A stretch of DNA of 64,000 nucleotides from a bacterium (lineage in GTDB: Bacteria > UBA8248): assembly GCA_965213685.1 (NCBI GenBank), contig CBDBZY010000041.1, positions 416,001 to 480,000 on the forward strand, written 5' to 3'. The notes under the pieces were generated by a model. That model had not been told where the DNA came from. It did not search any database and saw only the letters and a program-made list of their open reading frames with translations. The position numbers and the translations under genes were made by a program. This document shows, in pieces, positions 1-64,000 of the stretch. Position 1 is the stretch's first letter; the number at the start of each line of letters is the position of its first letter.

Positions 1-693
1 GAGAAAGACCCCACATTGCGGTCGCTACTCTTTCCACACCTGAGCTGTATGGTACAGCTCACATAATTATGTGGTAGCAAAATGATTATGTCTGTACATA
101 GCCACTTCATCCTCTCACTATATAGACCAGACTGAAACAGCTCTTAGCCACGTGCAGATGCCGATCGGGGTGTGAGCCTCCGAGGCCGTTCTCTCTATGT
201 TGTGCTGCTAGTCCTTGAACACGCAATGAAAGGAGCCCCACCCACTTTCACATCTGACGCCAGCTTGTGGCATGACGTCACTCAGAGCGGCACCTCCAGC
301 TCCCACAGCTACTGTCAGCTAGCACTGCTTCCCAGGATCCCACATGTCACGTTGCCCGCCCACGTGATCCACCTCATCCTTGCCCTCATTCTCCTTCTCC
401 TCCAGTGGTATATACTTGGAATACTCAGCTGTGCAGAAAGAAGTTTTGGGTTAGTATAACTAGCCTACCCCTGACCTTTGCCCCATCAAATAACCAAGTT
501 AATTGAGCAAAACACCCCTCAGGTATTGCTAGTGTCTCCCAGGCTCACATGTACATGCACACACAAATTGTTCTCCAGTCCAGTGGCTACATACAGGGCA
601 GAGGGTGAGTACAGAGAGCACCAACTAACAATGCCACACACTTTGAATGAATAACATTGTAATGATTAGCAACAGCACACATGTAAGTCCATC

Positions 694-881
694 TCACAAA
701 CAATTATTATGCAGTACATTTTGATAACAATCATTTGAGGACTCCTCATACACACTCCTCCTGTACTGTCCTCTGTCTGGTAGTATGTACAGGGCAAGAC
801 TGTCGATGACTGTGGCAGTGAGAGTGAAGAGACCCATCCCAGGCACCAGGTGGAGGAGGAGGGTGGGCAGGGAGAACAGGC
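694..881 (-). CDS. P2X purinoceptor-like exon (TM2 and start of C-tail); may be a gene fragment
   Basis: After a (CCCT)n tract and cag acceptor, reads GLFSLPTLLLHLVPGMGLFTLTATVIDSLALYILPDRGQYRRSVYEES, resembling the P2X TM2 consensus GKFxxIPTxxxxGSGLxLxxxATVxCDxxxLYxxxxRxxYxxxKYE. No other P2X exons recognised in the window. Confidence 0.6.
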
Positions 882-1256
882 CTGAGGGAGGGAGGGAGGG
901 ATGGGGGTAGTGTACATGTACATGTAGGTTGGTCACTGATCACTGTTTCCCTTTCTCTCTTTTCAGTACATGTTTACATGTACAATTCCGCTATGCTAGA
1001 CATGTACTCACTCCTCCCTCCCTCGCTCCCTCCCTCTGTTCTGTTCCTTCCTCCTTCCTCTATCAATCGCTTTCCCTGCTTCAGGCAGAGCTTGCGGTGA
1101 CTCTTTCACTGACCTTATTAGGCCTTGATACATTATGCTTTTTTTCCACCTATTATTCTATTCCCCTATTCTTAGTCCATTATTCTCCTTAAAGCTGTGA
1201 TTATGCTTTGTTTCAAAAGATTATTCTGCAAAAATAACTACTCTCTAACTCCAAAT

Positions 1257-1505
1257 TGTAGTATTGTATGACTAGTCAATGAGTGCATCTGTGACGTCAC
1301 TTCCTTGTATTGTCATTTCCTAAGGTATTCACTACTTGGTTTGTATCTCATATAAGTTGTAGTGTATGCAGTCTGTGTGTTGGAGTATGTATTGTGTAAG
1401 TGTGCATGTCTTGCAGTAGAAGTGCTATCATATTCAGTGAAGGTAAGCCTAGTGTAGCCTTTGTGCATGACCCAGAGACAGTGAACCCACAGCCGTGATA
1501 CGACA
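1257..1505 (+). repeat. 5' LTR
   Basis: TGTAGTATTG...GATACGACA; direct repeat of 6126-6374. Confidence 0.97.
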
Positions 1506-1508
1506 TAT

Positions 1509-1518
1509 TGGCGATGAG
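1509..1518 (+). promoter_or_regulatory. Primer-binding site
   Basis: TGGCGATGAG 3 nt after the 5' LTR. Confidence 0.8.
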
Positions 1519-1523
1519 TCGGG

Positions 1524-4500
1524 ATGTCAGCCAAGGGTACGCTGGGCAACATCGAGGAGTTCGATGGCAGCAAAGACGACTGGCCGCAATACGTGGAACG
1601 TTTGGAGCACTTCTACGCAAACGAGATAACGGATGCAGACAAAAAGCGGGCTGTCTTCCTGTCTGTCGTGGGAGCAGCCACTTACAAGGGATCAACTTCA
1701 ATAGACGGACCAAGCGTGTAATCACTTCTGCAATAACTTTTAGCTGTTCCTAGCCTGTGCCTAGCCTACCCCTAGCCCTTGCCTATACCTAGCCTATACC
1801 CCAAGCCCTTGCCCTGTCACACGACTAAATAGTCAGGCGGTGAATATGCTACCGCTCGGCCCACCGCAGATTGATTTTTCTATGGTCTTGCCGTAACCTA
1901 TAGCCTCTCCTTCTTCCGGGCGTTCTATGGTGTCACACGGTTTGTGTGTGTATAGGTTACAAGAGTAAACACAATTGTTCGGAGCACCAGCACCCCTCGG
2001 TTGCTAGGGTCTAAAGGCCCTAGCAAGGATCATATCTGAATGGTTAGGCTAAGGACCTCCTTGCGCACGCACTTTGCGAGGTGCCGTGTATCCGACCTGA
2101 TCCCATGTAGGTTAGTCGTGTGACGGGGCGAGGGCTAGGGGTAGGCTAGGTACAGGCTAGGGAACAGCTAAAACCTATTGCGGAAGTGATTACACGCCTG
2201 ATCCGTCTATTGAAGTTGATCCACAACAAGGTCCTGCGAAACATCGTCTCGCCGGACAAGCCTGGAGACAAGACGTATGCGGCGCTGGTGGAGGCGCTTT
2301 CAAAGCATTTCAAACCTGCTCTCTCAGAAATAGTGGAGCGCTTTAAGTTCCATAGCAGAGTTTGGAACCCAGGTGAGTCAGTTGCGACATACTTGGCAGA
2401 GCTACACTCCCTCTCAGAGTTCTGCAACTTCAGGGACACGCTCGAAGTGATGATCCGTGACCGCTTAGTTTGTGGGATCAACGACGCCGCCATTCAAAAG
2501 TGCTTGCTTGCCGAATCAGGACTGACCTATGCGAAGGCTGTGGAGATCACACTGAACGCAGAGACCGCCGCAAAGAGCATGCGAGAACTGTGAGTAAAGT
2601 CAGAGGAGGTCTGGAAGCCACACCAATCCGTACACAGGACCAGTGCAACCTCGCCTTCGAGTGTTGGTGCCGAAGCAGCACCTACCTGTTACAGAGGACA
2701 TTTGGTTGCCAGGTGTAGGGTCAGGAAAGATGTGGTGTGCCACTACTGCGGCAAGCAAGGTCATCTACAGTGAATCTGCAAGAGCAAGGATCAGTGGAAC
2801 CAGAGCAGGAGCAGCAAACGCAAGATCCAGACCGTGGGTCGAGTCCAAGACGAGGAGGATGAGGAAGAGGAGTCAGCATTCAAGAGTGACTCTACTCTCT
2901 GCCACATGGGATCCCGTGGAGTGGCCGACTCACCTATCATGGTGAAGGTGAAGGTGGACAACTGTGTGCCAGTTAACATGGAAGTGAACACAGTGGGTCA
3001 CACTCTTTGATGTCGAGTCCACCTTCAGGGGGCTGTGGCCAGGGAGGAGCTTGCACCCCACTCCCATCAGGCTTCAGTCCTAGCCCATCCCAGTGCTAGG
3101 ATGTTGCAAGGTAAACATTGACTACCAAGGCCAGACTGGAGAGATGCCACTGGTGATAGTGGAGGGCTCTGGGCCCACCCTGCTGTGCAGAGATTGGCTC
3201 TGTTGTATCCAGCTGAACTGGAGAGAGATCCACCATGTGCACTCCCCATCTCTACAGTCTGTGCTAGCACGCTACCCCTCAGTTTTCCAGGAAGGCCTGG
3301 GCACCCTCCAGGGTTTCAAAGCCAGAATCTATGTGGACCCAGATGCTCCACCTAGATTTCACCCTGTGAGATCAGTCCCTTATGCCCTGTGGGATAAGGT
3401 CGACAAGGAACTCCAGCGACTCCAAGACGAGGGGACCCTCAAACCAGTGGAAATAGCCGAGTGGGCAGCCCCCACAGTGGTTGTTTTGAAGCGAGACAAG
3501 GATATTGTCCGCATTTGCGGTAACTTCAGTGTCACCATCAATCCAGTGTCGAAGCTGGATCGCTACCCAATCCTGAGGGTGGAAGACCTTTTCTCTTGAC
3601 TGAGCAAAGGAAAGTACTTTTCCAAGCTCGATCTCTCTCAGGCATGTCAGCAACTCCCCTTGGATGACCAATCCAAAGAATACGTCATGATCAACACTCA
3701 CAGTGGATTGTTTCGATATACCAGACTCCCGTTTGGTATCTCCTCAGCACCTGGTATTTTTCAACAAGTCATTGAGAGCCTCCTCCAAGGCATTGATGAA
3801 GTGGTTGTCTACCTGGATGATATTCTTGTCACTGGGAGTACAGAAGAGAGTCACCTCCAGGCACTTGACGAAGTGCTGAATCGCCTCGACAAAGCCAGTC
3901 TGAGAGTGAAGCAGAGTAAATGTGAGTTTCGAGGAAATCTGTGACCTACCTAGGTCACCGTATGGATGCAGATGGCCTTCATCCACTCCAGGTCAGGGTT
4001 AGAGCTATTGAAGAAGCTCCGACACCCACCTCAGTCTCCACACTGAAGTCATACTTGGGAATGCTGACATATTATAGCAGATTCCTTCCCAACCTTTCCA
4101 CCACTTTACATCCACTGTACCTCCTGCTTCGGAAGGACGCTCCCTGTAAATGGGGTGTCGACCAAGAGAAGGCTTTTGCCGCCTCCAAACAGCTCCTGAC
4201 TTCTGAAAGTTGCCTCACCCATTTCGACTCATCACTGGAGCTCACTCTGGCATGCGACGCTTCAGCGTATGGGCTGGGGGCAGTCCTCTCCCATAAGATG
4301 CCAGATGGATCTGAAAGGCCAATAGGCTATGCCTCTTGCACACTCAATTCCTCTGAGTGTAATTACGCTCAACTCGAGAAGGAAGGCCTCTCATGCATTT
4401 TTGGAATCAAGAAATTCCATGATTATCTTTTTGGTCGATCGTTTGAGCTTGTCACAGATCAAAAGCCACTGCTGGGCCTCTTGAAGGAGGATCGTGCAGT

Positions 4501-5995
4501 TTCCCCACAAGCCTGAGCTAGAATCAAGCGATGGTCCCTTTTCTTCTCTAGCTACGAGTACACTCTGGCATTCCGGAACACAGCTGCTCATGCTAATGCC
4601 GACGCTCTCAGTCGCCTACCACTACCAGAGGAGCCAGCCAGGACTACTGTGGAACCTGAACTGGTGTTGGCCGAGCATCTGGATGACTCCCCTGTGACAG
4701 CTACAGATATCCGGTCCTGGATCCAACAGGACAAGAAGCTGTCACAAGTTCTGCAGTATGTTCAGCTTGGATGGCCGAGTGAAGGTGACCCTGATCTTGA
4801 GCAATACTTGTCACATTGGCTTGAACTCTCATCGTTTGAAGGATGTATCATGTGGGGAACGAGGATTGTCATTCCTCCACCTGGAAGGCAGGCAGTGCTA
4901 CAGGAGTTACATGAGGGCCATCCTGGCATCTCGAGGATGAGAGCCCTCGTGAGGATGTACGTGTGGTGGCCAGGGATCAACAGTGACATTGAGAAGTCAG
5001 TCCGGCTGGGTCAGCCATGCCAAGAAGTCCAATCCTCACCACCACCTGCACCTCTCAACCCTTGGAAATGGCCCACTAGGCCATGGGCAAGACTCCATAT
5101 GAATTTTGCTTGCCCATTTCAAGGGAAGACCATCCTGGTTGTGATCGACGCACACTCAAAGTGGATAGAGGCTACTTCTACACCCTCAACATCATCATCA
5201 ACTGTCATCGAGGAACTACGAACTCTCTTTGCGAAGTTTGGTCTCCCAGAGACAATCGTGACCGACAATAGTTCTGGTTTTACATCAGCGCCCTATCATC
5301 CTGCCTCAAACGGGCTTGCTGAACGTGCCGTCCAAATCGTCAAGAAGGGCCTAAAGAAAGTGACATCAGAAAGCATGAACACTCATTTGGCCAAAGTCCT
5401 CTTCACATACCGCATCACCCCCCAGAGTACCACAGGAATCTCACCAGCAGAGCTCCTGTTGGGCCGAAGACCACATACACGACTTGATCTCTTGCGTCCC
5501 AACACAGCAAGAAGGGTGGAAGAGAGACAACAGGCCCAGAAAAGGAAGCATAATCTCAGAGCTCGTACAAGATCATTTAAAGAAGGAGACACAGTGTTTG
5601 TTAAGAACTTTGGCTCTGGCTGTCAATGGTTGCCAGGGAAGATCCTGGACATGTCTGGACCAGTTTCATTTCATGTTCAGTTGGAATATGGGAGACAGAG
5701 ACACTGTCACCAAGACCACTTACGTTTGAGAGAAGTGGAAGGAGCTATGTCCAGTGATATGTCTCAGATTGCTCCAGAGGACAGTATTCTGATCTCTCCC
5801 ACCACGACCTCAGAGTCTAGAGATCCAGTCATGATGTCAGTATCTTCTGGGACTCCACCAGAAGTGGGTCCTCCTACAGAGCAGACAGAGTCTCCTACAA
5901 CTACCTCTCAACCATCTGCAAGCAACCCGTCCGCACAGCGATATCCTCGCCGCAACAGGAAACCAAGAGACCATTTCGAACCTGGAATTAACTAA
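1524..5995 (+). pseudogene. Gypsy gag-pol, disrupted
   Basis: Gag (W..YVERLEHF, RDRLVCG, CCHC remnant near 2740), degenerate protease, RT (LPFG...YLDD), RNase H (DASAYG...LEKE), integrase (HEGHPG...C, TDN, SNGLAER). Several stops and frameshifts, a MITE in gag, and a short deletion in the integrase core (FTS|APYHP). Confidence 0.93.
1689..2222. mobile_element. 534-bp MITE inserted in gag
   Basis: About 100-bp TIRs GGATCAACTTCAATAGACGGA.../...TCCGTCTATTGAAGTTGATCC; imperfect 8-9-bp TSD (acttacaag/acaacaag); removing it with one TSD copy restores gag ATYK|VLRN. Confidence 0.9.
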
Positions 5996-6112
5996 GGACG
6001 ATCTCACGTGAGAACTATGTTACTATGTGTGAGAATTAACTGTGTGTGTTAATCTTGGTGCATGCATATCATCTTCTTTCTTCTCTTTTTCTGTTTGCAT
6101 AAGTACCCTCTT

Positions 6113-6125
6113 AAGGGGGCAGGAA
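6113..6125 (+). promoter_or_regulatory. Polypurine tract
   Basis: AAGGGGGCAGGAA immediately before the 3' LTR. Confidence 0.8.
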
Positions 6126-6374
6126 TGTAGTATTGTATGACTAGTCAATAAGTGCATTTGTGACATCACTTCCTTGTATTGTCATTTCCTAAGGTATTCA
6201 CTAATTGGTTTTTATCTCATATAAGTTGTAGTGTATGCAGTCTGTGTGTTGGAGTATGTATTGTGTAAGTGTGCATGTCTTGCAGTAGAAGTGCTATCAT
6301 ATTCAGTGAAGCTAAGCCTAGTGTAGCCTTTGTGCATGACCCAGAGACAGTGAACCCACAGCCGTGATACGACA
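6126..6374 (+). repeat. 3' LTR
   Basis: Direct repeat of 1257-1505, followed by the CAAAT TSD. Confidence 0.97.
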
Positions 6375-6591
6375 CAAATCAGTTCTGATTTCAGCTTCTA
6401 CAGTGACCACGGTCCTCATAGCCTCCACTAGACTGCAGCCTGGCTGGTCCAAATCTCTGTCCACCATTACTGCACACTCTTAATAATGCACACTAATTAA
6501 TTGATCTACCCACAACACGGGATAGTCTGTGAGCCTCAGTACACGTGGGTGGCATGCAATGGGTGGAGCAATAAAATGTGGTGCCAAAGTA

Positions 6592-6705
6592 TTTTTATTA
6601 CTTTATACTTTCACACAACCTTCGATTATTTTTATTACTTTATACTTTCACACAACCTTCGATTATTTTTATTACTTTATACTTTCACACAACCTTCGAT
6701 TATTC
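6592..6705. repeat. 39-bp tandem repeat, about 3 copies
   Basis: TTATTACTTTATACTTTCACACAACCTTCGATTAT unit repeated. Confidence 0.9.
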
Positions 6706-7454
6706 TCACTTTTGTACTAATTATTTCCCTATTCCTATTATTCTCAAAATTATGCCAGCATAATGTATCAAGGCCTATTCCTCACCCTCTGCCCCTCCAT
6801 TCTGCCCTTATTTCTCCTCCCCTTGTGCTCCTCCTGCCTTGTGGCTTGTCAGCTCCTGGTTAGTACCACTGTTTCATTCTTTCCTTCTCCTCCCCTCCCT
6901 CCATCCTCCTCTCTACCTCCCTCCCTACCTCACTCCCTACCTCCCTCCTTGGCTCACCACATTCCCCCAGTAACTCTCTTTGTACATGTACAATCTACAG
7001 TATGTACGACTATTTGCACGACTCCAATGTACATGTACACATACAATATGTACATGTATATTCATGTACATGTATATTAAATATTATGGATGTGTTGCTG
7101 TTCTGGTACAGGTGCCATCAGTTGTTATGGCCACACTTGCAGTCCTTGCCTTTGTAATTTTCATGTATTACATACCACTCCCCTCCCTCCCCTTTACATG
7201 AGTACATGTGCATGATGTATGGTACATGTACGTACATGTACACATGTGCACTGCACAGTAGCTTGGCCATGACGTGGCTGCCCTGCAGGAGTCTGCCAGC
7301 CTTCAGAGAGTGGTGCTGTCTACCTCACACTGTGCTCCATGCATGAGGTGAGCCTTCTGCATTGGTGGGAGAGAGAGGGAGGGAGGGAGGGAGGGAGGGA
7401 GGAATTGGTAAACTACATGTACATGTACATGTACACATACAAATGTGTGGTCTC

Positions 7455-7803
7455 CTGAGCTGTGGCCACCGGGTGACAGCCAGTCTTCACAATTCTCAGT
7501 ATCACTCCATATGTGCTGTCAGAACCCCATCAGAGATCGATCGGTAACTCCTCTCCATCAGGGAAGGAGCTACACTAAGTCTATATATTCATAGCAGTAC
7601 TGGTGAAGCTGGGTCTCCCTCTAGGGAGCCACTGAACACAACACGCAAGCTACGTTACACACGTGATGAAAAAGGTTAGGAATATTTTTAGATAACTGAG
7701 AAAAACTGGCAGCCACCCGGGATTGAACCAGGGGCCTCTGACTTAAGCTGTCGGTGCTCTACCACCTGAGCTATGGCCACCAGGTGACAGCCAGCCTTCA
7801 CAA
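7455..7803 (-). mobile_element. tRNA-derived SINE-like repeat, slightly more than one ~311-bp unit
   Basis: Minus strand has A-box TAGCTCAGGTGG and B-box GGTTCAATCC; the same motif recurs at 7455 and 7766. Confidence 0.8.
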
Positions 7804-7877
7804 CATGTACGCATACACTGGTGTACTCTTGTAAGCAATACAAAATGCTACAGGAGGGAGGGGAGGAGGTGGGAGAC

Positions 7878-9657
7878 CTTCTTGAAGAAGAAGTGGTTGG
7901 CCAGGTGATTGAGGACCATGGGATTAGAGGAGTCGATTGTGTAGGCCTTTGAGAGAAGTTCAACACCTTTCTTGATGGAGTCATGCTGGGAGGGAGGGAG
8001 GGAGGGAAGGTGAAATGGAGTGAGGGAGAGGGGAGGGGAGAAAGGATGAAAGGGGGAAGGAGGTGTCCACACAGTTCCACTCACCTGTTTGCTGTTCAGC
8101 TCCAGAATAGCCATGCCCACCAGAGCACCCACACAGTGATAGTCTAGCTCCAGACACCGGTGGAACACCATCCTGTGGAAAGTACATGAGGAAAAGCTTG
8201 GGAACATTTTTAGACAACTGTGAAAAACCATCAGTCGGGATCGGGATTGAACCGGGGGCCTTCAGCTGTCAGTGCTCTACCACCTGAGTTATGGCCACCG
8301 GGTGACAACCAGCCTTCACAATTCTCAATATCACTCTGTATATGCCATCAGAATCCCACTAGGGATCGACCGGTAACTCCTCTCCATCAGGGGAGGAGCC
8401 ATACCAAGTGAAATATTCTATATATTCATAGCAGTGCATGTGAAGCTGGGTCTCCCTCTAGGGAGCCACCGAACACAACACGCAAGCTACGATTTACATC
8501 AGAAAGGCTTGGGAATACTCTAGAGAACTGTGAAAAACCAGCAGCCACCCGGGACTGAACAAACAGTGGTCATGGGACAGTTGTGTTTGCATAATACTGT
8601 TCACCTTGCCTTCTGCAGATTTCCGAGCTTCACAAAACACAGTCCCATTCCCAGTCTGACAGCACCTGGAATGGAATGACAATACATTCTTACATATACA
8701 GTACATGTACATGTATTAATCAGTTAATGAGACAAGGGAAAGCAAAGCAACTATGCCTGAACAGAATGACAACACATTCTTACGTATATGATGTACATGT
8801 ATATCCCACATGTACACGTGTACATGTACATGTACTCTAAGCCGATGAGGTTGCTACTTACATGTACTGTATATTAATATTTCTAAGCCGTTGAAGTTGT
8901 TGTGGATTTTAGTTTGTTTCATAGCGTGTGATTATTTTTTCTTTCTCTCTTTGTTCACTTCCTCCTTTGATTATGGTGCGCTATGCACATGATTGCTCAT
9001 GTACATTGTACATGCAATACCTAGGCAGTTTGGGTTTGTCCTGAGAGCCTTCTTGTAGAAGACCAGAACTCCCTTGTAGTCCTTCTTGTTGTAAGCAATG
9101 CACGCCTTACCCAGCAGAGCTGGGATGTTCTCTGGAGACTGAGGGAGGGAGGGAGGGAGGGAGGGAGGGAGCGAGGGAGGGAAGGAGGGAGGGATGGAGG
9201 GAGGGAGGGAGGGAGGGAGGGAGGGAGGGAGGGAGGAAGGAAGGGAGGGAGGAAGGGAAGGAGGGAGGGGCTAGGTCAGTGAGGACTAGCACCCATCGTG
9301 TTCCTCTAACATGCTTGAGAGGGTGCAGTGATCCCTCTAACAGAAACCAAGCATGACTCTATACAGAGTTTGCTGACTCAGCAAATTAAGTAGGGTCGTG
9401 TGGGCATATATGCAATGCCATGGGGCACGTGACTCAATTAGTCTACATGTACATGTATGTGTGCAACCTCCTCTGGAATCTACATGTATGACCTTGTACA
9501 CGTGGCAGCATTGGGTGACCTGCTGTAGGACGAAGGAGAACTGAGCGTCAGCCTGATCCATCTTGTCTCCCTCCAGCAGATAGAAGTAGGCACGGCCCAG
9601 CAGATGGTTAGTGTCATACATGATGATCTTGTCAGCAGTTGTGTAGAGGAATGTCGC
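7878..9657 (-). CDS. CTR9: CTR9 (PAF1 complex TPR subunit), five consecutive exons: 9657-9520, 9138-9021, 8665-8605, 8172-8085, 7985-7878
   Basis: Splices in frame with GT-AG introns to [40 protein letters not shown]...[21 protein letters not shown]...[20 protein letters not shown]...[14 protein letters not shown]...[35 protein letters not shown], matching animal CTR9. Adjacent upstream and downstream exons not found, so probably a partial copy. Confidence 0.93.
8183..8560 (-). mobile_element. tRNA-derived SINE-like repeat in a CTR9 intron (~310-bp period)
   Basis: Same family as 7455-7803; AACTGTGAAAAACC recurs at about 8216 and 8526. Confidence 0.8.
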
Positions 9658-10003
9658 CTGTGAGGGAGGGAGGGAGGGAAGGAGAGAGTGAGGGAGGGAA
9701 GGAGAGAGGGAGGGAGAGAGAGAGAGGGGAGAGGGGAGAGGAGGGAGGGAGGGAGGATAGAAGGGAGGAGTGAAGGCAGAAAGGAAAGGGAGAGAAAAAG
9801 AGACAGAAAGAGAGGGGAGGATAGAAGGGAGGATAGAAGGGAGGATAGAAGGGAGGAGTGAAGGCAGAAAGGAAAGGGAGAGAAAGAGACAGAAAGAGAG
9901 GGAGTGGCAGAGGGAAGGAGAGGGGAGGAAGCACAGGAGAAGGAAGAGGTAAAGTAACACTCATGTCCAGTAGCCACATAGAATGTCTCAAATCTTCCTT
10001 TCA

Positions 10004-10963
10004 TACCTGGGATACTATGGATATCCTGGGATAATCCCAGGACTCCTCAAAGCATTCCACAGTAGTCCCATAGCAACCACTAATTTAAAATTACCTAGAC
10101 AATCCCAGGATGAACTAAGTTCTCCTTGCAGCATGCCCCTTGTCCGAGTATCCTGGGATTCCTGGGATACACAGACTATCCCAGGATAATCCCGGGATGA
10201 ATGTACATGTACATGTAGTTCTCCTTGCAGCATGCCCCTTGTCCAAGTATCCTGGGATTCCTGGGATACACAGACAATCCCAGGATAATCCCAGGATGAA
10301 TGTACATGTACATGTAGTTCTCCTTGCAGCATGCCCCTTGTCCAAGTATCCTGGGATTCCTGGGATACACAGACCATCCCAGAATAATCCCGGGATGAAT
10401 GTACATGTACATGTACATGTAGTTCTCCTTGCAGCATGCCCCTTGTCCGAGTATCCTGGGATTCCTGGGATTCACAGACAATCCCAGGATAATCCCGGGA
10501 TGAATGTACATGTACATGTAGTTCTCCTTGCAGCATGCCCCTTGTCCAATTATCCTGGGACTCCTGGGATACACAGACTATCCCAGGATAATCGCGGGAT
10601 GAATGTACATGTACATGTAGTTCTCCTTGCAGCATGCCCCTTGTCCGAGTATCCTGGGATTCCTGGGATACACAGACCATCCCAGGATAATCCCGGGATG
10701 AATGTACATGTACATGTACATGTAGTTCTCCTTGCAGCATGCCCCTTGTCCGAGTATCCTGGGATTCCTGGGATACACAGACAATCCCAGGATAATCCCG
10801 GGATGAATGTATGTACATGTAGTTCTCCTTGCAGCATGATATTTGTCCGAGTATCCTGGGATTCCTGGGATACACAGACTATCCCAGGATAATCCCAGGA
10901 TGAATGTACATGTACATGTACATGTAGTTCTCCTTGCAGCATGCCTTTTATCCGAGTATCCTG
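10004..10963. repeat. Minisatellite of 97-105-bp units (about 8.5 copies) with internal inverted repeats
   Basis: GTTCTCC starts at 10119, 10218, 10317, 10422, 10521, 10620, 10725, 10822 and 10927; length varies mostly by TACATG hexamers. Confidence 0.97.
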
Positions 10964-11325
10964 CCTGCACAAGTATGATCATGATATCTATCCTGGGAAT
11001 GTGCCCCTACAGGTATCAACTTTAATGGAAATTGTGTCACTAAATGCACAAACCTCGTACTACAAACATTACTAATACCATTAATTCATAATTAAATTAC
11101 GAACCACATTTGAAATCAAAAATCAATGATGGTATGGCTGATTGGTATATAGCATTTTGGTAATGTTTCACACACGTTTGAACATAATATGGCCTGTGGA
11201 TAGACATAGGGTGTGAGACAAAGTTATAAGGTTAGGATGAAACTAGGATAGTGATGAGGCTATGTGATTAGATGATCTGTGATATCATGATGAGGTGGTG
11301 ATGAAGTTGTAAGAGATTTGGACGA

Positions 11326-13785
11326 TCACTGTTGGCTGCGTTCGGTGAACTCATTTGCTAGATACTTCCTTGGGGATTTCCTCGGAGACTTCCTCATTGG
11401 GACTACAACAGAACAACTACGTTTCCTACTCTCCAGGGAATTCCTATCCAATGAAGTGAGAAACAATTAAGCACTAGTGTTTCATGTGTAACAACATGTA
11501 TGCTACTCTTCCAACATAAGCCGCAAGCATATAATATATGCTGTTATTGGGTCTTCACAAGTTAAAGGCCAAGATAAATACACCAATGCACGTACATTGT
11601 GATGTCCTCTTCCTCTATTGCAGCCTTGAATTGCATCAATGACACCCCAAACTTCATGAGTTTTTCTGCCAGCTTTGCTGCCTCTTCTGGGTTTGATGGT
11701 AGCTCAGCTTTCTTTAACTCGTAGAGCTATACCAATGTTACATTAAAAAAATAAATAGACACACATGCATACATGTATATGCAAGTTGAAACACATTATC
11801 TCTTACGCACCATGTTAGTTCCACGCTGGGGTTTTCTCTCGATAACTTGCCCCAACTCTGCAGCCTGGAGGGCATAGAAGCCTTGCACTGCACCTTCTTT
11901 ATTGCCACGATCTCTAAATTTTTTCATTGCTAGTAGTGCATTGAGGTACAGAACCTTGCCTGGCAGAAGCAGTGAGTAGGCAGCATTAGCATGTGCCCAT
12001 CCTCCCATACGATCAGATATCTGTCCTTTGCCTGTGCAAATTTTATAAATATCTTTATAGATTGTTAATAATACACACTTGATACGCTGCATCATACAAG
12101 GCATAGGAATACTGTAGCATATGACATTGATCAGGAAGGCTGACAACCCATGTTGGTAGTATGTGTGTAGTGATAAGTGTACAGACCTGTTATGTCTACA
12201 TATGACTGTACATGTAAGTAGAGTACAAGATTTTGTGTCCTATTGTACGTCTCTTTGCTACGTTTAAGCCTCCTTGCTCAATGCTTTTAGTCATTTGTTA
12301 TTAGCTCTACATAAGGACAGTATACCTACACATGTAACTAACCTGGCTTCAATGCTTGGATTGCCTCACGTATATCACCTCTTCCTGCCAAATATGCTGC
12401 ATGCTGCAAGCAAAGGTCAACAAAGTTGACAGCAGCTGTAATGGCCTCTTCAGAAACGTGGTCTGGCACTTTGAGAGGGGTGTCACAGTGAAACAGAACA
12501 TGAAGGGCTGCAGCCACACGAAGAACTTGTCCCTTACTCTTGCTCAACATTCCTAGTGATATAAGAGTGGTTAATCCAATAACACCTCAGAAGTAATTGA
12601 TATAGGGGATTGAATATTATAATTCCACACCATGTGAATTTATGAGTGCATGTTTCAACTAGCTGAAGTACTCAGATACTCCCAGAATCTTAGAAGTTAT
12701 GTATTAGTAGTATCCTAACTTGCACTAGGCTTGTGGGAGAAGATGACAGCATGATGTAGGCAGGCCATGACCAGGAGTGCTTCTTAAATAGAGTAATGTG
12801 TCAGCCAATGTTTACTAGAAACACTAAGGGTGCAAAGTGTTAAATGATACTTCTTGGGTGTGAATAACACCTTACCAGATAAAAGGTCATCCATGCATGA
12901 AACCTGTTGGATTTGCTCTTGGATCATGTCAAACTTGTCCCTGAATGTTGTGATGGACCGAGACAGCTTCCAAGCCCTTATTTCCTTGCCATTGGTCCAC
13001 AAGGATGCCATTAAGCCAACTGTACAAAGAAAAATACACTGGCTATAAAATCTCATGTTCTGGCCAAGAGGTGTGTATTGGTGTATGCACTTTCCATGGC
13101 CACTACTGTACCAACATGTATACTATGGTTTTAACACAGAGCTGATGGTTGAAACTCACTAATAGAAACTGAAAAATCCTTATCAACTCTCTGAAGATCA
13201 TCAAATCGTACAATGTTGGGTTTTGGAATACACCACAAAAACCGTTGACTGAAGCCTTTCTCGGCATTTGTAGGCAACTCCATCAAAGTGCGAGCAACTG
13301 CAGGTTGTGTAAATCCTCCAACAGTGAGGCCAGTATACTTCATTTCGAAGTTAGCATCACCAGACACTACAAGGTAACAGATCATGTAAACCCTTTCATG
13401 CTAAGGTGTATGAAAGGGTAGCCCACCTGTTTTTCTAACCCACTGACTTCCACCATAAAGTTGGAGAAGAAGTGCTAACTCATGGGAGTCAGAAAATCCC
13501 CGTCCACGAAACACATTGATTTGTGAGAGAAACATAGGTAGTTCATCGTAGAGACCCAATAGCTTCCAGTTGTTGTCATTCATAAGGGCACCCATCTTCT
13601 CAAAGGACTGATCGTCCAAAAACCAAGATGGCTGGTTCTCCTCAAGGCCACTGTTGGATCTGGCATCCTCAACAAGCTTGCGTAAATACTTGCACAAGGA
13701 CGATTTTCCGCTTCCAGTGGGCATGCACACAGAGATCCACAGGAGGACTGGCTCAATCCAGTCTGTACCTTCCACAGACTGGATT
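11326..13785 (-). CDS. Multi-exon DUF3987-like P-loop NTPase, N-terminus missing
   Basis: WIEPVLLWISVCMPTGSGKS (Walker A), LLGLYDEL (Walker B-like), GGFTQP, GFSQRFLW, SKSKGQVLRVAAALH. Exons about 13785-13427, 13366-13160, 13019-12876, 12553-12343, 12031-11797, 11727-11594 and 11445-11326; distal boundaries approximate. Confidence 0.7.
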
Positions 13786-14386
13786 GGGAGCTGGTTCATC
13801 ATCAGCTGTTTTGCTGGCTAGGGTGTGCACAGTTTGTCCACAACTACTGTGAGAAATATCATGCACCTCACGAACAATTCCTGCTTCATACTCTTCAATT
13901 AGTTGGTGAGGTAGCGATGACTCTGGCTCCCACATGGCAGTTGTTCTGTCCTTTCCAAGCCAAACAACCTGCATGTAAAGTTGAACATGTTTCATGGACT
14001 ATGAGTTATGTACCTAGGTGACAAATGCACCAAAATGGAAGTAGATTGTTATGTAATAGGACACAGGAATCTTGTGGTCAGTTTACATAGCAAGAGTGCT
14101 TCATTAATGTTCCAACACTTTACATTCTGAACACCTGGCCTAGCATATCAAATTTCAGTACATATTTGAATGAGTTAGGAAGAATAGTTTACATGGACTT
14201 CCATTGTAGTGAAGGATACTAGAAGCATAGGGTAGAAAGTATAAGAGAGCAATAATTTATTAGTACAGCTGTGTGTATATGCTTAATATGAGGGCTCTTT
14301 AATTAGGATATACATGTACAAGTACATATGTGTTAATCTACACCTACACATTAGTTTGGCAAGAGGGCATAACAAGAGAGCCTTAA

Positions 14387-16422
14387 AGGGGGGGGGGGGA
14401 CATGCCCAGTATCCAAAAAAATTTTATTGCATAATTGTAATTTCATGAATATTTAGATAATTTTAGTGATTTTTAAATATTTTTTACTCGCAACGTTAAC
14501 CGGAAAAACACGTTTCTATTCCGTTGCGGTTTCAGCCTACTTAAAATTCATAAATCTTCTTCCTGTATGGGTGTGGTCACGTGTGACGTCACAGAGGGGA
14601 GAGTATCGCTGGTCTAGCCAGTCAGCGTACGTGGTTACAGCCGTGGATCGTGCTCCTAGTAGCCGTTCTAGCGATGCTAGTAGCATCTTAATCTTCTACT
14701 ATTCTTAGTATTTCTTGCAAGGGACCAAGGAAAGCAACGGTGCGTCCGAGTACCGCGATTTAGACTGAGGAAGTGTGGTTGTCCGCGGTACCTTGACTGG
14801 AGGATACGACTCGTTTCCGCGCACAAAGGGACGACTCAAGCGAACCAAGACCAGAACAGACTCAGTTACAGCGAGTGATGAGGCGGTGCTACATATGAAA
14901 GACGTTTCCATGTAGCTATAGCTTGGAGCTAGTGAAATGAGTCAGTGCAGTGGCAATTGACTCTGAGTGTACATGCAGGCTGAGCCCTGACAGCGGACGA
15001 AGTGCTGGAGCTTGGCTATCATGACCACCAAGCACATTGCCAGGGCATGAAAGATTTGTTTAAATATCTGGGTTCTCCAAGCTGCCTACTGCTCTTACAA
15101 ACAGCACCATGGTAGTCGGACTTCAGGGAACATGAGTAACAGTCACATGTGCATTTGTCTTGTTTGCATGTTTCATCTGTCAGCTTTTTCAAGCAGTATA
15201 AATATATCGCTGGTCAGTGCTGGAGGTGACTTGGAAGGAATGTGAGCCGTTACCCAACTGTGTTGTTGTTATGTGGTGGTCAGAAAACATTTCCATCGAA
15301 ACGATGTACCCAATTCATTGAATGATACAAAAGATGTACCAAAATCGTTTAATTATAGATGTAAGAGCTGTATCATGTGCCCATACACATACAGATAAGC
15401 TATAGTTAATGTATACTTCACTTGTATAACAGTCATCACATCATGCTAATGAAGTCATACTATTACATGTAAATGCTCATAGCAGCAATACAGTGCTTGT
15501 GATACAGAATATGGTGTTGACGTCACCTCACAGCTCACAGCTAAAGCTACCTCTGCAGGTGAAACTCAGCATCTTTAGTTATATACCAAGCACATGAGCC
15601 ATTGATCTCAGCAACACATACATGTATATAGGTATTGCTTGTACTAGAGCATTCCTTTTGCTTTGACCCTCCACACAACAGACTCACGGGCATCACTTGC
15701 TGGGATTGTCCTTAACGGACCTAGTCTCAGCCAAGACCGCTCTCTCCTTTTGTATGCCTGTCTTGGTTCTTTACCAGCCTCGTATCACCGTTTGTAGTTG
15801 CTTCAGAGCTTGTGGTAACTCTACCTCCACCGCTACCGCTAACCCAGCTGAAGCGGAATAACAACTCGGGTGCAGCTTGCCACTCGGACTCCAAATACGG
15901 CGGAAAATGTACCAGGCCTGCTTGGTCGGTCCTACAGTTGCTTCAGTGGTTGACTCGAGCTCAAAACGTTCTTCGGTGAAGTGCGTTTCTATACAGAACG
16001 CTCCAATGTCGCGAGTTCTCTGAACGTGTCTGGCCCACCGCTGTGTCAGAACTACAAGGCTAGGAATCTTGAAGAAGCTGATACTACCATTTCTAGTGTT
16101 AGTATATATAGCTGCAACGCACAACTTCACCGTTTCTGATACTTCGTGGCCAACTAGCGCGATTCTGTGTGTACACGAACGCACGTTGAACTCGATCTCT
16201 CTCCCCTCTCTGACGTCACGTGTAACCACGCCCAGACCGGAAGAATTTTAGGGAATGTTGGGAATGTTGAAATTACTTCAATTATCGCACGTTTTCTAGG
16301 CTCGTTTTCCAGGTAATGCTGGAACTAAAAAATTTAGAAAAATATTTTTAATTATCTACACTGCATGGGTATCACAAAAATGTACAAAGTGACATAGTGA
16401 TTTTGGGCATGTCCCCCCCCCT
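14387..16422 (-). mobile_element. Non-autonomous Kolobok-like DNA transposon (2036 bp) in an intron
   Basis: TTAA TSD (14383-14386, 16423-16426); AG...CT termini with TIR AG(n)ACATGCCCA; subterminal inverted blocks at about 14545-14603 and 16198-16250; internal THAP remnant. Confidence 0.85.
15958..16130 (-). pseudogene. Degenerate THAP zinc-finger remnant
   Basis: VKLCVAA...SISFFKIPS...QRWARHVQRTR...C.ETHFTEERFE fits the THAP C..C/FP/W/C..HF pattern. Confidence 0.7.
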
Positions 16423-18084
16423 TTAATAAAGTGAGTCTGCTATCACCATCCAACAGAGGGCAGCTACATACAAGCACATGATAAAATTAATGATGCCTAT
16501 AGTACCTGATAATGAGTCTGGGTTCTTGTTAGTCGCTTGCTAGGTATCAGTCCAACCTGATTTGGTGCCATATGTTGATCTGATGTTTCTGAAGTGGCTT
16601 GGGTGGCTGTTGGCTTATGCAAACCACAGTATCTAGACTTGAAATCAGGTGTGTTGCTGCAGCCAGTTGTAACTCTACCAGGAAGACCCAGGTACTCTAC
16701 AAATCCTGCTTCCATAGCAAAACACACATCACGGTGGTTTTTCATGTTTCCATCTATTACAAGAGTTTCTCCACAGCCTCTAGCCCTGCAGCGATGTCCT
16801 GTTATGATACACAAGGTAAATACGTTGGGGGTGGGGGGGACACATTTAGCATAAACAATAACTGTGCTATGCATATTATATACATACTATCCACCCAAAC
16901 TTACTACACATGCAACTAAAATGTGCATGCATGTGTATCCATATCCTAGTATAGTGACATCTCACCAGAGTTTTTCTTCATGAAAGCCTCATAAAATGTG
17001 CTACCAATTTGCAGCAGCGTGTCATTGACAGCTCCATGAAGAGGAAGGTCAGACAACTTCAAGTCATACCAGGCAGTAACTCTTAAGATGGCATACTGAA
17101 AATGGGCATCTTCAAGCCTTCATCTGTCCATAAGGCGGCGTTGGTTCAAGGAGCTGAAAGGTATGCTGCAAGTACATAATTATACCACATAAATAATTTG
17201 TTTTTAAACACTGCATGCACTGCACATGAATGGGGACACACCTGTGAAAAAAATGGTCGTTGGAACTGCTGTTGTGGACATGGTTGTATATATCAGTTCG
17301 CTGCTTGTAACTAAGTTGCCCTATTACTACCTCTGCATCAAGGCGCTTCAACATGTCCATTGAAAAGGCTGTTTCTTTGGAAGATACAAAATAGGGAAGG
17401 GAATTCCAGTCACTGTTGTAAATTACAGCACAAGATTGGGGTCCACCTTTGGTGTAGTAACCATAGTACTGAAAGAAGGGACATATCCTACGAGAACAGT
17501 ACTTGTGGAAATGGGAGGCTGGTAAAGTTCCACGTAAATCATCATACACAACAACTCGCACTGGTCTGTCTTTCCTAACTAAAAGTTTGCTGCCACAGAG
17601 AATGCAGGTACTGTTGTCACTTATGAGTGGAAGTCCCAATGGTTTGGCTGCAGGTAACTCCAGTTGAAGTACTTGCTTAAAAAGTACTTCATCAGTGGCA
17701 AAGGCAGATGAATTCAGTGTTTGGATATTTTCTGCTAAGGCTTTAGCTTGCTCAGGTGTTAGTGAAGATTCACTCTTCCCATCTGTTGCAAACTGCACAA
17801 CAAGACTCCAAAACTCTGGCAAATGCGGTGATAGAAAAACTGCTGCAAAAAGGATCTTTCTAAGGATGGATGCATCCTTTATATACTTTGCAATAAGCTC
17901 CAACATCTCCTGACTCTGATCTAGCTACACTCAGCAACACACCATGTGCTTTCACACCTTTCTGAGCATGCTCACATGCAAGTTGCAGCACATGGACTTC
18001 TCATGCTATGTGGTTTTACACCCTTCTGAGCATGCTCAGATGTGAGCTGTAGCACATGGTATTTGCTTGAGTGTGAAAGAAATG

Positions 18085-18463
18085 GCAGCCATATCACCAT
18101 GTCACCGTCGCCACCCAGCCACTGCTGTTGACAATATAGATGCGTGTGTGCACCCAGCATTGAACTGTATGCTTTATCCATTTCATGTGGTCCCGGTAGT
18201 ATAATAGGTAGGGCATCAGGCGGTGAAGAAAGTATGACCAACAAGCCACTGGTTTTGGAGATTACCTCACACAAAGTATATGCATATTATGTCACCATCA
18301 CCACCAGCCACTGCTGTTGACAATATACATGCGTGTGTGCACCTAGTATTCAACTGTATGTTAACCATTTCACGTGGTCCCGGTAGTGTAACAGGTAGGG
18401 CATCAGGCGGTGAAGAAAGTATGACCAACAAGCCACTAGTTTTGGAGATTACCTCACACAAAG
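18085..18463. repeat. ~190-bp tandem duplication upstream of the CxC5-like exon
   Basis: Two near-identical copies each ending GATTACCTCACACAAAG. Confidence 0.9.
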
Positions 18464-19324
18464 CATGTCACTTCACAATCCCCCAAAAGCATCTACTATT
18501 GACCATAAAACGTCTCATAACAAGGTACCAGAAAACTTTGAACGTTGTCCCAGTAGTGGACACAGGATAACGTTTTTTCATAGTTTCTAAACCATCCTGG
18601 TACAGAGATAATCTCACACAAACACCAGAACAGCTACTTCATAGAACATTCAAGCGCGAAAACGCAGCTGTCATGAGCTTCTATACAGACAGCGTACATA
18701 CACGACACTCACAGAGTCCCACGTAATCCAAGAGAGGACTTGAAATACGCAGAGCCGTCCTAAGAGGCTAGTTCAACGCGCTTTTGTACACATAAGTCGT
18801 GCACGTCCATCTTTCGCAACCGATGCAAGGAGTGTTTCAAGGATTTCCGTAAGTTGTCCGTGTACGCGTGCCGTTTCTAATCCACGTAGTCTACAATATC
18901 TATGGTGCAAGCGTGCATGGGCATGCGTTTGGGACCTTTGTCCGGATAATCATGATGTCCGTGTTTCAGGAGTCCAGCATAAGGGGTTCGACTGTACTAC
19001 TAGTGGAATGCTGGGCGAGCGGGAGCGAACCAGCTACAATCATAATTAAATGCTTATCTATTTTGATACATTTTAGTTTATGTACTATATACATGTAATG
19101 AAGATCTTATGAAAGTAGCACCATTTGCAAGATTAGCCAAAGTGTACAACCCTCAGACTGGCCTCTTGGAGACAAAGTTAATGTCCATGGTTACGGAGGA
19201 ATTGCCTGTTTAGCTATGACCTTTTCAGCGCGAAGGTGTGAAGGAATTTTAAATGACCATAAACGACGGTAACGGAAGTCCCCGCCCCTTGGTGGGCCAT
19301 GGTGTAGAAGTGAGCGCTTTTGTT

Positions 19325-19595
19325 CCAGGTTCTGTAAGGCCCTATCTCCTGTAGTGAAGGACCTATACTTAGACATGTTGTCAATGATGAACCAGGAGGA
19401 AGGAGACATCCCATACCTGTACGACTGCAGATTTGTAGACGACCTAAAGATCTAAGCCGCGCCTCCCATCGACCATGCAGGATGGATGGCTTACTTTATA
19501 AAACACCCTGGTGTATACATTCAGCAGCAAATTCAGTGGAAAAGCCTAGAAGCCTACAGCTATTTCAGAAGCGGACATGCGTAGGATGTGGATTC
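19325..19595 (+). pseudogene. Remnant of a SWIM/YqaJ-type transposon accessory ORF (Kolobok ORF2-like); continues at 27587-27680
   Basis: KDLYLDML...IPY...QWKSLEAYSYFRSGH, and beyond the 8-kb insertion SQSSPDNAHHTWIGITSYEQIVTA. Confidence 0.65.
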
Positions 19596-19782
19596 CAGTG
19601 CTCTCAACCTCTCAATAACAATAGGAGGGAGATCAAACTTTTAAATGAGTGAGATTAGGAACAAAATGAGTGAGATAACCAACATTAATAGGGTTTGGAG
19701 ATAATCTATTGATGTAATTGTTTTTTGCTACTGTTAGCTCTATAGTACGTGGTCACGTGGACGTTGGAAGCAAAATTAGTTA

Positions 19783-19816
<34 letters not shown>

Positions 19817-19873
19817 CACACACCACTAAAGGTGAAAACGTAGAACAGAAAAGAATAGAAAGGAAAGACAAAG

Positions 19874-22786
19874 TTAAGCACATGATATAATGTATATAAT
19901 ATCATCGAACGGAGAAAATCGACCAAAAGCAATTCTGTAACGTCGAATGACTTCAGCACACAGCATATCCTCAGAAGAATACATTTTTATGTGTCGATGA
20001 CCAGAAATAAAGTTATAACCAGCGAAAGAATATGCACACTGAGATGCTTCTTTGAAGACGTACTTAACAAGAGGTGAGAGAGATGTTACAGCACGAGAAA
20101 GCATAGAATGAAACCTCATATACAACATATTAGACACTGACTGAATGTTACTAACACAGTGTACAATTCTTGTGTGAGAGTGTGGTGGTAGGTTCCATAT
20201 TCTCCTAAACATTTTGTTCAATGAACATTCAATGATACGCAAATTCTTGCAAGACAAATACCATAGTGTGCTACCATACATAGACAAACAAAATTGCTTG
20301 ACAAGAAAATTCTTTACGGAGAGATCTGCAAATGGAAATACACACTGAACAAAGTTAGCTTTCCGAGTCATATCTTTCGTTGCCCTTATAATATCAGATG
20401 TGTCATCCAAATTGTAAGACAGCACATGCCCGAGATGAGTGATTGTGTCCATGAAGTCCAGAGCAATACCACCAAAGTTAATGCAATCTTTACATGAGGA
20501 TGAAGAGGACAAACCAAATCTGATCAATTGAGTCTTTTCTGCATTGAACTTGAGGCCATGAGATTGTGCGAACTCCTCACAAGTTGTTAGCATAATTCGT
20601 AAAGCAGATGGACACGGAGCTAGCAGGGCTATGTCATCTGCATAACACACTGCACCAACAAAGTGAGCCCCCCAATAACATCCAACACCAATTCGAGACA
20701 GCTTCTGCAATAATCCATCCAAATACACAGCAAACAACACAGGAGACAACACACTACCTTGACGAACACCATTAGAAACAGAAAACGAATGAGACACACA
20801 AGAATTCCAGCGAACACACATTTGTTGACTACTATACCAACTTAGAAGAAAATGGAGAATAGGAGTTGGGAGACCACGAGAATGAAGAATATCAAATAGA
20901 ATGCCATGATCCACCAAATCAAATGCTTTGCTTGCATCTAAAAAACAGCCATAAACCTTAGAACCTTTACGTATATACCTAGAAACAATATTCTTTATGA
21001 GTCCTGTGCAAAGAGTTGTTGAATGACCTTTCTTGAAGCCAAATTGCAAAGCACTACTTGTAAAGTAGGATTCATATCTGGAGAGTATTATTCTTTCCAG
21101 GACTTTACTCAAGAGAGATGCAATTGCAATTGCTCTGTAGTTTTTACTGCTAGAATGATCTTTGTTATTTTTTGGTATGGGGACCAACGTACAATCTCGA
21201 ATACACTTGGGCATGTATCCATGACGAAGAACAGCTGTGAAAAAAGCAGACAGAGGACCAGCAATGGGGAGTGCAGAGAACCTTAAATGCTCAGCAGATA
21301 GCTGTGCAGAATCCACCTTGTTAGGCTTGATTAGATGGATTGCATTCAGTACATCATCAATGGAGACATGAACAGTTGAAAGATGATCAAGAGATAAAGA
21401 GATATTTGAAGCTTGAAGCAAAGTGTGCCGTAAAGAGGAACTGTGTGTATTGAGAAGGCCCTGCAACTTAGAAGCCCACAAGTTTGCAATGTCATTACCA
21501 TCAGAAACACCATCAACAACTGGAGCACATCTGGAATTTCTGGGTTTTGTCAATTTATTGACTAGTGACCAAAAGTCTTGAGGGTTTTTTCGACAGTAAG
21601 ACTTAGCTAACTTATCCCGTAACAAATACATCTGTTGCCTTTTGACTTTACGGGCTGCAAATTTATACCTCTTTTTTGCCTTCTTCTTTATATCAAAGAG
21701 AACGCCCGATTTAGGGCATCCAGCTTCCAACCAAACATGATACCAGAAATTGGTTTCATGCCTCAACTTCCTCGGCCCATCATTCCAGCCCACCAGCCCT
21801 CTGTGCTTTGACTTCATGTGAGAAGGAATGCAGGATGCTGCACATTTCAAAAGGCATGTGACAAGCATATCAGCAAAGCGATCAATACAACTAAGATGTG
21901 ACAAGCAATTAGGCGAACAACAAGAAGCAACATCAGGAGGAAACGGTGGAAGTGACTGAGCAACTAGCTTAGAGTAATTATCAAGATCTTCTTTAGATGC
22001 TTTGTCCCAGTCCAGACTAGGAGAGGAAGAAAACGAATGAGAAGTGGTATCTATCAAAGAGCAATCGACGTTAAGAGTAAATGCAATTGGATGATGGTCA
22101 GAAAGATTAGAACCCAGAAGCACACTTGTAACATGTGACACTATATTTGAGTTATGAATAGAACACAGAACATGATCAACCCAAGATGTTACAAGCCCAT
22201 CATCTCGCTCGTAAGTAAATTGAATAGCGTCTGGAAAGGAAAGATCTCGTGCACAGAGATCCCACTCATCCATAAAATCCAAAAGCAACTGAGTTAAACT
22301 GCCACCCCGAGAAAAATCCACATTAAAATCACCAACAAGTAAATTCACATCACACTTATGAAACTCCAAGAAGCCCTCCAACTCACCAATTGTACTTAGG
22401 TACTCATCAAAGCAAAATGAATGCGACTGAGCAGGCATATACACACAAACCACAAGGACAGAAACACCACAGGAATCATGCAATTTGACAGCACAAAAAC
22501 GATTAGAATTACATAAAAGTGGTGTAATGGAAGAAAACAAAGATCGCCGATACAAAATGGCACAGCCCCCATATGGCCGTCCACACAACAACACACTACC
22601 ATCAATACCACTAACCGAGACACTGTGAAAATCAGGGTGAAACTCATTCAGCAGATACAGCTGATCAGGTAGCAACCAATGTTCCTGAATGAAACATATA
22701 TCAAGAGAACCAATCAAGTCCCAAAGAGTTTGTTTACCACTATTCCAACCTCTACAATTATAAGTAAGGCACTGTAGCGGGGCCAT
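19874..22786 (-). CDS. LINE ORF2: apurinic endonuclease plus reverse transcriptase (970 aa)
   Basis: TYNCRG, QEHWL, GDFN, DHV, SDH; FLDASKAFD, GVRQGSVLSP, YADD, HLG. Confidence 0.96.
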   Translation of the reverse strand: MAPLQCLTYNCRGWNSGKQTLWDLIGSLDICFIQEHWLLPDQLYLLNEFHPDFHSVSVSGIDGSVLLCGRPYGGCAILYRRSLFSSITPLLCNSNRFCAVKLHDSCGVSVLVVCVYMPAQSHSFCFDEYLSTIGELEGFLEFHKCDVNLLVGDFNVDFSRGGSLTQLLLDFMDEWDLCARDLSFPDAIQFTYERDDGLVTSWVDHVLCSIHNSNIVSHVTSVLLGSNLSDHHPIAFTLNVDCSLIDTTSHSFSSSPSLDWDKASKEDLDNYSKLVAQSLPPFPPDVASCCSPNCLSHLSCIDRFADMLVTCLLKCAASCIPSHMKSKHRGLVGWNDGPRKLRHETNFWYHVWLEAGCPKSGVLFDIKKKAKKRYKFAARKVKRQQMYLLRDKLAKSYCRKNPQDFWSLVNKLTKPRNSRCAPVVDGVSDGNDIANLWASKLQGLLNTHSSSLRHTLLQASNISLSLDHLSTVHVSIDDVLNAIHLIKPNKVDSAQLSAEHLRFSALPIAGPLSAFFTAVLRHGYMPKCIRDCTLVPIPKNNKDHSSSKNYRAIAIASLLSKVLERIILSRYESYFTSSALQFGFKKGHSTTLCTGLIKNIVSRYIRKGSKVYGCFLDASKAFDLVDHGILFDILHSRGLPTPILHFLLSWYSSQQMCVRWNSCVSHSFSVSNGVRQGSVLSPVLFAVYLDGLLQKLSRIGVGCYWGAHFVGAVCYADDIALLAPCPSALRIMLTTCEEFAQSHGLKFNAEKTQLIRFGLSSSSSCKDCINFGGIALDFMDTITHLGHVLSYNLDDTSDIIRATKDMTRKANFVQCVFPFADLSVKNFLVKQFCLSMYGSTLWYLSCKNLRIIECSLNKMFRRIWNLPPHSHTRIVHCVSNIQSVSNMLYMRFHSMLSRAVTSLSPLVKYVFKEASQCAYSFAGYNFISGHRHIKMYSSEDMLCAEVIRRYRIAFGRFSPFDDIIYIISCA

Positions 22787-24357
22787 TAAGAATGTTCTGT
22801 GCCCTTGCTGAAGGTCAAATCAGATGCAGAAATATCAAGGGAGGTGATGGAAGGGTGGGTTTGTGTTGATTGCAAGGCAGAGTCAGAGTCACCTGTACAC
22901 AGGGACTCAGAGCCAGCTGGAGAGACACCAGACCTGACATGGGTAGAGTCAGAGTCACCTGTACGCAGGCTCTCACAGCCTGCTGGGGAGACATTACATG
23001 ACATCTCGGCAACAGGGTCATGCTGAGGGAGGGAGACATGTGAAACATCAGAATGACCAGAAGCCCCTTTAGACTTATCTGAGAGTGATTGAGACTTCTT
23101 CTGACGCATATCGGGTGAAAGATCCTCCCGAATGAACAGACGAGCAATGTGAAAATTTTTTAATTTCCGCTTTTGCATTAGAACCATTCTCCTGTCCCAT
23201 GGAGTGGCAAACTTAATCAGCACAGGACGTGGAGGAATAGCATTTTCTGCCACCCCTGACCTCTTCTTGTAACGACCCAGCCGAAATAGGTCTTTGATAG
23301 CAAGCTTACTCCCAGTGAGATATTCTAGAACCTCATCCACCCTCTCCCTTGTGCCCACCAGAGAGGCACATTCTGCAAGGCCAAAAAGTACCACATTTGA
23401 CTCTCTGTCATGATGATCAGGAAGAGAACTGGAGGTAGACTTCCTGAGTGGCAGCTTCATAGGCAGGGAGGAGTGGTTTGTGGATGAAGCACTTTGCTCA
23501 TGCTGTTGTCCACTGGCCACCACTGAAGAGTAGGTGGCCTCTGTTGTGCACACAGGTGGACCTACAGCATTGGAGGCTTCTGATCTAGTACCTCCAGATG
23601 TAAGAAAGGTGGACAACTTCTTCTCAAGGTCCGTAACAGCAGAGGTGAGAGCAAGCAGTGACCTTGTGTTGTCCTGTACCTGCTCAGACACAGGGTCAAG
23701 ACTCAGGGATGGTATCCTAGGGAGCTCTGTGGCTTCACAATAAATAGGAGGGACTGAGCTCTTTGAATCTAATGCATCAAAAGCAGCCAAAATATCTTCT
23801 AGATCCGCATCTATCCGCTCCCTTTTATCAGAGCCACGCCTCTGATGATACACAAGGCCAGCACCCTTCAATTCTTCCTTGCACGACTCCCAGAGCAACC
23901 TTTTGGAATGCTCAACGGCAGACTGATCAAACCTCTCCACCACAATGGAAGATAGGCTGGTCTTGTCACCTCGTAAGCGGAATGCCTTGATAAAGGCCAA
24001 AACTACATCAATCAACATTGTACTCTCAGCCTGCATAGCAACATCTGATGTGATAGGGGCTGAGGGTGTCTCAGCAGACGTACACACAAGGTTGTAGTCA
24101 CTAAGAGGGCGACCACCATGAAAGAGTGAAGACTTCCACTTCTTTGCAGACTTTCCACCCAATCTTTCAAACTCTAAAGGTGTAATCCATTTAGAAGCAC
24201 TCAAAACACACTGACCAACACGCTTAGCCCGCTCCTTATGCAACCGATCAATATACAACTGACCACTCACACTGCCACACTCAACTGAGATATATGAACC
24301 ATTGCAATCACTCTCAATTCTAGGCAATAACAACGAACCACTCTGAGACATAGCCAT
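22786..24357 (-). CDS. LINE ORF1 (523 aa) with an N-terminal SAND domain, coiled coil and RRM/CTD-like region
   Basis: ISVECGSVSGQLY...CV....WITPLEFERLGGKSAKKWKSSL...GRPL (SAND); RESNVVLFGLAE...FRLGR...PRPVLIKF...FIREDLS (ORF1p core); the stop overlaps the ORF2 start as TAATG. Confidence 0.88.
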   Translation of the reverse strand: MAMSQSGSLLLPRIESDCNGSYISVECGSVSGQLYIDRLHKERAKRVGQCVLSASKWITPLEFERLGGKSAKKWKSSLFHGGRPLSDYNLVCTSAETPSAPITSDVAMQAESTMLIDVVLAFIKAFRLRGDKTSLSSIVVERFDQSAVEHSKRLLWESCKEELKGAGLVYHQRRGSDKRERIDADLEDILAAFDALDSKSSVPPIYCEATELPRIPSLSLDPVSEQVQDNTRSLLALTSAVTDLEKKLSTFLTSGGTRSEASNAVGPPVCTTEATYSSVVASGQQHEQSASSTNHSSLPMKLPLRKSTSSSLPDHHDRESNVVLFGLAECASLVGTRERVDEVLEYLTGSKLAIKDLFRLGRYKKRSGVAENAIPPRPVLIKFATPWDRRMVLMQKRKLKNFHIARLFIREDLSPDMRQKKSQSLSDKSKGASGHSDVSHVSLPQHDPVAEMSCNVSPAGCESLRTGDSDSTHVRSGVSPAGSESLCTGDSDSALQSTQTHPSITSLDISASDLTFSKGTEHS

Positions 24358-25571
24358 CCAACAACAACAACACAGGACTCACTTCGCACGTGCAGCATGC
24401 GTTAATAGGTCCACCATGGAAGACGACAGCACAGTAGAAACCCACGCGAACGAACGGACGGACACGGAGACAGAGGCGATGACTGACTTCCTCGAGTTTG
24501 CTGGACGAAGGGCGAGAGTCGGCTGTTTGCTGGACGAAGGGCGAGAGTCGGTTGCTGTGAATTTACTTGTGCTATAGTGCGATAATCTATGCACACGTAT
24601 GATCATGAGCGCCTAGAGCATAAGGCCCGAGGGGCGCGCGCGAGGCGCACGTGGTTGAACCTATCTAGCTCGAACGCGCGCTAGTTAGCTACGTACGTGC
24701 GTACACGCGTGTGGTACCGGTACACCCCTTTCACATCCCCTATATACGGCGAGTATACAGTCGGCAGCGCAACCGTTGACGGGTCGACGACCCTAGCCTT
24801 GCGGAGCCACACTTTCTCGCGCACATAAGTAATATCCTGCGTGAGATTTGGGTGTGCTTTGCGGGTGAGCGTGAGTGACATACTAAATGCGTGAGTCTCA
24901 CGCGCAATGCGTGAGAGTTGAGAGGTCTGCAGTGATGTACCATCTCGTCATCTCTGTAAAGGGTAACTTGGTATTCTGCCACCACTTCCTTAGTTTGTCA
25001 GAGGTGCACTGGTACATGGTAGAACACAAGACTAGTGGAATAGCAAACGATGTTCTACTTAAGTTAAAGGAGAATATTATAAAACATAAATGAGGCAAAA
25101 AAGGACAAAAAGCAACCAAAATAACAGCGAGTCTTTAATTTGAAGGTGGCTCCAGTAGAAAAAAGACAAACTCTACGGATGGTAATTGACTCCCTTCTTG
25201 CTCACACACTGTTGCGTACGTGAATCGAAGCCATTGCTCGTATGCTCCTTGCCATGTGTGCATGTCGGTCAGTCGTATATATAGAGAAGCGGCTATATGG
25301 TACACCCTTAATCATCCAAGTGTCGGGTCGACCTGAGACTGAATGCCAACGACGCGCCATTGCGCCAGAGGTGTTGCACTTCTTACGTCAAGCTCCATGA
25401 CTGTATATATGTTTCACATCAACACCAACGAAGCCCAAGCTACCGATAACTTGCTAGTGTCGTATGTGTGGTGACAACTGAAGAGCCTTTCAGTAAATAA
25501 TTTATAACCGGTCTTTCCGTATGCCGAGCCCAGCAACAAGCTAGCTAAAAATGGCTACGTTAAAATAATGT

Positions 25572-25608
25572 ACCCTTGAGGATGACACAAGGTGTCAAAA
25601 CGTTGGGT
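25572..25608 (+). ncRNA. Degenerate minimal hammerhead-ribozyme-like motif (Penelope pLTR type)
   Basis: ACCC-TTGAGGA-tGACAC aag GTGTC-aAAA-CGTT-GGGT: stems I and II pair, but both core boxes deviate from CUGANGA and GAAA. Confidence 0.4.
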
Positions 25609-25841
25609 TCTATTAAGAACAGTGACTAGCAAGTACTTTAGAGAATTAGCAAGATGTACACTACCGTATACTTTGACTTCAAAAAATCAATGTTGTACTT
25701 GAGTAACCACGCATACAATACACACTACACTGTCTATCATCTCTACCTTAATAACCAGCTATCCTTTCTTCCTTACTGTTTAAATGCATGATGAATCAAG
25801 AAATGTTACAATATGACCACAATATGATGCTATCAGCATTT

Positions 25842-26768
<927 letters not shown>

Positions 26769-27689
26769 CTATGAAATAAACCAACACACAAACAAACACT
26801 GGGTCAATAATCCATGACGAGATGGGCCATGTCATCAACCACAATTATTATGGAGTTGCCATGTCCCCAGCCACAGAGCAGTGCTATATTATATATCCTT
26901 TCCCAGGCTTTCCCCCACATGCCAGCACAACAGGGTTTGCACTTTAGTGCTCTTCATTATAATTTTGTGTGTATGCATATTTCGACAGTCATTGAAATCA
27001 AACCTGGGCATTGTGAAAGTCACCTGCACAGTTGACATTACCAGAAAGCAACTCACTGATGTAGTGCTCTCAACCTCTCAATAACAATAGGTGGGAGATC
27101 AAACTTTTAAATGAGGGAGATTAGGAACAAAATGAGTGAGATAACCAACACTAATAGGGTTTGGAGATAATCTATTGATGTAGTTGTTTTTTTTGCTACT
27201 GTGAGCTCTATAGTACGTGGTCACGTGGACGTTGGAAGCAAAATTAGATATGTGCGCACGTATGATCATATATCATGAGCATAAGACCCGAGGGGCGCGC
27301 GCGAGGCGCACGTGGTTGAACCTAGCTAGCTCAAATGCGCGCTAGTTAGCTACGTCCGTGCGTACACGCGTGTGGTACCGGTACGCCCCTTTCACATCCC
27401 CTATATACGGCGAGTATACAGTCGGCAGCGCAACTGTTGACGGGTCGAAGACCCTAACCTTGCGGAGCCACGCCTTCTCGCGCATATAAGTACCATCCTA
27501 CGTGAGATTTGGGTGTGCTTTGCGGGTGACATACTAAATGCGTGAGCCTCGCGCGCAATGCGTGAGAGTTGAGAGGTCTGGGATTCCCAGGAAGACCTGT
27601 GATCCTTAGCCAATCGTCCCCAGATAATGCCCACCATACTTGGATTGGAATCACGAGTTATGAGCAGATTGTCACTGCCAGCTTCTGAC

Positions 27690-28591
27690 TGAATAGTTAT
27701 AGGCTTCTAAGCTTTTCCACTGAATTTGCTGCTGGAGGTATGCACAAGGGCGCTATATGTAGTAGAAATGCCGGTTTCTGTCTGACTGTCACTTCAAGGC
27801 CCGTGCCATATCGTCCAGCCGTTCGCATATGGATTGTCTCCTTCTTCCAGGCTCATCACTCTCGACTTGTTTAAGTAGCAGTCCTTGGGTAAGGGTGGTA
27901 CCACCCCACAGTACTTGCTCATATCGCGCACGAAACCGTTCACACACTGCACCCGCTAGCCCACCATGGCCCACCAAGGGGCGGGCATTTCCGCTTCCGC
28001 TGTTTACCAACACTTAAGGGAGGGCGAGTCATGATTGCGTTCTTCGTCAATTACTCTACCGTCGCTTTCCCCCTACATTTACCAACGCTAAAACGACAGC
28101 AATTCTTTGGCGCGGTTGCAAATTCGCAGGGAAAAAAATTCCTGTTTCCCGCTACCGTTGGACGTGTGGCGCTGTGTGGCGCCAACCGGTGAAGAGGTGG
28201 ATGCTCGCCAAAGGGGAATGAACTAGTTTATGCGCAATGGGTTGCTCGAGGCTTGGCTTGCTACTTTACGGCAGAATTTGCTACCGTTTTTCTAAATTCT
28301 GCAGCACGAAGAAAACGATTATATGTCTAGAAAGAACGATTTAGCACGGATTTTTAAAGCAAACGTAGATAGCCAACATGCTTAGTAATCATCCACCGAA
28401 GTTTCGTCTCTGCAGCATTAGCCGTTATTGGCAAATTTTTTTCTATAATTACCGATATGCATATTGCGTAAATTTTATAATGCTATGAACCGACATATCA
28501 CGCAAAACTACGTTATTTCGCTAACAGGCATCATTAGGAGAATACAATAAAACATAAATCAGGCAAAATCATGTCTTAGGGTCGTCCTGCC
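27690..28591 (-). mobile_element. Second, inverted fragment of the Kolobok-like element (ORF2 remnant and possible terminus)
   Basis: Minus strand MSKYCGVVPPLPKDCYLNK...EEGDNPY...QWKSLEAYNY is homologous to 19325-19580; a possible end reads TTAA|GGCAGG on the minus strand at 28591-28595. Confidence 0.5.
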
Positions 28592-29052
28592 TTAAGTACC
28601 ACTTAAGTGCCACTTAAAATTCCTTCACACCTTCGCTCTGAAAAGGTCCATAAGGTGATGTCACTGCATGTACTAGCAGCCAATCAGCCCGTTGGAATCA
28701 AGTGGAATCATAGGTGTAGTAAACAGCTTCCGATGTACACCAACTTCGTACGATGTCTACAAGCTAGTCGCTGTCCCTAGTCTAACCCTAACCCTGCCTC
28801 GTTACACGATCAGTGAGCTAGTCCCTAACGTGGGCCCCTAGCAACCCCTGGTAGCAACCCCCAGTAGCAAACCATTGCCGCAACGTGTCACGACGCACTG
28901 TGGCCTGCGAACGGTAGCAAGCCCTTGCCGCCGCGTATAACGATGCAGTGAACGGTAGCTGGGCTCAGCGTTGACGGGGAAGGGACAGGGGTAGTCCGAA
29001 TCGTGAGTCGCTACACACTAAGGCTTGCCTGTAACACGTCGATTGGTCCAGC

Positions 29053-29088
29053 CATAGATATTATACACGGAATTGTATAATATCTATG
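29053..29088. mobile_element. 36-bp palindromic micro-element CATAGA...TCTATG
   Basis: 15-bp perfect arms; 7-bp TSD GTCCAGC on both sides. Confidence 0.8.
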
Positions 29089-29344
29089 GTCCAGCTCACT
29101 CAGTCTTTCCCCAAGTAACCGGATGTGATCGAGCCGGCTTTACGTTTGCGCGTAGCGCGGGGGCCCGCGGGGACCAAAAAGTGGCATCACCGGATGAGGG
29201 TATATAAATATATAGAGGAGGGCTCCATCCGCACGACTAGATGGGCTCGCTCCCGCTCGCCCGATTATTGGGTGAGTGTGGCTATAGTGTCCGTTGAGCG
29301 GGGTTTTCTAGTACTGCGAGTGTACAATTGGGGACGGAATTACT

Positions 29345-29483
29345 GTCCGTTACACGGTGTCCGCTATTCAGGGGTTTTTGATGTATTAAAGTCTATGGAG
29401 AAACGATTGGGCCTTTCAGAATTGTCCGTTATATCGTGGGTGTCCGCTGTTGAGGGGCGTCCGTTAAGCGGGGTTCCACTGTA
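29345..29483 (-). mobile_element. Tc1/pogo (Tigger-like) MITE end
   Basis: Minus strand begins TA|CAGTGGAACCCCGCTTAACGGAC; a related end (TACAGTCGAACCCC) lies at about 18930-18996. Confidence 0.55.
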
Positions 29484-32365
29484 TTCAGTACACGTACATG
29501 TAGTGAGACTCCACAGTACAGTAAGACTATAGCGACCTACATGACCCAACTATCAAAAATATTGGTCCGGCGGCCGCCCGGTCTGCCGGACCTACTCCGC
29601 CGCCCCTGTACTTCAGTGCATCTGCACCACACCTGTATTGTACATGCGCACGGGGTATGCGCTCTATGAGCACTTGTTGTCTTTAGGAATGGTCGTCCAG
29701 CCGCGTGGTCGGGCGAGCAAAGAGCGCGTCTCCATGCGACTGGTGGTGCGAATGGACTGCGCAGGGCAGGGCAGAGAGTCACAGCAAAAGGAGATCAGTT
29801 ATGAGTATGGAGCACAGCCATTGTGGAGAGTGGTGCGGATGAAGCTAATCGGGCACATGTCGTCCTTAGGAACTGTGAGATTAGAGACACTGGCCGGCTC
29901 GCTATTGCTCACAAATGGGGCACCAAGGCCCGGATTCCATGGCCCTACAGCGCACTGCTCTCCATTATCACCTCATATCATACGACAGTGTTGTCCCTCA
30001 GCTGCGTGCCTCCCTCCTTCCCCCTCCCTGTCTCTCTTCTCCCCTCACACTCTCTCCCCCTCCTCCTCCTCCTCCTCCTCCTCTTCCTCATTCCCTTCTC
30101 TCTCTCACTCACTACAGTATGCAGGACTACAATGCCCAGAGGTGGTGTGACCTGTTTGTTTGGTCATGTGACTGGGCAAGGGCTAGGAACTACTCTACTC
30201 CTATCGTGCTCTCATCACGCAGGTCTAACACTTGATCCCTCACTACATGGCATTGTATACATGAACAATCATATTATAATTGTAGTACACTACATTAGAA
30301 GAAAGGAAGAAGGAAAAGAAGGAAGAAAGAAATGAACAAACAACAACAACCTTATAATTATAATGATTATGTGTATGCACTCCCAGCTTCAGCAGCTTAG
30401 AAAAATATCTTCGAAAAATATATACATACCCTCAGCTTCACCAGCTTAGAAAAATATATACACACACTCTCAGCCTCTTCAGCTTAGAAAAATAGAACAA
30501 TCTCAGCCTTAGTGGCTTAGAAAAATAGATTGTCAGCCTCATTGACTTAGACACATGTACATGTACATGTGAAGCTCTGAATAATTCTAAGCCATTGAGG
30601 TTGAGATTGCTATATATTTCTAAGCCATTGAAGCTGTAACTTATTTTTCTAAGCCACTGAGGCTGAGAGACTATATTTCTAAGCTGGTGAAGCTGTTGTT
30701 TTTGTGTACAATATGTGTGTAATGCGTTTGTTTGTTTCTTTCCTTCTCTTCTTTCCTTTCCTCTTCTTTCTAGTGCTTATATGTGATTGTTCATGTACAC
30801 GTACTTCTCTTTCTCCTGTTTCCCTCATCTGTCCTCAACTTCTTCTCCGCTTCCCCTTCCTGCGTCTGCTCCTCCTCTTTGTCCCTCCCTCCTTCCCTTC
30901 AAATTCCCCCTTCATTCAATTGTGGGTCCCTAGCTTCCTAGTGGAGCCTTGTAGTGAGATGCACTGACCCTTGGGGACTTTGGCTCTCATCCCATACCAT
31001 AAGACCCTGTTGGTCTCCCTCCCCCTTCACCTGTACCCTGTTGGTCTCCCTCCCCCCTTCACCTGTACATGTACCTTCACCTCTCCCTCCCTCCTCCTCT
31101 CAGATTTTATTTTCCTAAACCATAAAGGCTGTGCACATTCTATTTTTCTAAGCCGTAGAGACTGTACAGATTATATTTTTCTAAGCCATAGAGGTTGTTG
31201 TAATTTTCTTTCTTTCTCTTTCTTTCCCTTCTCCTTTCTTTCTAAACAGTGCTCTATGTACTTGATTGTTCATGTACCCTCACCTCTCCCTGTATGAGTT
31301 ATCTCCGTATTCCTCATTCGTCCTCCCATTCCTCCTTCCTTTCCCCCTCCTCCCTCTCTCCCTCTCTCCCTCTCTCCCTCTCTCCTGCAGAGTTGGCACT
31401 GGAGGAGACAGCACAGGGCACTAAATACTCACAGAACTGTCAGTGCCATCAAAGCCATCCTGTGAGACACCCACTGCAGTCAGAGACAATTGTCTGGAGT
31501 TGCTGCATGTCTTTACCATGTAGTCACTCTATCCCCCTCACCTCTTCCTTCTCCTCCTCCTCCTCTTCCTCCTCCTCCTCCTCTTCCTTCTCCTCCTCCT
31601 CTTCCTCATCCTCCTCCTCTTCCTTCTCCTCCTCCTTCTCTTCTTCCTAATCAATCCTCTCTCCTCCTCCTCTCCTCTTCCTAATAATTAACCTTCCCTC
31701 TTCCTCCTATTCCCACTTCTCCCAGATTTATCTATCACTCACTCTCCCCCTCCCTCCTTCATGCTCTCTCTCATATCATATTGATGTCTTCATCAGTCCT
31801 AACATGTGATGTCGCAATCATTCTAATTGTCTGAACAAACTGTTTTTAATCAAAAAGTTATCACACAATATAACACATATCAGCTAGCGTAAGGTGTTTT
31901 AGTGAATGTATAGATAAAGACATCATTATAAAAACAAATTGTGTATTGCATTTTTCACTATGCAGTATGTAAACTCATTTTACATGTTGCATACATGTAT
32001 ATCAAATGATTTATAGTTATTTATATAATTACAAATGTTGGGGTATACTAACAATTATTATTAAGTCAACATACATAATAGCAGGTTGTCTATTCTTTAC
32101 TACAGTATTAAGTAAAATAATATACCCCATATCATATAATCTCACATAACAGAAGGTATATACATGTAAACCACAATTAATTGTGAACATTCCACAAATT
32201 TGTGATGTAATTAATTAAGCCAACACACATAAAAGATGTTGTAGGAGTGAAGTAACATGCAATGCATAGCATACACAAAGTAAAATCAAATCACTGCAAA
32301 AATATTAGTGGTAGTTCACATGTACAGTTGTGCACAGTGTGGTGTTATCACAGAAGCAATCAGTG

Positions 32366-33256
32366 TTACTCTAATGATCCTACCCACACTTGCTGGGACC
32401 ACCCCCCAACATCCTCCACATACCCTCCAGCCACAAGCAGTTCACCAGACGGGAGTACTGCACAAGAGGGAGCCCACATTCCCACAGGAAGCTCTCCACA
32501 CTTGCTCCATTTCTTCCCTTCTGTCTCATATCTGTAGAGCTCCTTTCTCCTCCCCTTCCCTCCTACCAGTAGCAAATGGTTCTGCAGGGCTAAGAGTGTG
32601 GGTTCACGTACTGGAGGGGATGGCAGTTCCTGCCATACTGGGCCAGTGGTGGTGTTGCGAGTTGCGTTTGATATCAGGGTGGGGAGGTGGGCGGAGAACA
32701 CGTGAGGCTGACCATCTCTCCAGACATATGATGAAATGTATACGTAATCACTAATGATGACTGCTGTCATTGCCCAACCCCCCACAGGCACTGGCTGTGC
32801 ACTGTACCACTGGTAAGTGGAGCAGTCCAGGACTTCTACTGTGTCCTTGAACTCAGTCCCACATGCCACAATGAGGTATTGCTGGTAGCCCACAGCAGCT
32901 GAGGATGCTCTACCAGTTGGCATTCTTGGGTAGTGCTGAGTATTCCAGCGGTGACCCTCACTGTCCCATAATTGGATAGCAGTGCTGTCTCCATCACCAC
33001 CAGCTAGTAATAGCTGGTCCTTGACTGATGCCATGGCAAACCAGCGCACAGTGCTCTTTGGCAGCTGAGACCACTCACCAGTGGTAGAGTTGTATTGTAC
33101 TACGACATACTGATTGCTGATCTCCTCAGCCAACCCACCTCCAATGTGGATCTGTCCCTTCAGTAATGCAGTTTGGGCATACTGGACTCCAAAGGGCAAG
33201 TCCTTTCCTCTCTTCCATTTGAGTGGGAGGGGCCATCTCAGTGGCTGGACCTGGGG
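32366..33256 (-). CDS. Kelch-repeat beta-propeller terminal exon (~296 aa)
   Basis: Repeated GG...Y...W motifs (IHIGGG..YNSTTGEW, LLAGG..WDSEGHRW, LLVGG..YETEGKKW, LVAGG); cag acceptor after a pyrimidine tract; open to the stop. Confidence 0.88.
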   Translation of the reverse strand, partial: PQVQPLRWPLPLKWKRGKDLPFGVQYAQTALLKGQIHIGGGLAEEISNQYVVVQYNSTTGEWSQLPKSTVRWFAMASVKDQLLLAGGDGDSTAIQLWDSEGHRWNTQHYPRMPTGRASSAAVGYQQYLIVACGTEFKDTVEVLDCSTYQWYSAQPVPVGGWAMTAVIISDYVYISSYVWRDGQPHVFSAHLPTLISNATRNTTTGPVWQELPSPPVREPTLLALQNHLLLVGGKGRRKELYRYETEGKKWSKCGELPVGMWAPSCAVLPSGELLVAGGYVEDVGGWSQQVWVGSLE

Positions 33257-33699
33257 CTGTAATGAGGTGAATGATGCAGGGAGGGGAGGGAGGGAGGGAG
33301 GGGAGGGAGAGGGAGGAAGACAGAAGGAGTGGTGTACGAATAGTGGCATGGAGAGAAGGTGAAAGAGAGTAGGAGTGAGGAAAGGGGAAGGATGGAGAAA
33401 CATAATGAATGCACACATGTATATGTGCTGATGACATTCCATGTATATAAACAATTCTGTACACAGGTGTGGAATACTTGTAGCTGGCTAGTAATGCAGG
33501 AGCTATTGATTAATTAGCTACAAATTCATTCATTATTTCCTTGGCAAGAAGGTTAACCATGTACACTAGGGTAACACACTATCTCAGCTTGTGTGGCTGG
33601 CTCACAGGTGGAGGGTGTGCACTGTTTTGGTGTCTGACTATTGAGGAATAGAATGGCCACACCAGTCTCTCCTCTCACACCATATGTGCTCGTCCTCCC

Positions 33700-36600
33700 T
33701 CCCTTCCATCACCTCCCTCTCCTTCCCTCCCTCTCCTTCCCTCCCTCCCCCTCCCTCTCCTTCCCTCCCTCTCCTTCCCTCCCTCTCCTCCCCTCCCTCT
33801 CCCTCCCTCCCTCTCCTTCCCTCCCACCTAGTGCAGTTTTAGTTTAGAGGGATTTGCAGTTGATTACTTCTTATGTAGTTCAATTACCATTGCTGGAGCA
33901 ATTTTGTTAATTGCCCTAATTAATTTTGTTATACTTCAATCTCTTAATAGAGTTTCAACACAATTCTTTAATTATATATCCCTGATTGCTTGCTACTAAG
34001 GATGTATTTAAGTACACAACAACTTACTGTAGTTTTAGTAGCATGTAGTTATAATTAACAACAGTATATACCATTTACTAGAAGGCTGTACAGATTACCA
34101 CAGAATTCAACACAATGACTGCAGTGACTGTGTACAGACCTTACAGTACTGGGTTTAATTAACATTACTGTGGGCTGTGACAATTAGTGTTGGTTTAATG
34201 TACTTTTGTTGCGATTAACTACTACAGTGCCACCCTTCTTCCCTCCCTCCCCCCTCCCTCCCCTTCCTCTCACCCTTCCCTCACACCCTCACACTGTCAA
34301 CCCCTCCCTTCCTCCCTACCCTGCTCCCCTCTCCTGTGCCATATGATTGTGTGTATCTAACCTCTAGCTCTTCTTCCATCCCTTCCATTCCCCCCTCTCC
34401 TTCCCTTCCTACCCCCTCTCCTCCCTCCTCCTCCCCTCCCCCAGCAGCCCCTTCCCTTTCCTCTGTCCCCCTTCCCTGCTCTCCCCCTCCCCCTTCTCCC
34501 TGCCCTCCTCCCTCCCTTCCCTCCTCCCTCCCCCTCCCCTCCTCCCCCACCCCCACCTCCCTCCCGTCCTCTCTTCCTTCTTTCACCCTCCCTCACTCCC
34601 TATCTTCCCTCCATCCTTCCTTCATCTCTCCTTCATTAACTACATGTATAAACTAATGGAATACATTGTAGTGAACAGATATCCTTCGGGTATTTACATG
34701 CATGAACTGAAGTAAGAGAAACTGTAACTAATTCAAAGGTAATTTATGTTAGACAAAATCATAACTAAAACAGGTTCATTAAACTGATTGGCTGCATTCA
34801 AATTTCTTCCTTACCCCTCCCCCCCTCTCTCTCTCTTCCTTCTCCTCCCCCTCCTTCCTCCCCCTCTTTCCTTCCCTCCCTCTTCCCCCATTTTCTCAAT
34901 CCTTACATCTCCCCCACCTCCCTCCCTCCCCCCTCCCTCTCCCTCAACCTCCACCTCCCTTCCTCATTCTTCCCTCATACTTGCCTGCCTCTCTCTCTTT
35001 TCTCTTTCCCACCCTCCCCTACTCCCTCCCCTTCCCCCTCTCTCACTTCCCTCATTTCTTCTCATACTCCCCTCACCCTCCCCCTCCCTCCCTTCTTCCC
35101 TACCTCCCCCTCCCTCCCCCTACCTCCCTCCCCCCTCCCCTCCTCTCTCCCTTTACCCTCCTCCTTCCTTTCCCCCTGGACCCCCTCCCTCCTCCCTTTT
35201 CCTCCTCTCTCCCCCCTCTCCCCATCCCTCCTTCCTCTCCCTCCTCCTCTCGCGCCCTCCTCTCCCTTCCTATTCTCAACCTCCACCTCCTTTCCTTATT
35301 CTTCTTTCCTCATACTTCCCTGCCTCTCTCTCTTTTCTCTTGCCCCACTTCCCCCTCTTCTCTCCCCCCTACCCCCCTCCCCCTCTCCCCCCTTCCCTCT
35401 CTTCCACCTCTCCCCCCCTCCCACGTATCCCTTTCCTCTTGACCTTCTCTCTCTCCCTTGTTCACCCTCCATCCCTCTCTTGTATATACCTCCCTCCTCT
35501 TCTTGTCCCTTCATCCTTCCTTCCTCCCACTCCCTTCCACACTCTCTCTCCTCTCCCATTACACATGTTTGCACACTACTAGAGATAGTTATCACTACAT
35601 GTAAACCACCCACTGCAGTACCTGCTCATGAGCCTTGGCCTGAATAGGAGAGCTCATCTGAGAGGGAGCTTTGGGGGCAGTCTATATAAAGAAAAGGATT
35701 ATCACTGTGAAATATCTAATTGTAAGGAACACTGTAGCAAAGAGAGAATGAATGGGAGAAGAGAGGAGATCTAGAGGAATGCTAAATATTAATGTGGTAA
35801 GGTGGAATGGAGGGGAGAAGGAAGGAGGGAGACTAGGGAGGAGGAAGGGAGGTGGGAAAAGGTGGAGGAAGGGGATGAGAGGGAGGAAAAAGGGGAAGGG
35901 GAGGGAGGAAGGAGAGAGGGGAGAGAGGAGAGAAGAAGAGAGAGGGGGAGAGAGGGGAGGGGGAAGTAGGGGGAAGGGGAACAGGAGGGAGAGGGGGGAG
36001 GGGAAGAGGAACAGGAGGGAGAAGGGGGAGGGGAAAAGGAACAGGAGGGAGAGGGGGGAGGGGGGAGTGGAGGGAGAGGGAGGGAGGGGAAGGGGGAAGG
36101 GGAGGGGAGAGGGGGAGGGGGAGTGAGGGGAGGGGGAGGGAGGGGGAGGGGAGAGGGGAGGGAGAGGGAGAGAGGGGAGAGGGAGAGGGGGAGGGGAGAG
36201 AAAGGGTAGAGGGGAGGGGGAGGGTGAAGTGGGAGAAAGCAGAAAGGGAGTGGAGGAAGAGAGGGGGAGGGGGGAGGAAAGGGAAAAGAGGAGGGTGGAA
36301 TAAAGAGGAGTGGAGGGTGATAACATCCACTGAAAAGGAGGGAGAAGGGCAGGGGGAGGGAGGGGAGGGAAGGTAGGGGGGGGGGAAGAGAGGGGGAAGA
36401 GGGGAGGGGAAGGGGAAAGGAAGGGAGTTAGGGGGAGGGATGAGGGGAGGGGAAGGAGGGAGGGTGGAATCAGAGGAGGTGCATCAGGGTCAAAAGGTTC
36501 ACTATTATGATCACATACGCCATTATAATACCCAGCACTCTGCATGTTTCACCACCGCGCCCGAACAACACAGATTATATATCCCTGATCTTGCTAGTAA

Positions 36601-37810
36601 GGATGTAGTTGCATGAGTATACAACAACAACTTACTGTAGTTTTAGTTACATGTAATTACAACAATATCATTTATTACAATGCTGTAGAGATTACTACAG
36701 AATTCAACACAATGACTGCAGTGACTGTGTACAGACTTTGCAGTACTGGTTAAAGTACTGTGGGCTGTGAAAGTATTGGTTTAATGTAATTTGGTGCTAA
36801 CTGCTACAGTCCCACCCTCCTTCCCTTCCTTCCCCCTCCCTTCCCTTCCTCTCACTCTTTCCTCACCCCTCCCCTCCTCCCTCCCCTCTCCTCGGGCTCC
36901 TCTCCCTCCCCTCCTCCTCTCCCCACTCCCCATGCCATGTGATTGTGTGAGTGTCTACCTCTAGCCCTTCCTCCATCACTTTCATTCCCCCCTCTCCTTC
37001 CCTTCCTCCCCCTCCCTTCCTCTCCTCTCACCCTTCCCCTGCCCCTCCACCCCTCCCCTCCTCCCCTCCCCCTCCTCCCCCCTCCCTGCTCTCCCCCTCC
37101 TCTCTTCCCTCCCCCTCCCCCCTCTCCCCCTCTCCCCCTCCCCATTCCCTCCCCCATTTCCCCTCTCCCCTCTCCTCCTCCCTCCCTTCACCTCCTCCCC
37201 CTCCCCCTATAATTAGTAATGCTGCAGAAATGGAGGGAGGCAAGGAGCAAAGGGTGGAGGGAGTGAAGGCGGAATTGAGGGGGAGAGAGGGAGAGGGGGA
37301 GGGGAAATGGGGGAGGCAGAGAGAGGGAAGGGGGAAGGGGAGAGGGGGAAGGAGGATGGGGAAGGGGGAGGAGGGGAAGGGAGGGGGGAGGGGAGGGAGG
37401 GGGGAGGGGAGGGAGGAGGGAGGGGGAAGGGGAGGGAGAGGGGAAGGAGGAGGGAGGGGGGAGGGGGGAAATGGGGGAGGAAATAGGAGAGGAGGGGGAG
37501 GGAAAGAGGGGGGAGGGGGTGGGGAAGGGATGGGGGAGGAATGGGGGAGGGATGGGGGGAGGGGAGAGGGAGAGAGGGCAGTAGAGAGGGGGAAGGGGGG
37601 AGGGGACAGAGGAGGGGAGGGAAGAGGGGAGGGGGAGAGGATGGGGGAGGAGGTGAGGTGAGGGATGGGGGAATGAGGGAGAGGAGGAGGGACTCCGATT
37701 CTCCGAGGGAGGGAGGGAGGGTGGGGGGAGAGGGAGGAAGACAGAAGGAGAGATATAGGGATATTGCCATGGAGAGAAGGTGAAAGAAATAGGGGTGAGG
37801 AGGAGGCAAG
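33700..37810. repeat. Long alternating polypyrimidine and polypurine tracts in introns
   Basis: CT-rich blocks at about 33700-33830, 34235-34630, 34810-35560 and 36810-37210; GA-rich blocks at about 35750-36480 and 37230-37810; a duplicated unique segment at about 33960-34400 and 36560-37000. Confidence 0.9.
35622..35681 (-). CDS. Candidate 60-nt phase-0 internal exon (TAPKAPSQMSSPIQAKAHEQ)
   Basis: tag acceptor and gtactg donor, open frame, lying between the coiled-coil and Kelch exons. Confidence 0.45.
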
Positions 37811-38288
37811 AGGAAGATAATTATTACTGAACATAATTGAAGGGCTGAGAACCAAAGTGGTCTAAGCCACAATCTTGACTTTAACCCCCCCTAGAACTGG
37901 GAGTCTTTGCAAAATGCATTTCAGAATATTCTGCACAGTCAGGTTTTTAAAAACTGAAAACATTACTTCAAAGGGGTCCTGTGATTTTTAATGCATTTTT
38001 AAGCATTTCAGCTCATTCCCCACACTTTTTGTTGGGATAGCCCACTCTGGTTCTCAGCCATTCAATTTTGTACATGTGCATGTGTAGGGGATATGCTCCA
38101 AGTATGGAACATTGATGCATTTATATACTGCCACAACTTGTTATCTGTAATTATTGATAATTAATTTCATCCCAAACATTTTTCAGTATAACCTCTATAA
38201 AGATGCTAATTATATACAGTTTGTTAAATGTGCAGCAAACCTTCTCAAGTACTACTTCACAAGGGAGAGGAAAGAAAGATGGCTATGC

Positions 38289-38469
38289 CTAGTGTGTCCA
38301 GTGTGTCCAGTGTGTCTAGTGTGTCTAGTGTGTCCAGTGTGTCGAGTGTGTCTAGTGTGTCTAGTGTGTCCAGTGTGTCCAGTGTGTCCAGTGTGTCTAG
38401 TGTGTCTAGTGTGTCTAGTGTGTCTAGTGTGTCTAGTGTGTCTAGAATGTCTGGCCTGTCCAGTGTGTC
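38289..38469. repeat. 9-bp tandem repeat (C[TC]AGTGTGT)n
   Basis: About 20 units; the minus strand can read (DTL)n. Confidence 0.92.
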
Positions 38470-39021
38470 TGTTTATAAGGTACCTAACATTTACATGTAT
38501 CTCAACTACAGAGTGCATTCACATCGAAAACCTGTCAGGGGAGCTTGTTATTTCACCAAACAAATGCAGTTCTTGTGCTATTTAATCATGACTATGTTCA
38601 GGGACCCATATATAACGCCACAAAAAAGAATGAATAACCTGGCATTCTTCAGGCATGCAATCATATAAGTTGTACTAAAAGAAACCATAGTGATTGGTAT
38701 ATATGTGTATGCATAAGCAAGATATTGTGAGTGCCACCTTGATCTCTCATTCAGTTTTGTTCTTTTTTTTGGTTGTTTCACACTTCCTGTTAGACATCTT
38801 TTCTATAAAATTCCATCTAAGTTTGTGTCATACAACAAACTTCATGTACTGATGGTGATGTCTTGTGTGATGTGACACAAAAGGTTAACACTTCACTACG
38901 TGATTGCTACAGTGATGCACATGAAAGCCTCCTCCACGCCCCCACAATGCATGTAGCTAGTTATATCAGTGGCACATATTCACAGTACTAAAATATGTAA
39001 GACAAAACGTGCTCTAATTAC

Positions 39022-40893
39022 CTCTGCCTCTGTTGCATGGCCTTCTGGAGAAACATTCACAGCCACGTTCTTTCTCAGTAACATGTCCATCCTCTCCCTC
39101 TCTTCCTTTAGTCGAGAACTCATCTCATTTTTGGTTTCCTGAAGCTGCTTTGCCAGCATTGTTTTCCCTTCTAATTCCACTTTAACTTTCTGAAGGGATT
39201 CTAGTAAATGTGAGGTCTCTTTCTTCTTTGATTCGAGCTCCTCTTCCACTTTCTTCAATTTCTCTTTGTGTTCCTGAACTTGCTGTTCTCTATTAGCAAT
39301 AATCTCTTTAAGATAGTGCTCTTTCTCCTCAGATGACTTCCTAAGGAACTGTAATTCTTGGTTTCTCTGATCGAGTTTGTTCCGTAGCTCAAATTTCTCT
39401 TCTTGCAAGTGTGACACTTTCTCCCTTTCAGACTCCAATTTTTTTTCTAATGTTTCCAGTTGCATTTTGATATCTTCATACTCTTTTTCCTTCCTTGTAA
39501 TCATCTCCTTGACCTCTGCACTGTCCTTCCCAGCTGACTGCTTGAGAGACTCAATCTCTTGCTCTTTCAGCTTCAAGGTTACTTCCAGCTCTTTCTTCTC
39601 CAATGTCAGCTTATTTGTTCTTTCTTTGGCCTTCTTTTTCTTCTCCTTGATGGTTTTGAGCTCTTGTTTGAGTGACCTCTCATCCCGCTTCGCCTGTTCG
39701 AGGGCCTGTTCTTGTCTGTCGAGCTTCATGTCTTTCTCTGTAATTTCCTTTGTCAATCTGTTTATTTTATTCTTCAACTCATCATGAGCTGGTGATGTAC
39801 TCTTCTGTGGAGGAGTTTTTGAGCCATATCAGTTAGGTGATATGAAGGCATATGCATGTTAGTGTGCAAACCTCTTCTGTAGTGCCTTGTTCCATAGACT
39901 TGGGTTTGTTCACTTGTGGAACTGGCACACCTGCAAAACATGAGTTGGTACAACAAAACAAGTGGAACATATTGACTGTGCAACTTAATGCAGAGTGTGT
40001 GCAGTTTAATTGTTACCATATTTGAGTGCTATCTTGATAGCCAGAGTCCTCTGACCAATGTTGGCAAGGGCTTGGACAATTGTGAGCCACTTCTTGTCCA
40101 CAATCACCTCCATATAGCACTGGAGCATTTCTAGCAGGCACTTCTCAGGGAAACGCCAGAGGGCATTTTCAATGCTCTTCAACTTCGGCGAAGGAACTCC
40201 AATTTCCAACCCCAAACAAAACCACTCTACAACACTCTTCAGTTCATTCTCCAGCTGTGTTATGCTCTCAGGACCTGTGTATGAAGTGTAAATCATAGTT
40301 ATAAGAAGCTACTATAGTTCACACAAGGGTGGACTACCTCTGTCTTCCTTTGCTGGATTTCTGTAGAGTGCCATGAAACGGGCACCAAAATCAAGGAGCC
40401 CATTCTCTGCACACAGAGACATGCATGAGGTAATGGTTTCCTCCTTGACAGGAATGAGCTTTCCATCCATCCTACGGTAGTCAGGGATCATCACGTACAC
40501 TTCAGGACAGACTTCAACTTGGAGCGAGGGAGGAGGATCAGATGGCGGCAGTGTTTGAGCCAATTCGGCAACAACTCTTGATTCCATTTCTGCCTGAATT
40601 TTCCCTTGCAAGTTGAGGAGGCACTTGACATCTTCCTTGGAGGATGCTTTGACCTGGAACAGTGGTGCTTCTGTGCACCAATAATTACTGATTCCTTCCA
40701 TGCCATGATTCTTGAGAACTTCATCAATGTCCTGGACAAAGGAGTCAAAGGTCACTGCCACACTGGGAGAACCATTGCCGAGGGTGAGCCATCCCCTGTC
40801 ATTACACACAGCCTGTGCTGGCTTGCCATCAATGTTGACTGGTGTACGGAGCATGAGAAAGTTCCCACACAGCGGAGACTCTCTGAACGACAT
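39022..40893 (-). CDS. Death-domain plus long coiled-coil protein; exons 40893-40338, 40274-40017, 39930-39872, 39804-39022
   Basis: Phase-consistent GT-AG splicing; exon 2 reads LENELKSVVEWFCLGLEIGV...LKSIE...CLLEML...W..IVQALANIGQRTLA (Death fold); exon 4 is an E/K-rich heptad region of 261 aa. Confidence 0.82.
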
Positions 40894-42019
40894 TGCTGAC
40901 CCTGAAAGAAGGTTATAAGGATAATTATCAACAGCAAACAAACCAAGCAAACAAAAGCATGTGCATGAATATACCATAATATTATTTGTACTGTGTGGCG
41001 TTGGTGCACTACATGGGGTAAGTCTAAAGTAAATCTAGAATGGAAGAGAATATAGGGATTGCACTGAAAATGTATATGGAGATAAGACATGTATGGCTGC
41101 AAAGTACATGCTATAATACTCCAAGTTTCATGGGAACAATGACGACATGCCATGTCTGATTATGTAATACAAGCCCTCTATTTTTGAGCATGCAGCCACC
41201 AAGAAAGAAGTTATAACACTAAATTTAAACAGATTTGAATAACTGTTCGTTGTTACTGCATCGACAGTCCATGCATGTATTCACATGACCAAGAGTTGGA
41301 TCATTGTAATTATGCGATGAAACAGGCCAATAATTATTTGAACTTTTGTGAGTTCTTTGAAGGTGTGAATGTAGCAACAGGCATTTTGAAATGAAACTAT
41401 TTTTTTGGTGCTGTTCATGGTCATTAGTCGTCTTTCCACACATACAGAACTGTGATTTCCTAACTGGTTCTCCTATATATACAAGTAAATTGAAAAATTG
41501 TCAATTGTGGAGGGGCATATAGGGAATGCATAAAAAGAAATGGAGACAAGACCTGAATGTAGAGTGAATGCTAAAATGTGCTGAGTTTCATGGGGACAAC
41601 ACTGACATGATGAGTACGCCATGTCTGATTATGCAACACAAGCCCTATATTGTTGAGCAGAGCTGTATGGGGGCATCACATAGTCTGTATGTGTAAAAAG
41701 ACAGCAGAGACATGTGACCAGCCAGAGTTGGGGGGGGGGAACGCCCTAACTCTCCAACTTCCCCCCCAAATTCTTCAACCATCCCTTTACAATATCCTAA
41801 TTTAGCACACCTACTTTTTGTTTGGTCATGCCCACCTTTCATCATAATAACTGAACTTCCCCCCCTGATAAAGTTTTCTAGATGAAACCCTGCCAGCTAT
41901 TGCACTTACACCCTGAAAGAACCCATTAAACTTTACGACAATCAAGTCATTGCATGTATAGAGTGCTAGTGGACGCAATACCTACATATTCTATACTGTA
42001 TTCCTTTGTATGTAGGTGG

Positions 42020-45000
42020 CAGCTCAACAATATAAGGCTTGTATTGCATAATCAGACATGGCGTACTCGTCATGTCATTGTTGTTCCCATGAAACTCATT
42101 TTAGCATTCACTCTACATTCAGGTCTTGTCTCAATTTCTTGTTATGCAATCCCTATATGCCCCTCCACAATTGACAATTTTTCAATTTACTTGTCTCCTG
42201 TCTTTTTTTGCCGGCTTTCAGCAAAGGTTTATACACCATTTTGGTCAGAAGTTAGGAACAATGATGGCCTACTCGGAAGAATTAAGCATGTTTACAGTTC
42301 ACCACTACTCCCCAGTTCCTTTTTTTCCATGTATATACATGCATGTGTATATATACTGACTGTGACACAATGAAACTGAGTTGATTCTCGGTTTATGGCT
42401 AGTTCAGCGTGGCATACTGACCTCTATGTCTAGCTACCCGAATCTGCTCAACCGCGGCTATTGTCGTCTCTCACGGCTTTGTAGGCGAGGCGCTGTTACT
42501 ATGCCCGGGCTCAGCCCGGACAGGATGAAAGGCTTCTCAGCCTATCAGTCGGCCCGCGGCACTTCCTAGCACACCGTCGTCTAGATAAAACACGCCCCAA
42601 ATCATGCACACTCGCGCTTCAAGGGCAAGTGTCCGTGAAACCGGCGAAGCTAGCTAGTCTCTAGAGCCAGTGAGCCAGGCTAAGCGGCGCCCAACTTGAG
42701 TACACGCTGCCTTGGTATGTGACACGGTCACGTCGTGCCCCACCCCCTAACAGCTTGGGAACGCGCTACACGGTGGACGCCTCGCCGGCTGGTACGCCAT
42801 ACTTCACCATTAGATGCCTAGGGAACGTTGCTACACTCGCTGCGCCCGTGATAACTCTGCTTAGAACTAGAACAGGACAGTCCCACACATGTAGCTACTG
42901 TAGCTAGCTAGCCGGCCGAAGGTTGTCGACGGCGCAGCGCCTAATCACGTGAGTTTGCGGCGCACGCGCACGAGAATTGGCTGTGACCACGCGACATACC
43001 CATATGACGGCAACGCTACATTTCAAAACCGTATCCAAGGACATAAGCGCACGATAAGTCAATTACGCGCCCATTTAGTCAAAGCGCGCGTAACTATTCC
43101 CTAGTATGATGTATTAACAAAAGATAATTGTTAACAATTCAAGCAGTGAAGGTAACAAACTTTTTAGAGACTCATTCCAGGCATAATCATAAACTCTTTC
43201 AATAGTAACATTTCCATGTAGATTCTTTAGCTGTATCATGTCAATTACAGCGCATTCAATTTCAGCATCATAATGTACAGGAACACTGGAAAAAACAGAT
43301 ATTCGTTAGTATTACAAGAAGTGAAAGGGTTAACGTAGAAAATGCATATCCCTAATGTGTACTGCTATGATTTCTTTCTAATGTCTCTGTTAATGGATTC
43401 ATACCTTTTTATTTACAATACCTTTTATTCTAGCATTATAATGTACAGGAAGAGAGAGATAATCATCAATATCTCGAGAAGCAAAGGGGTTAACGAAAAA
43501 ATTATATGCCTATGCACTAGCTGTCATGAAAATGTACCAGCATGTGCAGTTTCATGATCATTGGTATTATGGTTATTGAGTTTCGTTTCTTCAACCTGAA
43601 TAAGAAGAAGGAGAAGAAGAATTGCAATATTACATTTTTGCTAATATCTCATAACATATACAACATATTTTCACCAGTTTCTGAATAGATTTTCATTTTC
43701 CCTTATTCTTAACACTAATTTCCTCAAATATCACACCTACGGTATTAGGTGTATATAGGGATTGGCCAGGGTCCTCAGCATTAAACCTGTACATTTGAAA
43801 TTTGCAGGTATTGAAGTTAAGAGTATGCAAAATGTTAACTGTACCTTAAAAATTTGTGGGAAAATACTATACAAGGTGTGTTTTATATGCAAAAATGCAT
43901 TTCACAAATTGTCCATGTTCTTCTTCTCCTTCTTCTTCTTCTTGTTCTGGTTGAAGAAGCGAAACTCAATAACCATAGTACCATTAATCCTGATAATGCA
44001 CATGTAGGTACATAGCATTGGTGGCTAGTGCATAGGCATAATGTTTTCCATTAACCCCTTCACTTCTTGAGATATTGATGATTATCTAGCTTCTCCATGT
44101 ACTTTGTGTATTGAAGGTACATTATAAATTCAAATGAGGGTAACTACGCGCGCTTTAATGAGCGCTTAAATCACCAATTGTGCGCTTACGTCTTGGATAC
44201 GGTACATAGATACTTGAAATCCACTTACACGCATATATCGCGTGGTCACTGGCCGGCCGGCCGGCGGCTGTTGCGCGCGCCGCATGCTCACGTGCACGTG
44301 CGCAGCGCCGTTAGAACCGGCCGGCCTCTAGCGCAAAGGCAATTACCGCCAACCGTGCGTGTAGCCTCGCTGCCCCAGTAGTTCTTAGGCGATGGACGGC
44401 TTTAACTAAACGGGACTAGCGCGGCGAGTGTAGCCACGTTCTCTAGGCGTGTGATATCGCAATGTGACCCATCGGCTGGAGTGCCTTTCAACGCTTCAGC
44501 CTCCTTCCGTGTTTGGGGGAGTGGACTACTGTACGGTACTCTTTCGAACTGGGGACCATTGAAAAGGACTAGAGCAGAGACTAGTGCGGTACCGTCCCAT
44601 ACTGTACGTACATGTGTATATCCTAGGCTACATTCTCAAGTTGTTTGGAGGCCGTGTGGGGCCGCCATGGGCTGGGCCTTAGCATAGACTATACAATCTA
44701 TGGCCTTAGCAACGCATGGACCCAGGGCTTATTTTTATGCCTTGGTTACGCAGCTGCCAATTTCTGACCTGCGTTCGATGGTGATATGTGTTGAAGTTAC
44801 TATCAGGTCTGTGTTTGGTGGACTCGGAAGAGGCTAAGAAGGCGTGCTCAACACAGGCTGATACGAACCAGAGACGTCTATATGCACCGGCACTGCACTG
44901 CTACATTATACATGTACTCTGCATCACGTGCATATCACAGCCTGGTGCACTGTACTAGCACAAGTAGTTCTTCCTGCATATATCATAGCACCTGTTAAAA

Positions 45001-45492
45001 CTCTACACTACTGACTGCACATTAGTTGCTGCTCTTAGTATTATAGACACCATTAACTTCATTTAACACTCATAATTAATTGTATTGTGTCACACTTAGG
45101 TTCATTGCTGTTATTTATGAAACCTGTGTATTGGTTGATTATCTATTGCTGTCATTCATGAATCCACCATACTTATTGCCACAGTTTATGAGCATTCACC
45201 TATTGCAATTCATGCACAATTGAAAGAAGTTCTATAATCAATGAAGTATTGCTGTATGTTATATTTGGTTAATGACAACATCTTTGCTGAAAGCAGCAAA
45301 AAAATGTGGGGAGATTAGTAAATTAAAAAATTACATTTTAGAGGGGGATATAGGGATTGCATTAAAAGGTACGGAGACAAGGCTTGGATGCAGAGTACAC
45401 ACTATATTGTAACCAGTTGTCATGGGAACGATGATGAAATGTGGAGTACCTCATGCGTGTTTATGCAACACAAGCCCTATATTGTTGAGCTG
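42020..45492. repeat. ~3.5-kb imperfect foldback structure
   Basis: Ends CAGCTCAACAATAT.../...ATATTGTTGAGCTG; inner inverted pairs at about 42820-43105/44135-44450 and 43460-43620/43917-44090. Confidence 0.75.
44683..44702. mobile_element. 20-bp micro-element CATAGA...TCTATG
   Basis: 7-bp TSD GCCTTAG at 44676-44682 and 44703-44709. Confidence 0.75.
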
Positions 45493-46707
45493 AGTTTCAT
45501 GGAAACACAGGAATCAAATGACTTGATCAATGAAGGACCATCGATAACCATCGAGGGACCATCCCAGACCAATGCGTTACTTGTACCATTGCATGATGTC
45601 ACACGTAGAAACCATCGGACAGAATTTAAGTCTGATATCAAACTATATACTCCTTATCCCTGTTATCTGTCTCATAGCTTGGCACTCTTACACATACTCT
45701 GAAGAGCATCCCAGCACACTCACAGCAGTCACATGTACCTACTGTACTTGCCATTACACTTACACTGTGAAATAAACATTATGTTGATTGAAATATGCCA
45801 CCTGTATATCACTAAACTTTGCCCAAGCACTGAAAATGAAGACATGCATACTTGCATACTTTTGTGTAGTGATAATAGCTTATGAAGGGAAGTGGTGGTG
45901 GCTGCTCAACAATATAGGGCTTATGTTGCATAATCAGGCATGAGGTACTCCACATTTCATCATCGTTCCCATGACAACTGGTTACAATATAGCGTGTACT
46001 CTGCATCCAAGCCTTGTCTCCGTACCTTTTTATGCAATCTCTATATCCCTTTCTAAATTTTTTTTTAATTTACTAGTTATATTAAGTGTCTAGTGAAAGT
46101 GAAAACTCAAATTTTCAAATGTACAGGGTTGATGCCGAGTGACCTGGGCAATCCATATATACACAGTGCTACCGCACTGTGTGATATACATGTGGCTCTG
46201 CTCAATAGTGTAGTGCTTGTATTACATAATCAGACATGGCATACATACTCATCATGTCATCATTGTTCCCTTGAAACTTTGTGTATCTGATATCATAGCA
46301 TGTACTTTCCATCCATTACATGTCTTGTCTCCATACCATTTTATGCATACAGTGTTCTTTATAGTATTGTATAGTATCTATGCTGTAGTACATACAGTCC
46401 TACATCAGTACTCAGGCCACTTTTATGGGCTATGTATGAACATGAATGAAATGTTGTATTCTTGTCACATTAGGATCACCTGCTTTGACATTGAATGCCC
46501 GATGCATTCCATACATCCATTCAGTCTGTAGTGTGTAATATTAGCGTTATAGTTGTATTACAATAACTGTGTACTGACAGAGAGTGCAAACCAACAATAT
46601 TACATTGGGATGGGCTGGTCCTTATACTGTATATGGTGAAGCTCTAGTCATGCACGTGTGTAGCATGTATAGAGTGACGTGTGCTGCAGAGTTGAGTGTT
46701 GCAGAGT

Positions 46708-47534
46708 CAGGGCTGCCAAGTACATTTTTGAAAAATTCTTGAGAATTATTGGTTCAGCACAGCTATATATGTAATAGTTATATCATGGGTCCGAGTTTTG
46801 TAGCCGATTTATTGCACGGGAAAAGCGCGAGGGCGATAGCCCGAGGGCTTTTACGTGCAATAAATCGGCTACAAAACGAGGGCACGTGATATAACTATTT
46901 TATATCCCGTTAATTAACTCGATAGTAACACGACGTATCTGGCGTTATTGCTTAACAACCGACGAATACCTCTCGACGAATGTCTGTAGTCCTGTACATA
47001 AATGACATGCATGCATGTACTACATTACATAGTGCTGTAATCACTTACATTGAAAATACAAGATAACATAAAACCTACAAGATGCATGCCCAGGGGGGGG
47101 GAAATATAAGTAAAGGGTGCAATATCACATTTATTGCACCTAGGAACAACATGGCAACGGGATATAAACTACAGAACTATACTATACTACAGTGACTATT
47201 CTTTGCGGGTACTAATGTTTGTGGATTGGCACAAATTTTGTACGCGCAAACAAAAATTTATTAGCTTATAGTCTTCTCAACGTTACAGTATTTCTCTTGA
47301 CGTGCTTGTTGATCAGAAAATAATTGAATGATTGGTAATCTCACCCACACATAAATATAGAATTGATTCGCCATTCACCATGTATAATATATTTTGAAAC
47401 TGCCTCTGTGAACTGTGTCCAGCTAAACACTCAAAGTCAAATATCAGTGAGATTTCCCAATTTCATAGAGAGATCTTGAGCTTGTGCTCATTTTAGTGAG
47501 ACTCACTGAAAATCAGTGAGACTTGGCAGCCCTG
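46708..47534. mobile_element. hAT-like MITE with 6-bp TSD (hAT6-like)
   Basis: Perfect 14-bp TIR CAGGGCTGCCAAGT; TSD CAGAGT at 46702-46707 and 47535-47540. Confidence 0.88.
46773..47167. mobile_element. Hairpin-ended non-autonomous element (Crypton-like) nested in the MITE
   Basis: 127-bp hairpin 46773-46899 around CGAGGGCGATAGCCCGAGG, then the inverted pair TTATATCCCGTT (46900) and AACGGGATATAA (47156-47167). Confidence 0.55.
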
Positions 47535-47589
47535 CAGAGTGCTCGCATGTTTGAGTTGAGCTAGGCCAGATTCTGAGGCCAAAGGTCAA

Positions 47590-50500
47590 TGTACTAGCAC
47601 CTTTGCCTGAGAGCTCAGTAGTATGTTGCTTGACAGCTAGCATATTCCAGGGCTCTTCCTAACAGCTAGAACTCTTCCATCCACACCGTTTTCTCTCTGA
47701 CGTCATTCTTATAAAGGCTGTGAACAGCACCTAGGAATGAGGCTATGTCATTCAGATGTTTCTATTATCTCATTTGTGCTGACACAATTTTACGGACCAT
47801 ACCACGTTATCCAAACACATAAGGTAATAATTATTACACACTTCAAGGCCGTAGGAGCTGCAGCGGCCGGGGCGGCCATGGCCGCTGCACATTTTTGCTG
47901 CTTATTAAATATTCATTACCACTTTTGGCGGCTTGGGCGTGGCCAACGAGTCTGCGAACAGTAAACTAAGCTATTGCGGTATCGGCGCTCTGGCTAATAT
48001 CTCCCACGATTGGCAATCATCCTCACCAACCACGCGAATTCAAGTTCCCCAAAAGAAAATTCGGTCGGCAAACGAAAGTGAAGCGGTCGTTCCAAGGTTC
48101 GTGGTTCAACAATGGAGTTGGCTCAAAATACACCTCAGAAGAGCTGAAACTTTTCTGGGGGGGCATGCCCCCAGACCCCCCTAGTAAGTGCGTGCGAATA
48201 TACACAATCATATTTCTATATGCTGCTAATGTAGCCTCGTTCCCACGCTCGATTTCGGTTTTTGTGCGGTCAAATGTCATGCGCGTGCCCCAGAGGGGAG
48301 CCTGGGAACGAGGCTACCGCTAATGGCCTCTCCACTTTTTACTTGCTTCCTACGGGCCTGCACTTGCAATAATGCATTCCTGATCGAGTTAACCTTTCAC
48401 CTGCTCTTGTATCAGGGCAAAGGAAGGATATACTCTAGTGGTGCTATTGCTTGGCACAGGTGTGCAAGCTAATCCCTTGAGACTCAATGTAGAAACAGCC
48501 TCCACACACCACATCACCAGAGTGGCTATATATAGTCATAGATAATAGTATAGTGGCTATATATAATAGAGTGAACGGGTCACGTAGTCTATAATATCTG
48601 TGCTATGGTTCACTTGTCGTGTTAATTGAAACAAAAACTGCCTTCATAGATGAAACTACAGCGCGTGAGGTGAATACTGTAAATTATTGTGCCTAAGAAA
48701 TTGACTGCACCCGCACTCAAGCCTCAGGGCCACGGAGACAGTATAATATAAATATAAATGAAGTTGGATTATCGTTACATGCACAACGCACTCTGAATAC
48801 CGCAAGACTTGCGGGGACACCCCTTCTCTGCCAAAGAAGGCGTGGCTTTGCCTATACGCGTGCGGGAAGGCATGGTTGCGCAAGACTGGTCTTGGTCAAT
48901 TGCACATGGCGGGTGACTATTCAGTCAGCTCTCTGTGTGGCAGCCAGGCGATTCACACACCCACCCATACGAATGTCCGCATGTGTCAGGGTTCAAAGGT
49001 TAATAGGAATGTGACCGGCAGCTAGTTAATTATCAGGGGAATAATATTTCTGCAGTATTATCTCTACCTTGTTTGCATATATATACTTGTTTGACGTCAT
49101 TCCCGTTAGGGAGTGCCCGGAAACCAGACATTCCCTCAGCATTAGTGATGCTTTCCTCACTTCTCCACTACTCCCAAGAGACTCATCTGACGCCACATTC
49201 TCCATGCTATCCAGGCAACTCCATTGGATACCTAATAAGGAAATTAATGCTAATCGTGTTGGTTTGGACACTGTTTCCTACAAATAGGCTATTTTAGGGA
49301 GTGCTATTATTACGTACGAAGAACATTGTAGTACGTATTGGGTACTCAATAAACCACCTCATCATCTCAGCTACACTCTGGAGACTCAGCCTCCCCACAC
49401 TACATGTATATCAGTACACAGCAATAGTCTGGCGGCTATGATCCATCTCATTTTAGGGCAGCGAAGTTAGTCCACATTAATTTTACAAACGTTGAGCACG
49501 TAAGATCATGCATAACACCATCAAAAGCATTCAGATAGTTATTTATATTAAACTGACAATTAAACAGTGTTGTATAATTTCAACTATGATTTAAAACTAA
49601 CAAACACAAGTTACAAGATTTCAATTGATCATAAAGACCTACATTTCCACCATCCTCACAACTTGTGCTAACAACTACCATCAACACAATAGTTATAACA
49701 TATCATATTCCAATCATGCTCATCCACTCTTTATCTTGTATGCAAAGAGAATATTTACCCTCACGTGAGTACACATTTCTGCAAAAACAATTTAAAACCA
49801 ACATGAGGGTTATGTCCTCTCCAGGAGCTTTTCCCATCATCATTCTCTGGAGACGTAATGAAAAGCCTCCACATTCCTCACTATACATTAGTCTAGTAGC
49901 CATGTTTTAACACGTTATACTAGACTTTCTATCATGAGAATTACCTTCAATTTGCTGTGCGTACTATGTTTTCATATCTGTCCTCATAAGCATAGGAATA
50001 CATGTAGTTCTAAGATTGGGGGGCTGTTACAATACAGTAGTTGCTGCAAGTACGGCGCTAAACAGCAGCGACAATAATGGAAGAGTCGATTTAGAGCGCC
50101 ACCGCTGCGACTCCGTAAGGCTAAGTTGCAACTTACACGGCAAAAGAAACGATCTAGCTCATTCTCTCACCTGCCACAATAGGCACGATTTGAAGACACG
50201 GGAAGGTGTAGAGATAAGTTGCTGTCACGTTTCTCAACTGAGGTGCGATATCTGTGACTGCGATCGCCCTTCTTGCATGCAGGAGGCGTCTGGAATCAGA
50301 CTTTGCAATACTAAGGTGCTGATGACCCCTCTTGACGTTCTTGAGGTGCTGCTAGCTAGTCTACCTGAACGCAGCTTTATAGTTAGTTATTCCCTAGTTA
50401 TGACGTCATCCAGAGCGTATATTCAAGTCATCCTCATCACGTATCGCGTTCCACGGGGCTCACCCACACGTCTTCCTCTTCCCACTCAGTCTGCCTCTCA

Positions 50501-52580
50501 TTTTCTCCTCGGACCTCCCTCGCCACTTTCTATAATAAAGGCATGAAGAGCAGAGTCACTCATCTTCTCAGTCTCCCATTCTTCCCACAAAGTATCCTCA
50601 GTTTCACAGTATAGTGTCTGTCCCCCTGCAATGCAAATGTGTGCTGTGTGTGTTTGATTACATACTGTCACACCTAGTACGGGAGTAGGTGTATGTAGAG
50701 ATTGGCCACAGCACTCACATCAAACCTGTACCGTACGAAATGCAGCTTTCACATTTAATATGAAAGCAACATGACTTGTACTAGCACCCTTCGCCTGACA
50801 GCTCAGTAGCATGTTGCTTAAGTTGACAGCTAGCATGTTCCAGGGCTCTCCCTAACAGCTAGGACTCATCCATCCTCACCGTTCTCTCCCTGACGTCATT
50901 CATATTAAGGCTGTTGACAGCACCCAGGAATGAAGCATTTTATGGACCATTCACCAGGTTATCCAAACACATAAGGTACTTATTATTACACCCTTGCAAT
51001 AATGCATTCCTGATTGAGTTAACCTTTCACCTGTTTTCGTGTTAAGGCAAGAGGAAGTATTCATCTGGTTGTACTATTACTAGGCACAGGTGTACAAGCT
51101 AATCCCTTGAGACTCAATGTAGGAACAGCCTCCACACACCACACCACCAGAGTGGCTATAGTCCACTTTTCATGTTAATTAGCTAAGTTTGAAAGGAAGG
51201 CAACCGAAATTCGTAGATGAAACTTAATATTGGTCCCAGAACCTAGGTTTCCGCGAATGCAGATGGAGATTACGTTTGCATATTATCTCCATGTTTGTGG
51301 AAAGGGTGTGAGCATGAGGCCAAGACTAGATGAAACCACAGCACATGAGGTGAAGCAGTAATTACTGTGCATAACAAATTGACCGCACCCACACAATGGC
51401 ATCAGAGCTACAATAACAGATCTACAGACAGTATAATTGCACTCTGGACACTCAGCCTCCACACACTATATCACTACACAGCAATAGTCTGGCAGATATG
51501 ATCCATCTCATTTTAGGGCAGTGAAGTGCACATTAATTAAGCATGTAAGATTGTGCATACCACCATCAATTACATTGCTGTGCATAACAAATTGACTGCA
51601 CCTACACAATGGTGTCAGGGCTACAGAGAGTGTATAGTTTGATGTCAGGTTGACTGGCAGCTAGTTAATTATCAGGGGAATAATATTTCTCCAGTATTAT
51701 CCCTACCTTATTTGCATATATATATACTTGTTTGACGTCATTATTCCCGTTAGGGAGTGCCCGGAAACCAGACATTCCCTCAGCATTGTGATGCTTTCCT
51801 CACTTCTCCACTACTCCCAAGAGACTCATCTCACGCCACATTCTCCATGCTATCCAAGCAACTCCATTGGATACCTAATAAGGAAATTAATGCTAGTCGT
51901 GTTGGTTTGCATTTGTACTGGCACTACCAAACACCAAATAGGCTATTAGTTATTGCATATGAAGAACATTGTAGTACATCTTGGGTACTCAATAAACCAC
52001 CTCATCATTTCAGCTGCACTCTGGACACTCAGACTCCACACACTATATCACTACACAGCAATAGTCTAGTGAATACGGTCTATCTCATTTTAGGGCACCG
52101 AAGTGCACATTTACAAACATTAGATTGTGCATAGCACCATCAATTACATTCAGATAGTTATCAATATTAAACTGACAGTTATTATTAAACAATGGTGCAT
52201 AATTTCAAGTATGATTTCAAAACTTAATGTAGCAAAGTATCAAACAGAAGTCACAAAATTTCAGCTGATGATAAAGACCTACGATTCCACCATTCTCACA
52301 ACATAACTATCATCAACACAATAGTTAAATTAAATGCTATAACATCATATTCCAATCATGCTCATCCACTCTTCATCGTTTATGCAAATAGCATATTTTA
52401 CATTAATAGATTACCCTCACTTGAGTGAGGGTAATCTAACATGATGCATAATATGTACACAATTTATTTATATTACACATTAAATATTTGCAATAACAAA
52501 CAGTGTGCGGGTTATGCACTTTCTAAGTGCTTTTCATTGTTTTTCAATCTCTGCAGACATAATAAAGCCTCCACATTCCT
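47590..52580 (+). repeat. Diverged direct segmental duplication (about 47590-49880 and 50777-52580)
   Basis: Collinear shared blocks, e.g. GGCAGCTAGTTAATTATCAGGGGAATAATATTTCT at about 49017 and 51656. Confidence 0.9.
47844..48360. mobile_element. 517-bp MITE with 5-bp TSD (hAT5-like)
   Basis: TIR CAAGGCCGTAGGA/TCCTACGGGCCTG; TSD CACTT; the empty site is present in the duplicate at about 50990. Confidence 0.88.
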
Positions 52581-53546
52581 CACTCCACTCTCCACTGAAC
52601 ACATTATATTACTTGTTTTATGTTTTGGGGACATTCATTAGTGATATGCAGGTGGCATAGTTGAAATACACAGTGCAGTAGCTCCATCACTAATCCCGTG
52701 TGCAAAGTTCTAACCAGCCTCTCCCCCACTAATTCAGTGGGCCCTGGGCCCTGGCTCTCCCCCGTCAAATGACCAAAGATCAACCTCATTCCACCAAACG
52801 ACCAAGGTTAATGAGCAAATCTGCCCTTGGGTACTGGTATTGCTAGTATCTCAGACTAGTCTCGTTCCCAGACCCTCTCACAAAAAAATGGAAGCCCATC
52901 TCCCAGACCCTCCCTCTGTTTTTTTGTGGGAGTGGGAAGGAGACTAGTCTCAGACTTGGTGCAGCTACATGTGAGTACAGTTGCAGTATAACTTTGACTA
53001 ATGAATATTCACCACATGAACATCCACTCAAAATTGCATAACTTCCATGAATCATGATACATAATTATGTAGATAATGACTTCATACAATATCATGACAT
53101 AGCTAGGCAATTAATCAGTTCACCACATCCACTTGAAATTGCATAACTTCCACAATTCAACAATGTGTGCATGCATAAATTGTTCGCCAGTCCAGTGGTT
53201 AAACACAAAGCTTATCCCAGACCGAGGCAGACACCAGGCAGAGGAGCGAGCAGGGTGGATAGGGAGAACACACCTGAGGGAGGGAGGGAGGGAGGGAGGG
53301 AGGGGAGGGAGGGAGGGGAGAGAAGTAGAAACAGGGAAAGGAGAGAGGGAGGAAGGCAATGAGGGAGGGAAGCAAGGAGGGGGAGAGGAGGGAAAGGAGG
53401 GAGGGAGAAGAGAGTGGGAGATAGTAAACTAGGGGGAGGTGGTATCATACGAAATGTACACAGCATGTTTGGCATGGAAACAGAGGAGGTGTTTGTGAGA
53501 ATATTATGGTATGGTGGTCATTCACCTTGCCTTCTCCAGGTTTCTA

Positions 53547-53733
<187 letters not shown>

Positions 53734-54245
53734 GCTACTGGACTATAACTAGCTACATGTACACCCGAACTGTACTGTTTTATGGAGGCTGGCCAGCGGC
53801 CACTGACCATGTACACATGTGCACTGCACAGTAGCTTGGCCATGATGTGGCTGCCCTGCAGGAGTCTGCCAGCCTTCAGAGAGTGGTGCTGTCTACCTCA
53901 CACTGTGCTCCATGCATGAGGTGAGCCTTCTGCATTGGGGGGAGAGAGGGAGGGAGGGAGGGAGGGAGGGAGGGGGAAAGGGAGGGAGGGAGGGAGGGAG
54001 GGGGAAAGGGAGGGAGGGAGGGAGGGAGGGGGAAAGGGAGGGAGGGAGGGAGGGAGGGAGGAAAGGAGGGAGGAAGGAGGGAGGGAGGGAGAGGGAGGAG
54101 GAAGGAAGGGAGAGACAAAGGGAAGTGGGGTAGGAGGGATTGCTAAAGTATACATGTACATATGTACACGTACATGCACATATACATTGTACATGAATGT
54201 GCAAGAAGGAAGGGAGTGGAGGACATTGTATACGTACATGTACAT

Positions 54246-54440
54246 GATGGAGAGGAGTTACTGGTCGATCCCTAATGGGGTTTTGACGGCACATACAGAG
54301 TGACATTGAGAATTGTAAGGGGTGGCTGTCACCCGGTGGCCATAGCTCAGGTGGTAGAGCACTGACAGCTTAAGTCAGAGGCCCCAGTTCAATCCCAGGT
54401 GGCTGCTGGTCTCTAAAAACATTCCTGAGCCTTTTCATCA
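54246..54440 (+). mobile_element. tRNA-derived SINE-like repeat (further copies at about 54710-54800, 55438-55608 and 59345-59457)
   Basis: GGCCATAGCTCAGGTGGTAGAGCAC...GTTCAATCC, same family as 7455-8560. Confidence 0.8.
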
Positions 54441-54821
54441 CGTACATGTACATGACTAGCCATTGTCATACTAGTCCCTAGCCTACCCCTAGCCTTGCCC
54501 CGTCACAAGGCCGTAGGTAAAGGGCCAATATTGAAAGTACGTGCTTGCGATTGTGTTTTAGCCGTTCCCTAGCCTGTACCTAGCCTGTACCTTGCCCCAT
54601 CACACCACTATAACCATAGTCATACTAGTCCCTAGCCTATCCCTAGCCCCTGCCCCGTCACATGACCGTAAGCAAAGAGCAACTATTGAAAGTATGTGCT
54701 TGACATGCTGATGGCTAAAGTCAGAGGCCCCCGGTTCAATCCCAAGTGGCTACCGGTTTTTCGTGGTTCTCTAAATATATTCCCAAGCCTTTCCTCATGT
54801 ATATACATGCACTCTACGTAC

Positions 54822-54938
54822 CTTTGCCTCCTGGTGGTTACCCAGTCTGAAGTGCAGTGCTCCAATGTTGTTCAGTATCTCTGGAGGAATATCCATACCC
54901 ACACTGTCTGTGAGGATGTGCGACGCCTTCTCACCATA
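54822..54938 (-). pseudogene. CTR9: Isolated CTR9 mid-protein exon fragment
   Basis: [39 protein letters not shown]|gtacgt; no acceptor recognised. Confidence 0.85.
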
Positions 54939-55177
54939 TCTTCTCGCTTTCTCCCTCTCTCACTTACATCAACCTCTGTGTCCAGTTCTGGCAGACCCAG
55001 CAGTGTCCCTCCCTTCCCCTCCTCACCCATCACCATGGACACCGTCTGAGGCCTCTCCCTGAGAACCAGTTAGCAGCAGTCACCTACATGATCAAATCTT
55101 GTACATGTATATGCAAAGGAAGGCAAGACAAGGTAAGGCATAGTCCGAAGGCAGACAGTGAAAAAAAAACACTGAGC

Positions 55178-55250
55178 TGCCTCGGACAGGATGTGAACCC
55201 GTGACCACTGGGTTACTAGTCCAGTGCTCTGCCAACTGAGCTACTGAGGC
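55178..55250 (-). tRNA. tRNA-Thr(AGT)-like sequence, probably a SINE head or pseudo-tRNA
   Basis: 73-nt cloverleaf with mismatches in the acceptor and anticodon stems, TTCAC instead of TTCGA, and an extended GAGCT palindrome on the flanks. Confidence 0.55.
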
Positions 55251-55659
55251 AGCTCAGCTGGCTGGGTTCAAATCTAATGTAGGCAAGGTAAGGCAAACAA
55301 GGAAACACATAAGGCAAACAAGGAACGTATACAGCACGTCCAGCCTGATAAACAGGCTAACCCAAACTACATGTAACTTCATACAACAACATGAAATTCA
55401 AACCACGAGTGGACTGATCCTAACACTGCTCATGGTCACATACAGAGTGATATTGAGAATTTTGAAGGCTGGCTGTCACCCGGTGGCCATAGCTCAGGTG
55501 GTAGAGCACTGACAGCCTAAGTCAGACGCCCTCAGTTCAATCCTGGGTGGCTGCCGGTTTTTCACAAATTCTTTAAAAATAGTCCTATATAAGCCTTTTC
55601 ATCATGTACATGTAGTACATGCAAACATGTCCATACGTACAGTACATGTACTACCCCCC

Positions 55660-55690
<31 letters not shown>

Positions 55691-56207
55691 ATGAAAACTC
55701 CTATTTGGAGCACACTACATCATCCTAAAGGGACTACACAGAAAGGGACTACACAGGGCTAACAAAGGACTGCAGAGGACTAACATAACAGCTTAAAAAT
55801 AGACACTGCGATTGAAATGTCCACAAAAGTAGGATAAAAAGTTTAAAACCGCCATAGAAATGTTAGGATAAAAAGTTCCCAAAAATTTAAAACCGTGGTA
55901 GAAAAGTGGAATAAAAAGTTCACCATATAAATCTAAAAATATTAAAGAAATATATAGGCACTGAAAGCCCTGCCTTGAGAACAGGAAATGGTGGGTTTAA
56001 GATCTTTTTTGGCTAGCCAACTCTCCCCACTCTTCCAGTGCCCATATATACATGTACACACACAAACATACACGAAAACAAGCCTAAGCAACATACTTAC
56101 ATTGAAGGGTCCTTGGGAGACAGCACTAGCTTAGCAGAAATGGAAACAAGGCTATGGTTACGGCACTTAGTAGTGGCATGCCACCCAGACATGGACAATG
56201 CCCTCAT

Positions 56208-57320
56208 TCAACTTATTGTTGAACAAGGCATGTCCATAATTCCCGATGACCGCCTTTTTGTGACATTGGTTGTCAAGTGCCTCATGGTACATGCAGGTAA
56301 ACAAATACCTTCAGCAATGTGTTGCCTTAGGCTGGTTTTGAACTTACTGAAAATCTCTTTGTGCTTTTTGGAGAATTTCTTAAAGGCTAAACACAGCTTA
56401 TGGTACCAAAAACCCTGCTTAAGTAGTCTACTGGTTAGTTTACGATTTCTGCTGGCAAAACTAGCAAAATCTTCACATATTCTCCCTATTCGAACAAGTT
56501 GTGACATGTAAGTGCCATAGGCAGGACCTGTAGGTATATTACTGTCTAAATAAGGAAATTTGACAATATAAAACTGAAAAACATCTCTCTTATCGTACAA
56601 TGTAGCTACAAATCTATTACAGTCGATTCTTATAGTAATATCCAGATAGGACAGTTATAATGGGCTTTCTGTTGTCCTTTTAAGTTCTAATTCAGAGGGA
56701 TAAATGTTAGGCATTTCACTCTCAAAACTTGAATTATTCAATGTCAATAGGTCATCAATGTACCTAACTGTATTACTGCATTTCCTGGCCAGTTGATAGT
56801 TGTTTTTTAGGAGGTATCTCATATATTTATATTCATAAAAAAACAGGAAAAGGTTTGCTATCAGAGGAGCACAATTTGTTCCCATGGGAATGCCCACTCT
56901 CTGTCTGAACACCTTGTTTCCCACTTCAATGTAAACATTATCAATTAGAAATTCAAGCATTTCAAACAGTTCCTTTTCATCTATGTCCCTATGTGTGGAA
57001 TGTGATACTGACCAATACGCAGTGCCTGAATCCCTCACACAGAGAAATTTGGCCCCCTTGATCTTATATGCCTCTTGAATGAGATTTTTAAGATTGCTCT
57101 TTAATGAGTCATGTGGTATATTTGTATATAATGTGGAAAAATCGAAACTGTCCATATGTAGGGCTCTACTAGTACCGTTCACTTCATGTAATACTTTTGT
57201 GAGTTATTAATTATCCAAAATGTGTTCACCCCAGTATTTCTATAAATACCATCACAGTATTCTTTACAATGTGTAAGAATTGTGGTGAAACAAGTGGTAA
57301 GAATACTTGATAGTGGTTTT
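56208..57320 (-). mobile_element. 5'-truncated Penelope-like RT fragment without a C-terminal GIY-YIG domain
   Basis: FDFSTLYTNIPH, QRVGIPMGTNCAP, RYIDD, YLDI, YDKRD, SNIP..PAYG.Y.SQL.R; in-frame stop at 56655-56657 and a frameshift near 57190. Confidence 0.88.
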
Positions 57321-58219
57321 TGGTTCTAATTCTGTGCGCAAAGTATTCTAACCATGCAGTCCCCCCCCCCCCCCCCCTCTCACTAATTCAGTGTGCCCTG
57401 GGCCCTGGCCCTTGCTCTGTCAAATATGACCAAACATCATGTAACCTCATATATCCCATCAAACCAGCAAGGTTAATGAGAAAATCTGCCCTCGGGTACT
57501 GGTATTGCTAGTATCTCAGACTAGTCTCGTTTCGGTCTGGGAACGAGACTAGTCTCAGACTTAATTGGTGCAGCTACATGTAAGTGAGTACAGTACGTTG
57601 CACTATAGGCAAACAATTTGACTAATGAATGTTCACCGCATGAACATCCACTTAAAACTGTGTAACTTCCACGATTCAAGATAGATAATGGCTTACATGT
57701 ATATATGTGCACCATGAAAGATCTTTGCCCCATATCTGGTTGGGCATGTGGACCATCTGCCTTTCATTCTGAGTTTTATTCTTACATGACATTGTGTAGG
57801 CTTGCTGCTTTGTTTTTTTAAATAAATTTAATATTTTTCTAAGCTGTTGAGGTAGTTACAGATGTATATTTTTATAAACCAATGAGGTTGTTACATATAC
57901 TTATTTTTCTAAGCCATTGAGACTGTTCTCCAAATATTAAACTCTATTTTTTAAGCCATTGAGGTTGTTGTTAAATTTAGTTTGTTTTATAGTGTGTGAT
58001 TCTTTCTTTCTTCTCTGTTCTCTTCTTTCTTTCATTGTAGCACACTATGCATGTGATTGTTCATGTATGACATAGCTATAAAGGCGAACAATTTGAATGA
58101 TCAACACATCCACCTGAAATTGCATGACTTCCACAAATCGAAATAACGTGCATGTACTAATTATACAAATTGTTCTCCAGTCCAGTGGTTAAACACAAAG
58201 CTTATCCCAGACAGAGGCA

Positions 58220-58259
58220 GATACCAGGCGGAGGAGCAGGGTGGGTAGGGAGAACATGC
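58220..58259 (-). pseudogene. Truncated copy of the P2X-like TM2 exon (another at about 53233-53273)
   Basis: cag|GMFSLPTLLLRLV versus GLFSLPTLLLHLV at 881. Confidence 0.7.
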
Positions 58260-58538
58260 CTGAGGGAGGGAGGGAGGGGAGGGGAGGGAGGAAGGGGAGA
58301 GAAGTAGAAACAGGGAAAGGAGAGAGGGAGGAAGGCAATGAGGGAGGGAAGCAAGGAGGGAGGGAGGAGGGAAAGAAGGAGGGAGGGAGGAGAGAGTGGG
58401 AGGGAAGGAAGGAGGGAGAGAGGGAGGAAGGTAGGAGATGATAAACTAGGAAGAAGGGGGGTGGTATCATACACAATGTACACGGCATGTTTGGCATGGG
58501 AACAGAGGAGGTGTTTGTATGGTATGGTGGTCATTCAC

Positions 58539-59205
58539 CTTGCCTTCTCCAGGTTTCTAAGACTCACAAAGACAGCCCCATCCCCAATCCGACAGCATCT
58601 GCAACAGATGAAAGCATAATGTATCATGTCAGGAGCCACCTGAAGAGTGGCGAAGGAGCATACAAGTGCAGTTTATCAAAACATAGCACTACAGTCATAG
58701 TTGAACTGCTGTGGGGCCTCTGGCTGGCCTCCAACAACTTCCGTATTAGGAAGCTTTTGAATCCACACAGCGGTGTGGATATTACATAAGTTATACGCTC
58801 TTTTGCTGCCCTTCGGGTGGCTCATATGTTCCTGAATGTGTAATGTGCATGTACATGTACACTGTACTTGTATATACAAACTTTGGAGTAGAGTAGAAAC
58901 TGAACGGTGTATTGTATCCCCTGGTACTCCTTTGAACCATGTGGTATCAGCATATGTACAATGTACTTACATGTACATGTACAATGTCACGTAGAATGCT
59001 ATGAACACGTTATCCCATGTATGATAATAATTATTACGACACACATGTACACTGTATGTAGGTCACCTAATGTACTTGTACTATTTTGGAAGTGTTGGAG
59101 TTTCCAGCACATGTATGGTATGGCCACAGTGTGTGTGTAGGGCAGCACAGAGTGTCCAAAGCAGTCGTCTGGTCCTCCTCACTGTCTGCATACAGTAGCA
59201 TGCAT
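58539..59205 (-). pseudogene. CTR9: Two frameshifted CTR9 exons (59205 to about 59138, and 58598-58539)
   Basis: LLYADSEEDQTTALDTL (CTR9 LDYRDHEKDQMTCLDTL) and [19 protein letters not shown]|gtgaa (60 nt versus the 61-nt intact exon at 8605-8665). Confidence 0.8.
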
Positions 59206-59506
59206 CTGAAATGAGGTGGAAAGAGGGGGAGGGGGAGGGGCACAGAGGGAGCAAGTAAAATGTAGAGAAGAGGAGGGAGGGAGAAAACCAGGTGCAGAAC
59301 AACAAGTGTGCAGCCACACAAGTGTACATGTACCTTATGCTACAGCTTCACGTGCACTGCTATGAATAAATAGAAAATTTCACTCAGTGTGGCTCCTCCC
59401 CTGATGGAGAGGAGTTACTGGTCGATCCCTAGAGGGATTCTGAAGGCATATACAGAGCCATATACAGAGCATATACAGTTGCCCCTGTCACTCAAGACTC
59501 TGTAGA

Positions 59507-60465
59507 TGGGCAAGTATGAGAGCTAAGGTCCCTAAGTGCCACTGTATAGCACTTCAAGCCCCACCTGACCCTGGATGGAGTGGAGGTACCCTTTGCAGAG
59601 AGTGCAGTGCAGTTCCTAGGTCTCAATGTACAGGTCCTCTACAGCAACACAAGCACAAAGTACCATACTCAACAAGCTACAGCAGATGATGGAGGCAGTT
59701 GATGCCACCCCTGTGACAAGAAAGCAAAAGCTCCTCATCTATAGAGCAGGAATCTTCCCCCAACTAACCTGGCTACTGCTCATCAAGGAGCTACCTTCCA
59801 TCTGGATGGAACAGGAGGTGGATGCATTGGCTATGCGATACCTGAAGAAATGGAGTGGTCTCACAAAGTCTGGAAATACAGCCCTGCTTCACTTGCCCCA
59901 ATTGAAGGGTGGCCTGAACCTCCCACTACCTTCAGCTCTGCACAAATCTCTCCAAGTATCCCGTCAGAGCCACCTGCTAATATCAAAAGACCATTGCGTA
60001 CACCACCTGGCTAGAAGAAACTGAAGCAAGAACTAGCATGCACAAGGATGAAGTTTAGACCAGCAACTATGGTGCAACAGGCTCTTATAGAAAATCCAGA
60101 TCACAAAAGGAAGTCCCTGTCAAGAGCAGCAAAAGCCACGGTCACTAATGCTGTCCATACTGCGCAGTTACAACACTGCAACCATCTGGATGTCAGGTTG
60201 AGGAGGTGCTGGCAAGAAGCTGGAGAGTTGGCTACTAGGCAGGTGTCATCGGCATACTGTAATACATTCGCCTGATGTGAGGCATTGGAAAGGTGGTACC
60301 CAAGATCTGCTCTGGACTGCAGTGTGTCCACAAGGGTGTTCATTACAGTGTTGAAAATCACCACGGACAGGGGGTCCCCTTGATATGCTCCTATCTCAAG
60401 AGGGAACATTGGGGTCTCCCATTCTGCTGTGACCACCTTAGCTTGCAGACCAGAGTAGAAAGCAT
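59507..60465. mobile_element. R2-group (RLE-type) non-LTR RT fragment with an internal inversion
   Basis: Minus 60465-60175 reads GAYQGDPLS...LQYADD...SRWLQ; plus from 59507 reads WASMRAKVPKC...QFLG...KQKLLIY...GGLNLP. Confidence 0.85.
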
Positions 60466-61354
60466 TGATTCTCTCTCTCTCTCTCACTCTCTCTCCCTCC
60501 CTCCCTCCCTCCCTTCATCCCTCCCTCCCTCCCTCTCTCTCTCTCTCTTTTCTAGTAATGCCACCCCTCCATACACATGACAAAGAGGCAGTAATCATGT
60601 GAGACACTCTGAGACCATTTACAGAATACATAGCAGTTACATTCTTAGCACAGACCTCTCAACCTCAGACAAACGGCCATGGGGGGCCATGGGATCTGGG
60701 CACGAGACTAAGTTAGGTATATACGATACTAGATGTACAGTAGGTACCGTAGCGCGAGCGTTAGTCTGAGAATCTGAACGGGACTACCTTAGTTTAGTCC
60801 GGCCTCGTATGCGTACCGATGCAGTACGCGGTATACCCAGGCCATGACGCTAGGCCGACCGGATACTTCTCCTTAGTCTGGCTATGCGAGACTAACTTCT
60901 CGTCACAAGCCACGCCTTCTCGGGAAGGCGTGGCTCCGAGAGGCTACGTTACGCGGTACGGCAGGGCATAGCCTCGCTCCCACGCCAAAAATACGTCTTT
61001 CGGCCTGACAACGAGGCTAGGATTGGCCTAGCGCCTAGCGCAGATAGACACTAGGCCATATCCATAATATAGGCTGAGCGCTGGCGTCTGACACACGATG
61101 AAATAACTGAGAATCTGACTTTCCATGTGAAAACAGGACCTTGACGTGAGACCGTGAGAACATACTGTTAGCAGACCGTGTCTTTGCCATCCGAAGAGCG
61201 AAGACTATGCCACGCTCTGACATCCACAGTCCAATTCTTAGTCCAGTCCAGTCCATAGTCCAGTCCAGAGTCCAGGTTTTGCACCAACCCCTATACTCGT
61301 ACCCAGGGGGGTGCGACAACGTCACGTGAGAGGGTAAGAGCGACTTTTGAATAT

Positions 61355-61559
61355 ATTAATGAGGCAAATTCTCGTACATTTCAACATTGACGGTTTTCCA
61401 ATTGCTAGTCTGTGGCCGCTGGTGTTACTTGCTGCTCGTCTGAAAAGAACCATCCTTGGTGGAGTTCTTTTCAGGTGAGCACAAACAGCGGCCACGCGTG
61501 GAGAGACTAGCAGTTGGAAAACGGTCAATGGTGAAATGTACGCGAATTTGCCTCATTAA

Positions 61560-61560
<1 letters not shown>
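61355..61560. mobile_element. 206-bp palindromic MITE
   Basis: About 55-bp TIR ATTAATGAGGCAAATTC...GAATTTGCCTCATTAAT. Confidence 0.8.
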
Positions 61561-62405
<845 letters not shown>

Positions 62406-63451
62406 ATTCATCAGTCGCTCTACCTTCTCACGTGACGTTGTACTAGTACACTGGAATTCTTGGAATGTAATATCACACGAAACGGTCGTGTGACATGGCC
62501 ATAAGCGCGTACGCGTGTATGAGGTTGTCGCTCCCCCTTGACCCGTACCAGGTGCCCAGAGTCGAGGAGGTACGACAGCATCACGTGATTTCTTAATGAC
62601 TACTATAATGAGCAGGTTTTGCGTACGTTTTTACAGTGACACAAAAAATGTTCATACAGAAAAGTTTGTCTGCTGAGAACTATAAACAAACTGCGAAGAG
62701 CAAGTACCATTTTTCTTCGCACTAATCAACACTAGTGTTGATTAGTGCGAAGTTAAATTCTGGAGGCTAAAGATGTGTACCAATATTCTGTCCATCCGAT
62801 GGTAATCAGCACCAACACAGCAAAAATGACATTGTTGTTTGAACAAAGACCTTTGTCAAATACGTTATAGGGCTATGATAACGAAAGGTTGTAATTGTGT
62901 ATTAAGTGGGAGGGAGGTATGGACAGGAATACAGATGTGTAACTCACATAACAAAAGTCTTTGCTAAAGCAACAATCTATTTTTTGCAGTGAAGGTTTGG
63001 CCGCAGCAAACGAAGAAGAAAGCTTTGAAGGATGCAGACGTGTTACAATTGAGCACGGATACACAAGAACTAGGTTCTACTACCTCGGGGAAGAACTTCA
63101 GCCGCTTTCGCGAACTAAACCGTGTTCTGAAACATATACTGCAATAATAGAATTGCTCTTTTAACAAAGGCCTTTGTTATGTGAATTGCACATCTGTACT
63201 AGTGTTTACCACACGTTCTACTGTTGCTGGGGGACGATTCAGCCATGTTTCAGGGAGCTAAGGTAGTCCAGTAGGCTGTGTGTGTAATGGCGATTACACT
63301 CTGAGAATGTTAGGAACGTCATCAATGTCGTGTGACGTTCATGTAAGCGCTTACGCGCGTGTGCGCCTGTCGCACCTCCTCTGAACTATACCCAAATAGA
63401 CATCCCTGCGCGATGATATGCCTCGCGCTAAAGCTCTCGGTAATTAGCAAT

Positions 63452-63587
<136 letters not shown>

Positions 63588-63737
63588 GCTACTGCAGTAA
63601 TGTTAGCCCTGTACGCATGCGCGCCGAAATTTTCACAGGACAGGCCTTTATATAGGAAGCTAACCCCATTTAAAATAATCGCTGCCAGGTGGGAGTTTCA
63701 GATATTGGAGTCAAATTTGGGATCTATCAGTGGAAGG

Positions 63738-63810
63738 ATGAAAAGTAAAGTGCTGCTGTCTGTCTTGTTTCTGCTGTCTGTGACGACCATCACAACTGCT
63801 CAAGGCAAAG
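63738..63810 (+). CDS. First coding exon (signal peptide) of a secreted or membrane protein continuing beyond the window
   Basis: MKSKVLLSVLFLLSVTTITTAQGK followed by a phase-1 G|gtac donor; basic n-region, hydrophobic h-region and TTA cleavage-like site. Confidence 0.6.
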
Positions 63811-64000
63811 GTACATCATGCAGTATTCGTAAAAGGTAGAGAAGCAATGTTTTTAGTAGTGCCTTTGCAGTACATAACATCTAAAAAGAGACAGTAATCG
63901 TTTTCACGTACTGTGTAGCATACGTAGGTTTCTGTAAGCCTCACGAACGTTATAAATTGTTGTTTGCTTGGAAGCAGTTTGCTAGTTTTGAGATAGTTTG

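What the first reader, a model, noticed from the sequence alone, without database searches (positions are those of the whole stretch)
11326..17906. KDZ/Zisupton-type CxC-chromo gene fused to a spliced DUF3987-like NTPase
Seen: one minus-strand exon chain runs CxC5-like, CxC6-like/DGN, chromo-like (YQ|VVWLG...WEPE), then within a single exon near 13780 switches frame into a Walker A/B protein continuing over six more exons. The transposase C-terminus and the NTPase N-terminus are both missing. Known: CxC5/CxC6 clusters accompany KDZ transposases, and DUF3987 is mainly described from prokaryotic mobile elements. Inference: an internal deletion of a large element that carries both a chromodomain transposase and a replication-type NTPase, a pairing I do not know to be described.
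Basis: partly seen in the sequence, partly recalled or inferred. Interest (0 to 1): 0.8.

Follow-up and report, generated by a model that had tools for sequence, protein, structure and literature searches.

The report
Broken KDZ transposon carrying helicase-like gene
This is a decayed, rearranged copy of a two-gene DNA transposon in an animal host contig, pairing a cysteine-cluster/chromo-like transposase with a phage-type helicase-like ATPase; the apparent gene fusion is a rearrangement scar, but the pairing recurs and appears undescribed.

Summary
The exon chain is real. On the minus strand lie a CxC5 ORF (Pfam, just above threshold), a Cys-rich 'DGN' exon and a chromo-like exon. After a frame change at 13777/13778 comes a DUF3987-family P-loop gene lacking roughly its first 60-100 codons.

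The window sits on a low-GC, intron-bearing contig, probably from a sponge host, mis-binned with a 65% GC bacterium.

The pairing is not chance. In 4.7 Mb of such contigs, 2 of 3 DUF3987-like loci abut KDZ-type transposase pieces. A diverged metagenome contig carries the same pair.

In those two other loci the genes lie head-to-head between inverted tandem-repeat arrays. One public contig also joins 13777 to 18100 on opposite strands, so this locus exists head-to-head too.

The 'fusion' is therefore one end of a 4.3-kb flipped segment in a decayed copy. That copy has lost the catalytic core, one array and the NTPase 5' part. It also holds a nested, polymorphic piggyBac-like element. It is not a simple internal deletion, and no fusion transcript is shown.

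What looks new is the element type: a KDZ transposon with an MCM-related (SF6) helicase-like second gene. None of the papers I searched mentions it.

The parts
10118..10963 (.). Tandem array of a 99-bp unit, 8.4 copies. It lies just 3' of the NTPase gene, where C18a, C18b and L008 have their subterminal arrays. No inverted partner array was found.
   Evidence: TRF. Positions of the arrays in the other loci. Only self-hits in the genome. Unrelated to the 187-bp tandem unit at 18099-18463.
11565..11726 (-). Last homology-supported exon of the DUF3987-like gene (C-terminal tail).
   Evidence: tblastn to the C18a copy, E 1.5e-4. A donor-like GT follows it.
11802..11981 (-). DUF3987-like gene, C-terminal-domain exon (approximate limits).
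   Evidence: tblastn to C18a (3.3e-9) and C18b (2.7e-4).
12348..12586 (-). DUF3987-like gene, exon matching profile positions 312-362 of 364.
   Evidence: Pfam E 9.2e-6, 25.5 bits. AG acceptor and GT donor. Aligns to P0035 residues 307-368.
12805..13038 (-). DUF3987-like gene, middle exon (approximate limits).
   Evidence: tblastn to C18a, E 2.9e-5.
13160..13366 (-). DUF3987-like gene, second exon (GDANF...QRFLW block). It follows a 60-nt GT-AG intron at 13426-13367.
   Evidence: Pfam E 1.1e-6, 28.6 bits, profile positions 189-243. Splice sites. Alignment.
13427..13777 (-). DUF3987-like gene, first retained exon. It carries Walker A (GSGKS) and Walker B (YDEL). It is cut at its 5' side immediately before the motif VEGTDW.
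   Evidence: Pfam E 1.7e-9, 37.8 bits. Alignment with 23 relatives. 415 representative relatives at E up to 1e-3.
13777..13778 (.). Breakpoint. Here transposase homology and NTPase homology meet in different frames. It is one end of the 4.3-kb segment found in the other orientation in a public contig.
   Evidence: Joint 13777<->18100 'opposite strands' in run X1: 1 contig, depth 228.9, no letters shared across the joint.
13778..13968 (-). Chromo-like exon (VVWLG...WEPE), truncated after about 60 homologous residues.
   Evidence: Pfam Chromo E 0.0029, 17.9 bits, profile positions 20-51 of 53. tblastn to C18a, 4.2e-7. Acceptor in phase with the donor at 16506.
14383..16422 (.). Nested 2040-bp non-autonomous element in the intron. 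It has TTAA on both sides, CCC..GGG-type inverted ends and a weak THAP-like ORF (16247-15774). It is high-copy, and present/absent among public contigs.
   Evidence: Empty-site joint 14382->16423 in X1 (2 contigs) and X5 (2 contigs) at single-copy depth; depth inside is 50-100 times the flanks. Inverted ends. Flanks. THAP E 0.0025.
16506..16798 (-). It ends ...HYQ, which supplies the first strand of the chromo-like domain.
   Evidence: tblastn to C18a, 2.5e-16. No Pfam family at E up to 10. Splice sites.
16966..17119 (-). Short exon (RLEDAH...) between the CxC5 ORF and the DGN exon. Its 5' limit and its link to the CxC5 frame are unresolved (short intron or frameshift).
   Evidence: A similar ORF sits at the same relative place in C18a (24379-24564), by reading; tblastn did not report this pair at E up to 0.01. 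Donor GT after 16966.
17115..17924 (-). CxC5 cysteine-cluster ORF of the transposase, 270 codons, open.
   Evidence: Pfam PF18718 E 3.7e-6, 27.5 bits against cut-off 26.9. Atlas nearest clusters are CxC5 (0.98, 216 of 256 features). tblastn to the L008 exons, 1e-12, 2e-8 and 7e-8.
18100..18101 (.). Other end of the flipped segment. A 187-bp tandem unit and sequence at about 10 times depth start here.

Best explanation
The region is a dead, rearranged copy of a two-gene DNA transposon of the KDZ (Kyakuja-Dileera-Zisupton) superfamily. It lies in a eukaryotic host contig, probably sponge, that was binned with a bacterium.

The family's normal layout, as seen in two other loci, is two intron-bearing genes transcribed away from each other, enclosed by inverted arrays of 68-91-bp tandem repeats.
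- Gene 1 is the transposase: CxC5 cluster, Cys-rich DGN exon, chromo-like domain, KDZ core.
- Gene 2 is a DUF3987-family P-loop protein. That family belongs to the MCM-related SF6 helicases of phages and bacterial mobile elements.

In the window copy:
- The 5' part of gene 2 is gone (roughly its first 60-100 codons).
- The catalytic core of gene 1 is gone.
- One array is gone.
- A piggyBac-like element has landed in an intron.
- The 4.3-kb piece holding the transposase N-terminal half (13778-18100) lies flipped. Its chromo-like exon therefore runs straight into the truncated NTPase exon in another frame.

The 'fusion' is a rearrangement scar, not a gene.

Inferred, not shown: in intact elements the transposase cuts and pastes; the arrays are its binding sites; the chromo-like domain helps choose chromatin; the NTPase acts as an element-encoded ATP-driven DNA helicase or remodeller that helps transposition or repair of the donor gap.
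For: Domains:
- CxC5 is above Pfam's cut-off. Two of the three DUF3987 pieces are above it and the third reaches 25.5 bits against 27.
- The full-length relative P0035 (469 aa, named by NCBI as an uncharacterized protein of the nemertean Tubulanus polymorphus) scores 101 bits on DUF3987. It scores E 2.7e-24 on PHROG 2373 'DNA helicase'.
- Walker A and B are conserved in 24 aligned sequences.

Host contig:
- C41 is 46% GC and has GT-AG introns, against 63-69% GC for the bacterial contigs.
- 0 of 41 genomes of the bacterial family hold the NTPase. They are 2-4.6 Mb against 8 Mb for this bin.
- Some holder runs are labelled sponge metagenome.

Recurrent pairing:
- tblastn of all pieces against the bin finds 3 DUF3987-like loci (window, C18a, C18b) and 3 KDZ-like loci (window, C18a, C64). 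Two of the three DUF3987-like loci touch KDZ pieces within 0.5 kb.
- The only locus returned by the metagenome scan (1 of 599 pattern matches confirmed), L008, has CxC5 exons on one strand (4998-4210). The NTPase gene starts about 560 bp away on the other strand.
- L008 is only 67-75% identical in DNA to C18b.

One element:
- Inverted arrays enclose the pair in C18a (82/83-bp units, 70-87% complementary), in L008 (68-bp units, up to 96%) and around a core-only remnant in C64 (91-bp units, 97-99%).
- Four of the five arrays share the 8-mer GGAC[AT]GTC, which occurs 0.03 times per kb in 4.67 Mb.

Rearrangement:
- Homology on both sides stops at 13777/8.
- Run X1 has a 1208-nt contig at single-copy depth joining 13777 to 18100 on opposite strands. 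This gives the head-to-head order.

Literature:
- KDZ elements are known to carry accessory genes (passages of PMC12477816 and PMC12730594).
- DUF3987 proteins are SF6-type helicases. One was shown to unwind DNA 5' to 3' (passages of PMC4889955 and PMC11724360).
Against: - No intact copy was seen. Every locus lacks something, so the 'normal layout' is assembled from C18a (no CxC5) and L008 (CxC5 only).
- The KDZ catalytic domain is absent from the window. In C18a it reaches only E 0.12 (12.5 bits against 26.6) in Pfam, and the C64 pieces score nothing. The KDZ label for the core rests on that, on Atlas leads (0.96) and on the CxC5 hit.
- Chromo is below threshold.
- No terminal inverted repeat outside the arrays and no target-site duplication were defined.
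- The flipped form rests on one contig of one run (1 of 4 runs laid). Only 172 of its 462 remaining letters were placed on the 13777 side.
- There is no inverted repeat at the breakpoints. I cannot say why both ends of the flipped piece coincide with the two truncation points.
- My idea that an NTPase N-terminal remnant lies beyond the CxC5 ORF failed its test.
- The window's 99-bp array lacks the shared 8-mer, so its belonging to the element rests on position only.
- The window's NTPase exons are all open, unlike the three other copies. That could mean recent decay or some retained use.
- The function of the NTPase in transposition is pure inference.
Confidence: 0.7

Rival explanations
1. The intact element has the transposase gene followed by the NTPase gene on the same strand. 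A single internal deletion, from the chromo exon to the second NTPase exon, made the junction.
For: Both genes are truncated exactly at the junction. Internal deletions are the usual fate of cut-and-paste elements (general knowledge). C18a and C64 are clearly deletion derivatives.
Against: In the 2 of 2 other loci that hold both genes, they are head-to-head. A public contig shows the head-to-head join for this same locus. A single deletion cannot turn divergent genes into co-oriented ones.
Confidence: 0.12
2. The orientation in the window is an assembly error. The true locus is head-to-head, and the apparent fusion does not exist in any genome.
For: The only independent junction evidence (X1 contig) shows the other orientation. 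No contig bridging 13777/13778 appears in the partial list of contigs that one search printed.
Against: There is no inverted repeat at the two ends that could mislead an assembler. The window lies in a 589-kb contig. The output lists only the longest contigs, so the absence of a bridging contig from that list proves nothing.
Confidence: 0.25
3. A domesticated chimeric gene. The host expresses a CxC5 / chromo-like / NTPase fusion, or an N-terminally shortened NTPase, from this locus.
For: All NTPase exons and the 270-codon CxC5 ORF in the window are open, while the copies in C18a, C18b and L008 carry stops or frameshifts. The locus is held, in part, by runs of several coded organisms.
Against: The two parts are in different frames with a stop 22 nt after the junction. 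The CxC5 and next exon are also out of frame. The catalytic core is missing. There is no transcript evidence.
Confidence: 0.05
4. Chance neighbourhood. The NTPase gene is a host gene or a separate element that merely lies next to transposase debris.
For: One NTPase locus (C18b) and one transposase remnant (C64) occur alone. P0035 is annotated as an ordinary protein of a nemertean.
Against: With 3 + 3 loci in 4.67 Mb, two contacts within 0.5 kb are expected by chance with a probability of the order of 1e-5 (my estimate). The same pair occurs in a diverged contig (L008). Inverted arrays enclose both genes.
Confidence: 0.04

Closest known systems
KDZ (Kyakuja-Dileera-Zisupton) DNA transposons: fish Zisupton, fungal KDZ with TET/JBP genes, Cryptococcus KDZ1-3, giant KDZ of Ectocarpus and Chlamydomonas
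   Same: A CxC-type cysteine cluster lies N-terminal to the transposase (CxC5 hit). A paralogue continues into a KDZ-like core. The elements are multi-gene with accessory genes and inverted ends (passages read in PMC12730594, PMC12477816 and bioRxiv 10.1101/2024.08.15.608186).
   Different: The accessory gene here is a DUF3987/SF6 helicase-like NTPase, not TET/JBP or an unknown ORF. The host is an animal. The ends are long inverted tandem arrays. The 8-bp target duplication reported for Zisupton and KDZ1 was not checked. The clade within KDZ is undetermined.
DUF3987 (PF13148) helicases of phages, plasmids and integrated elements, e.g. AgaPH and the phage SF6 helicases of Kazlauskas et al. 2016
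   Same: There is a profile match over the whole domain (P0035 101 bits; PHROG 'DNA helicase' 2.7e-24). Walker A and B are present.
   Different: The setting is eukaryotic and spliced. There is no PriCT or primase domain in the 469-aa relative (only DUF3987 passes). The best phage match is 30.6% identity over 26% of the protein. The partner is a transposase instead of a primase. No activity has been tested.
Transposons with their own NTPase helper: Helitron (Rep plus helicase), and bacterial Mu (MuB), Tn7 (TnsC) and IS21 (IstB). Recalled, not tested.
   Same: The logic is the same: a recombinase gene plus a P-loop or AAA+ helper gene within one mobile unit.
   Different: The protein families and recombinases are different. 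Nothing here shows target selection or rolling-circle replication. This is a working analogy only.
Chromodomain-bearing integrases of chromoviruses and Mavericks. Recalled, not tested.
   Same: A chromo-like module is attached to a mobile-element recombinase.
   Different: Here the module is sub-threshold in Pfam. It sits between the DGN exon and the core of a KDZ-type transposase rather than at an integrase C-terminus.

Membership tests
KDZ transposon superfamily | CxCn cysteine cluster associated with the transposase | tested here: met
   PF18718 CxC5: E 3.7e-6, 27.5 bits against cut-off 26.9, profile positions 6-116 of 117. Atlas: 19 of 30 hits are CxC5 clusters, best 0.98.
KDZ transposon superfamily | KDZ transposase catalytic domain (PF18758) | tested here: not met
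   Window: no core on contig C41 (tblastn with the C18a core). Paralogue C18a: best Pfam family is KDZ but E 0.12, 12.5 bits against 26.6. C64 pieces: no hit. Atlas lead 0.96 to KDZ clusters. The window copy therefore lacks it, and the family-level assignment is inconclusive.
KDZ transposon superfamily | Terminal inverted repeats and target-site duplication (8 bp in Zisupton and KDZ1, per the passages read) | tested here: inconclusive
   Inverted subterminal arrays in C18a, L008 and C64. Outer termini and duplications were not defined. The window has one array only.
CxC6 (PF18721) | Profile match | tested here: not met
   No hit at E up to 10 for window 16886-16500 or for the C18a counterpart.
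Chromo domain (PF00385) | Profile match above the gathering score | tested here: inconclusive
   Window exon: E 0.0029, 17.9 bits against 25.1. C18a exon: E 0.16. Only the C-terminal half lies in this exon.
DUF3987 (PF13148) / SF6 helicase | Profile match above the gathering score | tested here: met
   Window exons: 37.8 and 28.6 bits (cut-off 27), and a third at 25.5. P0035: 101.1 bits.
DUF3987 (PF13148) / SF6 helicase | [quoted passage not shown] | tested here: met
   Walker A (GSGKS): its first G and K are invariant, its S, second G and final S at least 90% conserved (A2). Walker B (YDEL): its D is invariant, its Y and E at least 90% conserved. From the alignments of 24 and 10 sequences including the window.
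DUF3987 (PF13148) / SF6 helicase | C-terminal winged-helix domain and hexameric helicase fold | tested here: inconclusive
   The AlphaFold model of P0035 has mean pLDDT 52.2 and pTM 0.44, too poor for a fold search. No PDB sequence match at E up to 10.
DUF3987 (PF13148) / SF6 helicase | Association or fusion with a primase (AEP or DnaG), as in phages | tested here: not met
   P0035 has only about 60-70 residues before the P-loop, and no primase family appears in Pfam. No primase was noticed in the ORFs read beside the four loci. That was not a systematic search.
DUF3987 (PF13148) / SF6 helicase | ATP-dependent DNA unwinding | not testable with these tools
   Biochemistry is needed.

The most novel reading that the evidence does not exclude
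Animals harbour a lineage of KDZ-superfamily cut-and-paste transposons that encode their own phage/plasmid-type, MCM-related (SF6, DUF3987) helicase. It is a second, divergently transcribed gene between inverted tandem-repeat arrays. The helicase would be a working part of the transposition machinery, for example acting at the arrays or in replication or repair of the element. Its ancestor would have been taken from a prokaryotic mobile element. That would be a new helper class for eukaryotic DDE-type transposons.
Probability: 0.35. Interest if true: 0.75.

Novelty: new variant of a known kind. Interest (0 to 1): 0.55.

Why it matters
KDZ elements are among the largest and least understood DNA transposons. 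Their known passengers are mainly fungal TET/JBP genes.

A recurrent pairing with a helicase family otherwise known from phages and bacterial mobile elements would do three things:
- Extend DUF3987 into animal genomes. At least 415 representative relatives were found, most of them exon-sized fragments.
- Give a testable candidate for a helper ATPase in a eukaryotic cut-and-paste transposon.
- Offer a marker pair for finding intact, possibly active copies.

On the practical side, the case also shows that this 'bacterial' genome bin holds about 4.7 Mb of host DNA.

Tried and rejected
1. NTPase N-terminal remnant beyond the CxC5 ORF (+ strand 18046-18100). I proposed this after seeing that the X1-type junction reads through in frame. 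It is rejected. The summed alignment score to 13 relatives is 211 against shuffles of 208.8 +/- 19.2, and 208 of 500 shuffles reach it. No ORF piece on either strand of 17925-19775 stands out, best z 2.6.

2. The 187-bp tandem unit at 18099-18463 as the missing partner of the 99-bp array. There is no similarity in either orientation: score 8 against shuffles of about 9.7-9.9.

3. Wider protein searches.
- The CxC5 ORF against longer proteins found none.
- The NTPase exon against longer proteins found 2.
- P0035 against proteins of near length found only itself.
- These are word-based searches and are weak evidence of absence.

4. More loci.
- Genome contigs with alignment A2 and with the CxC5 ORF: nothing.
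- Viral contigs with A2: nothing.
- 41 genomes of the bacterial family: nothing.
- The cross-organism evidence for the pairing therefore rests on one contig, L008.

5. Structure. The model of P0035 is too poor (pLDDT 52), so no fold search was run. PDB by sequence gave nothing.

6. Expression. No RNA holder is listed among the 24 runs, so transcription and splicing could not be examined.

7. Contig cover. No contig bridging 13777/13778 appears among the pieces printed, and that list is cut. This is no evidence either way.

8. Other joints with 20-25-letter sides at 9463-10985 lie in repeats and were ignored.

9. C64 termini. A 22-bp direct repeat flanks the mini-element, but it coincides with repeated exon ends of a host gene with repeated VLWTKVG-type exon ends. 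I did not treat it as a target duplication.

10. Literature. Five searches.
- All 13 papers holding 'DUF3987' concern bacteria, archaea or phages, judged from the search listing. I read passages of two.
- No listed KDZ or Zisupton paper mentions DUF3987. 'Helicase' co-occurs with Zisupton only in five listed papers. In the one whose passage I read (PMC12730594), 'helicase' refers to Helitrons; the other four I did not open for that term.
- Passages were read in PMC12730594, PMC12477816 and 10.1101/2024.08.15.608186.
- Repbase reports, subscription papers and supplements were not visible and could hold a description.

Full report
WHERE THE WINDOW LIES

The window is G000:C41:416001-480000. G000 is filed as a prokaryote genome, but its 71 contigs fall into two classes.
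- Many contigs are 63-69% GC.
- A few large ones are 44-53% GC: C64 1.64 Mb, C18 0.81 Mb, C41 0.59 Mb, C16, C51, C7 and others.

C41 has microsatellites, SINE-like repeats with dozens of copies and genes split by GT-AG introns. None of 41 other genomes of the bacterial family holds the NTPase. They measure 2-4.6 Mb against 8 Mb here. Several public runs that hold part of the stretch are labelled 'sponge metagenome'. I therefore read the window as host DNA, probably sponge, binned with a symbiont.

THE OBSERVATION

On the minus strand lie the following pieces.
- A 270-codon ORF at 17924-17115. It passes Pfam CxC5: E 3.7e-6, 27.5 bits against a cut-off of 26.9.
- A short exon ending at 16966.
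- A Cys-rich exon at about 16798-16506 that holds the DGN motif. It has no Pfam family at E up to 10.
- An exon from 13968 that matches the C-terminal half of Chromo below threshold: E 0.0029, 17.9 bits against 25.1.

From about 13775 a different frame encodes a P-loop protein. Its three largest pieces hit successive parts of DUF3987, at 37.8, 28.6 and 25.5 bits against a cut-off of 27. Walker A and B are conserved in an alignment with 23 relatives. Five further homology-supported exon blocks follow, down to 11565. Every NTPase block in the window is open.

Relatives that extend upstream carry about 20-40 homologous residues before the motif VEGTDW. The window has unrelated residues there. The NTPase N-terminal part is nowhere else in the window. 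The transposase core is nowhere on C41.

A NESTED ELEMENT

The intron between the DGN and chromo-like exons holds a 2040-bp insertion at 14383-16422.
- Public contigs of two runs skip exactly this piece at single-copy depth.
- Depth inside it is 50-100 times the flanks.
- It has inverted ends and TTAA on both sides.

It is therefore a piggyBac-like non-autonomous element that is still polymorphic. The weak THAP-like ORF lies inside it and is not part of the chain.

IS THE PAIRING CHANCE?

Local tblastn of every piece against the bin finds three NTPase loci: the window, C18:21.6-23.9 kb ('C18a') and C18:806.9-810.0 kb ('C18b'). It finds three transposase-type loci: the window, C18a and a core-only remnant at C64:1559.5-1560.2 kb.

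In C18a the NTPase gene runs on the minus strand from 23922. On the plus strand, 450 bp away, run the short exon, the DGN exon, the chromo-like exon and then two core exons.
- Pfam's best family for one core exon is KDZ, at E 0.12.
- The protein atlas places it next to KDZ clusters at 0.96.

With 3 + 3 loci in 4.67 Mb, two contacts within 0.5 kb are very unlikely by chance. I estimate the order of 1e-5.

The one locus confirmed in the metagenome scan (1 of 599 pattern matches) is L008.
- It carries CxC5 exons on one strand (4998-4210; tblastn to the window's ORF 1e-12, 2e-8 and 7e-8).
- The NTPase gene, with its start-codon exon, lies about 560 bp away on the other strand.
- L008 is only 67-75% identical in DNA to its nearest relative here, C18b. 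It is a diverged, independent witness.

ONE ELEMENT

Arrays of tandem repeats in inverted orientation enclose the genes.
- C18a: 82- and 83-bp units at 20404-20838 and 26894-27870, 70-87% complementary.
- L008: 68-bp units at 2108-4110 and 7943-9653, up to 96% complementary.
- C64: 91-bp units on both sides of the core remnant, 97-99% complementary.
- C18b: a 70-bp array 3' of the NTPase gene.
- Window: a 99-bp array in the same position, at 10118-10963.

The units differ. Those of C18a, C18b, C64 and L008 share the 8-mer GGAC[AT]GTC, which is rare elsewhere at 0.03 per kb. The window's unit lacks it.

The family's layout is therefore array, NTPase gene, transposase gene, array, with the genes head-to-head. 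Every copy seen is defective.
- C18a lacks CxC5 and has stops in the NTPase.
- L008 keeps only CxC5 of the transposase and has a stop.
- C18b has a frameshift and no transposase.
- C64 is a 2-kb remnant.

THE JUNCTION

The window's genes are co-oriented, which one deletion cannot produce from a head-to-head element.

Laying public contigs on 9001-20000 gave one contig of run X1: 1208 nt, depth 228.9, the single-copy level there.
- 746 nt lie on 18100-17355 with 6 differences.
- It continues on the opposite strand from 13777, with no shared letters at the joint.

That is the head-to-head order for this very locus, with the same truncation of the NTPase at VEGTDW. The window and that contig therefore differ by the orientation of 13778-18100.

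I found no inverted repeat at the two ends. I cannot explain why both ends coincide with the truncation points. Only one contig of one run (1 of 4 laid) shows the joint, and only 172 of its other 462 letters were placed. A true inversion polymorphism, a paralogous copy and an assembly flip of the window all remain open.

Whichever holds, the chromo-to-NTPase junction is a breakpoint, out of frame and followed by a stop 22 nt later. It is not a designed fusion.

WHAT THE NTPASE IS

The family is large. There are 415 representative proteins at E up to 1e-3, 210 at up to 1e-10 and 20 at up to 1e-30. Nearly all of the best 150 are 60-250 residues long, as expected for exons read by a prokaryotic gene caller.

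One full-length relative, P0035 (469 aa), is an NCBI 'uncharacterized protein' of the nemertean Tubulanus polymorphus on a 31.9-Mb contig.
- It scores 101 bits on DUF3987.
- It scores 2.7e-24 on PHROG 2373 'DNA helicase'.
- Its best phage match is 30.6% identity over 26% of its length.

Passages read in PMC4889955 class DUF3987 with the MCM-related SF6 replicative helicases of phages. Passages in PMC11724360 report 5'-3' unwinding by a PriCT-DUF3987 protein. Unlike those, the animal protein has no primase partner domain. A structure model was too poor to use.

HOW IT MOST LIKELY WORKS

Shown:
- Two genes within one array-bounded unit.
- A CxC5 cluster.
- An NTPase with intact Walker motifs.

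Inferred:
- The transposase binds the repeated units and cuts and pastes the element.
- The chromo-like module biases it to certain chromatin.
- The NTPase is a helper helicase or remodeller.

The window copy itself can do none of this. It lacks the core, one end and the NTPase start.

COMPARISON AND NOVELTY

KDZ elements with several genes and with accessory genes are known (passages in PMC12477816, PMC12730594 and bioRxiv 10.1101/2024.08.15.608186). This is therefore a variant of a known kind.

In five literature searches, all 13 papers that hold 'DUF3987' deal with prokaryotes or phages, judged from the listing. No KDZ or Zisupton paper listed mentions DUF3987. Repbase reports, subscription journals and supplements were out of reach.

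VERDICT

The fused gene is a scar. The pairing behind it is real and appears undescribed, but it is documented by defective copies only, in one partial genome plus one contig.

Noticed in passing
whole bin G000 (contigs C2, C7, C16, C18, C41, C51, C56, C64 and smaller ones): About 4.7 Mb of 43-53% GC, intron- and satellite-bearing contigs sit in a 'bacterial' genome whose other contigs are 63-69% GC. Relatives of the bacterium are 2-4.6 Mb. The completeness and contamination figures (94.2 / 3.7) do not reveal this.
   Followed up: partly
window 14383-16422: A 2040-bp piggyBac-like non-autonomous element with TTAA flanks and inverted G-run/CATGCCC ends. It holds a weak THAP-like ORF. Its depth is 50-100 times single copy. 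An empty-site allele occurs in two public runs.
   Followed up: partly
window 19775-22000 and beyond: A high-copy repeat with copies 96-99.8% identical on C7 and at six or more places on C64. It looks like a recently active element and was not classified.
   Followed up: no
window 8182-8560: A short interspersed repeat with well over 100 hits at 75-88% identity across the low-GC contigs.
   Followed up: no
L006 8404-8838 and 14894-15870; L007 17678-18207; L008 2108-4110 and 7943-9653; L009 5670-6267 and 7485-7620: The subterminal array units of four family members differ in length (68-91 bp) and sequence. They share the near-palindromic 8-mer GGAC[AT]GTC, a candidate transposase binding site.
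   Followed up: partly
L009 5531-5552 and 7862-7883 (C64): The 2.2-kb core-only mini-element lies between two 22-bp direct repeats. These coincide with the ends of two similar exons (VLWTKVG...) of a repeat-containing host gene. This may be exon duplication or an insertion between repeated exons.
   Followed up: no
window 18099-18463: A 187-bp unit repeated 1.9 times starts exactly at the 18100/18101 breakpoint. From here on, public depth is about 10 times single copy.
   Followed up: partly
L008 12307-14501: Three long ORFs (187, 163 and 222 aa) have no Pfam hit for the two that were tested. They may belong to another mobile element on the same metagenome contig.
   Followed up: no
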